Shown: positions 1 through 54,480, counted from the stretch's first letter. The stretch: 54,480 nt of DNA from a phage (GCA_018865545.1 GCA_018865545.1_3633.2); one strand, 5' to 3'. Program-made: numbers and translations. The notes: a model not told the origin generated them from the sequence alone.

Positions 1-116
1 TTTTGAATGTGTACCGGAGCATGGCGCACAGGACTGGTTCATCTGTCTGTCTCAACTGGGGCGCGGCGGGTGTCAAGGTTTAGTTTTACGTTTGTTTGGG
101 TGTGGAGGAGAGTTTT

Positions 117-434
117 ATGGCCTACGATGAAAATTCTATCCGTGTGCTGTCACCTGAGGATATCAAACAACGATTTGACTGGGTACGCATCGGGGATTTG
201 GTTCACGAATATAACTTACCTGTGGATTGGGTCAGACGTGGTTTTGAAGCGTGCTGGAGGTTAGACATCGATCCTGATTATTTTATCAACAAGTACATCC
301 TCAAGCAGGATGTTGATCCTGTACCTGATTTTGAGGCTGTTTTTAAGGAGATTGTTATGGAGTCTCGATTCAAGGATCAGGTATGCACTCGGCAGTCTCA
401 AAAACGCACCTACGAATCAGATTTGCAAATGTAG
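117..434 (+). CDS. hypothetical early protein
   Basis: ORF track 96..434; start moved to ATG117 preceded by GGAGGAG RBS; no recognisable motif. Confidence 0.5.
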   Translation: MAYDENSIRVLSPEDIKQRFDWVRIGDLVHEYNLPVDWVRRGFEACWRLDIDPDYFINKYILKQDVDPVPDFEAVFKEIVMESRFKDQVCTRQSQKRTYESDLQM

Positions 435-513
435 CCTACGGATAGGTAAAAACATCAACGAAAATCGATTCTCCGCTGGATCTACAGAGTAAATTTTCAA
501 TTTTCGGAGAAAA

Positions 514-888
514 ATGATGAAACGTACTATGCCAGACAAAGAGCGCGAAATTGCCCTCCAGTTAGCAAGAGAAAAAAGAGAGCAACAAAAGCGAGAATGG
601 ACTGCGCTGGCAGAAGCGGGAAAAATACGCCAACATTTCGCTGACGCTAATCACTGGACAAGGCTTCGTAGCAAGTATAGGATTTCGTCTCCGTACAAAT
701 TAGCTCCCGCAGAAAGTGAGCATGGAATGAAAATTCTTAGACGAACGATCAGACTGACCGGAGGATTCGAGTGGTTCAATGAGTCTTTCGGTATGGACAT
801 CAAGCAGTTTGTCAGAATGAACCGTACGTGGCCTGCATACGCCATTCAGGGGATCATCCTTGAAGAGTGGGATGATTATCAGAATTGA
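514..888 (+). CDS. hypothetical early protein (basic N-terminus)
   Basis: ORF track; GGAGA RBS before ATG; no motif recognised. Confidence 0.55.
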   Translation: MMKRTMPDKEREIALQLAREKREQQKREWTALAEAGKIRQHFADANHWTRLRSKYRISSPYKLAPAESEHGMKILRRTIRLTGGFEWFNESFGMDIKQFVRMNRTWPAYAIQGIILEEWDDYQN

Positions 889-981
889 TTTTTGTTGTAT
901 TTCTGGTAGCCAACTGGTATGTTTATTACAGGGAGTGATAAACACCCCTGTGTTACTTGTTTTATACAGGAGAGTTGATAT

Positions 982-1605
982 ATGTCTTGGCCTTTTTTGA
1001 TTTATCTTATTGATGTTCTTAGTACGGATGGGAAGTATGATGGCTGGGGATTCTTGTTGTTTCTGTGTGTTATTGTATACATGCTGATGCGTCTTCTTCC
1101 AAAGATCCTCGAAGAACCTAAGCTGGATATCTATCCAGGACAAAATCTTGTTTTAGCACAAGATTGGTCACGATTTAAAGCCGGAGATGTTCTTGTTGTG
1201 AAGGATACTGCGGGTGGTGATGTTCTTCTTCGCCACGGGGAGGAATCCCTTGGTTCTTGGGTGAGCAAGAGCATTTTACGAAAAGTGTGCAAACTTGATG
1301 AAAAACAAGAATATATCCCACAGCAAGATGCGATGGAAACACCGCGAAAGTTAACTGTTATTGCTATGGTTGTCTGTGTAATAGGTATTCTATATGCCAA
1401 CTTCATGCCGCAGAAAGAGACTTCTTACAAGATGCTTGCTGCGTATGTAGGTCAAAACATTGTAGAATCTCCAAGGACTCAACAACTTGCAGACAGCACA
1501 ATCAAGTATCTTGATGCCCAAATCAAGAAGTACACTCAAGAATTGGGTGACTCCTCAGAAGTGGCGAGTAAGGAGTCTAAGCCTGGTGAGAAGGTGAAAG
1601 AGTGA
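982..1605 (+). CDS. hypothetical membrane protein
   Basis: ORF track; AGGAGAG RBS; two hydrophobic segments (LIYLIDVL..FLLFLCVIVYML and VIAMVVCVIGILYANF). Confidence 0.55.
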   Translation: MSWPFLIYLIDVLSTDGKYDGWGFLLFLCVIVYMLMRLLPKILEEPKLDIYPGQNLVLAQDWSRFKAGDVLVVKDTAGGDVLLRHGEESLGSWVSKSILRKVCKLDEKQEYIPQQDAMETPRKLTVIAMVVCVIGILYANFMPQKETSYKMLAAYVGQNIVESPRTQQLADSTIKYLDAQIKKYTQELGDSSEVASKESKPGEKVKE

Positions 1606-1967
1606 TGGGAAAGCCATTTGAAACAAAACGCATAGCGTTGGACTTTGATGATACTTTCACGCTAGAGCCTGAGAGATGGTCACAATTTGTTGCTCTATTT
1701 GCAGCAAAGGATTCAGGTTGGTGTGTTAAATTTGTTACTTATCGCTTCGATTCAGATGATAACTCTGATATCCAGTTTTGGGCTGAAAAACTAGGTATCG
1801 AAATAATTTATTGCAATGGTATCCAGAAAGCACAAGTTTGTGCAGAACTTGGTTGGATCCCAGATGTGTGGATAGACGATTTTCCTGTTCTCATTCCTGT
1901 GAAACAACAACTACAGGGTATGCTTTTAGGAATAGAAAATAACGAAGAAAAACATAATGCTAAGTAG
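1605..1967 (+). CDS. small HAD-like phosphatase (putative)
   Basis: ATG overlaps upstream stop (TGATG); motif IALDFDDTFT matches HAD motif I DxDxT; WIDDF resembles motif IV. Confidence 0.45.
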   Translation: MGKPFETKRIALDFDDTFTLEPERWSQFVALFAAKDSGWCVKFVTYRFDSDDNSDIQFWAEKLGIEIIYCNGIQKAQVCAELGWIPDVWIDDFPVLIPVKQQLQGMLLGIENNEEKHNAK

Positions 1968-2204
1968 TTTAAGGGGGAGTGTTGAGAAGCATTGCGTATT
2001 ACAAATTCAAATGTTGGGAGAAACTCTATGATTTGAGCTACCTTATTTTTGGGAATCTCCCTGTCACTGAAGACATTAAACACAAAATGTATCTTGCATA
2101 CATGAAATACCGTCTCCACGAAAGAAAGAGTGGTTGATGAGAATGTTATGATGCCCTGTAGATACTCTCTACAGGGCTTGAATGCTTAATCACAGGACTT
2201 ACCA

Positions 2205-3029
2205 ATGACAAGTATTTTACACACGACAGGTATTTTACCACACTATCAGAAGGACTATTCTTTCCCTGATTTATCTGGGGATATGTTGCAAATATACGAC
2301 AAAGTGCAAGGCGAAGTGTCGGAGCTACAGTTTAGTTCAGACCCTGATGATGAGCAAGAGTTTGATAAACAGATTTGTCGTGTAGAAAACGAGCTTATAG
2401 AGCTACAATCATTAGCCAAATCAACAGATATCGAAGACTTAAGGCGATACGTAGAGAATCTTGAAAACTTAGTGTTCGGGCTTTCGCAAGCTATTATAAA
2501 CATTGGCGAAATTGCTAAAGTTGCGTCTGACAAGTTGCCAGACAACACAGAAGATATTGAAGAAGCGTTGCAGAATATCTGCTATGAAGGAAGCTCTGCT
2601 CTCGGTTGTGAATGTAGCTTAGGCACTGCCCTCGAAGAACGTGGGTGGAGCCTAGCCCAAAAAACTTTTGTTTATCTTGTTATTGGTGGTGAGTTCCCAC
2701 GACTCTTACAACTTAATGCCCTTTTTGGAAACAGTCAGAGCGATAATATTGCATTAGGTATTGATGGTTGGTTCTGCTTAAGAGGTAAAGAATTAACATT
2801 TTGTCGTGGCGATGATGTGTTAATTCTCAATGCTTCTAAACCTGGTGTTGGAATAACAGTAAGACTTAATGGTAAGTCCACTAATTTCCACACCACAGAA
2901 TTGACAGATATTTTTATGGACATATTCGATCCTACAGAAGACGAAATTCTTATGTATGAAATGACCAGTGGAAAAAGGTATGATATTTTGTTGTGGAGAA
3001 ATATTTTCGGTAAGAAGAAAAGTTTATAG
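2205..3029 (+). CDS. hypothetical protein
   Basis: 274-aa ORF, weak RBS; no motif recognised. Confidence 0.45.
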   Translation: MTSILHTTGILPHYQKDYSFPDLSGDMLQIYDKVQGEVSELQFSSDPDDEQEFDKQICRVENELIELQSLAKSTDIEDLRRYVENLENLVFGLSQAIINIGEIAKVASDKLPDNTEDIEEALQNICYEGSSALGCECSLGTALEERGWSLAQKTFVYLVIGGEFPRLLQLNALFGNSQSDNIALGIDGWFCLRGKELTFCRGDDVLILNASKPGVGITVRLNGKSTNFHTTELTDIFMDIFDPTEDEILMYEMTSGKRYDILLWRNIFGKKKSL

Positions 3030-3285
3030 TATGATATTTTATCGCTGATATTTGTTTTCCCTGTGATATTTTTGTCACAGGGAAAGTTTCAACAACAGAT
3101 ATTTTCTTGATACTTTAAAACTCTACCAGAATTTAAAATTCTGTAAATTTAGAAAACTATTACTTATAAGCGTTTCGACACAATTTTGTTATGAAAGCCT
3201 TGTTTTTATATAAAAACCTGTTTTAGCATGAGTGGTAGGATCACACTCCATACTACCTTTATTCCTACAGATGAGCACCTCCATG

Positions 3286-3500
3286 TCCGAAAACTCGGTT
3301 CTCGATCGAAAATTCATTTTCCAGATCGTATTTGCTCCTTACGGAGAAAATTTTTTAGGGCTACAAATTTCAGTTCTCGATCAGTTTTTCGATTTCAAAA
3401 TCGTATTTGTTTTTTCTTGCGAAAAATTTCGCACGCTCAGTTCTCGATCGAGTTTTCAAAATCGAAATCGTATTTGCTCTATAGCGCGAAAAAATTTTTA
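3286..3500. repeat. three tandem ~68-bp direct repeats (iteron-like), core GTTCTCGATCG...AAATCGTATTTG
   Basis: Direct inspection: units starting near 3286, 3361 and 3428 share GTTCTCGATC(G/A), TTTTC, AAATCGTATTTG and GCGAAAAAATTT blocks. Confidence 0.6.
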
Positions 3501-3881
3501 TGGGTATCATAATTCTATCACACACTTAAACGCAAAGCAACATAAAAATTTTTGTTGAATGATAATCATTCTCATTTGCAGAATGACAGGTAGGATCGGT
3601 GTCTTATCCTCCCCCGTTGACCATCGTCGCCGTAGTTTGAAGTTTATAGCCGTTCTCGGCTTATCTCTTTGTTAGATATAGATTAACATAATTGATAAAG
3701 AAAGCAAGCGTTAATTGTAATCTTTACGTTTCTTTACAAATTTATTTTTGACGAGTTACCGGCGATCGACCTTCCAACCAGCGCCCTGGTATGTTAGCCC
3801 CGCCTTTACGCCGTGGGGATGGCGTTTCCTCTTCTGTATGTGAAACATTATAAGCCCGACCCCCGGGCTTGTCAAACATTT

Positions 3882-4148
3882 TTATTGTTTATTTTCTTGC
3901 CAGGTTAGGACACCTAGCCAGAAATGGCAATCACCTTTCGCCCATTGTGGTATATTGCTTTCTTTCCCACCTTCCCGCGCCCAGGAATAACCGCCCGTGT
4001 AACTTTGCAATTGATAACTATCCTCGACCTTATAATCTGACAGGCTGAGAACTGTTTCTACCTTTAAGCCCGTTGCGCTCGCTACCTGGTGGATAGTTCC
4101 CCCTTGCCAGCCTAACGCGTGCATAAGGTGCAATGTGGTCGTGGTCAT
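3882..4148 (-). CDS. hypothetical protein (isolated minus-strand gene)
   Basis: 88-aa ORF; AGGA RBS 9 nt upstream; possible divergent promoter TTGCCT-16-TATAGA; hairpin GCCCGGGGGTCGGGC downstream. Confidence 0.4.
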   Translation of the reverse strand: MTTTTLHLMHALGWQGGTIHQVASATGLKVETVLSLSDYKVEDSYQLQSYTGGYSWAREGGKESNIPQWAKGDCHFWLGVLTWQENKQ

Positions 4149-4224
4149 TTTTTCTATTCCTCTGTTAGTTGGCTAGTTGTTAAAATTATATCTATAACCA
4201 GCCAGGTTAGCAAGGCAAATAAAA

Positions 4225-4280
4225 GAGAAAAATTTTTTAAAAATAGTATTGACAGCTAGGTAGTATAGATCTACTATGTA
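4225..4280 (+). promoter_or_regulatory. sigma70-like promoter TTGACA-17-TACTAT with AT-rich upstream element (repeat copy 1)
   Basis: TTGACA at 4249-4254, TACTAT at 4272-4277; identical copy at 9289-9317. Confidence 0.55.
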
Positions 4281-4332
4281 CACATCAAGGCGATACACCG
4301 CCACCAACCAACCTAAAAAGGGGTGAATTAAT

Positions 4333-4956
4333 ATGAAAACCATCGTTAACGCTGAGAATGTATCTTTCGATAAGTTGAGCGACGCACAAAAAGAAAAAGC
4401 CATTGATCTTATTCGTGAGCGTGAAAGAGAAAGTAATAATGATTTCTTTGCTGATAGTGTCATTGAAGACTATAAGAATGACATTTTGCCAGAGTACGGG
4501 ATCGATGACGCGGTTATCTATTGGTCAGGATTCTGGTCGCAAGGCGACGGCGCATCAATCAGCACTGACCGCGTGGATATTGAAAAATTTTTAAGAAAAG
4601 TTAAATCTTTAACAAAATTCAGAGGGATCCGCAAACTATTTGATCTCGGTGAATATAGTCCGTTATATGCAAGCATTGAGCGGGATAATTACAGCCGCTA
4701 CCACCATGAAAATACTGTTTCCGGTTACGTTGACACTATGTATTGCGGCGATTTAACGGCAAAGCAGGAAGATTTGACCAATCAGCTTGAAAACTTGTTA
4801 ACTGAAACGATCCGCGATCTGTCTTGTAAACTTTACAGAGATTTAGAATCAGCCTACGATGACCAGTTTACAGATGAAGCCATCACAGAATCAATCGAAG
4901 CCAATGATTATCGTTTTGATATTGATGAAGATGGAAAAGTTTACGCTATCGCTTAA
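4333..4956 (+). CDS. hypothetical acidic early protein
   Basis: ORF track; AAAGGGG RBS; shares its first 8 codons (MKTIVNAE) with the gene at 9373. Confidence 0.6.
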   Translation: MKTIVNAENVSFDKLSDAQKEKAIDLIRERERESNNDFFADSVIEDYKNDILPEYGIDDAVIYWSGFWSQGDGASISTDRVDIEKFLRKVKSLTKFRGIRKLFDLGEYSPLYASIERDNYSRYHHENTVSGYVDTMYCGDLTAKQEDLTNQLENLLTETIRDLSCKLYRDLESAYDDQFTDEAITESIEANDYRFDIDEDGKVYAIA

Positions 4957-5046
4957 AAGTACTTGCATTCAGTTTTAAAATAGTACTATACTACTACAAC
5001 AACAGGACGGGGAACCGCTCCCCGTCACATTCAGGAGATCATCAAA

Positions 5047-5265
5047 ATGGCTAATATCCGCACATTGTTAAAAAATGCAAAGCAAGTTTTATTTTCTGAC
5101 GACGAATATTTTAATTGCAATATCAAAGGCGTTCGGAACATCGAGGATGTAAAGGATTTATTTGGAATAAAAGGTAATGTATATCGTAAAGGGTTACACG
5201 GCAATCATCTTGAATATAAGTTAGCTGATAGTGATTATAATTTTACTTTGACAATTATTTCATAA
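5047..5265 (+). CDS. hypothetical protein
   Basis: ORF track; AGGAGA RBS; preceded by GC hairpin 5006-5028. Confidence 0.5.
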   Translation: MANIRTLLKNAKQVLFSDDEYFNCNIKGVRNIEDVKDLFGIKGNVYRKGLHGNHLEYKLADSDYNFTLTIIS

Positions 5266-5330
5266 AACCACTTGCAAAGTTATATAGTCCTGTTATACTA
5301 CCAACATTGACAAACGAGAGGTAAATAAAA

Positions 5331-5687
5331 ATGGCAATCCAGGCAATCATGTTAGAACTTACAGACTTCCGTAATACTGTAAAAAATTTAACCAAAAAAC
5401 AGGTTGATAATATTATCAACGGATACCGTAGCAAGATTAAAGATCTTCCGCTTAAACGCGATCAACATGCGGCTAATATGATGCTTGACGCTATGATCAA
5501 AAAGATGATTCAGTGCGATCTTACTCTGGCTTATGAATACGCTGGCGATCTCTTTGTAACGTATAATAAGCCAGTGCCAGGCATGTGCACCACGGAAGAA
5601 TTGCACGCCCTGAATCTAAAACAAGATGCATGGGATAATATGCGCCGCGTTATGGTGTGGGCAGAAAGCGGTAAAATTTATCAATAA
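5331..5687 (+). CDS. hypothetical protein
   Basis: ORF track; GAGAGG RBS; upstream TTGCAA-16-TATACT promoter-like sequence. Confidence 0.55.
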   Translation: MAIQAIMLELTDFRNTVKNLTKKQVDNIINGYRSKIKDLPLKRDQHAANMMLDAMIKKMIQCDLTLAYEYAGDLFVTYNKPVPGMCTTEELHALNLKQDAWDNMRRVMVWAESGKIYQ

Positions 5688-5689
5688 AG

Positions 5690-5735
5690 ATAGTTGTCTT
5701 TTAGTTATGCCGTGGTAGAATACACGGCATAGATA
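5690..5735 (+). promoter_or_regulatory. promoter TTGTCT-16-TAGAAT with palindrome ATGCCGTG/CACGGCAT flanking the -10
   Basis: Direct inspection; near-identical element at 10280-10325. Confidence 0.45.
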
Positions 5736-5763
5736 AGAGAAACTACTTATCAGAGTTTAAAAG

Positions 5764-5982
5764 ATGAAAAATATTACGGGTAAAACCGAGCTATTAAAGG
5801 CGCTTTCTGTCGGTGAGTCAGCTTTATGGGTATGCGAAAAAGATCGCCTACCGTCGCGTGAGATGGCCTTGTTTAAGGCTTTATCTTTGAAGCTGAAAAT
5901 TAAATTATCCCAAAAATTAGCGGTTGTTGCCGCACCTGGGGAAACTGCTTTCAGTGTCGTAATGGTTAAAAGGTTGGAGTAG
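5764..5982 (+). CDS. hypothetical protein
   Basis: 72-aa ORF downstream of the palindromic promoter; weak RBS. Confidence 0.4.
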   Translation: MKNITGKTELLKALSVGESALWVCEKDRLPSREMALFKALSLKLKIKLSQKLAVVAAPGETAFSVVMVKRLE

Positions 5983-6067
5983 AAAAAATTAAAAATTATA
6001 TTGACAAGCAAAACAGCAAAAATTAAACTTACACACAGTTAAACAAACAATATTAACGAGGTAAATC

Positions 6068-6439
6068 ATGAAACAGTTAACCGCTTCCCAAAAAGCAATG
6101 ATCCGTGAGTATGTTTTAAACTCTCTTTCTTTCGATATTGAATCGGGTAGCGAGCAAGATCAGATCAAAGAATTAAAAAACCGATTTGAATCTGAATACT
6201 GGTACGATAGCAACAAGAAACGCTATCAAAATGATAAAGTACAAGGCCTCAAAAATTGGTTGCAAGGTTTGCCGAGTGGTGTTAATATCGATTTCACTTA
6301 TTACGATATTGAGCAACGCCTTAAAGATTTTGGGGTCATCACCGAGACGACCAGAGAAAACACTATTGAAAAATATATCTCTGAGTGGTGGGATCTGGTA
6401 GCGCCGTTTTATGCTGGGCTAATCGTCAACTTAAAATAA
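6068..6439 (+). CDS. hypothetical protein
   Basis: ORF track; GAGG RBS; upstream TTGACA-17-TAAACT. Confidence 0.55.
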   Translation: MKQLTASQKAMIREYVLNSLSFDIESGSEQDQIKELKNRFESEYWYDSNKKRYQNDKVQGLKNWLQGLPSGVNIDFTYYDIEQRLKDFGVITETTRENTIEKYISEWWDLVAPFYAGLIVNLK

Positions 6440-6516
6440 TTATTGCAAACTATCTAAAACTGGTTTAAATTAAAGGGAGTGAGTTTATCACTCCCAACAT
6501 GAAAGAGGTTAATCAA

Positions 6517-6828
6517 ATGAATAGTTATTTTGCTACTCGTTCACTTGCACGCATTGCAGCGAAAGAAACAGGCGGCAAAGTTTTAGATAATGGTAAAGAT
6601 GCGCCTATCGGTAAACGTTGGCAGGTTATCCCTGGCTATGTTGTTGAAGCCGTCCAGGATACAGCAAAACAACGCGCCGAGATGGAGAATAAACCAGTAG
6701 TTACCTTGTCCATTGCTAAGCGTAGCAATGTAGCGAATCAAGCCCGTAAGGCGCTTTATTACGCCATCAATTACGCAAAAAATAATAAAATTGTTCCAGT
6801 TTATCATAAGCGTTCATTTAAGAAATAA
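6517..6828 (+). CDS. hypothetical protein
   Basis: ORF track 6499..6828; start moved to ATG6517 behind AAGAGG RBS; hairpin 6473-6493 upstream. Confidence 0.5.
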   Translation: MNSYFATRSLARIAAKETGGKVLDNGKDAPIGKRWQVIPGYVVEAVQDTAKQRAEMENKPVVTLSIAKRSNVANQARKALYYAINYAKNNKIVPVYHKRSFKK

Positions 6829-6897
6829 TTTTTAATTAGATAAAAAGCGCCCTAAGAAATGGGCGCTAAACAAAAACACTTAAAGAGGTAAATTATT

Positions 6898-7248
6898 ATG
6901 GCCAGCATTGTAGAAGTTTTCAAAAAAGCCGTAGAAAATAAAAACGCTGAATTGTCTTTAGTATCTCTGGATTTTACTGATGCTTACGGTAACACTTATT
7001 TTGTTTACGAGCTTGCTTTTACTTGTCCTGAATTGAAAACATGGGAAACATTGCATAAATCTCGCGATCTGCAATATGGATATGGCGATCACGTTTTAAC
7101 TGTTGCAATGAAAGACCTTGCAATCATTACCGGGATGGGATCGGACGCTGTATATATTACCCGTTGGGCACACGATAACGATTTAAAAATCAGTGTCAAC
7201 AAGCGCACCAATTGCCGCAAAAAAGATCTAAAACAGTTCATCGCTTAA
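6898..7248 (+). CDS. hypothetical protein
   Basis: ORF track; AAGAGGT RBS; hairpin AGCGCCC..GGGCGCT upstream. Confidence 0.55.
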
Positions 7249-7264
7249 TCATCCTGGTAGCTGT

Positions 7265-7615
7265 ATGATTCAGTTTTATATAATCATCGCGGCGCTTGCA
7301 ATTTATTTAGGATTGCATAAAAAAATATTTAGATTGATTCTCTGGTTTTACTACGAATACAGGATCAGAATGGTTTATCACTATATCGAATACTCTTTTC
7401 ACGGTGAGAGATACCACACCAGAAGATCCGGCCCATTAAATGATCTTGAGGGCAACGGTTTAATCTGTGAGGTTAAAAAGCGTGGCGGTAAAATTCTTTA
7501 CCACAAAGAGGGTACTTTTGATTATATTGATGACGTGATTAATTTTAGGCAGCAAGCCGTTGCAGATCACGCCAGCAAAATAATCAACGGCAGCTATAAA
7601 CGCAAAGCGGGGTAA
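7265..7615 (+). CDS. hypothetical protein with N-terminal transmembrane segment
   Basis: ORF track; hydrophobic N-terminus IIIAALAIYLGL; weak RBS. Confidence 0.4.
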   Translation: MIQFYIIIAALAIYLGLHKKIFRLILWFYYEYRIRMVYHYIEYSFHGERYHTRRSGPLNDLEGNGLICEVKKRGGKILYHKEGTFDYIDDVINFRQQAVADHASKIINGSYKRKAG

Positions 7616-7616
7616 T

Positions 7617-7799
7617 ATGCGGAATTTTGAAAAAATTGTTAAGGCTAATCGTCTGGAATATGGGGAAACAGACGAAAAACGGGAACGGGTAGGCAAACGT
7701 CACAAACCTAAAAAGGTTCCGAAATTGTGGTGTCCTGATAAATACGATCACAAATTAAAACAGCGTATCGCTGAAAAACAGCGACTTAACGCAAGATAG
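7617..7799 (+). CDS. small basic protein
   Basis: ORF track; Lys/Arg-rich; followed by intrinsic terminator. Confidence 0.4.
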   Translation: MRNFEKIVKANRLEYGETDEKRERVGKRHKPKKVPKLWCPDKYDHKLKQRIAEKQRLNAR

Positions 7800-7804
7800 C
7801 AGAC

Positions 7805-7830
7805 AAGGCCGGATAGTTCCGGCCTTTTTA
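7805..7830 (+). terminator. rho-independent terminator
   Basis: Hairpin AAGGCCGGA-TAGT-TCCGGCCTT followed by TTTTT. Confidence 0.6.
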
Positions 7831-8016
7831 GTGCCTGGCAGCGCCTGTAACGATTAAAAAGGCCAACGGTGGCGTGATGCACCACAAAATAAAATAGCTC
7901 GCCAGAGAGCTTTTTAGAGGCCTTAAAATCGATCCGAAAAATATTGATAAAAAATGCTTGCAATGCTTTCCAGATACTGATAGTGTTACTTCAACAAACA
8001 AAACGAGGTAACGGCA

Positions 8017-8154
8017 ATGATCGAAGTTCTTAAAAATCCTATTTTGTGTGGTATGGTTGTTTCTGTACTACTCCCGATCTCGCTGTTAGTCGTTAGCGAA
8101 ATAGATGATTTTCTTTTCAATAAAAGACTTGCCAACAAGTCAAAAACAAATTAA
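8017..8154 (+). CDS. small hydrophobic peptide (45 aa)
   Basis: Not in ORF track (under 60 aa); ACGAGGT RBS 7 nt before ATG8017; hydrophobic core ILCGMVVSVLLPISLLVV. Confidence 0.3.
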   Translation: MIEVLKNPILCGMVVSVLLPISLLVVSEIDDFLFNKRLANKSKTN

Positions 8155-8191
8155 TATAGTATCAGCATACTAACTAGCGAGGTGATTTAAT

Positions 8192-8410
8192 ATGTTTGGT
8201 TTTATTGTTCTATCTTGTTCTCTTTCTGTCACTGCTGCAAAGGTAGAATGTAACTACACTGTAAAAGAGACTTTTAATGATGAAAAGTCTTGCAATGCAT
8301 ACGAAAATAATTATAAACTAGGAGACGGGGAGCAGTTCGGGATCTGTGATGAATTAAAAGACGGGATCAAGAAAGGTGATAAGCGCCCGATCCTAGTCCT
8401 GAAAAAATAA
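8192..8410 (+). CDS. small secreted protein (putative signal peptide)
   Basis: ORF track; GCGAGGTG RBS; N-terminus MFGFIVLSCSLSVTAA resembles a signal peptide. Confidence 0.5.
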   Translation: MFGFIVLSCSLSVTAAKVECNYTVKETFNDEKSCNAYENNYKLGDGEQFGICDELKDGIKKGDKRPILVLKK

Positions 8411-8450
8411 TTTTCTAATCATGTTGATCAATTTTTAAGAGGTGAATAAA

Positions 8451-8738
8451 ATGTTTGAAGTTTTCGCGGGTATGTGTTTTTATACAGCTTTGGCAGTTCG
8501 CCAGTGTGATGATTATATCGTTGAATCATACGACGATCAGTTAACTTGCGAAATAGTCGCTAATGACTACGGCAAAAAAGATCGCTGGGTTAATCCGGCT
8601 TGTATACCATCCCCAGAGGTAGAAGCCATGCCAGAAGGGGAAGAGGTGACGGATCCAGTTGTAGCGGTATCCTCCTTTTTCGTTGACAACCTGGACGCCC
8701 AAGAATTGATCAACATGTATGTAAAAAATCAAAAATAA
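8451..8738 (+). CDS. hypothetical protein
   Basis: ORF track 8442..8738; start moved to ATG8451 behind AAGAGGTG RBS. Confidence 0.5.
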   Translation: MFEVFAGMCFYTALAVRQCDDYIVESYDDQLTCEIVANDYGKKDRWVNPACIPSPEVEAMPEGEEVTDPVVAVSSFFVDNLDAQELINMYVKNQK

Positions 8739-8780
8739 CGCTTGACGTTGATTTGTGCCACCTTATAATAGGTGGCATAG
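8738..8780 (+). promoter_or_regulatory. promoter TTGACG-16-TATAAT with palindrome TGCCACC/GGTGGCA flanking the -10
   Basis: Direct inspection of 8742-8777. Confidence 0.45.
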
Positions 8781-8828
8781 GTAAGCGAAAGCGGATCTAA
8801 ATCTTAAACAAGTTAAGAGAGGTAAATC

Positions 8829-9149
8829 ATGGAACAAGCTAATAAATTTTTCTTCCTGGCTGGGATCGTGGATAATGTGAAATGTGATTTCAAGCGTGAA
8901 AATGATAAGACGTTACTCACTTTCTGCGATATGCTTGATCATGAGAATGCCGACACGTTACGAATTGAGATCCGCACGATAACCAATATCGACAACGCAA
9001 GCCGTTTAATTTATAAAACTCATTCTATAGCCTACAGCCTAGAAACATCGACAAGCTGCCTGCAACAAGGTGAGAGCTTGCCTATTCTAAATAGTGCCGA
9101 TGTATTTGGCGCGGTTGTTGCCATTGTGAACGATGTTTTTTCCCGCTGA
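8829..9149 (+). CDS. hypothetical protein
   Basis: ORF track; AGAGAGGT RBS. Confidence 0.5.
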   Translation: MEQANKFFFLAGIVDNVKCDFKRENDKTLLTFCDMLDHENADTLRIEIRTITNIDNASRLIYKTHSIAYSLETSTSCLQQGESLPILNSADVFGAVVAIVNDVFSR

Positions 9150-9264
9150 TTGGTGTTAATCTTATGTTAGAAAATATCGTTTTTTGGTGTGGTGTCGTTC
9201 TTGCTGTTATGGTTGGCCTTCTGGCGACGATGGAGAATATTGTGATCTCAAATAACCTGGCACG

Positions 9265-9320
9265 GTAAAAAATTTTTTAAAAATAGTATTGACAGCTAGG
9301 TAGTATAGATCTACTATGTA
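9265..9320 (+). promoter_or_regulatory. sigma70-like promoter TTGACA-17-TACTAT (repeat copy 2)
   Basis: Part of the 130-bp perfect direct repeat 9268-9397 = 4228-4357. Confidence 0.55.
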
Positions 9321-9372
9321 CACATCAAGGCGATACACCGCCACCAACCAACCTAAAAAGGGGTGAATTAAT

Positions 9373-9660
9373 ATGAAAACCATCGTTAACGCTGAGATAA
9401 AAGAGGGTAACAAAATAAATATTCTAACAGTTTATGGCGAGACTGTGGAGTCAGTATCGGAGGCTATTAATAAGATTACACAAAAAATTGCAATTGAAAT
9501 ATTAGCCAGTGATCCGGCTCGTTTGTTTAATGATGTGTACCATGATGACGTATCTTTGCCGTGCTTCACTTTCAAAACAGAAAGCACGTTTGACAAAGTA
9601 AAAAAGTGTATACCTGTTCACGTCTATCTGTGCCAGGAAGATCCAGAAGATTGGATCTAA
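9373..9660 (+). CDS. hypothetical protein
   Basis: ORF track; same RBS and first 8 codons as the gene at 4333, then diverges. Confidence 0.55.
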   Translation: MKTIVNAEIKEGNKINILTVYGETVESVSEAINKITQKIAIEILASDPARLFNDVYHDDVSLPCFTFKTESTFDKVKKCIPVHVYLCQEDPEDWI

Positions 9661-9695
9661 CGGTTGACAATACGCAATGATTGCTTATAATAACC
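9660..9695 (+). promoter_or_regulatory. promoter TTGACA-16-TATAAT
   Basis: Consensus hexamers at 9664-9669 and 9686-9691. Confidence 0.5.
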
Positions 9696-9738
9696 CGCAT
9701 CAGACGGTAAGTTTTCCGCACCTAACAAAAGGCTAATA

Positions 9739-10008
9739 ATGATGAACATCTCAAAAACTACTTTCAACTTCGCTAAAAAGCGTGGGATTGAGCTTGAGCT
9801 AATCGCAGCAGATGATCGCTTGGTCCTGGCTTTTTATGAAGCTAAAAACGAATGTGAGTGGATGTTCTCTTATAATGTTAACTATGATTGCCTAACATGG
9901 CGCGGCAATATCTATCTTCCAAACGAAGTAAAAGAGGAATTACCAGCCACGATCACGACTGAGAAAAAATTACGTGAAGTTATTGACTTCATCTCTAAAA
10001 GTATCTAA
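9739..10008 (+). CDS. hypothetical protein
   Basis: ORF track; AAAGG RBS; downstream of consensus promoter. Confidence 0.5.
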   Translation: MMNISKTTFNFAKKRGIELELIAADDRLVLAFYEAKNECEWMFSYNVNYDCLTWRGNIYLPNEVKEELPATITTEKKLREVIDFISKSI

Positions 10009-10054
10009 GATTACAGGGAAAGGGGCAAAAGCCCCCTACCGCAGAAGGTATAAA

Positions 10055-10279
10055 ATGGATAAATTAACAAAGATTGAACATGAAGTTATGGATCTTGCAA
10101 GGGCTAATAGGCCATTTGACAAGATTTTCTCTAAGGAGAATAAAGAGATCTTGAAAGGTCTAACGCAAGGTCAAAAAGACGGCTTGCGCCGCTTATATCG
10201 TGAGGCGTATGACTATTTTCGCTGGTGGGAAATAGAAGAGGCTAACGCGAAAATAGAAGGCCTAGAAAATTTAGTATAA
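10055..10279 (+). CDS. hypothetical protein
   Basis: ORF track 9974..10279; start moved to ATG10055 behind GAAGGT RBS; GC hairpin 10017-10040 upstream. Confidence 0.45.
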   Translation: MDKLTKIEHEVMDLARANRPFDKIFSKENKEILKGLTQGQKDGLRRLYREAYDYFRWWEIEEANAKIEGLENLV

Positions 10280-10325
10280 AAGTAGTTGACTTTTACTTAT
10301 GCCGTGATAGAATGCACGGCATAGA
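10280..10325 (+). promoter_or_regulatory. promoter TTGACT-16-TAGAAT with palindrome GCCGTG/CACGGC flanking the -10
   Basis: Near-identical to the element at 5690-5735. Confidence 0.45.
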
Positions 10326-10374
10326 TAAGAGAGACGGCACAAGCCATTGATTAAACTTAAAGAGGTAAATTATC

Positions 10375-10776
10375 ATGAATACTTACAAAACTGTTTTTAA
10401 TTTCGACAACTTCAAAGCTATCTGTGACGATCAGATCGGTAAGTGCCGTAAAGAAAAAGGATTCTATAAGTCTTATAAATTGATTGCGGTTGTTGATGAA
10501 GAGATCACCGAAGTGGCAACGCTCAACCTGTACCACACCAACGCTACTAATTACGCTTGCCTGTGGATGCACTGGACCAATATTAAAGGTTGGGATCATG
10601 GCTATGTTGGCGGGAAAGCAAGCGGATACGGTTACGACAGGGAGGAGGCCGCGATCCATGTCGCAGCTAATAAGCTCGGTATTACTGGCAACTGGTTTAA
10701 AGGTGAACAATTGCTAGATGCGATGGCACGTCATTTTGATATGAAAGGCGCGAAGGTTATCTGCTGCAACGCGTGA
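10375..10776 (+). CDS. hypothetical protein
   Basis: ORF track; AAAGAGGT RBS. Confidence 0.55.
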   Translation: MNTYKTVFNFDNFKAICDDQIGKCRKEKGFYKSYKLIAVVDEEITEVATLNLYHTNATNYACLWMHWTNIKGWDHGYVGGKASGYGYDREEAAIHVAANKLGITGNWFKGEQLLDAMARHFDMKGAKVICCNA

Positions 10777-10823
10777 TCACTCAATAGCGGGGAATATTCC
10801 CCGCTTATAGATAGGGCATAATC

Positions 10824-11282
10824 ATGATTTACGATCTTAAATATTACGACGAATTGAGCATTGCAGCACAATTAACCGCCCGTGTCAATATTATAGCAGA
10901 CCTGGAGAATCACCACAGAAAGCGCATAGTTCAGGCTGTCGCCAGTTTTAAAAATGATCCCCATAAAGTGATTAATGACACGGAGCACATTTCACGCCTC
11001 ATAAACGGCGCAAAGGCGCTTTATAGTGTACGTCATTACGGGGATGATTACCTTATAAAGTTTATTCGTGATAATCGTTTGATCTTTACCCCTGGAGGCA
11101 GCTATATAGCCTATAGCGACGGCTTTATGATGATTATTAAGGGTAAGGAATACATCCCCACGGCCTCACAACAAAAAGCATTGAGAGCGCTTTACATCGC
11201 CATTAATGAGCGTGGCCCGTCATATCATGATTGGCTATATAGAATGCACCACAAAATAAAATTTTTTATGATTCCCGCTTGA
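10824..11282 (+). CDS. hypothetical protein
   Basis: ORF track; preceded by hairpin GCGGGGAATATTCCCCGC. Confidence 0.5.
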   Translation: MIYDLKYYDELSIAAQLTARVNIIADLENHHRKRIVQAVASFKNDPHKVINDTEHISRLINGAKALYSVRHYGDDYLIKFIRDNRLIFTPGGSYIAYSDGFMMIIKGKEYIPTASQQKALRALYIAINERGPSYHDWLYRMHHKIKFFMIPA

Positions 11283-11360
11283 CACCCTCATAAAAACGCC
11301 TTATTATCTATCTCATAAGGCGGGGAGCGGTTCCCCGCCACACTTAAGAGGTAAATAATC

Positions 11361-11750
11361 ATGCGTAACCTGGTTCATGTTTCCAACGTTGAAAAATTCC
11401 AATCTTTACAGGCTATCGTAAACGATACAGCGCCTTTTATCGTTAAAGGCTTGATCGCAAGAATGCAACAGAAAAAACCTGAAATCTGGGCTAATTATTG
11501 CCTTGATAATGATGATCAGGCCGCCGCTTTCATGGTTAGCGAACTGCTGGGAAGTGTAGGGAACATGTTACCGGAAAACATCGCAGAAGAGATCACCTAT
11601 CGTTATAATATGGCGATAACTTATCAGGAGGTTGCGCAATTTAACCTGATGGATGACGACGAACAACAGGATCAGGAAATTTACTGGGAGTATGCCGACC
11701 GTCAGGCAGCTTTTGATGAACGGTTGGAGATGTACTATAACGAATGGTAA
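11361..11750 (+). CDS. hypothetical acidic protein
   Basis: ORF track; TAAGAGGT RBS; acidic C-terminus DDDEQQDQE. Confidence 0.55.
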   Translation: MRNLVHVSNVEKFQSLQAIVNDTAPFIVKGLIARMQQKKPEIWANYCLDNDDQAAAFMVSELLGSVGNMLPENIAEEITYRYNMAITYQEVAQFNLMDDDEQQDQEIYWEYADRQAAFDERLEMYYNEW

Positions 11751-11756
11751 TAAACA

Positions 11757-11787
11757 GGCCGCATATTAGCGGCCTTTAATTTTTTCT
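11757..11787 (+). terminator. rho-independent terminator
   Basis: Hairpin AGGCCGC-ATATTA-GCGGCCT followed by TTAATTTTTT. Confidence 0.6.
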
Positions 11788-11847
11788 ATTGACAATATTA
11801 CACTAACCTTTAAAATGTTCTCTATTAAGTATCTTTAAAGGTGTAAC

Positions 11848-12027
11848 ATGCTCCAATCAATCATTGATGTTCTATCAGTCGCTAACAACGTGATGAACGT
11901 AATTACAATGATTAAACTTGTTGCGTGGTTTGTTTCCGGGGATTATCGCTATATTAAATGGCGCAAGCCAACCATAAAAGACGTAGTGAAGATCTCATTT
12001 GAAGCAATGACAGAATATTATCTATAA
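11848..12027 (+). CDS. small hypothetical protein (59 aa)
   Basis: Not in ORF track; AAAGGTG RBS before ATG11848; upstream TTGACA promoter-like. Confidence 0.3.
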   Translation: MLQSIIDVLSVANNVMNVITMIKLVAWFVSGDYRYIKWRKPTIKDVVKISFEAMTEYYL

Positions 12028-12088
12028 CGATTATTTTTTGTTGACATCCAAAAGATTTTTCAATACCATTGATCACATAAGGGCGGCA

Positions 12089-12316
12089 ATGATGCTGCCC
12101 ACAACTGAAAGAGAAATCACCATGGCGCTTAAAAAACTAACAAGTAATACACGTTGGGATGAAATCGGCGGGGAAGTATACATTTTCGCCCGTAAACCAG
12201 GTGATCAAAAATGGTCAAAGGCTTTTACTTGCCACCCTGCAACCATAGACCTGATAAAAAGGGAAGGTTTACGCGAAGCAGTAGCAAGAAATTTGCTGAT
12301 TCCTTATAAAAAATAG
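12089..12316 (+). CDS. hypothetical protein
   Basis: ORF track 12038..12316; start moved to ATG12089 behind AAGGGCGG; upstream TTGACA-17-TACCAT. Confidence 0.45.
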   Translation: MMLPTTEREITMALKKLTSNTRWDEIGGEVYIFARKPGDQKWSKAFTCHPATIDLIKREGLREAVARNLLIPYKK

Positions 12317-12382
12317 TTTGAAATTAATTTCATTATTGATAAAATCTTATATAAAACTTTAACCTAAAAGGGGTAAATTAAT

Positions 12383-12583
12383 ATGAAACGTTTTACTTAT
12401 GGTGTGGTTGGCGGTTCTGTTTCAAACCGTTTTTACAATACCGAGCGTGGTGCTAAAAATGCAGCTACCCGTGAATATGGCAATAGTGCAAATTTACAAG
12501 TTGGCTACATTAGCAAAATTAGCGGTATGTTTATTCCGGTTGCTCAACGCGGCATGTATTGCATAAACTGGATGCCAATGTAA
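12383..12583 (+). CDS. hypothetical protein
   Basis: ORF track; AAAAGGGGT RBS. Confidence 0.5.
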   Translation: MKRFTYGVVGGSVSNRFYNTERGAKNAATREYGNSANLQVGYISKISGMFIPVAQRGMYCINWMPM

Positions 12584-12598
12584 AAAGGAGTAATAAAA

Positions 12599-12790
12599 AT
12601 GGATGTACCACAAGTTAGAAAGGTATTAGCAGCGTTACGCTATCACAATCATAGCAAGGTGAAGAATGATCCTGATTATGTTGATTCCAGCTTGGAGGAA
12701 GACACCTTGCAAGCTATAAGCCATATGCAGGAATTGCTTAAGCGTATGACAGAGAAGAACAGATCTGATTATATAGGTGAAGAGATTTAA
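12599..12790 (+). CDS. hypothetical protein
   Basis: ORF track; AAAGGAG RBS. Confidence 0.5.
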   Translation: MDVPQVRKVLAALRYHNHSKVKNDPDYVDSSLEEDTLQAISHMQELLKRMTEKNRSDYIGEEI

Positions 12791-12821
12791 TCTCTTACAA
12801 CCGCACAAAGTAAAATTGTAC

Positions 12822-12850
12822 AAGGGGCGCATTAAGCGCCCTTTATTTTT
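12822..12850 (+). terminator. rho-independent terminator ending the plus-strand cluster
   Basis: Hairpin GGGGCGC-ATTA-AGCGCCC followed by TTTATTTTTG. Confidence 0.6.
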
Positions 12851-13235
12851 GCCCTAACAAGTATGATAAGTTTTATCTATCAAAACACCACACAGAAAAA
12901 AGTGAATAAAACGCGGTATCGAGCTAAACGAGGGCAGACAATACAACGGCAAGGCTGAACATTTAAGGCCGTTATAACGCGATTCAGGCCGCTTAAAATC
13001 GATCCCCACCACGAACAACCCCCACAAAATGACTAAAACGACACAACATGACCTAAATGATAACCATTATCAATAACATAAGCATTTTTATGCGTTTTTA
13101 GTGAATATCTATTTAAATGATAATGACTCTCAACAACAAACTAACACGACCGAAGCGATTTAATCGCCTACCACAAAATTAATCATTTGTAAAGAACAAT
13201 TTAAAAGCTGCGTAAGTGGCGCGACCGTAGGGAGC

Positions 13236-13460
13236 GACACAATAACGCAGTAGTAACCCCTCCCCTCACTCCTTACAGTCGCCCGGTATCGGGCTAGCGT
13301 TATTATGTCGCTACGCGCCAACGCGTTAACAATTTTGCAAAGAAGCCTGCTTTGCAGGTTAAGCGCATTGCGCTTAATCGCGTAGCGACTATGTGAAATT
13401 ATAACAGTTAAATTATTAATAAAATCTTGCAAAATTGTTAACCTACTGCGTTATTGTGTC
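13236..13460. repeat. nested and interleaved inverted repeats
   Basis: 18-bp perfect IR GACACAATAACGCAGTAG (13236-13253) / CTACTGCGTTATTGTGTC (13443-13460); 16-bp IR 13325-13340 / 13427-13442; 11-bp IR GTCGCTACGCG / CGCGTAGCGAC; palindrome TTAAGCGCATTGCGCTTAA. Confidence 0.7.
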
Positions 13461-13849
13461 CGGTACGGATTAGTTACGTATGTAACTAACAACTAACGTT
13501 GCTAAATTGTGTCCTGTATATAATTCGTTAAATTAACCAAATTAATCCCCGATTATTACGCAGTAAATCACCTGCTTTTAACCCTGTTAATGTGCCACGT
13601 AGTGATCTGCTATCTTGCCCAGGGATAACCGCATGGCATGCGGTTAAATGCTGTTAAGTGCCTGAAATGCCAGATCAATTTAGTCACTGCGTGATTATGA
13701 TTGCGACAATAATTTGCTTATGATTTGTTATGCTTTGTTATAATTTGCTATTTATTTGTTAAACACTCTTTTATCTTTCCTCTTTCATTTTTGTTATATT
13801 TGATTTGTTATCGTTTTCTTCCGTTTCATTTCGTTATTGAAAACAAGAA

Positions 13850-15250
13850 TTATTATCATTCATGTGCCTTAACAGGCTGGCAGGTCTGTTAGTGGTCTGG
13901 TTCTCTGTGTGGTCATGTGATGGCTGGCTTAGTAGCTTGGTTTTATTGTCTGGCCTGTTATTGTTAGCTTGCTTGTTGTTGTGTGGTGTATGTATCAGTT
14001 AGCTAGTGTATGATCTGGTGCGCATAACGTGTATTATGTTAAATCACTAAGCCCACAAATAAGGTGGCTTGTCAATAACAATAAGTGCTGTGTGCGGTAG
14101 TCTGGCCCATCAGTGCGCCCCTTTGTTGTGTGGTGCTCTCAGTGTGTGACCTGTCTGCTGTGTGCGCTGCGCCAAATCTCGAGCGGTTCTCGATCACAAT
14201 AGCTGTAAGATATTTTGTAAAGATTCGTAGTTTTTCTTGACACCCACAATCGTCCGTCTAACCCTTCAGAGATTTATCTGTGATTTTTACCCTTCAGAGA
14301 TAAATACAAACTATGAGCTACATCTGCCACAAGCATACCTGCCATGTCACATCACTAATCTTGCAAGGATATTTCTGTAAGTGAACCTGCACACAATGCA
14401 GCACGCGTCTTGTTGTGTGGGGAGGGTGGGGTAACAATCAGGAAGTGGTGTGGCTGTGATAACGTATTGGATAAAAACTCTGGCTGGCTTGTCGATGATA
14501 TTTGTGTGGGGAAATGCTGATGGGTAAGATATAAGACACTTGTCTCCGGCAGGGGTGGGGTGTGGAAAAGAAATGGGCCTGTCCGACCCATTGTGATATA
14601 GAAATGAAATGGCCATCTCACCATTGACCAGGTAAGCCAATATCAAGGCCAAATTCGTGGCACTCATCCCAGTCAAGACTTTGATTCCAGTTTGTAACTG
14701 TCCTCTCTGTGTGGTGGGTGTATGATGCTCTCTGTGACTGCTTTGGCATCTTTTTTGTCTGAGATTTCCCGAAAAGAGGTGTGTTGTCATTGAGTCTTCC
14801 GGCAGCCTTTTCACCCTTTTTGACTTGTCTCCCACAGGCATTCCACTGCTCCAGTGTCCTGTAACACATAAAATCATTCTCCTGTAATATCTGGTGTGAG
14901 GATAATGACAGATTGTATCAGATGCGTCAAGTCTGTTGACCAGAGTGTGTGGGGAGTGGTGTCGTTATAAAAAAAAATTTTAGGGAGCTTTCCATGACTT
15001 ATTCTGTGGCTTCAGCAAGGCCATAAACCCAGATGTGGCGGGGCTTTCAGCTATGTTGTGTGTTGATCGCAAACAAGGATAAAATAATCAATATAAATGC
15101 AGATAAATGTTGTTTTATTGTGTTTGTGTAACTGGGGTGTCGTGTCTTGATAGGTTATGACCTGTACATATTTTGTACAATTGTGTGGTGTGCAGAGTTT
15201 GGGTGGCAATTCCCCAGACGGGGCAGGGTAGGTTATGGTGGAGAGCAGGG
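13850..15250. repeat. GT-skewed non-coding region with recurring TGTGTGG(G) motifs and G-tracts
   Basis: Direct inspection: TGTGTGG-like motifs near 13975, 14125, 14412, 14446, 14503, 14556, 14707, 14945, 15181; GGGGAGGGTGGGG at 14419-14431. Confidence 0.5.
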
Positions 15251-15270
15251 GCATGGTTAGCCCCATATGA

Positions 15271-15594
15271 TCAGGGTTGTGCGTCTGTTTGTTTGAACTG
15301 GTCTTTTGAACGTATTACATAACCACAACCATATTTTCTCAGCCAGACCAGTTCCCATGGACTATCACTCAGGTTTTTCCTGTTTATCTCTTTTAGCTGG
15401 GCAACCGCATCGTCCCATGATGTGACTTCGAGATAACCGATAAGACTGTCCTCTCCAAAATCTCCGTAATCAAATGTGCATCTGACCTTGGCGATAAACT
15501 CTGTCTGTGGATTTTCAGGTTTTACAAAAGCCCAGTGAAAGATTTGTTCTGTGCAATGCTCATTAACCCACCTGATTTGTGTGGTCATAATCAC
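15271..15594 (-). CDS. hypothetical protein
   Basis: ORF track; last gene of the leftward cluster. Confidence 0.5.
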   Translation of the reverse strand: MIMTTQIRWVNEHCTEQIFHWAFVKPENPQTEFIAKVRCTFDYGDFGEDSLIGYLEVTSWDDAVAQLKEINRKNLSDSPWELVWLRKYGCGYVIRSKDQFKQTDAQP

Positions 15595-15597
15595 CTC

Positions 15598-16221
15598 TTA
15601 TCGTATAATCTCGCCTCGGAAAACTGTCTCTTGCCCCTGAAGATGCCTTGTCATGTAGTCTTTGATCCGGTCATCAACCCATTTAATACGTTCTGGGTTG
15701 GTGTGACAATTAGCGTTGGTACTTTCCAGCCAGTAAGCCGCCTGGTCTGTGGTAAATGGAAAATTCAATGGGCGACCAGCAGCTACGAATTGTGCTTGCA
15801 TCTCCCGAAGTAAGTTATCCCTTTCTCGCCATGACCAGCGCCATTCTGCATAAGCCTTCAGATTGTTTTTCAGGCCTGTTTGTTTTGAAAACTTATACCC
15901 TAAATATTCGTCAGGGTCATTGAGCCATTTCCGGTAATCCCTGTAAAACTCATATAGTTTTTCACTTGAAATTTTTATCTTTGTTGTCTGCATTGGTGGC
16001 AGAGGCAGATATGCCCAGTGTGTTGGCTCACACACAATACGTGTATCATCGTGGTAAGCATACTGGAATACACCTTGCCCAATATGAGCACCAACAAACA
16101 TTTCTTTAGTGTCTGAACAAAACACCAACACATCTACAAAATCTGGTGGTAACTTATCTGAGCACATTACCCATGTATCTGTGTGATTGGTTTTTAATTC
16201 CGCAAAAAATTTATTGTTCAT
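15598..16221 (-). CDS. hypothetical protein
   Basis: ORF track 15598..16299; start moved to ATG16221 behind AAGGGTG RBS. Confidence 0.5.
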   Translation of the reverse strand: MNNKFFAELKTNHTDTWVMCSDKLPPDFVDVLVFCSDTKEMFVGAHIGQGVFQYAYHDDTRIVCEPTHWAYLPLPPMQTTKIKISSEKLYEFYRDYRKWLNDPDEYLGYKFSKQTGLKNNLKAYAEWRWSWRERDNLLREMQAQFVAAGRPLNFPFTTDQAAYWLESTNANCHTNPERIKWVDDRIKDYMTRHLQGQETVFRGEIIR

Positions 16222-16223
16222 AC

Positions 16224-16415
16224 TTACACCCTTAAAAATAAGGAAAACAGACAGGCGACCCCACCAAATACATTGACACAACTTAGAAGAATACTCCACA
16301 ATCTTTTCCAGCCTTTAACAGCAGCACTTTCCGAGAATCCGCAGAGTGCCAACATGAAATTGGAAATTCCAAGAAAGGCCAGTAGTAAATTTAATAGTAT
16401 ATCTATCATCGGCAT
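16224..16415 (-). CDS. small membrane protein
   Basis: ORF track 16224..16469; internal ATG overlapping the upstream stop chosen as start; hydrophobic throughout. Confidence 0.35.
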   Translation of the reverse strand: MPMIDILLNLLLAFLGISNFMLALCGFSESAAVKGWKRLWSILLSCVNVFGGVACLFSLFLRV

Positions 16416-16771
16416 CACCCAAACCACATTACTATCCCTAACACTACGAAAAGAAACCCAAGTAGGCAAAAGGAGGTTATTCTCTCTTTCTTTTTAAACT
16501 CTTTTGTTGGGTTGTAATTTTCCTGTTTTAATACAAGGTTCTCATCATACCAAGTAATCCGTTGCCCGTTCAGGTTATGATACCGCTTATGAAGCTGCAC
16601 AGCTTTTTTGGCAATATCTCCTGTTGGGTATGGGTTTGAGTACATGGCCTCGCCATCATCTGAAACTACTGTTTGGTTTATCGCATCACCATCGTAGTAC
16701 ACTTTCCAGCAGGATTTAGTTATAACCCCATCAACCATGTCTTCTATGTGATATATATTGTACTTGCTCAT
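16415..16771 (-). CDS. hypothetical protein with C-terminal hydrophobic segment
   Basis: ORF track. Confidence 0.5.
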   Translation of the reverse strand: MSKYNIYHIEDMVDGVITKSCWKVYYDGDAINQTVVSDDGEAMYSNPYPTGDIAKKAVQLHKRYHNLNGQRITWYDENLVLKQENYNPTKEFKKKERITSFCLLGFLFVVLGIVMWFG

Positions 16772-17139
16772 GCGTACTCTTTTATCTCCTGGATTGCATC
16801 TTTCGATAGCCAGCTATCAACAGGAATACTACTGAAATCTTTGTGCCACCGATGGGGCTTGTGCCCCTCCCTATGGTCAAGGGGGCATATATCCTCTGGC
16901 ACTTTAAAATGATTGCCTTCGATATCGTAATAGTTTCCGTCTATAAGGGTATAGACGTGTCCTTGTATCCTGCTATAGCATATCTGTGCTTGTGGGAAAA
17001 TGTGTTTAAGTACTAATGCCACTTGATAGCACTTCCCATTCTGACCAATCCACACACTATCCACTTGTGGTGGGAAAATATCCCTGATTTTTCCTATCAG
17101 GGATGTTATATGGTTTTCTACACAACCTGCCATACTCAT
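16768..17139 (-). CDS. hypothetical protein
   Basis: ORF track; 4-nt overlap with neighbour. Confidence 0.5.
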   Translation of the reverse strand: MSMAGCVENHITSLIGKIRDIFPPQVDSVWIGQNGKCYQVALVLKHIFPQAQICYSRIQGHVYTLIDGNYYDIEGNHFKVPEDICPLDHREGHKPHRWHKDFSSIPVDSWLSKDAIQEIKEYA

Positions 17140-17414
17140 CGCCTTGCTTTTAGTAGTGCCTTGAAAAATTTTCTCGCTGCTTTTTCTGCCTGCCCTTTAC
17201 GAGAAAACTCGTTCTCTCTGAATCTCCATTTTCCCGTATCTTCATCCTTCCAGACTTCTGCGTTAAGGAAATCAAGAATATTATCTGTAATCAATTCAAT
17301 ATCCTCATCTGTAAACCAATATTTTATGGCTCCGCTATAGACCTCTCGGAGGTACTCTCTACGGTCATCACCAGAAATCATATTTTTCCCTGATGGCTGC
17401 TCCCAACCCAACAC
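17136..17414 (-). CDS. hypothetical protein
   Basis: ORF track. Confidence 0.5.
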   Translation of the reverse strand: MLGWEQPSGKNMISGDDRREYLREVYSGAIKYWFTDEDIELITDNILDFLNAEVWKDEDTGKWRFRENEFSRKGQAEKAARKFFKALLKARR

Positions 17415-17553
17415 CTATAACTAGTAGTACTGCCACGAATACCAACCAAAAGAGATAAGCATTGCCAAAAATGGTTGTTGGAAACACAACAATAAACAAA
17501 ACAATCAGTACGACAGGAACCCCGATACACAAATTCTTCAGCACTTCCTTCAT
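17368..17553 (-). CDS. small membrane protein
   Basis: ORF track; two hydrophobic stretches. Confidence 0.35.
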   Translation of the reverse strand: MKEVLKNLCIGVPVVLIVLFIVVFPTTIFGNAYLFWLVFVAVLLVIGVGLGAAIREKYDFW

Positions 17554-17555
17554 AA

Positions 17556-17876
17556 TTACAAACTAACCTCTTTCTTCGGCAATGGCTGAAAACATGGTGG
17601 TAATTCACCACCTAACGACCAACGTAGAAGATTATTATATCCTGGGAGTCTCTTGATACCACCTTCTCCTTTATACACCCACGGAACAAGCGTAGATTCA
17701 AATTTTCTCTCACCTGTCTTTGACTCGTACAATAGCCACATACCTTGGGTATTGGTTCCTGTATCCGTCCAGTTTATCTGCCAATCTGATGTTCCCACTA
17801 ATTCGAAATTGTCTGTTTCTTTCTTTTTCTTAAACCATCCAAACATTACTCTATCCTCACTGATACGTAGCGCCAT
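17556..17876 (-). CDS. hypothetical protein
   Basis: ORF track; true start may be the internal Met (MFGWFKKKKE). Confidence 0.45.
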   Translation of the reverse strand: MALRISEDRVMFGWFKKKKETDNFELVGTSDWQINWTDTGTNTQGMWLLYESKTGERKFESTLVPWVYKGEGGIKRLPGYNNLLRWSLGGELPPCFQPLPKKEVSL

Positions 17877-18003
17877 GTTCTTTTGTAATATTCCACAGTT
17901 TCCTCCAGTTTGTCAAGAGGAACTCTAGTTTTCAATACCCACCAGTTCCCTAGATATTCGGCAGAACATGCACTCATCCTGCCACATATGGTATACGTTG
18001 CCA

Positions 18004-18204
18004 CTACATCCTCCACGTTAGTTTCTGAGCGATCTCCAACAAGGCATCTATCTTATGCATATACTCTTTCCTTTTCTCACTGCCAGGAGGGAATTGGTCT
18101 CTCGTTTGCATCAAGGTTTTTATCTCTTCAGACAGATGATTAAGGATTTCAACGCGCTCACGTTTTCGACCTAGTTGCTCAATTTCTTTATCACGACAAT
18201 TCAT
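18004..18204 (-). CDS. hypothetical protein
   Basis: ORF track. Confidence 0.4.
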   Translation of the reverse strand: MNCRDKEIEQLGRKRERVEILNHLSEEIKTLMQTRDQFPPGSEKRKEYMHKIDALLEIAQKLTWRM

Positions 18205-18214
18205 AATACACCCT

Positions 18215-18252
18215 ACAGTGTTGTCAAACTATGAGAGTATGATAATATATGG
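18215..18252 (+). promoter_or_regulatory. promoter TTGTCA-16-TAATAT for the isolated plus-strand gene
   Basis: Hexamers at 18221-18226 and 18243-18248. Confidence 0.45.
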
Positions 18253-18283
18253 TGCAACAACTTACAATAGCAGGAGACGATTT

Positions 18284-18565
18284 ATGACTGTGAAAATACC
18301 TAAAGGCGGCAGATCAGATAGAAATGCATGTGACATGCGTGTAAGGGTAGGGAGAATGTGTCTAATTTATGGAATAACTTATCCACCAATGGTGCGACTT
18401 AATGGTAAAATATGTAAGGTCATCGACATACCAAAAGATAACACAACACGCTTCTTGTGCAAGGTCAAAGATGAAGAGAAGGTTTTTAACATCCCACACA
18501 AAAACCTAACAGTTTTGGATCTTAATGACAACATTGTTATCTCCAAATACCGTTGCATAAACTAA
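18284..18565 (+). CDS. hypothetical protein (plus-strand gene embedded in the minus-strand cluster)
   Basis: ORF track 18218..18565; start moved to ATG18284 behind AGGAGA RBS; own promoter and terminator. Confidence 0.45.
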   Translation: MTVKIPKGGRSDRNACDMRVRVGRMCLIYGITYPPMVRLNGKICKVIDIPKDNTTRFLCKVKDEEKVFNIPHKNLTVLDLNDNIVISKYRCIN

Positions 18566-18598
18566 AATAAAAGCCCCATGCGGGGCTTTTATGTTTAT
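18565..18598. terminator. bidirectional rho-independent terminator
   Basis: AAAATAAAAGCCCCATGCGGGGCTTTTATGTTT: 7-bp GC stem flanked by A-tract and T-tract, between convergent genes. Confidence 0.65.
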
Positions 18599-19335
18599 TC
18601 AAAATCATCAACACCGCTATCGGTAAGGTTTTCTCTGCTCGAAGGTTTTGTCGAAAGAACTTGCTCAAGCAGAGAGGAAAATTTCTGCAAATTACTTATA
18701 GAGGAAGTCTCTGTTGCCATGGCAAGCATATCCACTTCTTTTTCGGTAGGTTGCGTCCAGTCTAGAAACATCTCTTTCATGTACAACGTTGATGTCCCTA
18801 TTGGTGTGGCGAGGTCAACCCTATCAGCATAGACCCAGAAAAGAACTTCTTTCTCTATACATACACACAAAGCAGCACCCAACGAGTATCCTGTAACGAG
18901 GGATGGATATCTTGCAACGAGGATCTCGACATTCAGGTCATCCCAGTGAAATACAACACCCAAACACTTCATATCCACAATGTCTTCCACTGCGGGTTTT
19001 AGCTCCTCATGGGAAGAAAGGGAGTCATAGTTAATATTCTTTATGAATTTAAGAACGTCTTGGCGGTTGTAGGCACAATCGTTATCACCTTGCTTCCAGT
19101 AACCCCAAAATGAAGTCGATAAATTCAACCAAAAACTTGCAGTTGTCCCTAATGTCTCAGCCAGTTTTTCAGCCACATCTTCTGATACTTCTTCCATGTT
19201 ATATAGGATAGTTCTTAACTTATTTACAGGTATACCAGATCTGTCGGCAAGATCATCCACACACCAACCTAATGGATCCAGATATTCGTGGATAATAACC
19301 TCCCCTGGTGACACTGGTGCTCTTTCTTTCTGCAT
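18595..19335 (-). CDS. HigA-like HTH (antitoxin family) protein fused to a C-terminal domain of unknown function
   Basis: Start at ATG19335 behind AAGGAGAG RBS; N-terminus PVSPGEVIIHEYLDPLGWCVDDLADRSGIPVNKLRTIL..AEKLAETLGTTASFWLNL matches the HigA/VapI HTH pattern; about 150 aa follow with no recognised motif. Confidence 0.55.
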   Translation of the reverse strand: MQKERAPVSPGEVIIHEYLDPLGWCVDDLADRSGIPVNKLRTILYNMEEVSEDVAEKLAETLGTTASFWLNLSTSFWGYWKQGDNDCAYNRQDVLKFIKNINYDSLSSHEELKPAVEDIVDMKCLGVVFHWDDLNVEILVARYPSLVTGYSLGAALCVCIEKEVLFWVYADRVDLATPIGTSTLYMKEMFLDWTQPTEKEVDMLAMATETSSISNLQKFSSLLEQVLSTKPSSRENLTDSGVDDFE

Positions 19336-19388
19336 TCTCTCTCCTTTCTCTCTACCAGAAAACCCTGCAAAGCAGGGTTTTGTTACTA

Positions 19389-19592
19389 TCAGCATTTAGG
19401 CGAGCATTTATCGCACGGGCATGAAATTCCGTGGAAACACAAACCTGTTCCGTCTTTCTTGACCCCTGTTCCACCACATTGGGGACAACTATCGTGTAAG
19501 CATTTTGTTTTTGTTGTCTCCTCTTTATCTTTATTAAAGAAGTTTTTCATAATCATTTTCTGTTGTTCAATCGTAAACATTTGCGTCCCCAA
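19389..19592 (-). CDS. small Cys-rich zinc-finger protein (CxxCxGxG type)
   Basis: ORF track; CLHDSCPQCGGTGVKKDGTGLCFHGISCPCDKCSPKC. Confidence 0.45.
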   Translation of the reverse strand: MGTQMFTIEQQKMIMKNFFNKDKEETTKTKCLHDSCPQCGGTGVKKDGTGLCFHGISCPCDKCSPKC

Positions 19593-19873
19593 AATCTTTC
19601 AAGTGCTTCTACCTCTTCCATGTTTGGGAAGATACCATAGAAACAGAACTTACCTTTAGAGAAGTACGGAATAAATACCCGTGCATCAGATGTTTGAAAC
19701 ATCTTGTCAAAATTTGGTAGCTTCAGGTGGGATTTTATAGCCTCTTTAATACTTTTATCCCATTGATGCTGCCATTTGCAGGCTTTTAGGTACTCACTAA
19801 TATTATAAGAACCTACTCTCCCCAAGATACTGGTGAGAAACTTTTTGTTTTTACGAATAATCTTCTTTTTCAC
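19553..19873 (-). CDS. hypothetical protein (paralog of upstream gene)
   Basis: ORF track; N-terminus MKKKIIRKNKKFL resembles MKKKLVRRNKLFL of 19851..20156. Confidence 0.4.
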   Translation of the reverse strand: MKKKIIRKNKKFLTSILGRVGSYNISEYLKACKWQHQWDKSIKEAIKSHLKLPNFDKMFQTSDARVFIPYFSKGKFCFYGIFPNMEEVEALERFWGRKCLRLNNRK

Positions 19874-20156
19874 TCAAAAACCTCGTTTCTTCAAACTGCT
19901 CTGGTGTCAATAAACTTGTTCCTACACGACTGCCATTGCCACACATAATGGGCACGGCAATCATGTGACTATCCTTTTCTGCATTACCTAAATCAAGGTA
20001 CTGCCCATAACGTTTGATAAGTCGAAGGCTCATTTTTGAATTAGCTAAAGCCCTTGTATTATAGAGATAATCCTCAAGGTACAAATGTAGAGCGTTTGCC
20101 ACCTTTAGAGATTTTGATAAGAATAATTTATTACGCCGGACCAGTTTTTTCTTCAT
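19851..20156 (-). CDS. hypothetical protein (paralog)
   Basis: ORF track. Confidence 0.4.
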   Translation of the reverse strand: MKKKLVRRNKLFLSKSLKVANALHLYLEDYLYNTRALANSKMSLRLIKRYGQYLDLGNAEKDSHMIAVPIMCGNGSRVGTSLLTPEQFEETRFLSEKEDYS

Positions 20157-20349
20157 GCAACCCTCGCTTGTGCCTGTACATTGCTAAAGGCCATACAGAA
20201 CTCACTATAAAGCATTTCCATGCCCAACCCCATGGAGTCTTTGGTGCATAAGCTCGTTCAAGCCATTTACTCTTTTCCATCTCTGCCGTATGTACAAACC
20301 ATACGGCAATATACAGTGCAACTATAATGTAGATAAAGCCATTAATCAT
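20131..20349 (-). CDS. small membrane protein
   Basis: ORF track; hydrophobic N-terminus. Confidence 0.35.
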   Translation of the reverse strand: MINGFIYIIVALYIAVWFVHTAEMEKSKWLERAYAPKTPWGWAWKCFIVSSVWPLAMYRHKRGLHEEKTGPA

Positions 20350-21403
20350 TCATCTTATCCCAACACATTTGTTGTGCTGTCATCAAAACATCGGCAGCAA
20401 AGTTAAGATCTGTTGTCTTCGGTAAATGCGTGTTCTTGTACAGAGTGTTACGAATATAGTCATCCTTCTCTTCTGCCCAAGCCAAGAGCTTCTCCAAAGA
20501 CCATGCACCATTCCTGATTGCAAGAAGCTCCTGAGCATCAGGTCTTTTTACTAAGACTTTACCTTCTGCTAGGATCTCCTCAGCCATACGCATCAATCTT
20601 ACCAAATGGATGGCATGTTTGCAATCGTACCCGTACTTTTCTTCTAAGTCATGCCGGACCGGATTTCTGTTTTCAACCCATGTCCAGTAGTTCTTATGCT
20701 TTTCCTTTGCTTGTTTATGGTCATCTGCTAGATACTTAACGATTAAAATTGGTTTACGTTTCTTATCCTCGCCAGAGAACTGTTCGTATGGGACTTTACG
20801 AATAGAGCCGTCAGAGTTAAACAAGCCAGCATTGTCGTGTGTTCCGATCACGCCATAGATATTATCACCCATTGGTAAAAAGACACACAACTTGTTAAGG
20901 TCATCCAGCATTTTCTGGAAGTCTTTGTGTTTTGTAAGATTATCATCCATCCACGAGTGTGTCAAGCGCATGAACTCTTTTTGTGTTGGTTGCTCTTTAG
21001 GCTGCGGGTTATTAATCCATTTATTATGGCCTTTGATACGCTTCAGTTGCGCCATCGCGTACCCAGAAAAAGTAAAAGCAACTTTGCTGGATAGGAGTTT
21101 TGGCGCTTGCTCGCGTAGGTACTCGTAAACATCTGAAGTTTGCAGAATGTCACCTCTATCAACAAACATAAGCTCGATGATGTTTGGGTTCATATCAACG
21201 AACAACTTCATGTAGTTTGTTAGCTCATACAGTTTACCATCCTCTTCATCAATAAGAGTCATTTCTCTGTCAACGAAAAACGGGGTAAGAATGCTTTTAG
21301 GCTCTGCACAATAAATTCCGCGAATATCCACATCAGATGTTGGTAAGTTAGTTCCATAGGCAATACTACCACTGTAGCAGCGCATTAGTTCTAGTTTCTT
21401 CAT
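20342..21403 (-). CDS. Pol-beta superfamily nucleotidyltransferase, function unknown
   Basis: N-terminal motif GSIAYGTNLPTSDVDIRGIY fits the G[SG]..D.D NTase signature. Confidence 0.55.
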   Translation of the reverse strand: MKKLELMRCYSGSIAYGTNLPTSDVDIRGIYCAEPKSILTPFFVDREMTLIDEEDGKLYELTNYMKLFVDMNPNIIELMFVDRGDILQTSDVYEYLREQAPKLLSSKVAFTFSGYAMAQLKRIKGHNKWINNPQPKEQPTQKEFMRLTHSWMDDNLTKHKDFQKMLDDLNKLCVFLPMGDNIYGVIGTHDNAGLFNSDGSIRKVPYEQFSGEDKKRKPILIVKYLADDHKQAKEKHKNYWTWVENRNPVRHDLEEKYGYDCKHAIHLVRLMRMAEEILAEGKVLVKRPDAQELLAIRNGAWSLEKLLAWAEEKDDYIRNTLYKNTHLPKTTDLNFAADVLMTAQQMCWDKMND

Positions 21404-21780
21404 TGTTGTACCTTTTTGTCTTTTCTTGCATTATCCCAAAAATTAAGGATATTTTGGTATCGGATCTTGTCTTCCATATATTCGGCCTCATCACGAAGAT
21501 CGCGCACATGGTCTATTAAGGCACACACTTCATCATGGTATGTTGTATCACTAGTGATGTGCTTAATCATACAAGATCCTGCTTTCCACTTTGAAAGTGA
21601 GTATCTCAGATTATCATCTTTCTCTGTGGGGAACGCGTCAACTAATATTTTTGCCTTATTACCTTTTATCTTTTGTACCACCCCTCTGCGCAATTCATTA
21701 TTACCCCAATAGATAAACACAGTATCACCAACAAATAACCTGGTTCCACTTGCGTCTCTCATTTTATGCCTCCAACACAA
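21400..21780 (-). CDS. hypothetical protein
   Basis: ORF track. Confidence 0.5.
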   Translation of the reverse strand: MCWRHKMRDASGTRLFVGDTVFIYWGNNELRRGVVQKIKGNKAKILVDAFPTEKDDNLRYSLSKWKAGSCMIKHITSDTTYHDEVCALIDHVRDLRDEAEYMEDKIRYQNILNFWDNARKDKKVQQ

Positions 21781-22126
21781 AGAAATAATAAATTGTTACC
21801 GCTGTAAAGTAAAGTGTTTTGGAAATCAGCCGTAACCAACAATCCCTGTTTGTATACACTTTTCCTGCCAAGATATTACTACCTGTTACGATATGCCCCC
21901 ACACCCACACACCAAACAAGAATCCTCCTAGCAAACCCCCTGTTGGTGGTGTTAATGTGGTAATCATCGCAATACCTTCGAGGATGGTGAATATGAAGAA
22001 ATATGAGAATGCCTCTCTTACACATTTTATTCCTCTGCCAGTAACGCAGGTATTAACTAAACCTATAAGACAAAAGATCGTCCAAAGCACATACAATGTA
22101 TAAACCATAACCCACCTAACCTCCAA
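21764..22126 (-). CDS. membrane protein
   Basis: ORF track; multiple hydrophobic segments. Confidence 0.45.
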   Translation of the reverse strand: MEVRWVMVYTLYVLWTIFCLIGLVNTCVTGRGIKCVREAFSYFFIFTILEGIAMITTLTPPTGGLLGGFLFGVWVWGHIVTGSNILAGKVYTNRDCWLRLISKTLYFTAVTIYYFFVLEA

Positions 22127-22173
22127 AATGTTAACCTCTCCAACCCTATCAGAGAGGTTTCAGAAATGATCTG

Positions 22174-22671
22174 TTACTCACCTTTCAGCTTAAAACTTTT
22201 CAATGTTTTGATAAAGTTTTTCTCTGCTGGTGAGTAAGTGTGAACGAAACCTGTTTCTTCACAGGTGTAGGTATCATTAATCTCCATCGCATGTTGAGGC
22301 ATAAATGCACCTTCAGGAACAGGTTTATATTCTGGGTTGTAGATATATTCCGGTAACACAACAGCTACAGCAGTCAGTGCTCCATTCAGGGCTTCCCATT
22401 CTTCACGGAAAGCACCAACAGGGAGGTTTCCCACAGATTTAACCTGCGTAAGAAAATCTTGCAGGACGGATTGATAACCACCATTTAAAACAATAATGGT
22501 CTTATCTTTTTCTCTCCAGCATTTCAGCAAATAGTGCGCATCGAACTCTTCCGGTGTGTTTGCTGGGCGGTTATATGCCTCCATAAGTTCCACAATGGCA
22601 TGCGCTGATTGGATACCTGCATGGATACCGGAGATATATTGATTAACAATACAATACATTCTTGTTTTCAT
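22174..22671 (-). CDS. PTH2-like (peptidyl-tRNA hydrolase-like) protein, tentative
   Basis: GIQSAHA resembles the Q-x-S/A-H-A motif of PTH2 enzymes; weak. Confidence 0.35.
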   Translation of the reverse strand: MKTRMYCIVNQYISGIHAGIQSAHAIVELMEAYNRPANTPEEFDAHYLLKCWREKDKTIIVLNGGYQSVLQDFLTQVKSVGNLPVGAFREEWEALNGALTAVAVVLPEYIYNPEYKPVPEGAFMPQHAMEINDTYTCEETGFVHTYSPAEKNFIKTLKSFKLKGE

Positions 22672-22886
22672 TTTTGTTTTTTCCTCAGAATTATTCTATC
22701 TTCACTAAAAATTTCCTGTAACCCAGCAGCTATCAGTGCAAATATTGCTACCCACCATACAACTAACAGGAGTACCCCAACAAGCAAATCTCTACCTGTG
22801 ATCTGTTGCTCAATCCTGTAGGTAAAAATAAAGAAAGCTACGGATACTAAAGCACCAACAAAGAAGTAGATAAACACTTCAGTCAT
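22668..22886 (-). CDS. small membrane protein
   Basis: ORF track; two hydrophobic helices. Confidence 0.4.
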   Translation of the reverse strand: MTEVFIYFFVGALVSVAFFIFTYRIEQQITGRDLLVGVLLLVVWWVAIFALIAAGLQEIFSEDRIILRKKQK

Positions 22887-23214
22887 TATCTCTTTTCTCC
22901 AAATCCCGTTTCTCCAAGTATCCTTTTACCATAAGTGCTACAGCGTAAATTCCCACAAGACAAATACAAAATGTGAAAATAATAGGTAAAGTCATGACCG
23001 CAAACATCATAAACAGTGGTCCTACAACAGTAATGAATGCTGTTCCAAGCAACAACAAAAATACTACATATTTATCTGCCGTCTCATCCACCTTCTTAAG
23101 ATACACACCTAAACACACAGAAGACAACAGGAATGACAGAATGGACAGCAATAGATACCAATTATCAATAAAGATGATAATTGGACCAGCAACATTTTCT
23201 AGCCACCACATCAT
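22879..23214 (-). CDS. membrane protein
   Basis: ORF track; three hydrophobic segments. Confidence 0.45.
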   Translation of the reverse strand: MMWWLENVAGPIIIFIDNWYLLLSILSFLLSSVCLGVYLKKVDETADKYVVFLLLLGTAFITVVGPLFMMFAVMTLPIIFTFCICLVGIYAVALMVKGYLEKRDLEKRDND

Positions 23215-23228
23215 ATATACTTACCTCT

Positions 23229-24485
23229 TTAGAATAACATATCTCTGCTGATTGCTTTACGAATAGCATCAATACGGGCTACTCGCACAGCTTCACCAAT
23301 CTCTTTACCCTTCTTACCTTTTTCCAGAAGGGGTTTTGTTATAGCTTTAGAATCAACTTTTGTCATAGCATCGTAGGCTTCCAACAAAATATGACCCTGA
23401 GGATAAGGTTTATGTCTAAAATCACCACCTCTTCCTTTAGCATCACAATAACACGCATCTGCAAGTGTGTAAACCTTTATTTTCTGATCAGCTTGTCCAG
23501 CAGCTTCAAATATTTTCATGATGCTTTTTGGTTTCAAACCGTTGTTACCATCTCTGGGGGAGATGGCGTGCACTTTTGTGTGATTTTCCGCAACATATTT
23601 TGCCGTGTCACGATAGATATTATAAATCTTCAACCTTTCACACAAGGATTGGATAACATCTACACCAGCTTTCTCATGACCATGAAGATTACCATTGTCC
23701 TTGTAAGTTATAGCTTTGCCAAAATCATGGCACAGCACAGCAAACTTGGTCAGTGGATCAGCCCCTAATTCATCAGCAACCCGTAACGCTAGAATTGTAT
23801 GGGTGTAAGCATCCCCTTCTGGGTGATGTTCTTTAGGTTGTTGCACACGACGTAGGGCTTCCAGTTCAGGAAGTTCGCCAATACGTCCCATATTGACAGC
23901 AAAAGATCTGAAATAACCACTCTTTAAGGCTTTCAACATTTCCTTCCATTTACGCTCGGCGCTTATTTCTGCCAAAGAGTGTCGGTTGTCATAAGCCAGT
24001 TTAAAAGTTTCTGGATGGATATGCCACTCTTCCCCAAGCTGGGCTTTAAATCTAAACAGGCGTAGAATACGTAATGGATCTTCAATAAATGCCTGCGATG
24101 TATGACGTAATGTTTTAAGTCCTAAATCAACTTGACCACCAAAAGGATCAATAATCTCACCACTGTCAACATCCATCGCCATGGAGTTGATGGTTAGATC
24201 TCTACGTGCCAAATCCTCTTCCAGTGTTACATCTGGACTAAAGCATACCTCAAATCCTTTATGGCCTTCGCCTGTTTTTCTTTCTGTGCGTGCAAGAGCG
24301 TACTCTTCTCTTGTTTCTGGGTGAAGATAAACTGGAAAAGATGCGCCAACTTGTGTGAACCCTCTTTTCAACATCTCTTCATGCGTAGCGCCAACAACAA
24401 CATAATCACGGTCTGATAATTCACGACCCAGCAATTTATCTCTTACTGCACCGCCTACTAAGTATACCTTCATTTCTTCGCCCAC
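23229..24485 (-). CDS. cca: tRNA nucleotidyltransferase (CCA-adding enzyme) with HD domain
   Basis: N-terminus MKVYLVGGAVRDKLLGRELSDRDYVVVGAT..YALARTERK closely resembles bacterial Cca; HD-like region ALLHDIGK-type (LCHDFGK). Confidence 0.85.
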   Translation of the reverse strand: MGEEMKVYLVGGAVRDKLLGRELSDRDYVVVGATHEEMLKRGFTQVGASFPVYLHPETREEYALARTERKTGEGHKGFEVCFSPDVTLEEDLARRDLTINSMAMDVDSGEIIDPFGGQVDLGLKTLRHTSQAFIEDPLRILRLFRFKAQLGEEWHIHPETFKLAYDNRHSLAEISAERKWKEMLKALKSGYFRSFAVNMGRIGELPELEALRRVQQPKEHHPEGDAYTHTILALRVADELGADPLTKFAVLCHDFGKAITYKDNGNLHGHEKAGVDVIQSLCERLKIYNIYRDTAKYVAENHTKVHAISPRDGNNGLKPKSIMKIFEAAGQADQKIKVYTLADACYCDAKGRGGDFRHKPYPQGHILLEAYDAMTKVDSKAITKPLLEKGKKGKEIGEAVRVARIDAIRKAISRDMLF

Positions 24486-24796
24486 GTATTCATATAATTA
24501 ACAATATCTTTTACGGTTCTCTTTCCGTCCAGTGGATAAACCATGTCATCGCTCATCCCACCGTGTTTTAGCATTGCTACCAGTCTAGTATATACCTCTT
24601 TTGGTCTTTTGCAAGTTCTTTTCTTCCATTTATGACCGTCTGGGGAGTACTCCTTATCTTCAAGAGAGATATGAAGGATGTCCCCTATAAACTCTTTAGC
24701 CTGTGTGCTGTAAAGTGGACGGTGGAATATGTAGAATTTCATTGCTTGCTCCTTTGTTGTAATAACAATATCAGTGCAAGCCACCTGTGTCAACAC
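24470..24796 (-). CDS. hypothetical protein
   Basis: ORF track. Confidence 0.45.
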   Translation of the reverse strand: MLTQVACTDIVITTKEQAMKFYIFHRPLYSTQAKEFIGDILHISLEDKEYSPDGHKWKKRTCKRPKEVYTRLVAMLKHGGMSDDMVYPLDGKRTVKDIVNYMNTWAKK

Positions 24797-24831
24797 ATAA
24801 AGAAAAACCCGCTAAAAAGCGGGTTAATCTC

Positions 24832-25113
24832 TTACCATGTTACAAATATGTTTATAGATGTGCCTTGTTTTGTTGGTTGATAGCTAATAATATCTACCGT
24901 GAAGCCACCACCACGAAGATCGCCAACAATATGAGGCAGGTAATCACCCATTTCCTCCGGGAACTGTAGTGACATACCCATTCCAAATAGACCTTTCTTT
25001 GCACATTGGCTGATCCCGTTTACTATCTGATCGTATAGTTCCACCAGAGATTTTGGGGTGTCCTTTTTCGACTTGTTCGCTATCTCTCTCATTTTGCTGG
25101 CGACATTTGCCAT
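24832..25113 (-). CDS. hypothetical protein
   Basis: ORF track; strong TAAGAGGTAAAG RBS before ATG25113; overlaps the 3' tail of the methyltransferase ORF by 170 nt in another frame. Confidence 0.45.
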   Translation of the reverse strand: MANVASKMREIANKSKKDTPKSLVELYDQIVNGISQCAKKGLFGMGMSLQFPEEMGDYLPHIVGDLRGGGFTVDIISYQPTKQGTSINIFVTW

Positions 25114-25624
25114 CTTTACCTCTTAAAAAATAGAAAGGCTTCAAATTAAGGGTGTTCTTTTTGTCCCACACATACCATGCATACCCGCTTCCATCTGTCT
25201 TACCATCCTCTGTAAAAGATGGTCTTTGAGAAAGTACAAGCAGAGATGTTGGGGGATTATCTTGCCACCACTCCCACCTTTTCATACTTTCAAGAAAACC
25301 AAGACGTAGAAGCATGATAACGACATCAGCGTCACGTAGAGCTTTCTCAACAAATTCTTGAGCCAGTGAGTATGGAGGGTTAGAGATTATGATATCTGTG
25401 TGATTATACTCTGTTGCCAGATAATCAACACCTTGGCGTATTTCTCCCCAAGCACTTCCGATTGGTAGAAAATTATAAATCCTACCGGAAGCTCTGCACG
25501 GCTCCATATATTTCTTTTTCATATCTATGGGGATGACTTCCAACAGGGCTTCAACAGCCCATACTGGGGTTTCATACGTGTCGTATTCTCTCCGATCACC
25601 CTTCCTTTTCAGGGGTGCTACCAT
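24944..25624 (-). CDS. DNA methyltransferase-like protein (NPPY motif)
   Basis: DIIISNPPYS motif IV of amino-methyltransferases; C-terminal 60 aa low-complexity and overlapped by the next gene. Confidence 0.45.
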   Translation of the reverse strand: MVAPLKRKGDRREYDTYETPVWAVEALLEVIPIDMKKKYMEPCRASGRIYNFLPIGSAWGEIRQGVDYLATEYNHTDIIISNPPYSLAQEFVEKALRDADVVIMLLRLGFLESMKRWEWWQDNPPTSLLVLSQRPSFTEDGKTDGSGYAWYVWDKKNTLNLKPFYFLRGKDGKCRQQNERDSEQVEKGHPKISGGTIRSDSKRDQPMCKERSIWNGYVTTVPGGNG

Positions 25625-26571
25625 CAGTTACCAACCTTTTCGCTAGTTTCTTTCAGAATATCTTCGGAAACACTAAGAATTTGATTCAGTAGAATGTCTC
25701 TTTTGTGTGGTATTACTCTGGCTTCATTCTCACCATATTGCAGGTTGTTTAATTGTACAAGAATTTCTTTTAACTCGTCAACATTAAAACCATCAAAATC
25801 ACGTTCGTTCAAAGTTGACATATTGAAACTAAAATTCTCGCCACCAACCGCAATGTTCATAAACATTTCTTGTACCTCACCTTTAGGAACAGCATCTATG
25901 TTTTGGGGTGTGACATTCTTAACCACTGTTGTTTTTGTGGTTTTTGAGCCTGTTACATACTTCAGCCCTTGTTGCTCTCTTCGGATATTCTCTTTATCCA
26001 GTAAAGCGGCTTCTGTGCGTGCCAAAATATCTTCTTCTGTCAACCAAACTTCCCCACCACCTTTAATGGTTTCCATTTCTTCAGGTGTTAGCACATCTTT
26101 ATAGAAATAATCGAAGACACGATCAAAGTAGTCTTTTTGGAACACAGCTTGGCGGTAAATGTTGGATCCGTCTCCACCTATCCAACCCTGATAGTTATGG
26201 AACATAAAAATTGTCAATGGTGAAACAGTTCTACGCTCACATGCCAACCATAATACTGTTCCTGCTGAACACACTTGGCCTTCTGCATGAACAATAACCA
26301 TGGCCTGACTTTCTCGGATGGCGCTAACGTATGCCATAGCAATAGCAACATCTCCACCCAATGTATTTATAATAATGCGTACCGTATCCTCTGGATTGGC
26401 TGCACGAATTGTTTGTAACCGCTCTTGGTGATCTTCCAACCAATGCATCTCATTAACGTAAATGACATGATTATTAGCATGAGCACGATATGTAAAAACA
26501 TTAGCAGTCTCTACACGGTTAACGTTAAAATCATTACTCAGTTTTTGCATTACAACCTTCTCCGTTTTCAA
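25624..26571 (-). CDS. ClpP-like serine protease
   Basis: VIVHAEGQVCSAGTVLW (Ser in GxSxG-like context) and FMFHNYQGWIGG (His) resemble the ClpP catalytic motifs. Confidence 0.55.
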   Translation of the reverse strand: MKTEKVVMQKLSNDFNVNRVETANVFTYRAHANNHVIYVNEMHWLEDHQERLQTIRAANPEDTVRIIINTLGGDVAIAMAYVSAIRESQAMVIVHAEGQVCSAGTVLWLACERRTVSPLTIFMFHNYQGWIGGDGSNIYRQAVFQKDYFDRVFDYFYKDVLTPEEMETIKGGGEVWLTEEDILARTEAALLDKENIRREQQGLKYVTGSKTTKTTVVKNVTPQNIDAVPKGEVQEMFMNIAVGGENFSFNMSTLNERDFDGFNVDELKEILVQLNNLQYGENEARVIPHKRDILLNQILSVSEDILKETSEKVGN

Positions 26572-27031
26572 TGAGGATACCCATCAAAATATGGCTATTA
26601 CTCAAAAGCCAATCTATGTTTATGCCGCACTCCTCATCAACAATAACTTTGTCGCTATATCTGGAGCACCGGATAACTCTACGAGCATATTCAGCCGCTA
26701 TAGCTGCTTGGTGTATAATTGTAAACCTATCAAGTTCATCTTTAGTAAGATGAATGAACTTAGATTTACCATTCATACAGATGAGATGCTCCAGCAACTC
26801 AATTCTGTTAGAGAACATCAATTCGGCATCCTTCTTAGCAGCACTTTCAGAATAAAACATACTAGCTAAGAGGCTTTTATTAACAATTCTTAAAGAATTA
26901 GCCACCGTGGTCATATATCTGTTATAAAGCTCAGTAGCCATCTCTTCAAACACGTCAGGCTCTACAACACCACAATTCTGTAACTTTACCAAGGTATCGT
27001 TTGTTAAGACACTACAGACAGTATTTTTCAT
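26534..27031 (-). CDS. hypothetical protein
   Basis: ORF track. Confidence 0.45.
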   Translation of the reverse strand: MKNTVCSVLTNDTLVKLQNCGVVEPDVFEEMATELYNRYMTTVANSLRIVNKSLLASMFYSESAAKKDAELMFSNRIELLEHLICMNGKSKFIHLTKDELDRFTIIHQAAIAAEYARRVIRCSRYSDKVIVDEECGINIDWLLSNSHILMGILIENGEGCNAKTE

Positions 27032-27037
27032 TGTCCC

Positions 27038-27346
27038 CTACCTAGCAATTAGATATTGTATCTTTCCGTCATCTTCCTGATACCCAACATCTACAACATA
27101 GTATTCTCCAACATCAGGAATCAACAACTTATCCCCAACCTCGTACTCTTTTGGGGTATGGTATACCATTGATTCTGTAAAATATTTGTACTTATCCGTA
27201 TCGTTAATGTTGCATGAAATTTCCATTTCTCCGTTGTTGTTGGGTATGAGAATATCCTCACCATTCTTTTTCCCAACCACATAACCACCTACCAATGTTT
27301 TAACTAAGCACAGTGTTTTATTGAGTTTGTCTTGGAACTTTGGCAA
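27038..27346 (-). CDS. hypothetical protein
   Basis: ORF track. Confidence 0.45.
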   Translation of the reverse strand: MPKFQDKLNKTLCLVKTLVGGYVVGKKNGEDILIPNNNGEMEISCNINDTDKYKYFTESMVYHTPKEYEVGDKLLIPDVGEYYVVDVGYQEDDGKIQYLIAR

Positions 27347-27962
27347 AAGAATCCTCCATTTTGTCCAGGAATGTTTCCAGGATTTTTATTCTTTCTGGTG
27401 TGTTAAGATTAAGTGTTTTAATCCCTTTCATCTTAGCAAGATTGACAGCAGTAGCCGTGCCGCCTCTTGGATTACCATTCTTATCTTCTTTTGCGAAGTA
27501 GAGCACAAAGGAAGATGGCTTTGGGTTGTTAATATTCACTCCCAACACTTGATGCACATTCCTAGAATGTAACGCAAATGCTGCTCTGTTTCTCAACAAT
27601 GCTTGTGGGTTTGGATGCACCTTTTGCACCAACTCATCTCGGTATTCTATTTGATCGATATATAGATGGTTAATATATTGTAAGCCATAATCCCAGTTAT
27701 CGTACAAATCCACTTCTTTATCGCCAAAACCTTTCCATGGTATGTAAATTTCTGCGAGTCTGTTACCATACAATATTTTGGTTTTATCGTCAAGGCTATC
27801 GAAATATCGCTGCATCCCTCTCTGGAACGCCGCATCAGCCCCTTCTGCCTTACCGCTCCGCAATGTAAACCCTAACCCAGCCAGTCTAAAAGCAGCGTCT
27901 TCCATGACGCTGATAACTTCTGGGGGTGTTTCACGAGAACCTACCCCAGTATAATAACGCAT
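27318..27962 (-). CDS. DprA/Smf-like Rossmann-fold (SLOG) protein
   Basis: YTGVGSRETP...LRSGKAEGADAAFQRG resembles the DprA GSR...SG.A.G.D core. Confidence 0.45.
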   Translation of the reverse strand: MRYYTGVGSRETPPEVISVMEDAAFRLAGLGFTLRSGKAEGADAAFQRGMQRYFDSLDDKTKILYGNRLAEIYIPWKGFGDKEVDLYDNWDYGLQYINHLYIDQIEYRDELVQKVHPNPQALLRNRAAFALHSRNVHQVLGVNINNPKPSSFVLYFAKEDKNGNPRGGTATAVNLAKMKGIKTLNLNTPERIKILETFLDKMEDSFAKVPRQTQ

Positions 27963-27970
27963 AAACCCCC

Positions 27971-28759
27971 TTATGATGCCATTGGTGTGTAAATACCTTT
28001 ATCTCTGTCTTTCAACAATCCCTTGGCGATTTCCTTGACAACACCACCACGGACTACATCCTGTAGTTGATTAAATTGAACAATACCCACACCAGAAATA
28101 TTATGTCTGTGGAGAAAATCTTCAACCCATTCCAAACCAGAGACACCACGTATATCTTTTTGACTTTCATCCCCCATGATGACAAGAGTGCAATTATCTG
28201 AAATACGAGTTACAATACTCAGCATTTCTTCTGGAGTGCTTTGTTGTGCCTCGTCAATCAGTAGAAAGCTGTTTTCATCAAACGATCTTCCTCTAATACT
28301 CTCCAACTCTTGCACCTCGATACGTCCATGCAGTCCATCTTTCAATGAATTATAATACGCCCCATCACCCATTCTTTTACGAATTGTATCGAGCATATTC
28401 CTTACGTAAGGATATAGTTTCTCCAGAGTAGAACCAGGTTTGAATCCAGAGGTCTTTCCCGTTTGCACATATGGCCTTGCCACAATGATTTTATCTATCT
28501 CGTTTTTCCTGAGAAGATCTGCTGCATATGCAGAGGCGAGATATGTTTTTCCTGTTCCAAAAATCCCTTTGGCTATAATGATGTTACATGTCTTAAGTTT
28601 TTGGAGATAATCTTGTTGTTTTTTATTCATAGCAACAAGTGCTGGGGCGCTGTTTCTATCTTCCTCAAACTTAGGGTTGTATTTCATCTTTCTTTCAGCA
28701 CGTTCTTTCTTCCTTGCTGCAAGTTTTAAAGCACGCGTCTCTTTACTTCTTCCCATCAA
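27971..28759 (-). CDS. phoH: PhoH-like ATPase
   Basis: Walker A GIFGTGKTYLA, LLIDEAQQ and IMGDESQKD motifs typical of PhoH. Confidence 0.8.
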   Translation of the reverse strand: MMGRSKETRALKLAARKKERAERKMKYNPKFEEDRNSAPALVAMNKKQQDYLQKLKTCNIIIAKGIFGTGKTYLASAYAADLLRKNEIDKIIVARPYVQTGKTSGFKPGSTLEKLYPYVRNMLDTIRKRMGDGAYYNSLKDGLHGRIEVQELESIRGRSFDENSFLLIDEAQQSTPEEMLSIVTRISDNCTLVIMGDESQKDIRGVSGLEWVEDFLHRHNISGVGIVQFNQLQDVVRGGVVKEIAKGLLKDRDKGIYTPMAS

Positions 28760-28768
28760 AGGATCTCC

Positions 28769-29473
28769 TTAAGAGTTCAGAACAGATTTAGCTTTATTAT
28801 AGTATGCAGTTCTTTCAGACAGATGATTTGTCCCACCATTCACAAGTTTTGTTATTTTTACAATATCGTCAGCATCGCAGGCTGCATTAATATTCCGAGA
28901 TTGCCAGTACCAACCAGCACTTAATACAGCATATTCCGGCTGCTCAAGAAGCTCTGGGTGATTAATCAAATCTATACCTAGAGCTTTGCCACAATCTCTA
29001 TAATTGGCATAACCTGTAATCTGGATAAGGCCCCTTCCTTTATACTTTGCCCCATCGCCATCTTTTTCCGGTGTATTGCCAAGTTTTTTTGCCAAATTGC
29101 CTGTGTCATACTTATCAAAGTATGCATCATTACCAAGCTCTCTGACATATTTAAACTCAGCAGACTCAACACCTATCTGGGATAGAAAACCAGCTATCCT
29201 GTTTGTGGTGTTAATATCTGTTTTCAAGAAAAGATTGTTTAGAGGTTCAAGAAATTTAGAATTTCTGTTTGCTTTTGCTCCGATAGGAAATATCTTGTCC
29301 AATTGCGCTTGTGTAAGTAGTGTATTCCCCCCGTTTGTCGAGTTAGCTTTTTGTATGCATTTTTCCAATGCGGATTTAGTGGCGGGGCCATAGATACCAT
29401 CAGCCCCAGATTTTCCTACACTAAAACCACCATTTATCAGCATACGTTGAATTTCGGCTATCGCAGAGTTCAT
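28769..29473 (-). CDS. endolysin (GH19 lysozyme/chitinase-like with N-terminal peptidoglycan-binding domain)
   Basis: YKGRGLIQITGYANY signature of family 19; N-terminal IYGPATKSALEKCIQ PG-binding-like repeat. Confidence 0.7.
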   Translation of the reverse strand: MNSAIAEIQRMLINGGFSVGKSGADGIYGPATKSALEKCIQKANSTNGGNTLLTQAQLDKIFPIGAKANRNSKFLEPLNNLFLKTDINTTNRIAGFLSQIGVESAEFKYVRELGNDAYFDKYDTGNLAKKLGNTPEKDGDGAKYKGRGLIQITGYANYRDCGKALGIDLINHPELLEQPEYAVLSAGWYWQSRNINAACDADDIVKITKLVNGGTNHLSERTAYYNKAKSVLNS

Positions 29474-29488
29474 TTTCCCTCTTCTGTG

Positions 29489-29914
29489 TTAGCCCTCTCC
29501 AATTGCCTCACTAAAAGCTGTTTGAAAACTGGAAGCAACTCCAGCAAGTTTAATCGTAATTCTTTCTTGATAAATTGCATACGCTAGCTCATCTGGTGAA
29601 AGAGCTTCTTTCAGATGACCAGCCATTACACCCATTACTTTCTCAAGTGTATCTTCAGATAACATCTTCTTGAGCCGTTTCTGGGCTGTGTTTAACTCTT
29701 TCTCAAGGGTTGGGTTAGAGTCTTTCTTGGCTTGCGCTTTCATCCTCTTCATGGAATCAATCATTAACTGAGTGTCCTCAGTTACCTGATTAATCAACCT
29801 TGGGAAGATCAATTCTGCAAAGATATAGGCCAACTCTTCATGAGTTTTAAGAAGTAAGCTATCAATCGTTAATTTTGGTGCGTACAAGTTTTCTTCATTA
29901 ATGATATCTGCCAT
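29489..29914 (-). CDS. hypothetical protein
   Basis: ORF track 29489..29947; start moved to ATG29914 behind AGAGGA RBS. Confidence 0.45.
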   Translation of the reverse strand: MADIINEENLYAPKLTIDSLLLKTHEELAYIFAELIFPRLINQVTEDTQLMIDSMKRMKAQAKKDSNPTLEKELNTAQKRLKKMLSEDTLEKVMGVMAGHLKEALSPDELAYAIYQERITIKLAGVASSFQTAFSEAIGEG

Positions 29915-29918
29915 GATA

Positions 29919-30065
29919 TTATCCTCTACGGGTTGCTCGTGCCGCATTATCTGCCATTACCTGAAACAATTCCTCTTCGGTAATCTTTCTTTTCTTGCGT
30001 TTTCCACTACGCAGCGCCAGCGCAAGCTCTTTTTCATATGCCTTTCGTAGAGTTTTCTTACTCAT
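29919..30065 (-). CDS. small basic protein (48 aa)
   Basis: Not in ORF track; ATG directly after the nrdG stop (TAAATG) with AGGAGA RBS inside the nrdG 3' end. Confidence 0.35.
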   Translation of the reverse strand: MSKKTLRKAYEKELALALRSGKRKKRKITEEELFQVMADNAARATRRG

Positions 30066-30539
30066 TTAAATCTCCTCTTTCCACAAACCATCTTTTTTAA
30101 CCCACATTCTTTGGTTATCAGAACCCCTGAACCTTTTGGTTGTGGGCTTAGACATATCATACTTACCATCTATAACAATGTCAACAAGATTCTTAATTCT
30201 TTCAGGTATTTCTTCAAATAAATACCCTGTCCACAGCCAAATGTTTTTATCATCTCCGTAAACTGACCGTACCTTTAAAATAATCTTTATAACACCATCA
30301 ATATTTTGCGGATCAAGTGGTTCCCCACCTAAAATTGAGAGTCCTTTTATTTGCTTACGTGCCAAATCCTTTATAATTCTATCTAAGTGCTCATCTGTAA
30401 ACACTTCGCCATAGCTGTATGACCAGGCTCTTTGGTTAAAGCAGCCGCGACAACCATGACCACAACCGCTAACCCAGAGGGAGCATCGCACTCCCTCCCC
30501 GTTGATCATATCTGTTGGTTCATAACCGCAGAAATTCAT
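30066..30539 (-). CDS. nrdG: anaerobic ribonucleotide reductase activating protein
   Basis: Radical-SAM cluster motif CGHGCRGCFN; adjacent to nrdD exons. Confidence 0.8.
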   Translation of the reverse strand: MNFCGYEPTDMINGEGVRCSLWVSGCGHGCRGCFNQRAWSYSYGEVFTDEHLDRIIKDLARKQIKGLSILGGEPLDPQNIDGVIKIILKVRSVYGDDKNIWLWTGYLFEEIPERIKNLVDIVIDGKYDMSKPTTKRFRGSDNQRMWVKKDGLWKEEI

Positions 30540-30940
30540 GTATGTTTCACTCTCTCCACAACTTCTTGCATCTTACCCTTGTTATAAGGACGGCTGTTTG
30601 GAGCAGACAAATATCCAGACACACGTCTAATCACACTTATTGTTTCTTCATCATGATTGCCACAAGAAGGACACTCGAACCCCTTAGCTGTGGCCTTAAA
30701 TTCACCAGAGAAACCACACTCGTGACACCTATCTACAGGTTGATTTATACCAAAATAAGGGATGTATTCATATCCATAATCCACTAAGGCTTCCAATGCT
30801 TGCATGTTGTTTTTTAGATTAGGAACTTCCACATAACCTATGTTGCCACCATTACTTATCTCAGCAAACCCACATTCATAATCCCATTTGAAGAATGGAT
30901 CAGACGTTTTCCACACTGGTTGATGGAACGAGTTTGTCAA
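30536..30940 (-). CDS. nrdD: anaerobic ribonucleoside-triphosphate reductase, exon 3 (glycyl-radical C-terminus)
   Basis: Zn-ribbon CHECGFSGEF..CPSCGN and glycyl radical motif RRVSGYL; 5' boundary approximate (frame open upstream to about 30955). Confidence 0.75.
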   Translation of the reverse strand: MTNSFHQPVWKTSDPFFKWDYECGFAEISNGGNIGYVEVPNLKNNMQALEALVDYGYEYIPYFGINQPVDRCHECGFSGEFKATAKGFECPSCGNHDEETISVIRRVSGYLSAPNSRPYNKGKMQEVVERVKHT

Positions 30941-31300
30941 ATAATCTCTTTCAATTAACCCAGGATATGCTTCTTTAAGTTTTGTGGCAAATTTATAACA
31001 CAGAGATTCTGCCGATGTACCGCTGCTTTCGCAGTATTTTTACGGACTAGACTATATCACGATCTTGTGACCACTCACAAGACCCTCCACATTTCGCCAT
31101 TCAAGGCTACTCTACTCGCTTCTTCACATCAGGTGAGGCTGATGCTATGCTTTCGATAGTCGTTAGAGACAATTTCTTGCCTACGGGGTTAGCTCTGCCC
31201 CAACAGGGTTTAGCCTTTCTTAACAGCTTATTGTTTATTCAGCTATGCCCGTTTAGTGGAGTTATTCGACAACCATCACTGGTTGAAGGCCCAATTGTGT
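30941..31300 (-). ncRNA. group I intron (ORF-less) in nrdD, boundaries approximate
   Basis: Separates exon 2 from exon 3; on the coding strand contains AACGACTATCGAAAG (P7 5'-like) and AAGATCGTGATATAGTCTAGTCC (P7 3'/P9.0-like). Confidence 0.55.
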
Positions 31301-32391
31301 CTAGGCGTGCCATATAAGCTAAATGCTAAACCACTTCGCTCTTTAAAATCAGCACAAATATCCTTCATGTATTTCAAGATATTCATTGCCATCTCTTTAC
31401 GAACTGGTTCGCCATACAAAATTTCAACTGCTTCATAAAGACCCACATAGCCAATACTGATTGATGCGTAGCCATTAAAGAAGAGTTTACTAATCTTTTC
31501 ATCAGGTCCAAGTCGTGCAATAGCCCCTTCCATAAACATTGTAGGGTTCTGGGAGGCTTTTACATCCATCAATCTACCGACTCTAACCATATGCGCTTTA
31601 TATGCCATTTCCATGTGCTTTTCAAGCAATTCGGTAAACAGAGTTTTCTTAGATTTTGCTTCTGCTGCAATCATAGGCAAGTTTAGAGAGACAACACCAA
31701 GATTGAATCTACCGTCATATTTCTCACCATGTTCTGTTGCATAATAAGATAAGAAACTTCTACAGCCCATGCTTGTAACACGCCCGTCTGAAGAACCTGT
31801 TACCTTTTTATTCAACGGGACAGATATGAAATCTGGATAAATCCTTTCAACACAACACTCCATAGCTAATTGCTTTAAGTCGTAGTTTGGATCGCCAGGC
31901 TTCATGTTTACCCCATCTTCCAAGAAGAAGATAACTTTTGGAAAAACAGGTGTGACTTTATCTTTGCCAAGTCCGTTCTTGTGAACAAGAAGATAATTCT
32001 TTGTAATCATTCTCCCAAAATAGGAAGTATCAAGCCCAAGGCTCAAGGTAATAAATGGGCATTGACCGTTAGCACTCATCAAGGTATTTACCTGATAAAG
32101 CAATGTCTGCATAGCATCGTAAACATCTTTTTCCGTCATCTGCATAGCTACACCTTCTGGGTCTGGCAGCCATTGCTCCTGACAAAATTTTAGATTTTTA
32201 TCGTAACTTGCCTTGGCATATTGTTTTAATCCTTCGTCAATATGAGTGTATGACTGACCACCATACTGTGCCGAAGAAACTGCTTGGGATATCTGGCTAA
32301 GAATCGTACAGGCGACACCTATTGATTTTGGTTTTTCTATTTTTGCGTTGCCAATTTTAAAACCGTTCTCCAACATACCCCTGTAATCCAC
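31276..32391 (-). CDS. nrdD: anaerobic ribonucleoside-triphosphate reductase, exon 2
   Basis: Central NrdD-like body ending near FSLYGTP; the last 8 codons and stop (RHNWAFNQ*) are probably intron read-through. Confidence 0.8.
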   Translation of the reverse strand: MDYRGMLENGFKIGNAKIEKPKSIGVACTILSQISQAVSSAQYGGQSYTHIDEGLKQYAKASYDKNLKFCQEQWLPDPEGVAMQMTEKDVYDAMQTLLYQVNTLMSANGQCPFITLSLGLDTSYFGRMITKNYLLVHKNGLGKDKVTPVFPKVIFFLEDGVNMKPGDPNYDLKQLAMECCVERIYPDFISVPLNKKVTGSSDGRVTSMGCRSFLSYYATEHGEKYDGRFNLGVVSLNLPMIAAEAKSKKTLFTELLEKHMEMAYKAHMVRVGRLMDVKASQNPTMFMEGAIARLGPDEKISKLFFNGYASISIGYVGLYEAVEILYGEPVRKEMAMNILKYMKDICADFKERSGLAFSLYGTPRHNWAFNQ

Positions 32392-32757
32392 AAGACTACA
32401 GTTGAAGAGCGGACTTATTAGGTAATCTAAATCCTTGATTTTCCTACATTTTTGCAGGCAATGACTATATCATAATCTCGAAAGAGATTCTCTGCTTTTC
32501 AACTGGTAGCGTCTCCAGCTTACTCCCGAAGGATAGTCGATACACATAACGAAGTCTCACTCAGAATTATTATCTTCACGGAATGATACTTCGTCTTAGC
32601 ACGGTATTACCTTGCCCCTTAGCCGAAGGGTTTAGGCTCCCTTACTCATAATGCAGTCACCTGCTTCTGAACCGTTAGCACAGTTTTTACTGCACACCGC
32701 TTTGCAATCAGCGTTAACAGAGTTATTCAATACTGATCACTCAGTAAGGCCACGATG
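32392..32757 (-). ncRNA. group I intron (ORF-less) in nrdD, boundaries approximate
   Basis: Separates ATP-cone exon from exon 2; coding strand contains GTATCGACTATCC and GATTATGATATAGTC, the same GATATAGTC block as the second intron. Confidence 0.55.
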
Positions 32758-33261
32758 TTATTCATGGATATGACCATACCCATTTGTATGCCATTCAGCT
32801 AATTCTTTTGGTAGAATTTGAGTTAGTGAAACGTGCTTGCTAAGGATACCAGCGAGAAGATCACGATGGCTACTAACCACCCCACTTGGTTTATTAGCGT
32901 TTTCTTTAGTAAATTCATCGGCAGTTTGTTCTAAGAATCCCGTAATATCTGCAAACAGCTTCCCTTTACATTCCCTAACGTTATCACGCGTTTTACGATA
33001 TTCAATATAAACCCGTGCTGCATTTTTGAGGTCAAGATCCATTAGTGAATCTTCCACAATGCGGTGAATATCACAAACAGCCACTTTCTCTTGTGGTGGT
33101 TCTGATTTTTCCAGAGTTCCCCAGACTTGCTCGCCAACTGCACATGCCAGAGGATATGATTTCTCACCATAACCAGCAGCAATCAGAGCAGCTTCTGCCG
33201 CTCTAATAACTTTCACACCATCATAATCTTCTTCACGCCCATCACGTTTAACAACTTTCAT
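32758..33261 (-). CDS. nrdD: anaerobic ribonucleoside-triphosphate reductase, exon 1 (ATP-cone)
   Basis: MKVVKRDGREEDYDGVKVIRA ATP-cone start; ends GYGHIHE just before the intron. Confidence 0.75.
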   Translation of the reverse strand: MKVVKRDGREEDYDGVKVIRAAEAALIAAGYGEKSYPLACAVGEQVWGTLEKSEPPQEKVAVCDIHRIVEDSLMDLDLKNAARVYIEYRKTRDNVRECKGKLFADITGFLEQTADEFTKENANKPSGVVSSHRDLLAGILSKHVSLTQILPKELAEWHTNGYGHIHE

Positions 33262-33264
33262 TGT

Positions 33265-33567
33265 TTATTCCCCCAGTTCAGTATTAATAAACGCAATAAA
33301 TTCATCTGCCGTACCAACATACACAGTATCGACACCGCACTCATAGAAAATCCGTGGGACTGTTTTTGGGATAACAGGGGAACATTTTAAGACCAATTCC
33401 TCTTTGGTGAAGTCTTCTCCTAATTTCTTATAGATAAAGTTAAGTCCTTTTTGTTTTGCAAACTCTTTTGCTCTTACACAATGAGGGCAATTATCTTTTC
33501 CATAAATTAAAAACGTGCATTCTTTAAAGTTCATCTTAAAAATCCCAGATTTCTTCTTCTGCATCAT
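33265..33567 (-). CDS. glutaredoxin/thioredoxin-like protein (CPHC)
   Basis: YGKDNCPHCVRAKEF active-site motif; located between nrdB and nrdD. Confidence 0.7.
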   Translation of the reverse strand: MMQKKKSGIFKMNFKECTFLIYGKDNCPHCVRAKEFAKQKGLNFIYKKLGEDFTKEELVLKCSPVIPKTVPRIFYECGVDTVYVGTADEFIAFINTELGE

Positions 33568-34624
33568 TCACTGTGGTGTTAACACGATAATCTGTGTTAG
33601 ACATTTCTTGGTTAGCCGTCTGCTGTAGCGCAGGATTCATCCATACTTGCATAAACGGTAAAGGGTCTTTGGAAGGAGGGTTGAAGTCCCTATCAAATCC
33701 AAAGTGGTCATAAATAGGAGCACAATTATAATCAACCCACTCTTTCAGCAATGGTTCGTTAAGGCCAATGATTGCTCTACCATCACTGAAAATATAGTGA
33801 CTCCAACTATACTCTTTTAATCTAACTTCGTCAAGAATTTCTTTCAATTCATGTTTGATGGCATTAAAGCTGTTCAACCATACAGGGTCTTCTAACAGAA
33901 TTTCAATAATTGCCAAGTCGTTCTTTGTGTGGAGAATCTCATCAAGCATTATTTTTTGCACAAGTTGTGCCACTTGAACAAAGATCCCTTGTTCAGCCAA
34001 GGCAAATGTGCACGCAAAACTGGATATGAACTCTATAGCTTCTAGGCCAAGCAGGGCAAACATAGCTCTCAGAATGCCTCTACGGGCCTCTTCTTTATCT
34101 ATAGAAGCAGGATCCAGTCTGTATTTAGCACCAAGAACTTCCAGTTCGCGCATATATTTGACAATGACACCAGATCTGTTTAAAACTTCTTGGTTGTTTT
34201 GTACTTCCTCAATAATTTCTCGTGCATTTGGCAAACACTGTCTGACAATTTCTGAGTATGTCAAAGCATGAAGCACTTCGATTTCTGCCTGTTTCATCAT
34301 CAAAGCGTATAATTCACTGTTTGTGATGAATGGGGCAAATAAACAGATAATTGATTGCGCTGCAACACTATCAGCTTCCCATTGCCACATCAAAGTTTGC
34401 ACCATAACATCATAGGTTGATTTACTGCATGTGGCAAAATCTGAAATTGATTGTACTAAATCAACTTCGTCTTCTGACCAGTCTTGCTCTTTTTGTTTTT
34501 TATATAAATCGAAAAGTTTTGGGTATTTTTTATTAATGGAGTCATACATCCCCATCTGCTGACCAAGAAACAGAGGGTAATCCCCAGTTTTATGTGCTGT
34601 GTTTTCTGTATTGAATAATGCCAT
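33536..34624 (-). CDS. nrdB: ribonucleotide reductase class Ia beta subunit
   Basis: 362 aa; ferritin-like region with conserved E/H pairs (EIVRQCLPNA, EFISSFACTFALAEQG); adjacent to nrdA. Confidence 0.85.
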   Translation of the reverse strand: MALFNTENTAHKTGDYPLFLGQQMGMYDSINKKYPKLFDLYKKQKEQDWSEDEVDLVQSISDFATCSKSTYDVMVQTLMWQWEADSVAAQSIICLFAPFITNSELYALMMKQAEIEVLHALTYSEIVRQCLPNAREIIEEVQNNQEVLNRSGVIVKYMRELEVLGAKYRLDPASIDKEEARRGILRAMFALLGLEAIEFISSFACTFALAEQGIFVQVAQLVQKIMLDEILHTKNDLAIIEILLEDPVWLNSFNAIKHELKEILDEVRLKEYSWSHYIFSDGRAIIGLNEPLLKEWVDYNCAPIYDHFGFDRDFNPPSKDPLPFMQVWMNPALQQTANQEMSNTDYRVNTTVNDAEEEIWDF

Positions 34625-34664
34625 TTAGACCTCGATGAAAAAGGGGCTTTCGCCCCTTAATAAA

Positions 34665-36980
34665 TTACAATGCACAACTCTCGCAGTACGGATCTTCAAC
34701 TGAACTGTCTGCAATCAAAGGATAGTTCTTTTTAGTTTCTTCCTCAGCTTGTTTCTTCGCGTGAAGTTCCGCTGTCAAAGAATCACCAGCACCAACCTTA
34801 GAGTTTAGATAGTACCATGTTTTCATACCCACTTTTGTTGCCTTGATAAGATATCCTAGCTGTTCTTTCATAGAAATCTTACCATCTTTGTGTTTGGTGT
34901 AATCAAGATAGAGATCTGCACTGATCGCCTGTCCAGTAAATTTCTGGAACAGGGCATAAATATCTATCAGATCATTTGTTGGTGTATCCCAAGCAGATGT
35001 GTAGTAATCTTTTAATTTTTCATAATCAGGAACGATAAAAAGAACCTGACCTTGAGGTGATTTTTTAAAGATCACATGATCACGAACAGGGTATATACCA
35101 TTTGTGGTGTTTGTTGCCAAAGACGAACTCTCGTTCGGCATGTAGGCTTCCAGAACACTGTTCCTGATCCCACCAAAATCAACAATCTCCTTGCGTAAGG
35201 ACTCCCAATCCTGTTTGAGTGTAGGATCCTTCACCACACTATCAATCGTTTTGTTGTAAGTATCAATCGGTAGCCAACCAGATGGGTATTTTGTTTTACC
35301 AATCCACTCACAAACACCACGTTCTTTAGCTAACCGCAGACTTGCCTTATGAAGGCTGTAGCTGTGCAATTCAGCTAAATCATGTACCAACTGTTTGCTC
35401 TCAGGAGAACCATAAGGAACTCTATGTGTCGCAATATAATGTGCCACGTTTGTGATGCCAACACCAATAGACCTACGTTTTTTAACTGTGCTCTCCATAT
35501 TTTCATACGGATAGGTCATGATATCCATCACGTTGTCAATCATGAGTACGGTATAGTATGCCACATCTTCATACTCTTCTTGTTTAACTCTGCCAGCAAC
35601 CAACGATGCTAGGAAGCATAAAGCAACCTCACCATCTTCAGCATCATACTCGAAGAGGTTACGCATATCTGAATAACCTTTTGTTGGTAGTGATATCTCA
35701 CAACACAAATTGCTTGAATAAATAATTTCCTTAAATGGGGTGTGTCTATTCATCTCGTCAGTCCAGTAAACATAAAGTCTACCAGTTTCTGTACGCTGAG
35801 TAATTATCTCTATTGCCAAATCTCTCGCTTTAATCCAAGTTTTTGGAATAGAAGCATCCTTGGCAATTTTATCAACTTCAGAGTCAAACTCCTCCATTGT
35901 CATAGTGAACATCCCATCATGGAGTTGTGGGGCATCTTTATAAGATACCAGCATCCAATCCAGGTTTTTCGCAACACGATTGACAAAAGATTTGTTAATA
36001 CCAACGGAATAATCCATTGTGTTAATCCGCTTAGATGTCACAGTCATAGGGTTACGTAAGCGAATTAATTCATCAATTTGTGGATCAAGAGCTAAGAAAG
36101 AAATTGTTGCTGAACCACCTCTGGACTGTTGCCTATTTTCTTTTACCCCAGCATCAATACCACGATAATAAGGTAGTTTACCCATATGCTTGATTGTGTT
36201 TCCTCTAACACCATCACCAATAGAGCGAGATGCTAGATAATAACCGATACCAGCTTGATTAACAGTCATCGTATATGCAACTTCTCGTGCAACACCGATA
36301 GATTTAGCTGTATCGTCTGCCTTAATTACACAACACGAAGCATATCCTGTTTTTCCGGTACGAAGCCCGTTAAGGTATGGTGTCGGGGCGTTGATTTTAA
36401 GATCAGACAAATATGTGTACAATTTTGTCACATCTTTAATACGACGATCCTTAGGCATATTCTTCATAACTGCCATCGCCATCCCCATAAACATCATCTG
36501 TGGGGATTCAAAAAGGATGTCATTAACAGCGTCCTTAATACCGTACTTATCACGGAACTGTTTCAATACAGCATACCCATAAGACAGATCTTTACTATGG
36601 TCGATGACAGCTTCTAATGCTGTTAACTCCAAGCCTGTGTATTTCATATCTTCCCAATAGCCTGAATCAACCATACGGTGATAGAAATTTGGCAAACTTG
36701 GGATTTTTGTGAACCCACCAAAGGCTTCTTTATAAATCTGCCCGACTAAAACTCTACCAGCCATCCGTGCATGTGCTTCATCTTTACGGCTAATACATGC
36801 ATCTATAATAGCTTGGTTCACTTCTTTGGTTGTGCAACCATCATATAGTCTTTTATATGCGTCAAGAGCAATGTGTGACCAGTTGCCGTTGCCATCATCA
36901 CCAAAAATGGCAGCTTTGTTAAGGCGTTCAGGGTCGAATACTACCTCTGACCCATCGCTTTTAATAACTTTAGTAATCAA
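34665..36980 (-). CDS. nrdA: ribonucleotide reductase class Ia alpha subunit
   Basis: 771 aa; N-terminal ATP-cone; active-site SNLCCEISLPT; C-terminal CESCAL tail. Confidence 0.9.
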   Translation of the reverse strand: MITKVIKSDGSEVVFDPERLNKAAIFGDDGNGNWSHIALDAYKRLYDGCTTKEVNQAIIDACISRKDEAHARMAGRVLVGQIYKEAFGGFTKIPSLPNFYHRMVDSGYWEDMKYTGLELTALEAVIDHSKDLSYGYAVLKQFRDKYGIKDAVNDILFESPQMMFMGMAMAVMKNMPKDRRIKDVTKLYTYLSDLKINAPTPYLNGLRTGKTGYASCCVIKADDTAKSIGVAREVAYTMTVNQAGIGYYLASRSIGDGVRGNTIKHMGKLPYYRGIDAGVKENRQQSRGGSATISFLALDPQIDELIRLRNPMTVTSKRINTMDYSVGINKSFVNRVAKNLDWMLVSYKDAPQLHDGMFTMTMEEFDSEVDKIAKDASIPKTWIKARDLAIEIITQRTETGRLYVYWTDEMNRHTPFKEIIYSSNLCCEISLPTKGYSDMRNLFEYDAEDGEVALCFLASLVAGRVKQEEYEDVAYYTVLMIDNVMDIMTYPYENMESTVKKRRSIGVGITNVAHYIATHRVPYGSPESKQLVHDLAELHSYSLHKASLRLAKERGVCEWIGKTKYPSGWLPIDTYNKTIDSVVKDPTLKQDWESLRKEIVDFGGIRNSVLEAYMPNESSSLATNTTNGIYPVRDHVIFKKSPQGQVLFIVPDYEKLKDYYTSAWDTPTNDLIDIYALFQKFTGQAISADLYLDYTKHKDGKISMKEQLGYLIKATKVGMKTWYYLNSKVGAGDSLTAELHAKKQAEEETKKNYPLIADSSVEDPYCESCAL

Positions 36981-37255
36981 ACATTCTCCTTCTCTTCTAC
37001 ATCATATTTAGCCAAAAATAAAGCAGCTTCATCATTAAGATCCTCTTTTAAAGAGTCTCTATCATCTGCAAGGATATTAATTACTTTTCCTGTGTATGCG
37101 TCATAATAAACATCATCATACATCTTGCTATCATCTGTAAGATCATTAAAATATAACCACCCAGCATAATGATATTTATCATCAAAACCGCGATCTTTCC
37201 ATTTGGTCTTTTCTCGCGCCATTATGCCCCCAGACCAAACATATCGCCAAGCCAT
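36977..37255 (-). CDS. hypothetical protein
   Basis: ORF track. Confidence 0.45.
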   Translation of the reverse strand: MAWRYVWSGGIMAREKTKWKDRGFDDKYHYAGWLYFNDLTDDSKMYDDVYYDAYTGKVINILADDRDSLKEDLNDEAALFLAKYDVEEKENV

Positions 37256-37698
37256 GATTCATCTTTAGAATCAAAGTTAATATCTAAACTTTGCTTTCTT
37301 TCTCCACGCTTTGTGTATTTTCTGACATTGACTTTTTCTGCCACAGGAAGATCGTATGGAAGATCAATAACAAATTCCATATCCTTTTCTGAATACATTT
37401 CTACATCAAGAATATCTATACCATTATAAATTCCTGCGTATGGATAATCGTTCCGCATATCACCTACAAAAATTGTTGTTTTTCTATAGGTTGATGGGAA
37501 ATTGGCACAACGAACATTCTTGTTGTGTAGCATTGTAATATGTTTAGGAAGTCCATCAGCATCACTGACTTGGAATCCAATAGCATACAACGCAGCACGA
37601 AGTTGATTTTCTTCTTTAATATTAAAACCGGGGATTGTGCGAAGAAAGTCCAGCGTCACAGAAATATGCTGTGTAGGTTTACGTTTTGTTTTTTTCAT
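37222..37698 (-). CDS. hypothetical protein
   Basis: ORF track. Confidence 0.5.
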   Translation of the reverse strand: MKKTKRKPTQHISVTLDFLRTIPGFNIKEENQLRAALYAIGFQVSDADGLPKHITMLHNKNVRCANFPSTYRKTTIFVGDMRNDYPYAGIYNGIDILDVEMYSEKDMEFVIDLPYDLPVAEKVNVRKYTKRGERKQSLDINFDSKDESWLGDMFGLGA

Positions 37699-37782
37699 AT
37701 ATTCTCCACCACATTTGCAAACTAGGGGACAAATAGCCCCCTATACATCATGCAAACATAATATGTATTTTTATTAAATTTG

Positions 37783-39669
37783 TCAACCTGCCACAACATT
37801 GTTGGGAACTAGTTGGCGGTATTGTACCCACCCACGTAGATTTCCTGACCACATATTTCCTTTTCTATCCATATGTGTCACGCCGTCACTTGCCTGTCCA
37901 TCCCACCACAATGAAGCCTCATTCTCCAACATAGGTGTTGCAACATGCTCAAAAGGAGATGCGTGTACCTTATCACCACTTGTTAGCTTTTTATAGATAT
38001 CAAGGGCTTTATCCTTAGTGTTGTTAAGCACGCGATACGAGACTTGTGCACAACAAGACACAGAAATAGCAATTGCCTCATCAACACGTAGCATCACAGG
38101 CTCGTTGTTCTCATCTAAAACACAATACCCATGAAATTCTCCAACATCCTCACCAACCTCAACTGTGTAGAGGTGCTCTACATATGGGGTGTGCCACTGA
38201 CCAGGTTCTAATAGCTCAGGTACAGACTCATCCACAGCTTGTTTCATGAGAGATGCTAGTTTATGGATCGTCGGGTCTGCATCTCCATCTGCACGAAGAT
38301 GGAAAAAATTATTCCAATCCGTAGCAGTAACAACAGTTTTCATCCTCTGGAACGGTTCCAGTAAGCGATTTGCCACCTGCTTGTGGTATCCCGCTTGTGA
38401 GTATGCTTCGGCAAAACGTGATGCACTTAAAGCCGCCAATTTCCACCAATCCTCTGGGGAATATCCAGCATCTATTTCAGCATTGTGATTACCATCATCT
38501 TGCATACCAGGTTTATTCTTACCAAATTGAACAGGCATGGCAGGATTTTTTCGTACTTGCTCAATCATCTTAGAGATTGGAATTGCTCTGCTGCTCATAG
38601 CATTCCTGCTAAACAGTCTATGCGTCATAAGTTCACAGTTCCCACTGATAAATACGACACCTTCCCTTCGAACAACCACGTAGGAGGTGTCTACACTTAC
38701 ACAATACACCTTCCCTACATAGTCCTCATACTCGAAGATATCTTTATCCTGCCTTAGACTAATGTAGTTCGTAACTTTAAATGAGCATTTATACAGAGAG
38801 CCATACTTACGAATATTCACAGAGTCACCATTCAGGTGAGCTAACACCTGAATTTGGTTAATCAGTGTTTTGGATGTGGTGTTATACTCCATGTTGTCAA
38901 TATTGCCGTCTGAGAGTAGCAATGCTCTCTTAAATAAGCGGTACTGCTCCTTATTTAACCCTCTGATATATTTTGGTAATTTTTTCTCCCCTTCTCCAGT
39001 GTAACATGCTTCTGTTAATGGGTTTTTATTAAAACTGATAACTATATCGTCCCCATATATAGAGGTGCTATATTCGTATCCACACTCTTCAAGGATACGT
39101 GTAACTTCCTGTACCTTCCGAGACTTTTTAAAATGGAAGTTTGCCTTATTCCCCTTTTCTGGGGTATGTCCATCAGCAGCAAACCAAACACAAAATTCAA
39201 TCTCCGCATCAGAAAGGTCACACTTTGCATTCATTACCCCAGACTGCTCGATACGTAATGTTCCATAGTCTCCTACAAGTTCCTCAGCAAGAATCGTCTT
39301 ACTTACAAATTTACCCCCAGTAGTCCTTTTTTTCGTAAGGACTCGATGCTTGTCTGTAACAAGCATGGGGAACTTCTTCTTGTTCAGAGATACCATCCGA
39401 TGACGACCTTCGTTCTCTATGTGTGCGGATGGGGTTACAAAGCTAATAGCTCCTGTTGTATCATCATACTGTGCTACCTTAGCATTGAGTGCAAATACTT
39501 CCCTGAAAGATCTGAACTCTGGCAATTCCGAGTTAATCTGACTGAGTATTTCTGTCTTCTCGTCAAAGCAGTGAATAATGCGGGGGTATTCCAACTCAAA
39601 AGTGGTAATTCTGATACCTTGTGGGGAAATACTGTCAGCTACGATATGTACAGAGATCTGATTATTCAT
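37783..39669 (-). CDS. thyX: ThyX-like flavin-dependent thymidylate synthase interrupted by a LAGLIDADG intein
   Basis: ThyX signature HRLFSRNAMS (RHR-x7-S with T for the first R), NFFHLRADGDAD and HASPFEH; insertion CFDEKTEIL...VVFISGN with LAGLIDADG-like CVWFAADGHT and LLLSDGNI. Confidence 0.55.
   Translation of the reverse strand: MNNQISVHIVADSISPQGIRITTFELEYPRIIHCFDEKTEILSQINSELPEFRSFREVFALNAKVAQYDDTTGAISFVTPSAHIENEGRHRMVSLNKKKFPMLVTDKHRVLTKKRTTGGKFVSKTILAEELVGDYGTLRIEQSGVMNAKCDLSDAEIEFCVWFAADGHTPEKGNKANFHFKKSRKVQEVTRILEECGYEYSTSIYGDDIVISFNKNPLTEACYTGEGEKKLPKYIRGLNKEQYRLFKRALLLSDGNIDNMEYNTTSKTLINQIQVLAHLNGDSVNIRKYGSLYKCSFKVTNYISLRQDKDIFEYEDYVGKVYCVSVDTSYVVVRREGVVFISGNCELMTHRLFSRNAMSSRAIPISKMIEQVRKNPAMPVQFGKNKPGMQDDGNHNAEIDAGYSPEDWWKLAALSASRFAEAYSQAGYHKQVANRLLEPFQRMKTVVTATDWNNFFHLRADGDADPTIHKLASLMKQAVDESVPELLEPGQWHTPYVEHLYTVEVGEDVGEFHGYCVLDENNEPVMLRVDEAIAISVSCCAQVSYRVLNNTKDKALDIYKKLTSGDKVHASPFEHVATPMLENEASLWWDGQASDGVTHMDRKGNMWSGNLRGWVQYRQLVPNNVVAG
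38638..39570 (-). mobile_element. intein with LAGLIDADG homing-endonuclease domain (about 311 aa, boundaries approximate)
   Basis: Starts with Cys in block-A-like CFDEKTEIL, ends ...SGN immediately before Cys; inserted 5 residues before the ThyX catalytic motif. Confidence 0.5.
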
Positions 39670-39989
39670 TATAAAGCCCCTTCCAGTTTCTTTAGAAAGT
39701 CATCTTTAAAACTATCTACCAGTTTCATATATTCTTCTGCAATCATATCCTCAATAATCCCACGGCGTTCAGAATATTTTTTATCGAAGGAGATCATTTC
39801 TTCGATTTCTTCTGCGGTGAAGATTTTTAAGTGCATATCGTTAATAATTTTAGTAACAAATTCCTCTGTGATACCCAGATCTTCAATTGTGATCCCTGTT
39901 CCTTCAAGGCCAAGGATAGGGATGATTTTCCCTGCACGAGCAATCATTTCATTCTTAAGGTATTCAAAAGATTCTTTTTTCAACATCAT
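39669..39989 (-). CDS. hypothetical protein
   Basis: ORF track. Confidence 0.45.
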   Translation of the reverse strand: MMLKKESFEYLKNEMIARAGKIIPILGLEGTGITIEDLGITEEFVTKIINDMHLKIFTAEEIEEMISFDKKYSERRGIIEDMIAEEYMKLVDSFKDDFLKKLEGAL

Positions 39990-40183
39990 CTTCCTCTCTT
40001 TTTTATCTTAAACTTTGTTTGCGGATCCATACCCGCTTTAAAAACAAGATATCTTGTAAGAATATCATTACACATATCACTGGTAGCTTTAAAAGAGATT
40101 AAGAAGTCCTCATCCTCTGTGAAAACTTCCACCCAATCTCCATATTTTACTACAAAATCACCTTTTGTGCATCGTCTAATCAT
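39986..40183 (-). CDS. hypothetical protein
   Basis: ORF track. Confidence 0.4.
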   Translation of the reverse strand: MIRRCTKGDFVVKYGDWVEVFTEDEDFLISFKATSDMCNDILTRYLVFKAGMDPQTKFKIKKRGR

Positions 40184-40785
40184 GCTATGTCTAAAACAAA
40201 ATCACGTATTGTATACCAATCATCTGTTTCAAGGTCTAGGGATGTTTTTAATTCTTCAGACTGATCATAAGGTGTTTTAAATTTAATTTTAATAACCTCT
40301 GGACCAAACTGATTAAGGAACTCATTCCTATCATCAATAATAACATCAACATCTACCCCAGCTTTATGCTTTGTTGCATAGAAAGCATGACCGGAACCAG
40401 GCTCTAAGCTGAAAAACTCTTCTGTTTCTCTTTTTAGAAAGCGCACTTTAGATGAAAAATGACCTTTCATACAATAAGAAACAAAATGATTAAAATGACC
40501 AGCTTTAGCCCATGCAGCTACTGCTTCCACTGCACCGGGGAGAGGCTTCAACTTATCGTAAAGATAAGGATCCTCCCAAAACTCATAAGGACTAAGCTGA
40601 TGCACCTTCGCAGGTGGGAAATACTTAGAAACATTGTAATACAGCATACCTTGTGGATTTGGTGGTGGTAATGATAAATCCATTTTAACACCATAAACCT
40701 TTTCCAACCACTCAATCCAAGGTGTCCCAGAATCAACAAATGTCAAATCTACATCAATTCCGATCTTAAGCGTATTCACCTTCAA
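40180..40785 (-). CDS. HAD-like hydrolase (putative 5'-deoxyribonucleotidase)
   Basis: IGIDVDLTFVD fits HAD motif I (DxDxT); C-terminal DVDVIIDDR resembles motif IV. Confidence 0.4.
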   Translation of the reverse strand: MKVNTLKIGIDVDLTFVDSGTPWIEWLEKVYGVKMDLSLPPPNPQGMLYYNVSKYFPPAKVHQLSPYEFWEDPYLYDKLKPLPGAVEAVAAWAKAGHFNHFVSYCMKGHFSSKVRFLKRETEEFFSLEPGSGHAFYATKHKAGVDVDVIIDDRNEFLNQFGPEVIKIKFKTPYDQSEELKTSLDLETDDWYTIRDFVLDIA

Positions 40786-41392
40786 AGACTCCCCCTGTTG
40801 CCAAAACGTTTTTTAAGAAATCCAATTTTTCAACAGCATTGTCATAAACCTTCCTATTGTAATACTTATTTGTTGGACGGTAATTATTAAGTTTCCGCTC
40901 ACATTCAGAAATTATGTAACGTAACCATGCATGATGGGCTTCTAGTTCAGAATCGAAAGTCCCTATATGGATAAAGCTAGGAAAATTACGACAATGTACT
41001 GCTTTCCATCTTTCTCTATTTTTAATTTTACATGTCCCAAGAAGACCACCAGATTTCGTTACCGTTTTCTCTGGGAATGGAAAACAATAGAGGATATCCT
41101 TTGGTGTGAATATGCATGTTTCTGGACTGTACAGTTGACTTTTCCTAATTAAGTAGATATCTAAGCTGTGATCTGGTTTTTTATTCTTCAGATACCATTC
41201 TTTGTAATTACTAAACACCAACCACTCATCACATACATTAAAATCGGTGTCGCCCGTCATATAGCAAAACAGAATCATTGATCGCCACGTTTTATGAGCC
41301 ATTTTAACTTTCCATACCGTTTCGCCAGGGTCATGATTATCTGTGGCGACACCACAAAACAAACCATCAACCTCAAAAGAAAAATTTTTCAT
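40766..41392 (-). CDS. AP2-domain homing endonuclease-like protein
   Basis: WKAVHCRNFPSFIHIGTFDSELEAHHAWLRYI resembles the AP2 DNA-binding domain of phage HNH/AP2 endonucleases. Confidence 0.4.
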   Translation of the reverse strand: MKNFSFEVDGLFCGVATDNHDPGETVWKVKMAHKTWRSMILFCYMTGDTDFNVCDEWLVFSNYKEWYLKNKKPDHSLDIYLIRKSQLYSPETCIFTPKDILYCFPFPEKTVTKSGGLLGTCKIKNRERWKAVHCRNFPSFIHIGTFDSELEAHHAWLRYIISECERKLNNYRPTNKYYNRKVYDNAVEKLDFLKNVLATGGVFEGEYA

Positions 41393-41991
41393 TATTCAAC
41401 CCCAGCAGCAGTAAAGACGAACCACTTATGGATTGACTTGGCACAGTCTTCCATTTTACCATCAATATTCTCGAAATCTCTTTCGTACCCTCGGATCCCG
41501 TCTAAATAGAGCCAATTACGACTATCATTGCCCCAGTCACAACCTTCTCTGTGAATACGTGCCAAGAAGAATTTACCACCAGTTTCATAAGCATAGTTGG
41601 AAAGCTCAAGGATCTCTTCCTTAAAACCACCATCTGAAAAAACAACCAACCATGCCTCTTGATGGTTTTTCTTTAAATTCTCTACAGCAGCTTTGCCAAA
41701 AGCATTCTGTCCGAAAATTGGTTTAATCACATTCTCTGAACAATGGATCATCCATTCTCGTGGGGAGACATGTTCTCCATCAATTTGCAGGTAAGGACAA
41801 GGTTTTTCTTTGTATCTACGGTCATAAAGACTGTTCCACAAATCTTTTGAGACTCCAGCAGATCTGATAGCAACTTCAAAAAGTAGTTTCTTCACTTCTT
41901 CATGAAACACACCAGAGATGTTCTCACTCAAATAAGAACAAATAGCGTCTTTTCCAGCACCTGGTGGTGCATTTAAAACAAGAATATGCAT
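41392..41991 (-). CDS. deoxynucleoside monophosphate kinase (P-loop)
   Basis: MHILVLNAPPGAGKDAICSYL P-loop resembling phage dNMP kinases. Confidence 0.55.
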   Translation of the reverse strand: MHILVLNAPPGAGKDAICSYLSENISGVFHEEVKKLLFEVAIRSAGVSKDLWNSLYDRRYKEKPCPYLQIDGEHVSPREWMIHCSENVIKPIFGQNAFGKAAVENLKKNHQEAWLVVFSDGGFKEEILELSNYAYETGGKFFLARIHREGCDWGNDSRNWLYLDGIRGYERDFENIDGKMEDCAKSIHKWFVFTAAGVE

Positions 41992-42005
41992 TCAATCTCC
42001 CACAA

Positions 42006-42980
42006 TCAGATGATATTAACAAGGGTATTAGCCATCTCTTCTTTGGTGCGGATATTACGTCTGTCACGCATAACAGATCCACAACATTCGCAACGGTAAG
42101 CCTGAAATTTTGATAGATATGTTGTTCCTACCTTACCATCCATAACTGACAAATTATCAGAATTGCATCTTACGCAACGAAGTTCAACATTATCATCCGG
42201 CTCATTAAAAAGTGTAACGTTAGGATGTTTTTTCATAAAAGGCCTTACTTTAAGGTAAATACCTTCCAGTGTTGGAATATCACCAATGTTATAATATTCC
42301 ATTTCCTCAAATGCCTTAACATCTCCGTGGCAGCATCGTTTCCACAAAGAGATTCCTTCGTGGTGTCTTTTACGAGCCTCTAGTTGAAAGTAGTTACACG
42401 CAGCCTCTAAAGAGTTAGAAGGTAACGAAAAAGCATTCTTTAACTCTGCAAGAGTATCAATAACAATATATGGCGAGGGGGGGTTCATACCATGAAAAGC
42501 AAATCTTTGGTTTGCCCATCCTTTATCAAATTTAGCATTGTGTGCAATGAAAATATCACACTCATCCAAAATGTGCCACAAATCTTCCACAAGCTCTCTG
42601 TCATCATGGATATCTGTTTTAAATGTTTCGTAGTCAGGTAATTTACGACTTAATATTGCTGGATTGTCTAACCACTTCCCTGCCCATGTCAACATATATG
42701 GCTCGCTCTCTACGTGAGACGGAGAGATGTTTTCTTTAATTCTTCTAAATACCCAAGCCAACGTTGGTGCTACTTCCACATCACCCAGAAAAATTTTTGC
42801 CCCCGGCTTTTTAGTGAGGGTCTCCACAATCTGTTTTGATGCCTCTGTATTCTGAGCGTGAGCTTTAAGAACTAACCTGATATGTGACTCTTTACTTTCT
42901 TTTCCCAGATACCGACGAGCTATTTCTCTGTTGCTCAAACCTTTAGACTTTAACTCTAGAATTTCTTCTGCACTAAGCAT
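42006..42980 (-). CDS. DnaQ-like 3'-5' exonuclease with N-terminal HTH and C-terminal zinc ribbon
   Basis: FLGDVEV (Exo I-like), FIAHNAKFD (Exo II), CVRCNS..CECCGS zinc ribbon; N-terminal LSNREIARRY HTH-like. Confidence 0.45.
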   Translation of the reverse strand: MLSAEEILELKSKGLSNREIARRYLGKESKESHIRLVLKAHAQNTEASKQIVETLTKKPGAKIFLGDVEVAPTLAWVFRRIKENISPSHVESEPYMLTWAGKWLDNPAILSRKLPDYETFKTDIHDDRELVEDLWHILDECDIFIAHNAKFDKGWANQRFAFHGMNPPSPYIVIDTLAELKNAFSLPSNSLEAACNYFQLEARKRHHEGISLWKRCCHGDVKAFEEMEYYNIGDIPTLEGIYLKVRPFMKKHPNVTLFNEPDDNVELRCVRCNSDNLSVMDGKVGTTYLSKFQAYRCECCGSVMRDRRNIRTKEEMANTLVNII

Positions 42981-43192
42981 TACACCTCTCTAACAAACTC
43001 GATGATATCGTTAACAGCAAAATCACGGACATCACCCTTGTCGATATCGTATGCCCTCATTAGCCATTGAGGTTTTTTGTGATAAGGGGTCGTTCCAAAC
43101 CACAATTTTGGGTCTAAAACATTTCTGTAGCCACACTTACCTTTCCAGTTTTTATAATAAAAACGTAGAGGGTTATTCAAATCTCCAGCCAA
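42980..43192 (-). CDS. hypothetical protein
   Basis: ORF track. Confidence 0.4.
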   Translation of the reverse strand: MAGDLNNPLRFYYKNWKGKCGYRNVLDPKLWFGTTPYHKKPQWLMRAYDIDKGDVRDFAVNDIIEFVREV

Positions 43193-43472
43193 AATTCTCC
43201 TCCGTCTGCCTCACAAATTCCTTCAAATACAAGATAATACTATCCTGTTTCTTAGTTGTTGAAGGAATGTCTAATCCAAGGTCTTGTTTTGCTCTTTCGA
43301 TGATCTTTTCATTAGAGCATCTTCTTAAGAACTTTAGCATGTCATCCTTATATGAGGGATGTAAGGGGTAACTGCTAAAATCCCTCTCAAGATAATCTGC
43401 AAGGTTTCTTAATGCTGTGGACAAAGATGTTTCTGTGTGAAGTGACACATACTTCATCCAAGCCTTCAACAC
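43173..43472 (-). CDS. hypothetical protein; frame is open a further 276 nt upstream with an HNH-like motif but no canonical start
   Basis: ORF track start is GTG43472; upstream in-frame translation reads ...NPCLDHDHFEGKCRGVLSQCVNTFEGY with no ATG/GTG/TTG until the stop at 43749-43751. Confidence 0.35.
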   Translation of the reverse strand: MLKAWMKYVSLHTETSLSTALRNLADYLERDFSSYPLHPSYKDDMLKFLRRCSNEKIIERAKQDLGLDIPSTTKKQDSIILYLKEFVRQTEENFGWRFE

Positions 43473-43696
43473 GTACCCTTCGAAAGTGTTAACACACTGA
43501 CTAAGGACTCCACGGCATTTCCCTTCAAAATGGTCATGATCAAGACAAGGGTTGCGAAGTGGCTCACCTAAAACAGGATCAAGACCATTCTGGTCTAAGA
43601 TTAGATATTCTCTAAACTCAGCTATTTGCTTAGGATTTTTTAACCAGAGACTATTGTTGAGAGGGACGCTTACTGCTTTCTTCCTTGGTTTACGTT

Positions 43697-44326
43697 TTAC
43701 TTTCTGTTGTTTTTGTCTCTTTCTTGGGATAATTCCTCCAAGAATTTTTTACCTATTAAGTAAGCATCAGCATAATCTGATTTACCAGCAGCCAATGTAA
43801 TACCATCTAACCAACCAGGACAAACACAATCAACAGCCCGTATCATGTGTGATTTTTCCATCTTTACTTTACGAGATGAGTATACCTTTTTCCCAGTCTT
43901 TTTGTCAAGTCTTTCTTTAACTATTTCTCTATCTTTTTCTGGGAGTAAGTTTCTGGCAAAAGACTTTAGAGAAGTTGGTGGTATTTTATGTATATTATCA
44001 AGCCACTCAGGTGATTTATCACATAAGGCATAGACAATGCAATGGAACAAACCTGCCAAATCACGCGTCGCATTCCCTACAGATCCGAAACTCAAATCCT
44101 CCATCACATACTTATCTATCTTGTACTTATCAACTAATTCCAAGATCTTTTGAACTATGTGTCTGATTTGTTCGTAGACTGTATCGTAATAAACGACATC
44201 TTTATTTTTCTTAGACCTGCTGGAGTTAGATCCTGTTCTAATCATCTCTCTATATATGGGAACACCATGCTCCCATATAACAACAGCGCAGTGGGAGATT
44301 GACTGGTCAACCGACATCAGTCGCAT
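43697..44326 (-). CDS. RuvC-like Holliday junction resolvase (tentative)
   Basis: N-terminus MRLMSVDQSISHCAVVIWE resembles the RuvC/YqgF first strand with catalytic Asp. Confidence 0.35.
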   Translation of the reverse strand: MRLMSVDQSISHCAVVIWEHGVPIYREMIRTGSNSSRSKKNKDVVYYDTVYEQIRHIVQKILELVDKYKIDKYVMEDLSFGSVGNATRDLAGLFHCIVYALCDKSPEWLDNIHKIPPTSLKSFARNLLPEKDREIVKERLDKKTGKKVYSSRKVKMEKSHMIRAVDCVCPGWLDGITLAAGKSDYADAYLIGKKFLEELSQERDKNNRK

Positions 44327-44636
44327 CTAAACCCCCGCCAAAATCTTCAACAGCCTGATCTTTAAATAAAACTAAACCACATTCTAAATCACCATGCAAC
44401 ACACTTGTCAGAAGAACTAGTCTTTCTCCTTCTACCAACTCACAATCTTCTAAAATCTGTGCAGCAAATATTTTATCCTTGTTTATAAAATCATCCTTAA
44501 AAAGGATATGATCACCATTCTCATCTTCTACTAATTTCCACTGCCCTGTACCAACCAAGAACTTCGGTTTCAAAGACGATACAGAAAGTGCTTGGGAGTC
44601 CCTCATCACAGCTTCTATAATCATCACATCTATCAT
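44307..44636 (-). CDS. hypothetical protein
   Basis: ORF track. Confidence 0.4.
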   Translation of the reverse strand: MIDVMIIEAVMRDSQALSVSSLKPKFLVGTGQWKLVEDENGDHILFKDDFINKDKIFAAQILEDCELVEGERLVLLTSVLHGDLECGLVLFKDQAVEDFGGGLDATDVG

Positions 44637-45766
44637 AGTACCCCTACCCTTTTCAATTCTGTTGCTAGTGTTGTTTTATCATTGGGGTGTCTTTTCATGT
44701 AAACCATCTGGAAAATTACAGATGCCCATTGACCAGCACTCATCTTTTTAAGGCTTCCATCCCAAGATGTAAATTCAACCCCGTTTGGAAACCATGCCTT
44801 ATACTGGTCAACAATTGCTTCCCACATCTCTTTTTCTGTTCCAAGATGCCCGATCAAATTGAAAGCCGCAGTATCCCCAAATCTTCCGTTTATATCAAAG
44901 CACTGGTATGGTTTAATATTGTCAGAAATATCACCACAAAGCATCTGATAACCGAAGAACTTTTTGCCCCAGCCTTTAACCTTATTACCTTCCATCCATA
45001 TTTCACCCATTGAGTCATCAATCAGCATTGGGGTTGGATGTTTCCACTGCTTCTCTCCGTTATCGCGCATCGTATCAAATAGCAGACCTGGTGTTCCTTT
45101 CTGATCCTTATCGAAGGATGCTATCAGGAAATTAAACTTACCTGTCTTCTTATAATTTTCCCACCCTGTGTACATTAGTACGGATAAGTAATCATCTGCT
45201 TCAACACCATTGATGACTTTTGCATTGTACTTCTTCTTAACGTAATCTCGCGTTTCCTGTAAAAGCAACGGCCTGAGTAGATCTTCCCTATTACCTTTAT
45301 ATCTCTCTGGGGCAGGAAGCATAAGACGGAAATTATTCTCGCCACCAAGAACACCAACACCTTGCTTGCTACTAATTTCAAGATGATCAAAAATAGCATT
45401 GATCTTCATTTTGAGAAGATGAAGGCAATTCTCAACAGGCTCCGGTGTTTGGATATCCTCAACAAGGAAGTCTTCCCTCGTCCAAGGTGTAAATGATTTT
45501 CCTGCGGCCTTTGCTTTCATTTCCATATTGGCATTTTGGTCTTTTAGCCAACCGCCTACAACTTTTTTGGTTGATCCCCAAAACTCTGTGCGATTACGAA
45601 ACTCTTTAGATTTCCCAGATTTAATATGCGTCGCTCGGATGGTTCTTTTTTCAGAACCAGCAGCCGATACGTAACATGTTTGATCTAAATCTAAGACAAT
45701 TACACAATCATTTGTGATTTTATCTTTCCAGTTTTTATCGTATGGATACCCCACAACACCTCTCAA
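44633..45766 (-). CDS. 5'-3' exonuclease / flap endonuclease (FEN family)
   Basis: VINGVEADDYLSVL (GxEADD motif) and LCGDISDNIKPY (H3TH GDxSDNI motif). Confidence 0.6.
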   Translation of the reverse strand: MRGVVGYPYDKNWKDKITNDCVIVLDLDQTCYVSAAGSEKRTIRATHIKSGKSKEFRNRTEFWGSTKKVVGGWLKDQNANMEMKAKAAGKSFTPWTREDFLVEDIQTPEPVENCLHLLKMKINAIFDHLEISSKQGVGVLGGENNFRLMLPAPERYKGNREDLLRPLLLQETRDYVKKKYNAKVINGVEADDYLSVLMYTGWENYKKTGKFNFLIASFDKDQKGTPGLLFDTMRDNGEKQWKHPTPMLIDDSMGEIWMEGNKVKGWGKKFFGYQMLCGDISDNIKPYQCFDINGRFGDTAAFNLIGHLGTEKEMWEAIVDQYKAWFPNGVEFTSWDGSLKKMSAGQWASVIFQMVYMKRHPNDKTTLATELKRVGVL

Positions 45767-46200
45767 GTATTACCTAAATAATCTTTCAAATAGCTAACGT
45801 CAAGTTCCCATTCCTGACGCTTACTTCTCTCACGATACAGAGCAAACGCCTCTTCAACATATTTTTCGGCTACATGTTGAGGGATGTTGTTAACTTTCAT
45901 GAAATGCCTCAAAGCTATATGCCCTCTACCTCGTAAACTAGCCAAACCAATATGTTTAACTTCGTGACACGATGGGCATAGTGCAATAAGACCTTTCAGG
46001 GTGATCTTACCATCTTCAAAATCCCATACCTCGTGGCATTCAACAGGGTGTTTATGTCCTTTGCCACCGCAGATTTCACATTTATAACCTGCTTCTGCAT
46101 AACATTTCTTTCTTACCTTGTCCCATTCTGATTTTGATAAGTAAGAACGTAAATTGTTGAACCATGCCGTTTTAGGTACTAGTTCAATAGTTAATCTCAT
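45763..46200 (-). CDS. HNH endonuclease
   Basis: CEICGGKGHKHPVECHEVWDFEDGKITLKGLIALCPSCHEVKH HNH zinc-finger motif. Confidence 0.7.
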   Translation of the reverse strand: MRLTIELVPKTAWFNNLRSYLSKSEWDKVRKKCYAEAGYKCEICGGKGHKHPVECHEVWDFEDGKITLKGLIALCPSCHEVKHIGLASLRGRGHIALRHFMKVNNIPQHVAEKYVEEAFALYRERSKRQEWELDVSYLKDYLGNT

Positions 46201-46378
46201 TCCGATTTCTCCCGAAGTACATATGCAAAATTCTCATCCAACTGGGCATTGGTAAAAGAGCCAGCAGAGAACATATCATTAGTGCCTTCAAATCATAATC
46301 TTGACAAACAAGCCATCCAATGCTTACCAAACATAAAGACAGGATAAAACTTAACAACACTATTAACATATTTTTCAT
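46184..46378 (-). CDS. small membrane protein
   Basis: ORF track; hydrophobic. Confidence 0.35.
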   Translation of the reverse strand: MKNMLIVLLSFILSLCLVSIGWLVCQDYDLKALMICSLLALLPMPSWMRILHMYFGRNRNEINY

Positions 46379-46398
46379 AACAATCTATGTTCTATGTT

Positions 46399-46596
46399 TT
46401 AATGAAATATTCTTTTTGATGGGCAGCTTCCAGCACCTTCTTTAACCACTGTTTCTGTACTATGCCCATCGCTATAAATACAGACTTTGGAATCACCATC
46501 ACGATATTCTGCCTCAAGGCTCAAGGTGTTTGTGGTAGAAATTGCTAGAGGACTAAACAGAAGTGAGGACAGGAGGATAATGTTTTTAAATTTCAT
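46399..46596 (-). CDS. small secreted protein (signal peptide)
   Basis: ORF track 46399..46632; start moved to ATG46596 behind AGGTGG RBS; MKFKNIILLSSLLFSPLAIS signal-like. Confidence 0.4.
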   Translation of the reverse strand: MKFKNIILLSSLLFSPLAISTTNTLSLEAEYRDGDSKVCIYSDGHSTETVVKEGAGSCPSKRIFH

Positions 46597-46605
46597 TTTT
46601 ACCAC

Positions 46606-46637
46606 CTTTGAAAAAGCCCGATGAAAGCTCATCGGGC
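46606..46637 (-). terminator. rho-independent terminator
   Basis: On the minus strand, hairpin GCCCGATGAGCTTTCATCGGGC followed by TTTTT. Confidence 0.55.
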
Positions 46638-46647
46638 ATACGGTATA

Positions 46648-47538
46648 TTATTTACCTGTAGGTAATGTTACAAACGGGGCTTGTGCTCCACTAGTCATAT
46701 ACACAGGTGTTACACCATTCCATTTATTAATTGCTTCAAGCTGCATAATCTCTGGATTTTTACGCAGAGCAGCACCACGTAGTTCAATAGATTCTGCATC
46801 ACCTTTGGCAATCAAGATTTTAGCATCTGCTTCGCCTTGTGCTTGGAGTCGTTTAGACTCAGCCTCGCCACGAGCCGCCTCAATACGTTTCTGGGCTTCA
46901 GCTTTCACTTGCTGAATTTCGTTTTCACGAAGCAGTGCTTTTTGTGTCGCTTCGATTTTATCATTAATGGAAGCAGTCACCTTTGGCGGATACACAAGAT
47001 CGTCAGTATAAGAAAGTTTCACAAGCACAATACCAACAGGATCAAGTTTTTGTTTCAGATGCTTGGTTACGCTCTCAAGCAGTTGTGTTTTTCCATCACC
47101 AGTCAGTGTACCGATATCCATTGAACCAGCTTCTTTGATCAAAGCATCAGAGATATTCTGGCGAATGTTTACCTCTGTAATTTCTTGTACACCTTTACGG
47201 TACGTCTGGAAAATAGTCGTTACTTTAGAACGATCAACATAATATTCAACACCAATTTTCGCAGAAACTGTCATAGAGTCTTTTGTCTGGAAATTGAATG
47301 GTTGGTCATAGTTATGCAACTGGTTAAAAGTCGGGAACTGATAAATCTCTTCGTTCCAAGTCAGCCAGTACTTACCTACCCCAACCTCTTGTTGCTGGAC
47401 ACCTTTTTCATCACCGTACAGATCAACTTTAACGCCAACGTAACCTGCTGGAACGGTTGCACGCTCACAACCTGTGAGACCAATTGCAGAGACTGCAAGA
47501 ATACCTGCAAAAATAACTCGTTTAATAGATTTAAACAT
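46648..47538 (-). CDS. SPFH/band-7 (prohibitin-like) lipoprotein
   Basis: Lipobox-like LTGC near the N-terminus; C-terminal coiled coil EIQQVKAEAQKRIEAARGEAESKRLQAQGEADAKILIAKGDAES typical of band-7 proteins. Confidence 0.7.
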   Translation of the reverse strand: MFKSIKRVIFAGILAVSAIGLTGCERATVPAGYVGVKVDLYGDEKGVQQQEVGVGKYWLTWNEEIYQFPTFNQLHNYDQPFNFQTKDSMTVSAKIGVEYYVDRSKVTTIFQTYRKGVQEITEVNIRQNISDALIKEAGSMDIGTLTGDGKTQLLESVTKHLKQKLDPVGIVLVKLSYTDDLVYPPKVTASINDKIEATQKALLRENEIQQVKAEAQKRIEAARGEAESKRLQAQGEADAKILIAKGDAESIELRGAALRKNPEIMQLEAINKWNGVTPVYMTSGAQAPFVTLPTGK

Positions 47539-47551
47539 TAAACCAATCTCC

Positions 47552-47764
47552 TTACTTTTTACGTTTTCCAGTTTTCTTCTTAGAAGACTTGCCTAAGAAG
47601 ACCTTACGCCCCCAGACAAAAACAATCATCGGAGACACAAACAACATTGCAAAACCACACATTACCATCAGTGTGTCTTTTGCAGACAGCATTGTTGGTA
47701 CTACAAATCCAATGATGACACAGATAAAAACAAGAATACCAACGCAATTTAAATACGTCTTCAC
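47552..47764 (-). CDS. small membrane protein (possible NfeD-like partner of the SPFH protein)
   Basis: ORF track; two hydrophobic helices and a Lys-rich tail; immediately upstream of the SPFH gene. Confidence 0.4.
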   Translation of the reverse strand: MKTYLNCVGILVFICVIIGFVVPTMLSAKDTLMVMCGFAMLFVSPMIVFVWGRKVFLGKSSKKKTGKRKK

Positions 47765-47766
47765 AA

Positions 47767-48084
47767 TTATCCCTCACGACCAAACAGAATATCCACCTCA
47801 GCCATTTGCTCAACCTTTTCCTCAAGGTCTTTTCGCTTCTTACCCGCTTGGTATTGTCGGTCAAATTCTGCATTTATCATTGCATTGATAAATTTAGGGT
47901 CGTATCCGTGGCTTTCTTTTTCTACGGATACGATATCTTTAAGCATGTCACTTGCGTCTTTTTTCATGATGCGAGCTTCAACACCTTCCAAGATGACTTT
48001 TTTCAGTCGATCGCGCTCAACAGGATCAGAAGGTAAAGTATTTTTCAGTTCAATTTTTGTTTTAGGCATACGTGGCATTTTCAT
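47767..48084 (-). CDS. hypothetical protein
   Basis: ORF track. Confidence 0.45.
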   Translation of the reverse strand: MKMPRMPKTKIELKNTLPSDPVERDRLKKVILEGVEARIMKKDASDMLKDIVSVEKESHGYDPKFINAMINAEFDRQYQAGKKRKDLEEKVEQMAEVDILFGREG

Positions 48085-48142
48085 CTCCTCTGTCTACGTA
48101 TAAATTTAATTATAAAAATTTTATATGGTTTGTCAAGGGGTA

Positions 48143-48349
48143 TTAAATAAAATCTACACCAATTAAATCACCATCACAACGAGCAATATTATCTGCCACA
48201 CTGCTAAGTTCATAGACATAGCAAGTATGAGCATATTTCTTAGCGCCACCCCAACGGCGCTTTACAACAAAGCGTACAACACACTTCTGAAACAGTGTTT
48301 CTGTACCACCGCGTTGTTCGATCTTCTTGATAAGGTCTTCGATATTCAC
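48143..48349 (-). CDS. hypothetical protein
   Basis: ORF track. Confidence 0.4.
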   Translation of the reverse strand: MNIEDLIKKIEQRGGTETLFQKCVVRFVVKRRWGGAKKYAHTCYVYELSSVADNIARCDGDLIGVDFI

Positions 48350-48361
48350 TTTTTACCACAC

Positions 48362-48389
48362 TTCCAAAACAAGCCCCTTATAAGGGGCT
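48362..48389 (-). terminator. rho-independent terminator
   Basis: On the minus strand, hairpin AGCCCCTTA/TAAGGGGCT followed by TTGTTTT. Confidence 0.5.
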
Positions 48390-48404
48390 ATTGTTATATA
48401 TTGA

Positions 48405-49094
48405 TTACACTTTAATAATCGGTTCAACAAAGGTAATTGGTTTCATAATTTTACCATTACCATCCATAAAGGCAACACGTTCACCGACCTGAACATGGAT
48501 TACAGAATTATAGCGTCCTTTTGAACGGCGTTCAATCTCTTTGCATTCAAACTCCAACATCTCCAGTTCTTTATCCTTGTAGTCAGGATATTTAACAAGT
48601 AGTTGTGTGATTGTTGGGAACTTAGAGTCGTTAGAATTAAGAACCTCTTCCATATTATACCCAAGATTGATATCCAATTTATAGCATAAAGCCACAACTT
48701 GTTTCAAAATCTCAGCATAATCAGAGATTTTCAACTTATCTTTATGTACCAAGTCAAGCAAACTACCGATTTGCAACTCAACCGTGTCTGAGGGAACCAT
48801 GCATGACTCCCATTTTTCAGTGTCCCACTGCACCAAACGCAAAGCGTAAGAGCTTACGACAAAAAGATCACAGGCTGCATCAATAACCGCTGCCTTGTCG
48901 GATGATGATAAGGCTTCAATAAGCTCAGAAAGCTCCTCTTTAATAAGATTTGTTTGTAGTTTAATATCTGTTGACATTCCTCCACGACCAATCCTTGCTA
49001 CCTCATTCCATTTGGCAACACGATGACCATATGCAATCATGTTATCAGGCTTGCTCATGGTTTCAAGTGTGGAATACATATTTTTTAAATTCAT
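48405..49094 (-). CDS. MazG-like nucleotide pyrophosphohydrolase (tentative)
   Basis: IKEELSELIEAL...DAACDL resembles the MazG EExxE...ExxD motif. Confidence 0.4.
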   Translation of the reverse strand: MNLKNMYSTLETMSKPDNMIAYGHRVAKWNEVARIGRGGMSTDIKLQTNLIKEELSELIEALSSSDKAAVIDAACDLFVVSSYALRLVQWDTEKWESCMVPSDTVELQIGSLLDLVHKDKLKISDYAEILKQVVALCYKLDINLGYNMEEVLNSNDSKFPTITQLLVKYPDYKDKELEMLEFECKEIERRSKGRYNSVIHVQVGERVAFMDGNGKIMKPITFVEPIIKV

Positions 49095-49103
49095 CTCTTC
49101 TCC

Positions 49104-49475
49104 TTAATTTACTGCATCTGGTATATGATCACCATCTGGTTGATCACGAATTATTCTTAGAGGTAACAAAGCACCATTTTTTCCTGTGAACAGACATTTA
49201 TCTGCATAGCTACCATTCTTGTACCAAGAGTATGATGTATTAACTTTATAAGTCATACCATCAAACTGGCAAGCAACAGTGTTAATTATTGGCCTAATAA
49301 GACAAAATGTAAGGATACCAATAACAACAAACCATGCGATAATAATCTTGCGAATATTTGGTTTTACCCAATCAATAAAATCATCTAATTTATCCCGTCT
49401 GAACCTATATGCCAGATACACACATACAGAGAACAGTATAGTAGTCAGTAGAACGAACACCCAATACCAAATCAT
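49104..49475 (-). CDS. membrane protein
   Basis: ORF track; N-terminal and internal hydrophobic helices. Confidence 0.45.
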   Translation of the reverse strand: MIWYWVFVLLTTILFSVCVYLAYRFRRDKLDDFIDWVKPNIRKIIIAWFVVIGILTFCLIRPIINTVACQFDGMTYKVNTSYSWYKNGSYADKCLFTGKNGALLPLRIIRDQPDGDHIPDAVN

Positions 49476-49487
49476 AATTATTAACCT

Positions 49488-50777
49488 TTAATATATAGGA
49501 TCCCACGTCAAAGAATCTACCTCACGAACACATTTGCCAACAGGAAATTGCGGAACACCGTCATCGGTCCTTGCTTGGTATGTAAAAGTTATATACTTGC
49601 CGATAAGTTTTTTCATATTCTCTTGTGAGCGTTCTTCGTGTGTGCCTCTCATCTTACAGTTAAATTGTGTACCATCCTTCTCAGCACACAACAGGACACC
49701 TTCTCCATTCTTATCCTCAAAGGAATCAAGAACTCTGGCCTCACCATCCTGAAACAATTTCCACTTTTGAAGATCAGACGATCTTTGTCCAAACTCATAC
49801 TTTCCGTGAAAGTTCCTTATTACAACACCCTCATAACCTGCTTCCATAAACTCCTTGATGAGCATTTTAACACGATCCTCACCAGACACTATTGCTCCGT
49901 GCACCACTTTAATCAGGTTATAAGGCCATGTATATTCAGAGACTTTCTGTAAATTATTAAACCTACACTTGTTTGTGTCAGAAGACATCCATGGTGTGTC
50001 ATCTTCCGAAGGGATATCGAAAATATGATATTCTAAGTCTAAACTTGAATAACCACAATACTTATTAATATTTTTCTCTGGTTTCTTTGTGATAGGATGT
50101 TCTAACCCTTCGGAGTCTTTCCAAAATTCATCACCATTGTTAATTGCTTTTTCAAATCGCTTTATGTCTGATTGATAGTCTTTTTCTATCTCACACTCTA
50201 TCTCTTCTGGTGTTCTCCATTTCTTAGCCAAAGAGACTATTTTCTGGAGACTTAACCCATGAATATACAACTCACCATCAAACATTTTCAACCCTGTCTT
50301 TTTGGCTAGCTTAGACATCTGATCAAGCAATTGGCCTTGTACAGGATATGTTTTATTGCCACGACTATTAAACACAGGTACACCATCATCACCAACAAGA
50401 ACAAGTGCTCTGACACCATCGAGTTTTGGTTGAACATGCACAGGGTACACTAAAGAGCTTTTCCTTTTAATAGCATCATGTGCAAGCATTGGTGAGAAAT
50501 CTTGTGTTTTTGTAAGATCATCCTTTGATACACGATACCCAAGGCGTACTTGTTTTTCCCACTTAGATTTTGCCTCCAAAACAGCTTGTTCTGTATCAGT
50601 TGTCTCATTTTTCTTACCGATGTTTTTGGCAAAGCATTTTGTGCGTTTATACTGCATTTTACCGTTTTCTTTACCAAACTCAACAACAGTTTCTGATCCA
50701 TCTACCCACACATTCCACACTTGATATGTACCATCCCTGTTTATGGCGTACAGTGTTGGGAGGTTATTTTCAAGCAT
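49488..50777 (-). CDS. ATP-dependent DNA ligase
   Basis: Motif I KLDGVR, motif III FDGELYIHG, motif IV EGVVIRN, motif V DLQKWKLF; start set to ATG50777 behind GCGAGGT RBS. Confidence 0.7.
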   Translation of the reverse strand: MLENNLPTLYAINRDGTYQVWNVWVDGSETVVEFGKENGKMQYKRTKCFAKNIGKKNETTDTEQAVLEAKSKWEKQVRLGYRVSKDDLTKTQDFSPMLAHDAIKRKSSLVYPVHVQPKLDGVRALVLVGDDGVPVFNSRGNKTYPVQGQLLDQMSKLAKKTGLKMFDGELYIHGLSLQKIVSLAKKWRTPEEIECEIEKDYQSDIKRFEKAINNGDEFWKDSEGLEHPITKKPEKNINKYCGYSSLDLEYHIFDIPSEDDTPWMSSDTNKCRFNNLQKVSEYTWPYNLIKVVHGAIVSGEDRVKMLIKEFMEAGYEGVVIRNFHGKYEFGQRSSDLQKWKLFQDGEARVLDSFEDKNGEGVLLCAEKDGTQFNCKMRGTHEERSQENMKKLIGKYITFTYQARTDDGVPQFPVGKCVREVDSLTWDPIY

Positions 50778-51555
50778 TAAATACCTCGCTTGTGACAACA
50801 GATTTTCCTTCAAGGTGATTCTCTACCAACTCGATAAGTTTTTGGTTGCTGAATGCTTCAACTGCTCCACAGCGCATTTGGTACACACCATATTTATCAT
50901 ACTGCTCTTGTTCAAAGTAATTAATCGCTGGGTTTATTACAACGAGTTTAATACCTCGTTTTGCGATTGCATGTAGCAATTCCCAGTTAAAGTCGATAAC
51001 TTGGTTAGAGCAGCCAACCAGAAGTACAAGGTCTTGAGTATTCAAGTCATCAAGCATGGTAAACATGTCCTGATAAAGTGGTGCATTCTCACCGAAAAAT
51101 ACCACATTTGGCTTGCACCACCAGTAATCATCAGGATCAACAGCCGTATACCCAACATCAATCACACGCTTAGGAAACTCTTCACCATTCTGTACAACAA
51201 GCTCTTTTAGAAAACCATGCACATGGAGAATATCTTTCTTTTCAATGCCAGCGCGTTCAAGCAGATCGTCAACATTTGTTGTAAGATTACGTACTTGACC
51301 AGGATAACGCTTATACCATTCTGCAACACGCAGATGTGCCATGTTGGGATGGACAGTCTTCAATTCCTCACGACGTTTGTTATAAAATTCGTGTGTTTTG
51401 TGATAGAAATTGCCACGAAATGCATGAATATTACATACTTCTTCAAGATCATATTCGTCCCAGAGGGCTTTACCTGAAGAAGTATCTGTACGGAATGTAC
51501 GAATACCGCTTTCTGTTGACATACCTGCACCACTAATCACAAGTAATCGACGCAT
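50770..51555 (-). CDS. Sir2-family NAD-dependent deacetylase / ADP-ribosyltransferase
   Basis: LVISGAGMSTESGIRTFR matches the Sir2 GAGxSxxSGIPxFR motif. Confidence 0.75.
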   Translation of the reverse strand: MRRLLVISGAGMSTESGIRTFRTDTSSGKALWDEYDLEEVCNIHAFRGNFYHKTHEFYNKRREELKTVHPNMAHLRVAEWYKRYPGQVRNLTTNVDDLLERAGIEKKDILHVHGFLKELVVQNGEEFPKRVIDVGYTAVDPDDYWWCKPNVVFFGENAPLYQDMFTMLDDLNTQDLVLLVGCSNQVIDFNWELLHAIAKRGIKLVVINPAINYFEQEQYDKYGVYQMRCGAVEAFSNQKLIELVENHLEGKSVVTSEVFNA

Positions 51556-51563
51556 ATAACCAC

Positions 51564-51971
51564 CTATTGTAATTTTAAAGAGTTACGTAAACGTGCTTCT
51601 TGACGATCACGAATAAACTGCGGGACATCATGAATGCTTTCGTTACCATGATAATTTTCCACAACTACAGATGTTACATCATAGCAGTAGTTTTCTGCTA
51701 AGTCAAGATAAGGTTTCAACTCTTTCGCAGAAGTTGTTGTGTTTGAAACAATAATCTTTTCAACTTCATTCTGCATGTGGAGTTCTACTTTGTCACGACA
51801 CCATTGATGAGCTTTGTGGACATTTTCTTCTTTCCACTCATACACACCGTCTTCGGTGTAATGAAATTGGTCAGCTTCACACACAGGCCAACGACCATCA
51901 TCAGACAACTCTTTAGCAAGAGTTGATTTTCCTGACCCAGAGACACCACGTAAAATAAATAACTTTTTCAT
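51564..51971 (-). CDS. P-loop polynucleotide 5'-kinase-like protein
   Basis: MKKLFILRGVSGSGKSTLAKEL resembles the N-terminus of the T4 Pnk kinase domain. Confidence 0.55.
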   Translation of the reverse strand: MKKLFILRGVSGSGKSTLAKELSDDGRWPVCEADQFHYTEDGVYEWKEENVHKAHQWCRDKVELHMQNEVEKIIVSNTTTSAKELKPYLDLAENYCYDVTSVVVENYHGNESIHDVPQFIRDRQEARLRNSLKLQ

Positions 51972-51981
51972 CAGTTTTCCT

Positions 51982-52314
51982 TTAGTATTGGTGGCGGTAT
52001 AATTTTATACCAAGAATATTTTCAAAATATTCTTTCGCCAACATGAATTTGTTCACAGCAGATGGGTTAGAGCTATGTACGTGAATTTCTTTAAGATTCA
52101 TAAACTTACCATCATGAAGCTCACGTTCAACATAGAGGAAAGCATCGTAACCTTCCTCATCAGAACCCAAATCATTATCAAAATGAATTGAATCAATGTC
52201 ACTATCACTCATAAATTTTAGTAATGAGTAAAAGCTAGAGAGATTCTTACACCATAAAGCATTAGGGTAGCCATAATCTACTGGATTTCGTAGATCATCC
52301 AACCATAGTTTCAA
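51982..52314 (-). CDS. hypothetical protein
   Basis: ORF track; between the kinase and RNA ligase genes. Confidence 0.45.
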   Translation of the reverse strand: MKLWLDDLRNPVDYGYPNALWCKNLSSFYSLLKFMSDSDIDSIHFDNDLGSDEEGYDAFLYVERELHDGKFMNLKEIHVHSSNPSAVNKFMLAKEYFENILGIKLYRHQY

Positions 52315-53243
52315 ATTGTGCCTCCGAAAAAATCCTCGATGATTTCACGACGGAATTGTTCATGCAAACATTCCCAATGTTCTTTAGAATAGTTATCACG
52401 CAAGTAGTTTAAAAGGTTATAATACTCTTCGTCAACTTTCTTCTTAGCTTCTTCTGGGTTTCCCCAAATCATATCCCACTTGTTCTTACCGCCACGCATC
52501 AAAAATTTCTTCGCCAAATAGTGTGGTGATTTTATCTTCAAGAGAAGATCTTGCTGTCCTGTAGCATCACGTACAACAAACCCTTCATGTTTGCATTCTT
52601 TAGACATTTTCAGGATGTCTGAAAAGTGCATATTTATGTAAATCTCTGGTCGTTTAAAACCGAACTCTTTTGCGATAAGATCCAGAGCTTTTTCACTAAG
52701 CATAGAAGTTAATTTGTTTTTATGAAATCGGACACCAATCAAATACACACCTGCCTTTTCTGGTACAATGTGTGGGTCTGAAGGAGCGCAAATCTCAAAG
52801 ATAAATGTTGTCTTTGGTTCTTCCACACATGATAACAACATTGGCAAATTAGTACATTCTTCCATGATCATACCTTTTGCAAGTTTTGCAAAATCGGAAT
52901 CTAAAGTTCCTGTTGTTGAAACAATTAGCTCACCATTGTATGAGCTTACTGCTGCCATGAAGCCATTAACTTTACGTGCTGCATTCACAACCATATCTTT
53001 TGGAAGATCAGTACCGTTCTCTAAATGATTGAAAATCTTTGTAAAAGGCCAAACAATAATGTTGTCATCACTGTCCACAACCATACCACGGCAATCAAGT
53101 AAGCGACTGTCTTGATCCCACAAGTTTTCCCAGAAAACTTTGTTACTGTATTTCAAAACAGACAAACCTTTAAACTCACCACTGGTATAAGTCTTCTTTT
53201 TGACAAGGCCTTTTGCTACTAAATCTTCAACATTAAATTTCAT
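52311..53243 (-). CDS. RNA ligase (covalent nucleotidyltransferase, KxNG type)
   Basis: Motif I KVNGF, motif III IFEIC, motif IV EGFVVRD, motif V LLLKIKSPHY; KxNG rather than KxDG favours an RNA ligase. Confidence 0.55.
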   Translation of the reverse strand: MKFNVEDLVAKGLVKKKTYTSGEFKGLSVLKYSNKVFWENLWDQDSRLLDCRGMVVDSDDNIIVWPFTKIFNHLENGTDLPKDMVVNAARKVNGFMAAVSSYNGELIVSTTGTLDSDFAKLAKGMIMEECTNLPMLLSCVEEPKTTFIFEICAPSDPHIVPEKAGVYLIGVRFHKNKLTSMLSEKALDLIAKEFGFKRPEIYINMHFSDILKMSKECKHEGFVVRDATGQQDLLLKIKSPHYLAKKFLMRGGKNKWDMIWGNPEEAKKKVDEEYYNLLNYLRDNYSKEHWECLHEQFRREIIEDFFGGTI

Positions 53244-53440
53244 TTGTCTTCACCGTCACTATTGTATGATTGTTTATTAAATGACTCAATTATACATGTT
53301 GATCGTCTTGCGTCAACAGATTGGCTTGTTAAATCTTTAGCAACAACCAGCTTTTCCACATCATCTTTTTTGATGGATCCGTAAGCACCAGAATCCATCA
53401 TGAAGAATATTTTATCTTCTGTTATCTTGTGTATTTTCAT
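53240..53440 (-). CDS. hypothetical protein
   Basis: ORF track. Confidence 0.35.
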   Translation of the reverse strand: MKIHKITEDKIFFMMDSGAYGSIKKDDVEKLVVAKDLTSQSVDARRSTCIIESFNKQSYNSDGEDK

Positions 53441-53461
53441 TCATAAAATCTCAATGATTAT

Positions 53462-54040
53462 TCAATGCCCATCAGCAGTGAAAACGTCTTTTTCCATACA
53501 CATTTGGTATGCTTCTGGCAAACCCAAAATTCTCCCATGTACATCCCAACCAACATCAAGAATCCGTCCTTTCGCACTGTAAGATCCGTGGCAATGACCA
53601 TGCAAGAACACAGACCCATAGTGAGATTTATTCCACGCTGCAAACGGGTAATGGCTCATACAAATTTTTTGTTCATAATCGTTAAATTCGTAATAATCGC
53701 ACACATCATGACCACGTTTTTTGAATGTTTTAATCGCATCAAAATTGTCATGATTACCTTTGACAAGGACGATATGCCCAACAAGCTCATCAAGAATTTC
53801 TTCAAGTCTTTTAATAACTTGCTTGCCATGACCGAAACAGAAATCACCAAGCACAAAAGTCACAGTATCGGCATCTGCGCCGTGGTTAAATTTCACTGTG
53901 AGGTCTTGGTTCATTTGTTCAACGGTTTTGTACAAATCACCACGAAAACGTTTTGAACTCTCAAAGTTAAGGATGTTTTTATGCCAGTAATGTAAATCAG
54001 ATGTTACACGGTATTTGGTTCCCATTTCTCTCTCCCACAC
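53462..54040 (-). CDS. calcineurin-like metallophosphoesterase (Ser/Thr phosphatase family)
   Basis: Motifs SDLHY (DxH), LGDFCFGHG (GD), VKGNHD (GNHD), LHGHCH. Confidence 0.75.
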   Translation of the reverse strand: MWEREMGTKYRVTSDLHYWHKNILNFESSKRFRGDLYKTVEQMNQDLTVKFNHGADADTVTFVLGDFCFGHGKQVIKRLEEILDELVGHIVLVKGNHDNFDAIKTFKKRGHDVCDYYEFNDYEQKICMSHYPFAAWNKSHYGSVFLHGHCHGSYSAKGRILDVGWDVHGRILGLPEAYQMCMEKDVFTADGH

Positions 54041-54050
54041 ACAACAAAAA

Positions 54051-54446
54051 TCACTGTCGCTCTAACAAATCTTCTGCTGGATAAGCATACAGCATGTATT
54101 CCCAACCACGATGATAGTGTCTGTGCTGCCAGTTGATTAATTTTAGGCACACAATGTTCACCACGTTCCTGTCCCCATGGATAAAAACACAAGTCTCAAG
54201 GATTGACTTTCCAAACTCAACATGACTGTCAAGATACAGTTTTGTGTTGTATCTTTTTTCAGCATCTAGCATGATCTGTTTCAGAGCCAGAAATGCCTCA
54301 CGACACACAGATTTTTCATCAGAAATCATTTTGATATTCAAGCATTTCCCCCACACAGGCAACCACGTAAATCGTGTCTGATCACCACAACACAATCGGT
54401 TTGAAACAAACCTGTTTGACACACAACTGAATCGTCGTAGTGTCAT
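54051..54446 (-). CDS. hypothetical protein
   Basis: ORF track. Confidence 0.45.
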   Translation of the reverse strand: MTLRRFSCVSNRFVSNRLCCGDQTRFTWLPVWGKCLNIKMISDEKSVCREAFLALKQIMLDAEKRYNTKLYLDSHVEFGKSILETCVFIHGDRNVVNIVCLKLINWQHRHYHRGWEYMLYAYPAEDLLERQ

Positions 54447-54480
54447 GCCAAAACACAGACAGACATGATACGACGAAGAT

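Follow-up and report, generated by a model that had tools for sequence, protein, structure and literature searches.

The window analysed here is a stretch of 54,480 nucleotides from a phage of the rV5 group (subfamily Vequintavirinae), which shares 93.9% nucleotide identity with phage TH18. We identified on its minus strand, at the coordinates given in a preliminary description of this DNA, all five ORFs of a compact cluster that runs from 54025 to 51564 in the order metallophosphoesterase, 66-aa ORF, RNA ligase of the Rnl1/Trl1 type, 110-aa cREC protein and small P-loop kinase (Table 1). That description had proposed three adjacent, co-oriented genes with the signatures of a phosphoesterase, a covalent nucleotidyltransferase and a kinase, followed directly by Sir2 and a DNA ligase. 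The ORFs, motifs and family matches of the three genes are all confirmed here, Pfam matches identify the two genes that follow, and the Pfam and PHROG matches of the module genes are far beyond chance.

Table 1. Genes and other features of the RNA ligase locus.
Feature	Coordinates	Strand	Details
Conserved gene of an uncharacterised family	54051..54446	-	upstream of the phosphoesterase; phrog_7684 E 3e-35, residues 37-128
Calcineurin-type metallophosphoesterase	53462..54025	-	187 aa from ATG 54025; PF00149, phrog_547
66-aa ORF	53240..53440	-	stop overlaps ligase start by 4 nt; phrog_20147 E 1.1e-17, unannotated
ATP-dependent RNA ligase, Rnl1/Trl1 group	52311..53243	-	310 aa; PF09511 RNA_lig_T4_1
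cREC (cyclic-phosphate processing receiver) protein	51982..52314	-	110 aa; TTG start after GGAGG
Stand-alone P-loop kinase, polynucleotide-kinase clade	51564..51971	-	135 aa; AAA_33, phrog_505
Sirtuin (Sir2 family)	50770..51555	-	261 aa; PF02146 E 2.9e-26, phrog_2162 E 4.9e-102
ATP-dependent DNA ligase	49488..50813	-	PF01068, PF14743; within the module's transcription unit
MazG-like nucleotide pyrophosphohydrolase	48405..49094	-	PF01503 E 6.9e-6, phrog_671 E 1e-23; last gene of the unit
Terminator-like GC-rich hairpin	48372..48389	-	closes the minus-strand unit

Neighbouring genes overlap by 4 nt at their start and stop codons or are separated by gaps of 8-21 nt, and the run of genes ends at the hairpin, AGCCCCTTATAAGGGGCT, which is followed by a T-rich tail and lies 16 nt past the MazG stop codon. 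We predict from this layout that one early unit, with co-transcribed and translationally coupled genes, reaches from at least position 54446 to the terminator at 48372. The module probably extends past the kinase through the Sir2, DNA ligase and MazG genes to this terminator; the sirtuin, T4-like ligase, cREC, kinase, MazG and calcineurin-like phosphoesterase all lie within the minus-strand unit 54025..48405. Beyond the terminator is a perfect TTGACA-16-TATAAT (48136..48109). At the other end, the gene upstream of the phosphoesterase probably encodes a product of about 95 aa, as homologues of 95-145 aa occupy the same place in 12 related loci.

The phosphoesterase ORF is open from a GTG at 54040 (53462..54040). 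The real start is likely the ATG at 54025, which is preceded by GGGAGAGAG and agrees with the annotation of a 564-nt gene in phage TH18. The protein matches Pfam Metallophos (E 6.8e-8, 33.6 bits against a curated cutoff of 21.5) and phrog_547 (E 3.5e-44), and contains the motifs SDLH, GD, GNHD, H125 and GHCH. Across 22 diverse homologues, residues D10, H12, G60-D61, G90-N91-H92, H125, G143-H144 and H146 are invariant, and with them all of the metal-binding motifs DxH, GD, GNH(D/E), H and GHxH. We predict from these sequence features that it is a 3'-end healing enzyme for 2',3'-cyclic, 3'- or 2'-phosphates. The preliminary description pointed out that the phosphatase is a metallophosphoesterase and not of the HAD type; such an enzyme is present, but the arrangement is not new, as bacterial Pnkp also includes a calcineurin-type metallophosphoesterase. 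The only close solved structure is that of the uncharacterised Aquifex protein aq_1665 (1xm7, E 1.3e-23), and the only other profile matches are GpdQ (2.8e-4) and 6unc, a 'Metallophos domain-containing protein' (E 0.0031). No member of the Pnkp/lambda-phosphatase subfamily was reached by the phosphoesterase profile in the PDB. Both this and the lack of a characterised close structural relative were counted against a role in RNA healing and sealing.

Two small ORFs inside the module had been described as unknown, which holds only for the 66-aa ORF. It has a match to an unannotated PHROG but none in Pfam, is labelled 'hypothetical' in TH18 and is present in only 3 of the 88 ligase loci described below. 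The other matches cREC_REC (PF20274; E 1.7e-15; score 57.9 bits, cutoff 27). Among 14 homologues, W4, D6, D7, D46, N47, L49, G50, H80, S82, N83 and P84 are invariant, including the receiver-like acidic positions D6, D7 and D46, and D48 is conserved in at least 90%. The cREC profile search found no related solved structure. What cREC does has so far only been predicted (PMC7824862, PMC9503650), and on that prediction this protein would be a metal-independent 2',3'-cyclic phosphodiesterase and a fourth enzyme of the module.

The putative sealing enzyme matches RNA_lig_T4_1 (E 7.4e-18; score 65.6 bits, cutoff 28.3) and contains the nucleotidyltransferase motifs KVNG (K91), FE150, E220-G and K236-I-K238. 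In 82 ligases of 34-98% identity, K91-V-N-G94, E150, E220-G221 and K236-I-K238 are invariant. Single-sequence PDB searches were uninformative for both the ligase (noise only) and the kinase (weak P-loop matches only, gluconokinase among them), so family profiles were needed. With its family profile, the ligase has T4 Rnl1 (2c5u, E 7.7e-11) as its sole significant match in the PDB. Affiliation with DNA ligases, raised as a possible objection, was not observed: the protein groups only with tRNA ligases (T4 Rnl1 and fungal Trl1), far from DNA ligases. Its R52, K69 and F71 align with R54, K75 and F77 of the T4 N-terminal subdomain, which are reportedly essential according to mutagenesis by the Shuman laboratory. 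R52 and K69 are invariant, and position 71 is F in 77 of the 82 sequences and Y in 5. The motif Ia lysine is missing from the ligase, where T111 stands opposite T4 K119; we count this against a healing-and-sealing role. The corresponding 'KHS' of Trl1 is an insertion in hhalign relative to the ligase family. Orthology to T4 RnlA (NCBIfam equivalog TIGR02308) is not indicated, the score being 26 bits, far below the cutoff of 242.

The ligase family also aligns with the ligase domain of yeast Trl1 (hhalign E 2.7e-5, 30% identity over 154 columns), for which the yeast sequence was checked only against the residue numbers in PMC6379707. In this alignment, H158 corresponds to Trl1 His193 (Cth His227) and N93 to Asn116 (Cth Asn150), the ligands of a sulfate that mimics the 2'-phosphate (PMC6379707, PMC11404444). 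H158 lies about 9 residues past the motif III Glu and N93 within motif I, as in the 2'-phosphate site of Trl1-LIG/Rnl6, whereas T4 Rnl1 has Ile and Asp at these positions. The ligase also conforms to the Trl1 type in its C-terminal domain. K246 and R250 are found at +8 and +12 past motif V, compared with +9 and +12 for R334 and R337 of Cth Trl1. In the C-terminal part hhalign aligned only motif IV and neither motif V nor the C-domain, so the correspondence of K246/R250 to the Trl1 RxxR is positional only. N93, H158, K246 and R250 are invariant in all 82 ligases. The conserved His and Asn are a fresh lead, and fit the Tpt1-like action proposed for the sirtuin.

The kinase contains the P-loop GVSGSGKST and matches AAA_33 (E 1.4e-9) and phrog_505 'polynucleotide kinase' (E 3.8e-11). 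Its family profile finds full-length matches in the PDB only to Clostridium thermocellum Pnkp (4gp7, 2e-12), Pnkp1 (4xrp, 2.4e-10), T4 Pnk (1ly1, 1.9e-10) and the tRNA kinase PSTK (3adb, 2e-8), and matches the remaining kinases over the P-loop alone. The top Foldseek matches of an AF2 model (pLDDT 93) are those of the profile search, and fungal Trl1-type kinases are also among the nearest relatives by both profile and fold. The concern that this might be an unrelated nucleotide kinase is thus answered by its grouping with polynucleotide 5'-kinases, and we predict from sequence that it is a 5'-OH RNA kinase. G9-x4-G14-K15-S16-T17 and D34 align with K15, S16 and D35 of T4 Pnk, D34 with the general-base Asp (T4 D35, Cth Pnkp D38), and G12, G14, K15 and D34 are invariant in the family.

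The kinase departs from T4 Pnk at several positions. The acceptor-binding Arg (T4 R38, Cth R41) is absent, T4 R38 aligning with H37, as is the lid Arg (T4 R126), where E111 is aligned instead; both R38 and R126 are essential in T4 Pnk. At the position of T4 R122/Cth R116, where most family members have Arg, the kinase studied here has Y107. The missing R38 and R126 counterparts and Y107 were each counted against healing and sealing. The family has conserved residues of its own (R8, H55, N77-T78 and Y88), and H108 and H114 recur in its lid segment 'HGN...H.VP'.

Directly 3' of the kinase, the sirtuin retains in alignment with E. coli CobB the motifs GAGMS..SGIRTFR (GAGxS..SGIxxFR), NVDD and H113-G114. 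It lacks the four-cysteine zinc module, with only one Cys between HG and KPNVVFFGE. Iyer et al. (2022) proposed it as an analogue of KptA/Tpt1 and part of the system (PMC9503650), and we consider it a possible NAD+-dependent member of the module. PADLOC gave no defence-system match for the module proteins apart from weak P-loop matches, and a role of the sirtuin as a defence-type NADase effector was rejected. The DNA ligase may belong to the repair module. MazG is named among the components of the neighbourhood type described earlier (PMC9503650 sec. 3.7.3). Sir2, DNA ligase and MazG could owe their adjacency simply to inheritance within one phage lineage, which would speak against a shared role in RNA repair.

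The ligase is found in 737 phage records. We compared 88 ligase loci from 8 GenBank phages (7 lineages) and 80 IMG/VR contigs, and found ligase, kinase and phosphoesterase together in 69. Individually, a kinase is present in 82 loci (at most 3 kb from the ligase in 80) and a phosphoesterase homologue in 72. In 11 loci, the kinase and ligase are fused into full-length proteins of 421-432 aa, and in some a HAD 'Swiss-army-knife RNA repair' phosphatase adjoins the ligase. Sir2 occurs in 13 loci and MazG in 16, all of the latter also having Sir2 and/or cREC; 49 loci have a DNA ligase homologue no more than 8 kb from the RNA ligase. Among 525 unclassified ORFs from 49 representative loci we detected no further widely shared neighbour family, the largest cluster covering 5 loci, and the 10 of the top neighbour clusters that were scanned by Pfam include neither KptA nor 2H.

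Given the family and fold membership, conserved catalytic residues, gene linkage and fusions documented above, we infer substrates, activities, an order of steps and a role for the sirtuin. The operon is probably a phage heal-and-seal system for RNA, most likely tRNA. The metallophosphoesterase would heal the 3' end, probably after cREC has opened the cyclic phosphate, and the small Pnk-clade kinase would phosphorylate the 5'-OH. The Rnl1/Trl1-type ligase would then adenylate itself on K91, transfer AMP to the 5'-phosphate and seal the break. Transposon insertions in the homologous genes of phage Bas54 are tolerated when the host is E. coli K-12 (10.1101/2025.11.20.689424 Extended Data Table 8), and such dispensability on a laboratory host is as expected for a conditional counter-defence function. 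ARAGORN detected no tRNA genes in the window, which we count against the heal-and-seal system. Many database entries name the ligase for 'tail fibre attachment', a label transferred from T4 gp63 that finds no support here and was rejected.

Alternatively, the RNA repair module may run an NAD+-dependent pathway of the fungal and plant type, a reading we consider unlikely. The cyclic phosphate would be opened to a 3'-OH,2'-phosphate by cREC (or the phosphoesterase), the ligase would need this 2'-phosphate like Trl1 and leave it at the junction, the zinc-less sirtuin would remove it with NAD+ like Tpt1/KptA, and ADP-ribose by-products would be cleared by MazG or the phosphoesterase. The hypothesis has been published by Iyer et al. 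(PMC9503650), and it gains from the Trl1-like H158 and N93, the near-RxxR spacing of K246 and R250 and the placement of cREC and Sir2 immediately beside the ligase and kinase. However, Sir2 is not found within 8 kb in 75 of the 88 loci, and cREC is likewise absent from 75, yet the ligase residues are invariant there too; in loci without Sir2, host KptA would need to complete the repair. Each of the two also occurs without the other (Sir2 in L017-L019, cREC in L002, L010 and L011). Furthermore, the K246/R250 match is unaligned by hhalign, the Trl1 query was checked against published residue numbers only, and we know of no sirtuin that acts on RNA 2'-phosphates. It is conceivable, if doubtful, that the phage ligase family is the bacterial-virus counterpart of the fungal and plant tRNA-splicing ligase, recognizing a 2'-phosphate via N93, H158, K246 and R250, and that the operon assembles a whole eukaryote-type pathway from unrelated parts. 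In that case cREC or the metallophosphoesterase may be the cyclic phosphodiesterase, the mini-Pnk the kinase, and the zinc-less sirtuin an NAD+-dependent 2'-phosphotransferase.

Two further explanations dispense with RNA repair. The kinase and phosphoesterase could heal DNA ends (3'-phosphate and 5'-OH) for the nearby DNA ligase during DNA repair or replication, by likeness to T4 Pnk or mammalian PNKP. T4 Pnk acts on both DNA and RNA, the unit described here includes a DNA ligase, one is found within 8 kb in more than half of the loci, and the phosphoesterase weakly matches the ligase-associated PdeM family (E 0.001, far below cutoff). Nevertheless, we judge this highly improbable: fusions of the kinase involve the RNA ligase and never a DNA ligase, the RNA ligase is directly flanked by kinase and phosphoesterase in most loci, and the DNA ligase is missing from some loci and otherwise lies at a distance of 0.3-4.4 kb on one side or the other. 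The other recurrent neighbours are cREC and the HAD 'RNA repair' phosphatase. It is also very unlikely that the region is merely an island of early genes serving separate nucleotide, NAD+ and anti-defence functions, such as a sirtuin modifying host proteins, a nucleotide kinase and a phosphoesterase degrading signalling nucleotides, whose adjacency reflects no pathway. A Prs-like and Nampt-like pair in 35 of the 88 loci and a Macro-domain gene in some suggest that the region collects NAD+-related genes. The first 9 kb of TH18 contain no Prs/Nampt-like genes. Iyer et al. name the kinase only 'a nucleotide kinase' (PMC9503650), and 424 distinct unrelated neighbour families point to a highly plastic region. 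The triad of ligase, kinase and phosphoesterase outlasts this plasticity, down to ligases of 34% identity; members of the triad are found fused, and the full-length relatives of the kinase all act on polynucleotides or tRNA.

It is now recognised that defences cutting tRNA, among them PrrC, RloC, Retron-Eco7 and Cas13, are widespread. The classic way for a phage to counter them is RNA repair, to our knowledge shown only for T4, and we encountered no biochemical or genetic work on the ligase-kinase-phosphoesterase triad in our literature searches. With five enzymes in one compact operon of an E. coli phage, and with transposon libraries available for Bas54, the system is directly testable. One can ask which defences are neutralised, whether cREC is a cyclic phosphodiesterase and whether the sirtuin acts on RNA 2'-phosphates. 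If the Trl1-like reading were true, host KptA would clear the junction 2'-phosphate in phages without a sirtuin. This would provide a natural substrate for bacterial Tpt1/KptA and bear on the old puzzle of its retention in bacteria.

The arrangement described here is already predicted in the literature, independently of this analysis, as type 2 of the sirtuin-centred phage RNA-repair neighbourhoods (Iyer, Burroughs, Anantharaman & Aravind 2022, Viruses 14:1977; PMC9503650 sec. 3.7.3), a computational description with Escherichia phage V5 (rV5) and Proteus phage Mydo as prototypes. The gene set is the same, with no essential difference, the calcineurin-like phosphoesterase being an optional part of the type; here all genes are in one unit with co-oriented MPE-orf66-LIG-cREC-KIN-Sir2, whereas rV5, FV3 and Bas54 carry the kinase and phosphoesterase genes in divergent orientation relative to the ligase.

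The logic of 3' healing, 5' phosphorylation and Rnl1-type sealing is also that of T4 Pnk and Rnl1, which counter the anticodon nuclease PrrC. The ligase shares with T4 Rnl1 the R/K/F residues of the N-terminal subdomain and motifs I, III, IV and V, but is shorter (310 versus 374 aa), lacks K119 and has N and H in place of D101 and I167. The kinase belongs to the clade of T4 Pnk but stands alone at 135 aa without a HAD phosphatase and without R38/R126 counterparts, the phosphatase being a separate metallophosphoesterase. Bacterial Pnkp systems (C. thermocellum Pnkp/Hen1 and Capnocytophaga Pnkp1-Rnl-Hen1) combine the same three chemistries, and no PDB entry matches our kinase better than the Cth Pnkp kinase domain. 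They differ in that the activities are here in three separate genes, no Hen1 methyltransferase was seen, and the phosphoesterase profile does not extend to the Pnkp/lambda-phosphatase domain. Compared with the fungal and plant Trl1 (LIG-KIN-CPD) and Tpt1, the proteins are separate, the candidate cyclic phosphodiesterase is cREC or the metallophosphoesterase rather than a 2H enzyme, a sirtuin takes the place of an NAD+ enzyme of the Tpt1/KptA fold, the RxxR is K-x3-R and the motif Ia SKHS lysine is absent. What the cluster has in common with that pathway is a ligase in which both the His and the Asn of the Trl1 2'-phosphate site are conserved, together with a kinase, a predicted cyclic phosphodiesterase and an adjoining NAD+-using enzyme.

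All genes of the module lie on the minus strand, and the profile matches of their products are far above chance level. The preliminary description had proposed a split RNA healing-and-sealing module of three enzymes with Sir2 and a DNA ligase next in line; all the motifs it cited for the three enzymes are present in the sequence, and both downstream genes were found with matching Pfam domains.

Features of the module and its downstream boundary (feature, coordinates, strand, Pfam match with E-value or remark)
Metallophosphoesterase, 187 aa	53462..54025	minus	Metallophos, 6.8e-8; ORF open from GTG 54040
66-aa ORF	53240..53440	minus	
RNA ligase, 310 aa	52311..53243	minus	RNA_lig_T4_1, 7.4e-18
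cREC protein, 110 aa	51982..52314	minus	PF20274, 1.7e-15
P-loop kinase, 135 aa	51564..51971	minus	AAA_33, 1.4e-9
Sir2	50770..51555	minus	SIR2, 2.9e-26
ATP-dependent DNA ligase	49488..50813	minus	DNA_ligase_A_M, 1.9e-14
Membrane-like ORF, 123 aa		minus	between DNA ligase and MazG-like gene
MazG-like protein	48405..49094	minus	
Terminator-like hairpin	48372..48389	minus	
Sigma-70 consensus	48109..48136	minus	TTGACA-16-TATAAT

Adjacent module genes overlap by 4 nt or are spaced by 8-21 nt. A strong, GC-rich terminator-like hairpin (AGCCCCTTATAAGGGGCT, followed by a T tail) comes directly after the MazG-like gene, and downstream of it a perfect promoter consensus starts the next unit; the two signals mark a transcription-unit boundary. 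Together with the tight junctions, they suggest that the module genes form a single operon, with its promoter at or past the window's end.

The region shares 93.9% identity with its counterpart in Escherichia phage vB_EcoM_TH18 (Vequintavirinae), the closest relative that has been sequenced; in TH18 all module genes are annotated ‘hypothetical’. In 12 loci, the phosphoesterase gene is preceded by a conserved gene with no assigned function (phrog_7684; 54051..54446 in the window); as listed (131 aa) the window's ORF is probably overlong at the N-terminus, because its homologues have ~95 aa. Across the window (1..54480), GC skew changes from positive to negative near 16 kb, coinciding with the switch from plus-strand to minus-strand genes. 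The window contains no tRNA genes; in the related phages FV3 and nepoznato, a cluster of tRNA genes is found 4-5 kb away from the RNA ligase gene.

The ligase gave no match in a single-sequence PDB search, and a profile of 29 homologues matched T4 RNA ligase Rnl1 alone (7.7e-11), spanning the adenylyltransferase domain. Structural comparison placed it closest to the fungal tRNA ligase domain Chaetomium Trl1-LIG (23.0, alignment length 285), T4 Rnl1 (22.9, 251) and other fungal tRNA ligases (21.3, 287-288), followed by Rnl3 (15-16.5), Rnl5 and Rnl2 (about 12), DNA ligases (<10) and the Pnkp-type ligase (8). Thus the protein does not group with DNA ligases, and its earlier reading as an RNA ligase stands. 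The 88 loci yielded 82 distinct ligase sequences with 34-98% identity, in all of which the catalytic residues K91, E150, E220, G221, K236 and K238 and the Rnl1-type residues R52 and K69 are invariant. In TH18 (ON075799), a gene annotated ‘RNA ligase 2’ (8641..9675) lies about 9 kb beyond the point where the window ends, suggesting that the window's phage probably carries two RNA ligases.

A single-sequence PDB search with the kinase was ambiguous. A profile built from 43 sequences found full-length matches to polynucleotide or tRNA kinases only, including C. thermocellum Pnkp kinase (2e-12), T4 Pnk (1.9e-10), Capnocytophaga Pnkp1 (2.4e-10) and PSTK (2e-8), in agreement with the initial T4 Pnk-like assignment; an AF2 model (pLDDT 93) recovered the same neighbours and fungal Trl1-type kinases. 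D34 aligns with the general-base Asp. The arginines R38 and R126, essential in T4 Pnk, are absent from the family and align with H37 and E111 in the window's protein (51621..51656, 51861..51878), which also has Y107 where most relatives have Arg. The family instead conserves R8 before the P-loop, H55 and an HGN..H.VP lid. These differences point to a divergent mini-member of the polynucleotide kinase clade, with a predicted acceptor substrate.

All metal-binding motifs of the phosphoesterase are invariant. Its only close solved relative is Aquifex aq_1665, itself uncharacterised, and a profile search of solved structures did not reach the Pnkp or lambda-phosphatase domains; gene context suggests a role in RNA 3'-end healing. 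Both small ORFs had been called unknown, which holds for the 66-aa ORF, a rare gene (3/88 loci), but not for the cREC protein. Its receiver-like acidic positions D6, D7 and D46 are invariant and D48 is at least 90% conserved. Named by Aravind's group and experimentally uncharacterised according to its authors, cREC is predicted to open 2',3'-cyclic phosphates and ADP-ribose cyclic phosphate (PMC7824862, PMC9503650). The homologue in nepoznato (L002, 4718..5074) bears the name ‘putative RNA ligase and tail attachment protein’, apparently an annotation error that has spread in databases.

Ligase homologues occur in 737 phage records. Our survey covered 88 loci, 8 from annotated phages and 80 from IMG/VR, whose ORFs were searched with iterated profiles. 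A kinase lies near the ligase in 82 of the 88 loci (within 3 kb in 80), a phosphoesterase in 72 and both in 69; DNA ligase (49), MazG (16), cREC (13) and Sir2 (13) are less frequent, the last three being restricted to rV5-like and phi92-like enterobacterial phages. Neighbours outside the triad are highly variable (525 ORFs in 424 families); thus the triad is a conserved functional core, to which cREC and Sir2 are lineage-specific additions. In some loci, a HAD ‘Swiss-army-knife RNA repair’ phosphatase adjoins the ligase; some have a Macro-domain gene nearby. Prs-like and Nampt-like genes, which may constitute a phage NAD+ regeneration pathway, occur as a pair within 8 kb of the triad in 35/88 loci (including L004, L005, L007, L008, L009-L013, L015 and L017-L027). 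The pair is divergently transcribed 2-4 kb upstream in the window's closest IMG/VR relatives, and is absent from the window and from TH18 1-9000.

Persistence of the triad despite extreme neighbourhood turnover argues against the idea that these are simply early genes without a common function gathered in one island. Healing of DNA ends by the kinase and phosphoesterase for the neighbouring DNA ligase is also unlikely: it is the RNA ligase that they directly flank and with which fusions occur. Eleven loci (L047-L049, L056-L059, L062, L067, L069, L070) encode ORFs matching both profiles, with kinase N-terminal and ligase C-terminal; ten have 421-432 aa and that of L067, near its locus end, has 338 aa. 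We favor RNA repair, in which the phosphoesterase, probably with cREC, would heal the 3' end, the kinase would phosphorylate the 5' end and the ligase would seal.

This exact gene arrangement has been described (Iyer, Burroughs, Anantharaman and Aravind 2022; PMC9503650, sec. 3.7.3), with the sirtuin proposed to be KptA/Tpt1-like. Our literature search found no biochemical or host-range study of the module; by its gene arrangement, it belongs to a neighbourhood type known from computation. Homologues in the BASEL phage Bas54 carry the annotations RNA ligase, polynucleotide kinase, phosphoesterase and sirtuin; transposon sequencing in E. coli K-12 classed all four as non-essential (56/60, 33/36, 26/27 and 48/51 TA sites hit, respectively) and the gene at the cREC position as ‘intermediate’ (10.1101/2025.11.20.689424). 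The window's sirtuin, like all 13 collected homologues, keeps the NAD+ motifs and catalytic His and lacks the four-cysteine zinc module (stretch 51088..51225 of the gene).

RNA repair of the fungal type, leaving a 2'-phosphate at the junction, appears unlikely for this module. The adjoining cREC and sirtuin fit such a pathway, as do the longer structural alignment to Trl1 than to T4 Rnl1 and several ligase residues, but 75/88 loci with identical invariant ligase residues have no nearby sirtuin. In fungal Trl1, a His, an Asn and an RxxR after motif V bind a sulfate taken as a 2'-phosphate mimic and enforce the 2'-phosphate requirement (PMC6379707, PMC11404444). By hhalign, the ligase family aligns with yeast Trl1-LIG (E 2.7e-5, 30% identity, 154 columns; yeast residue numbers checked against PMC6379707), pairing H158 with His193 (Chaetomium His227) and N93 with Asn116 (Chaetomium Asn150). 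Two further residues of the phage ligases, K246 and R250, which follow motif V at +8 and +12, are likewise invariant but lie in a segment outside that alignment. The window's ligase scores far under the T4 RnlA equivalog threshold and lacks the motif Ia lysine (T4 Rnl1 K119, here T111); where it has H158 and N93, T4 Rnl1 has Ile and Asp.
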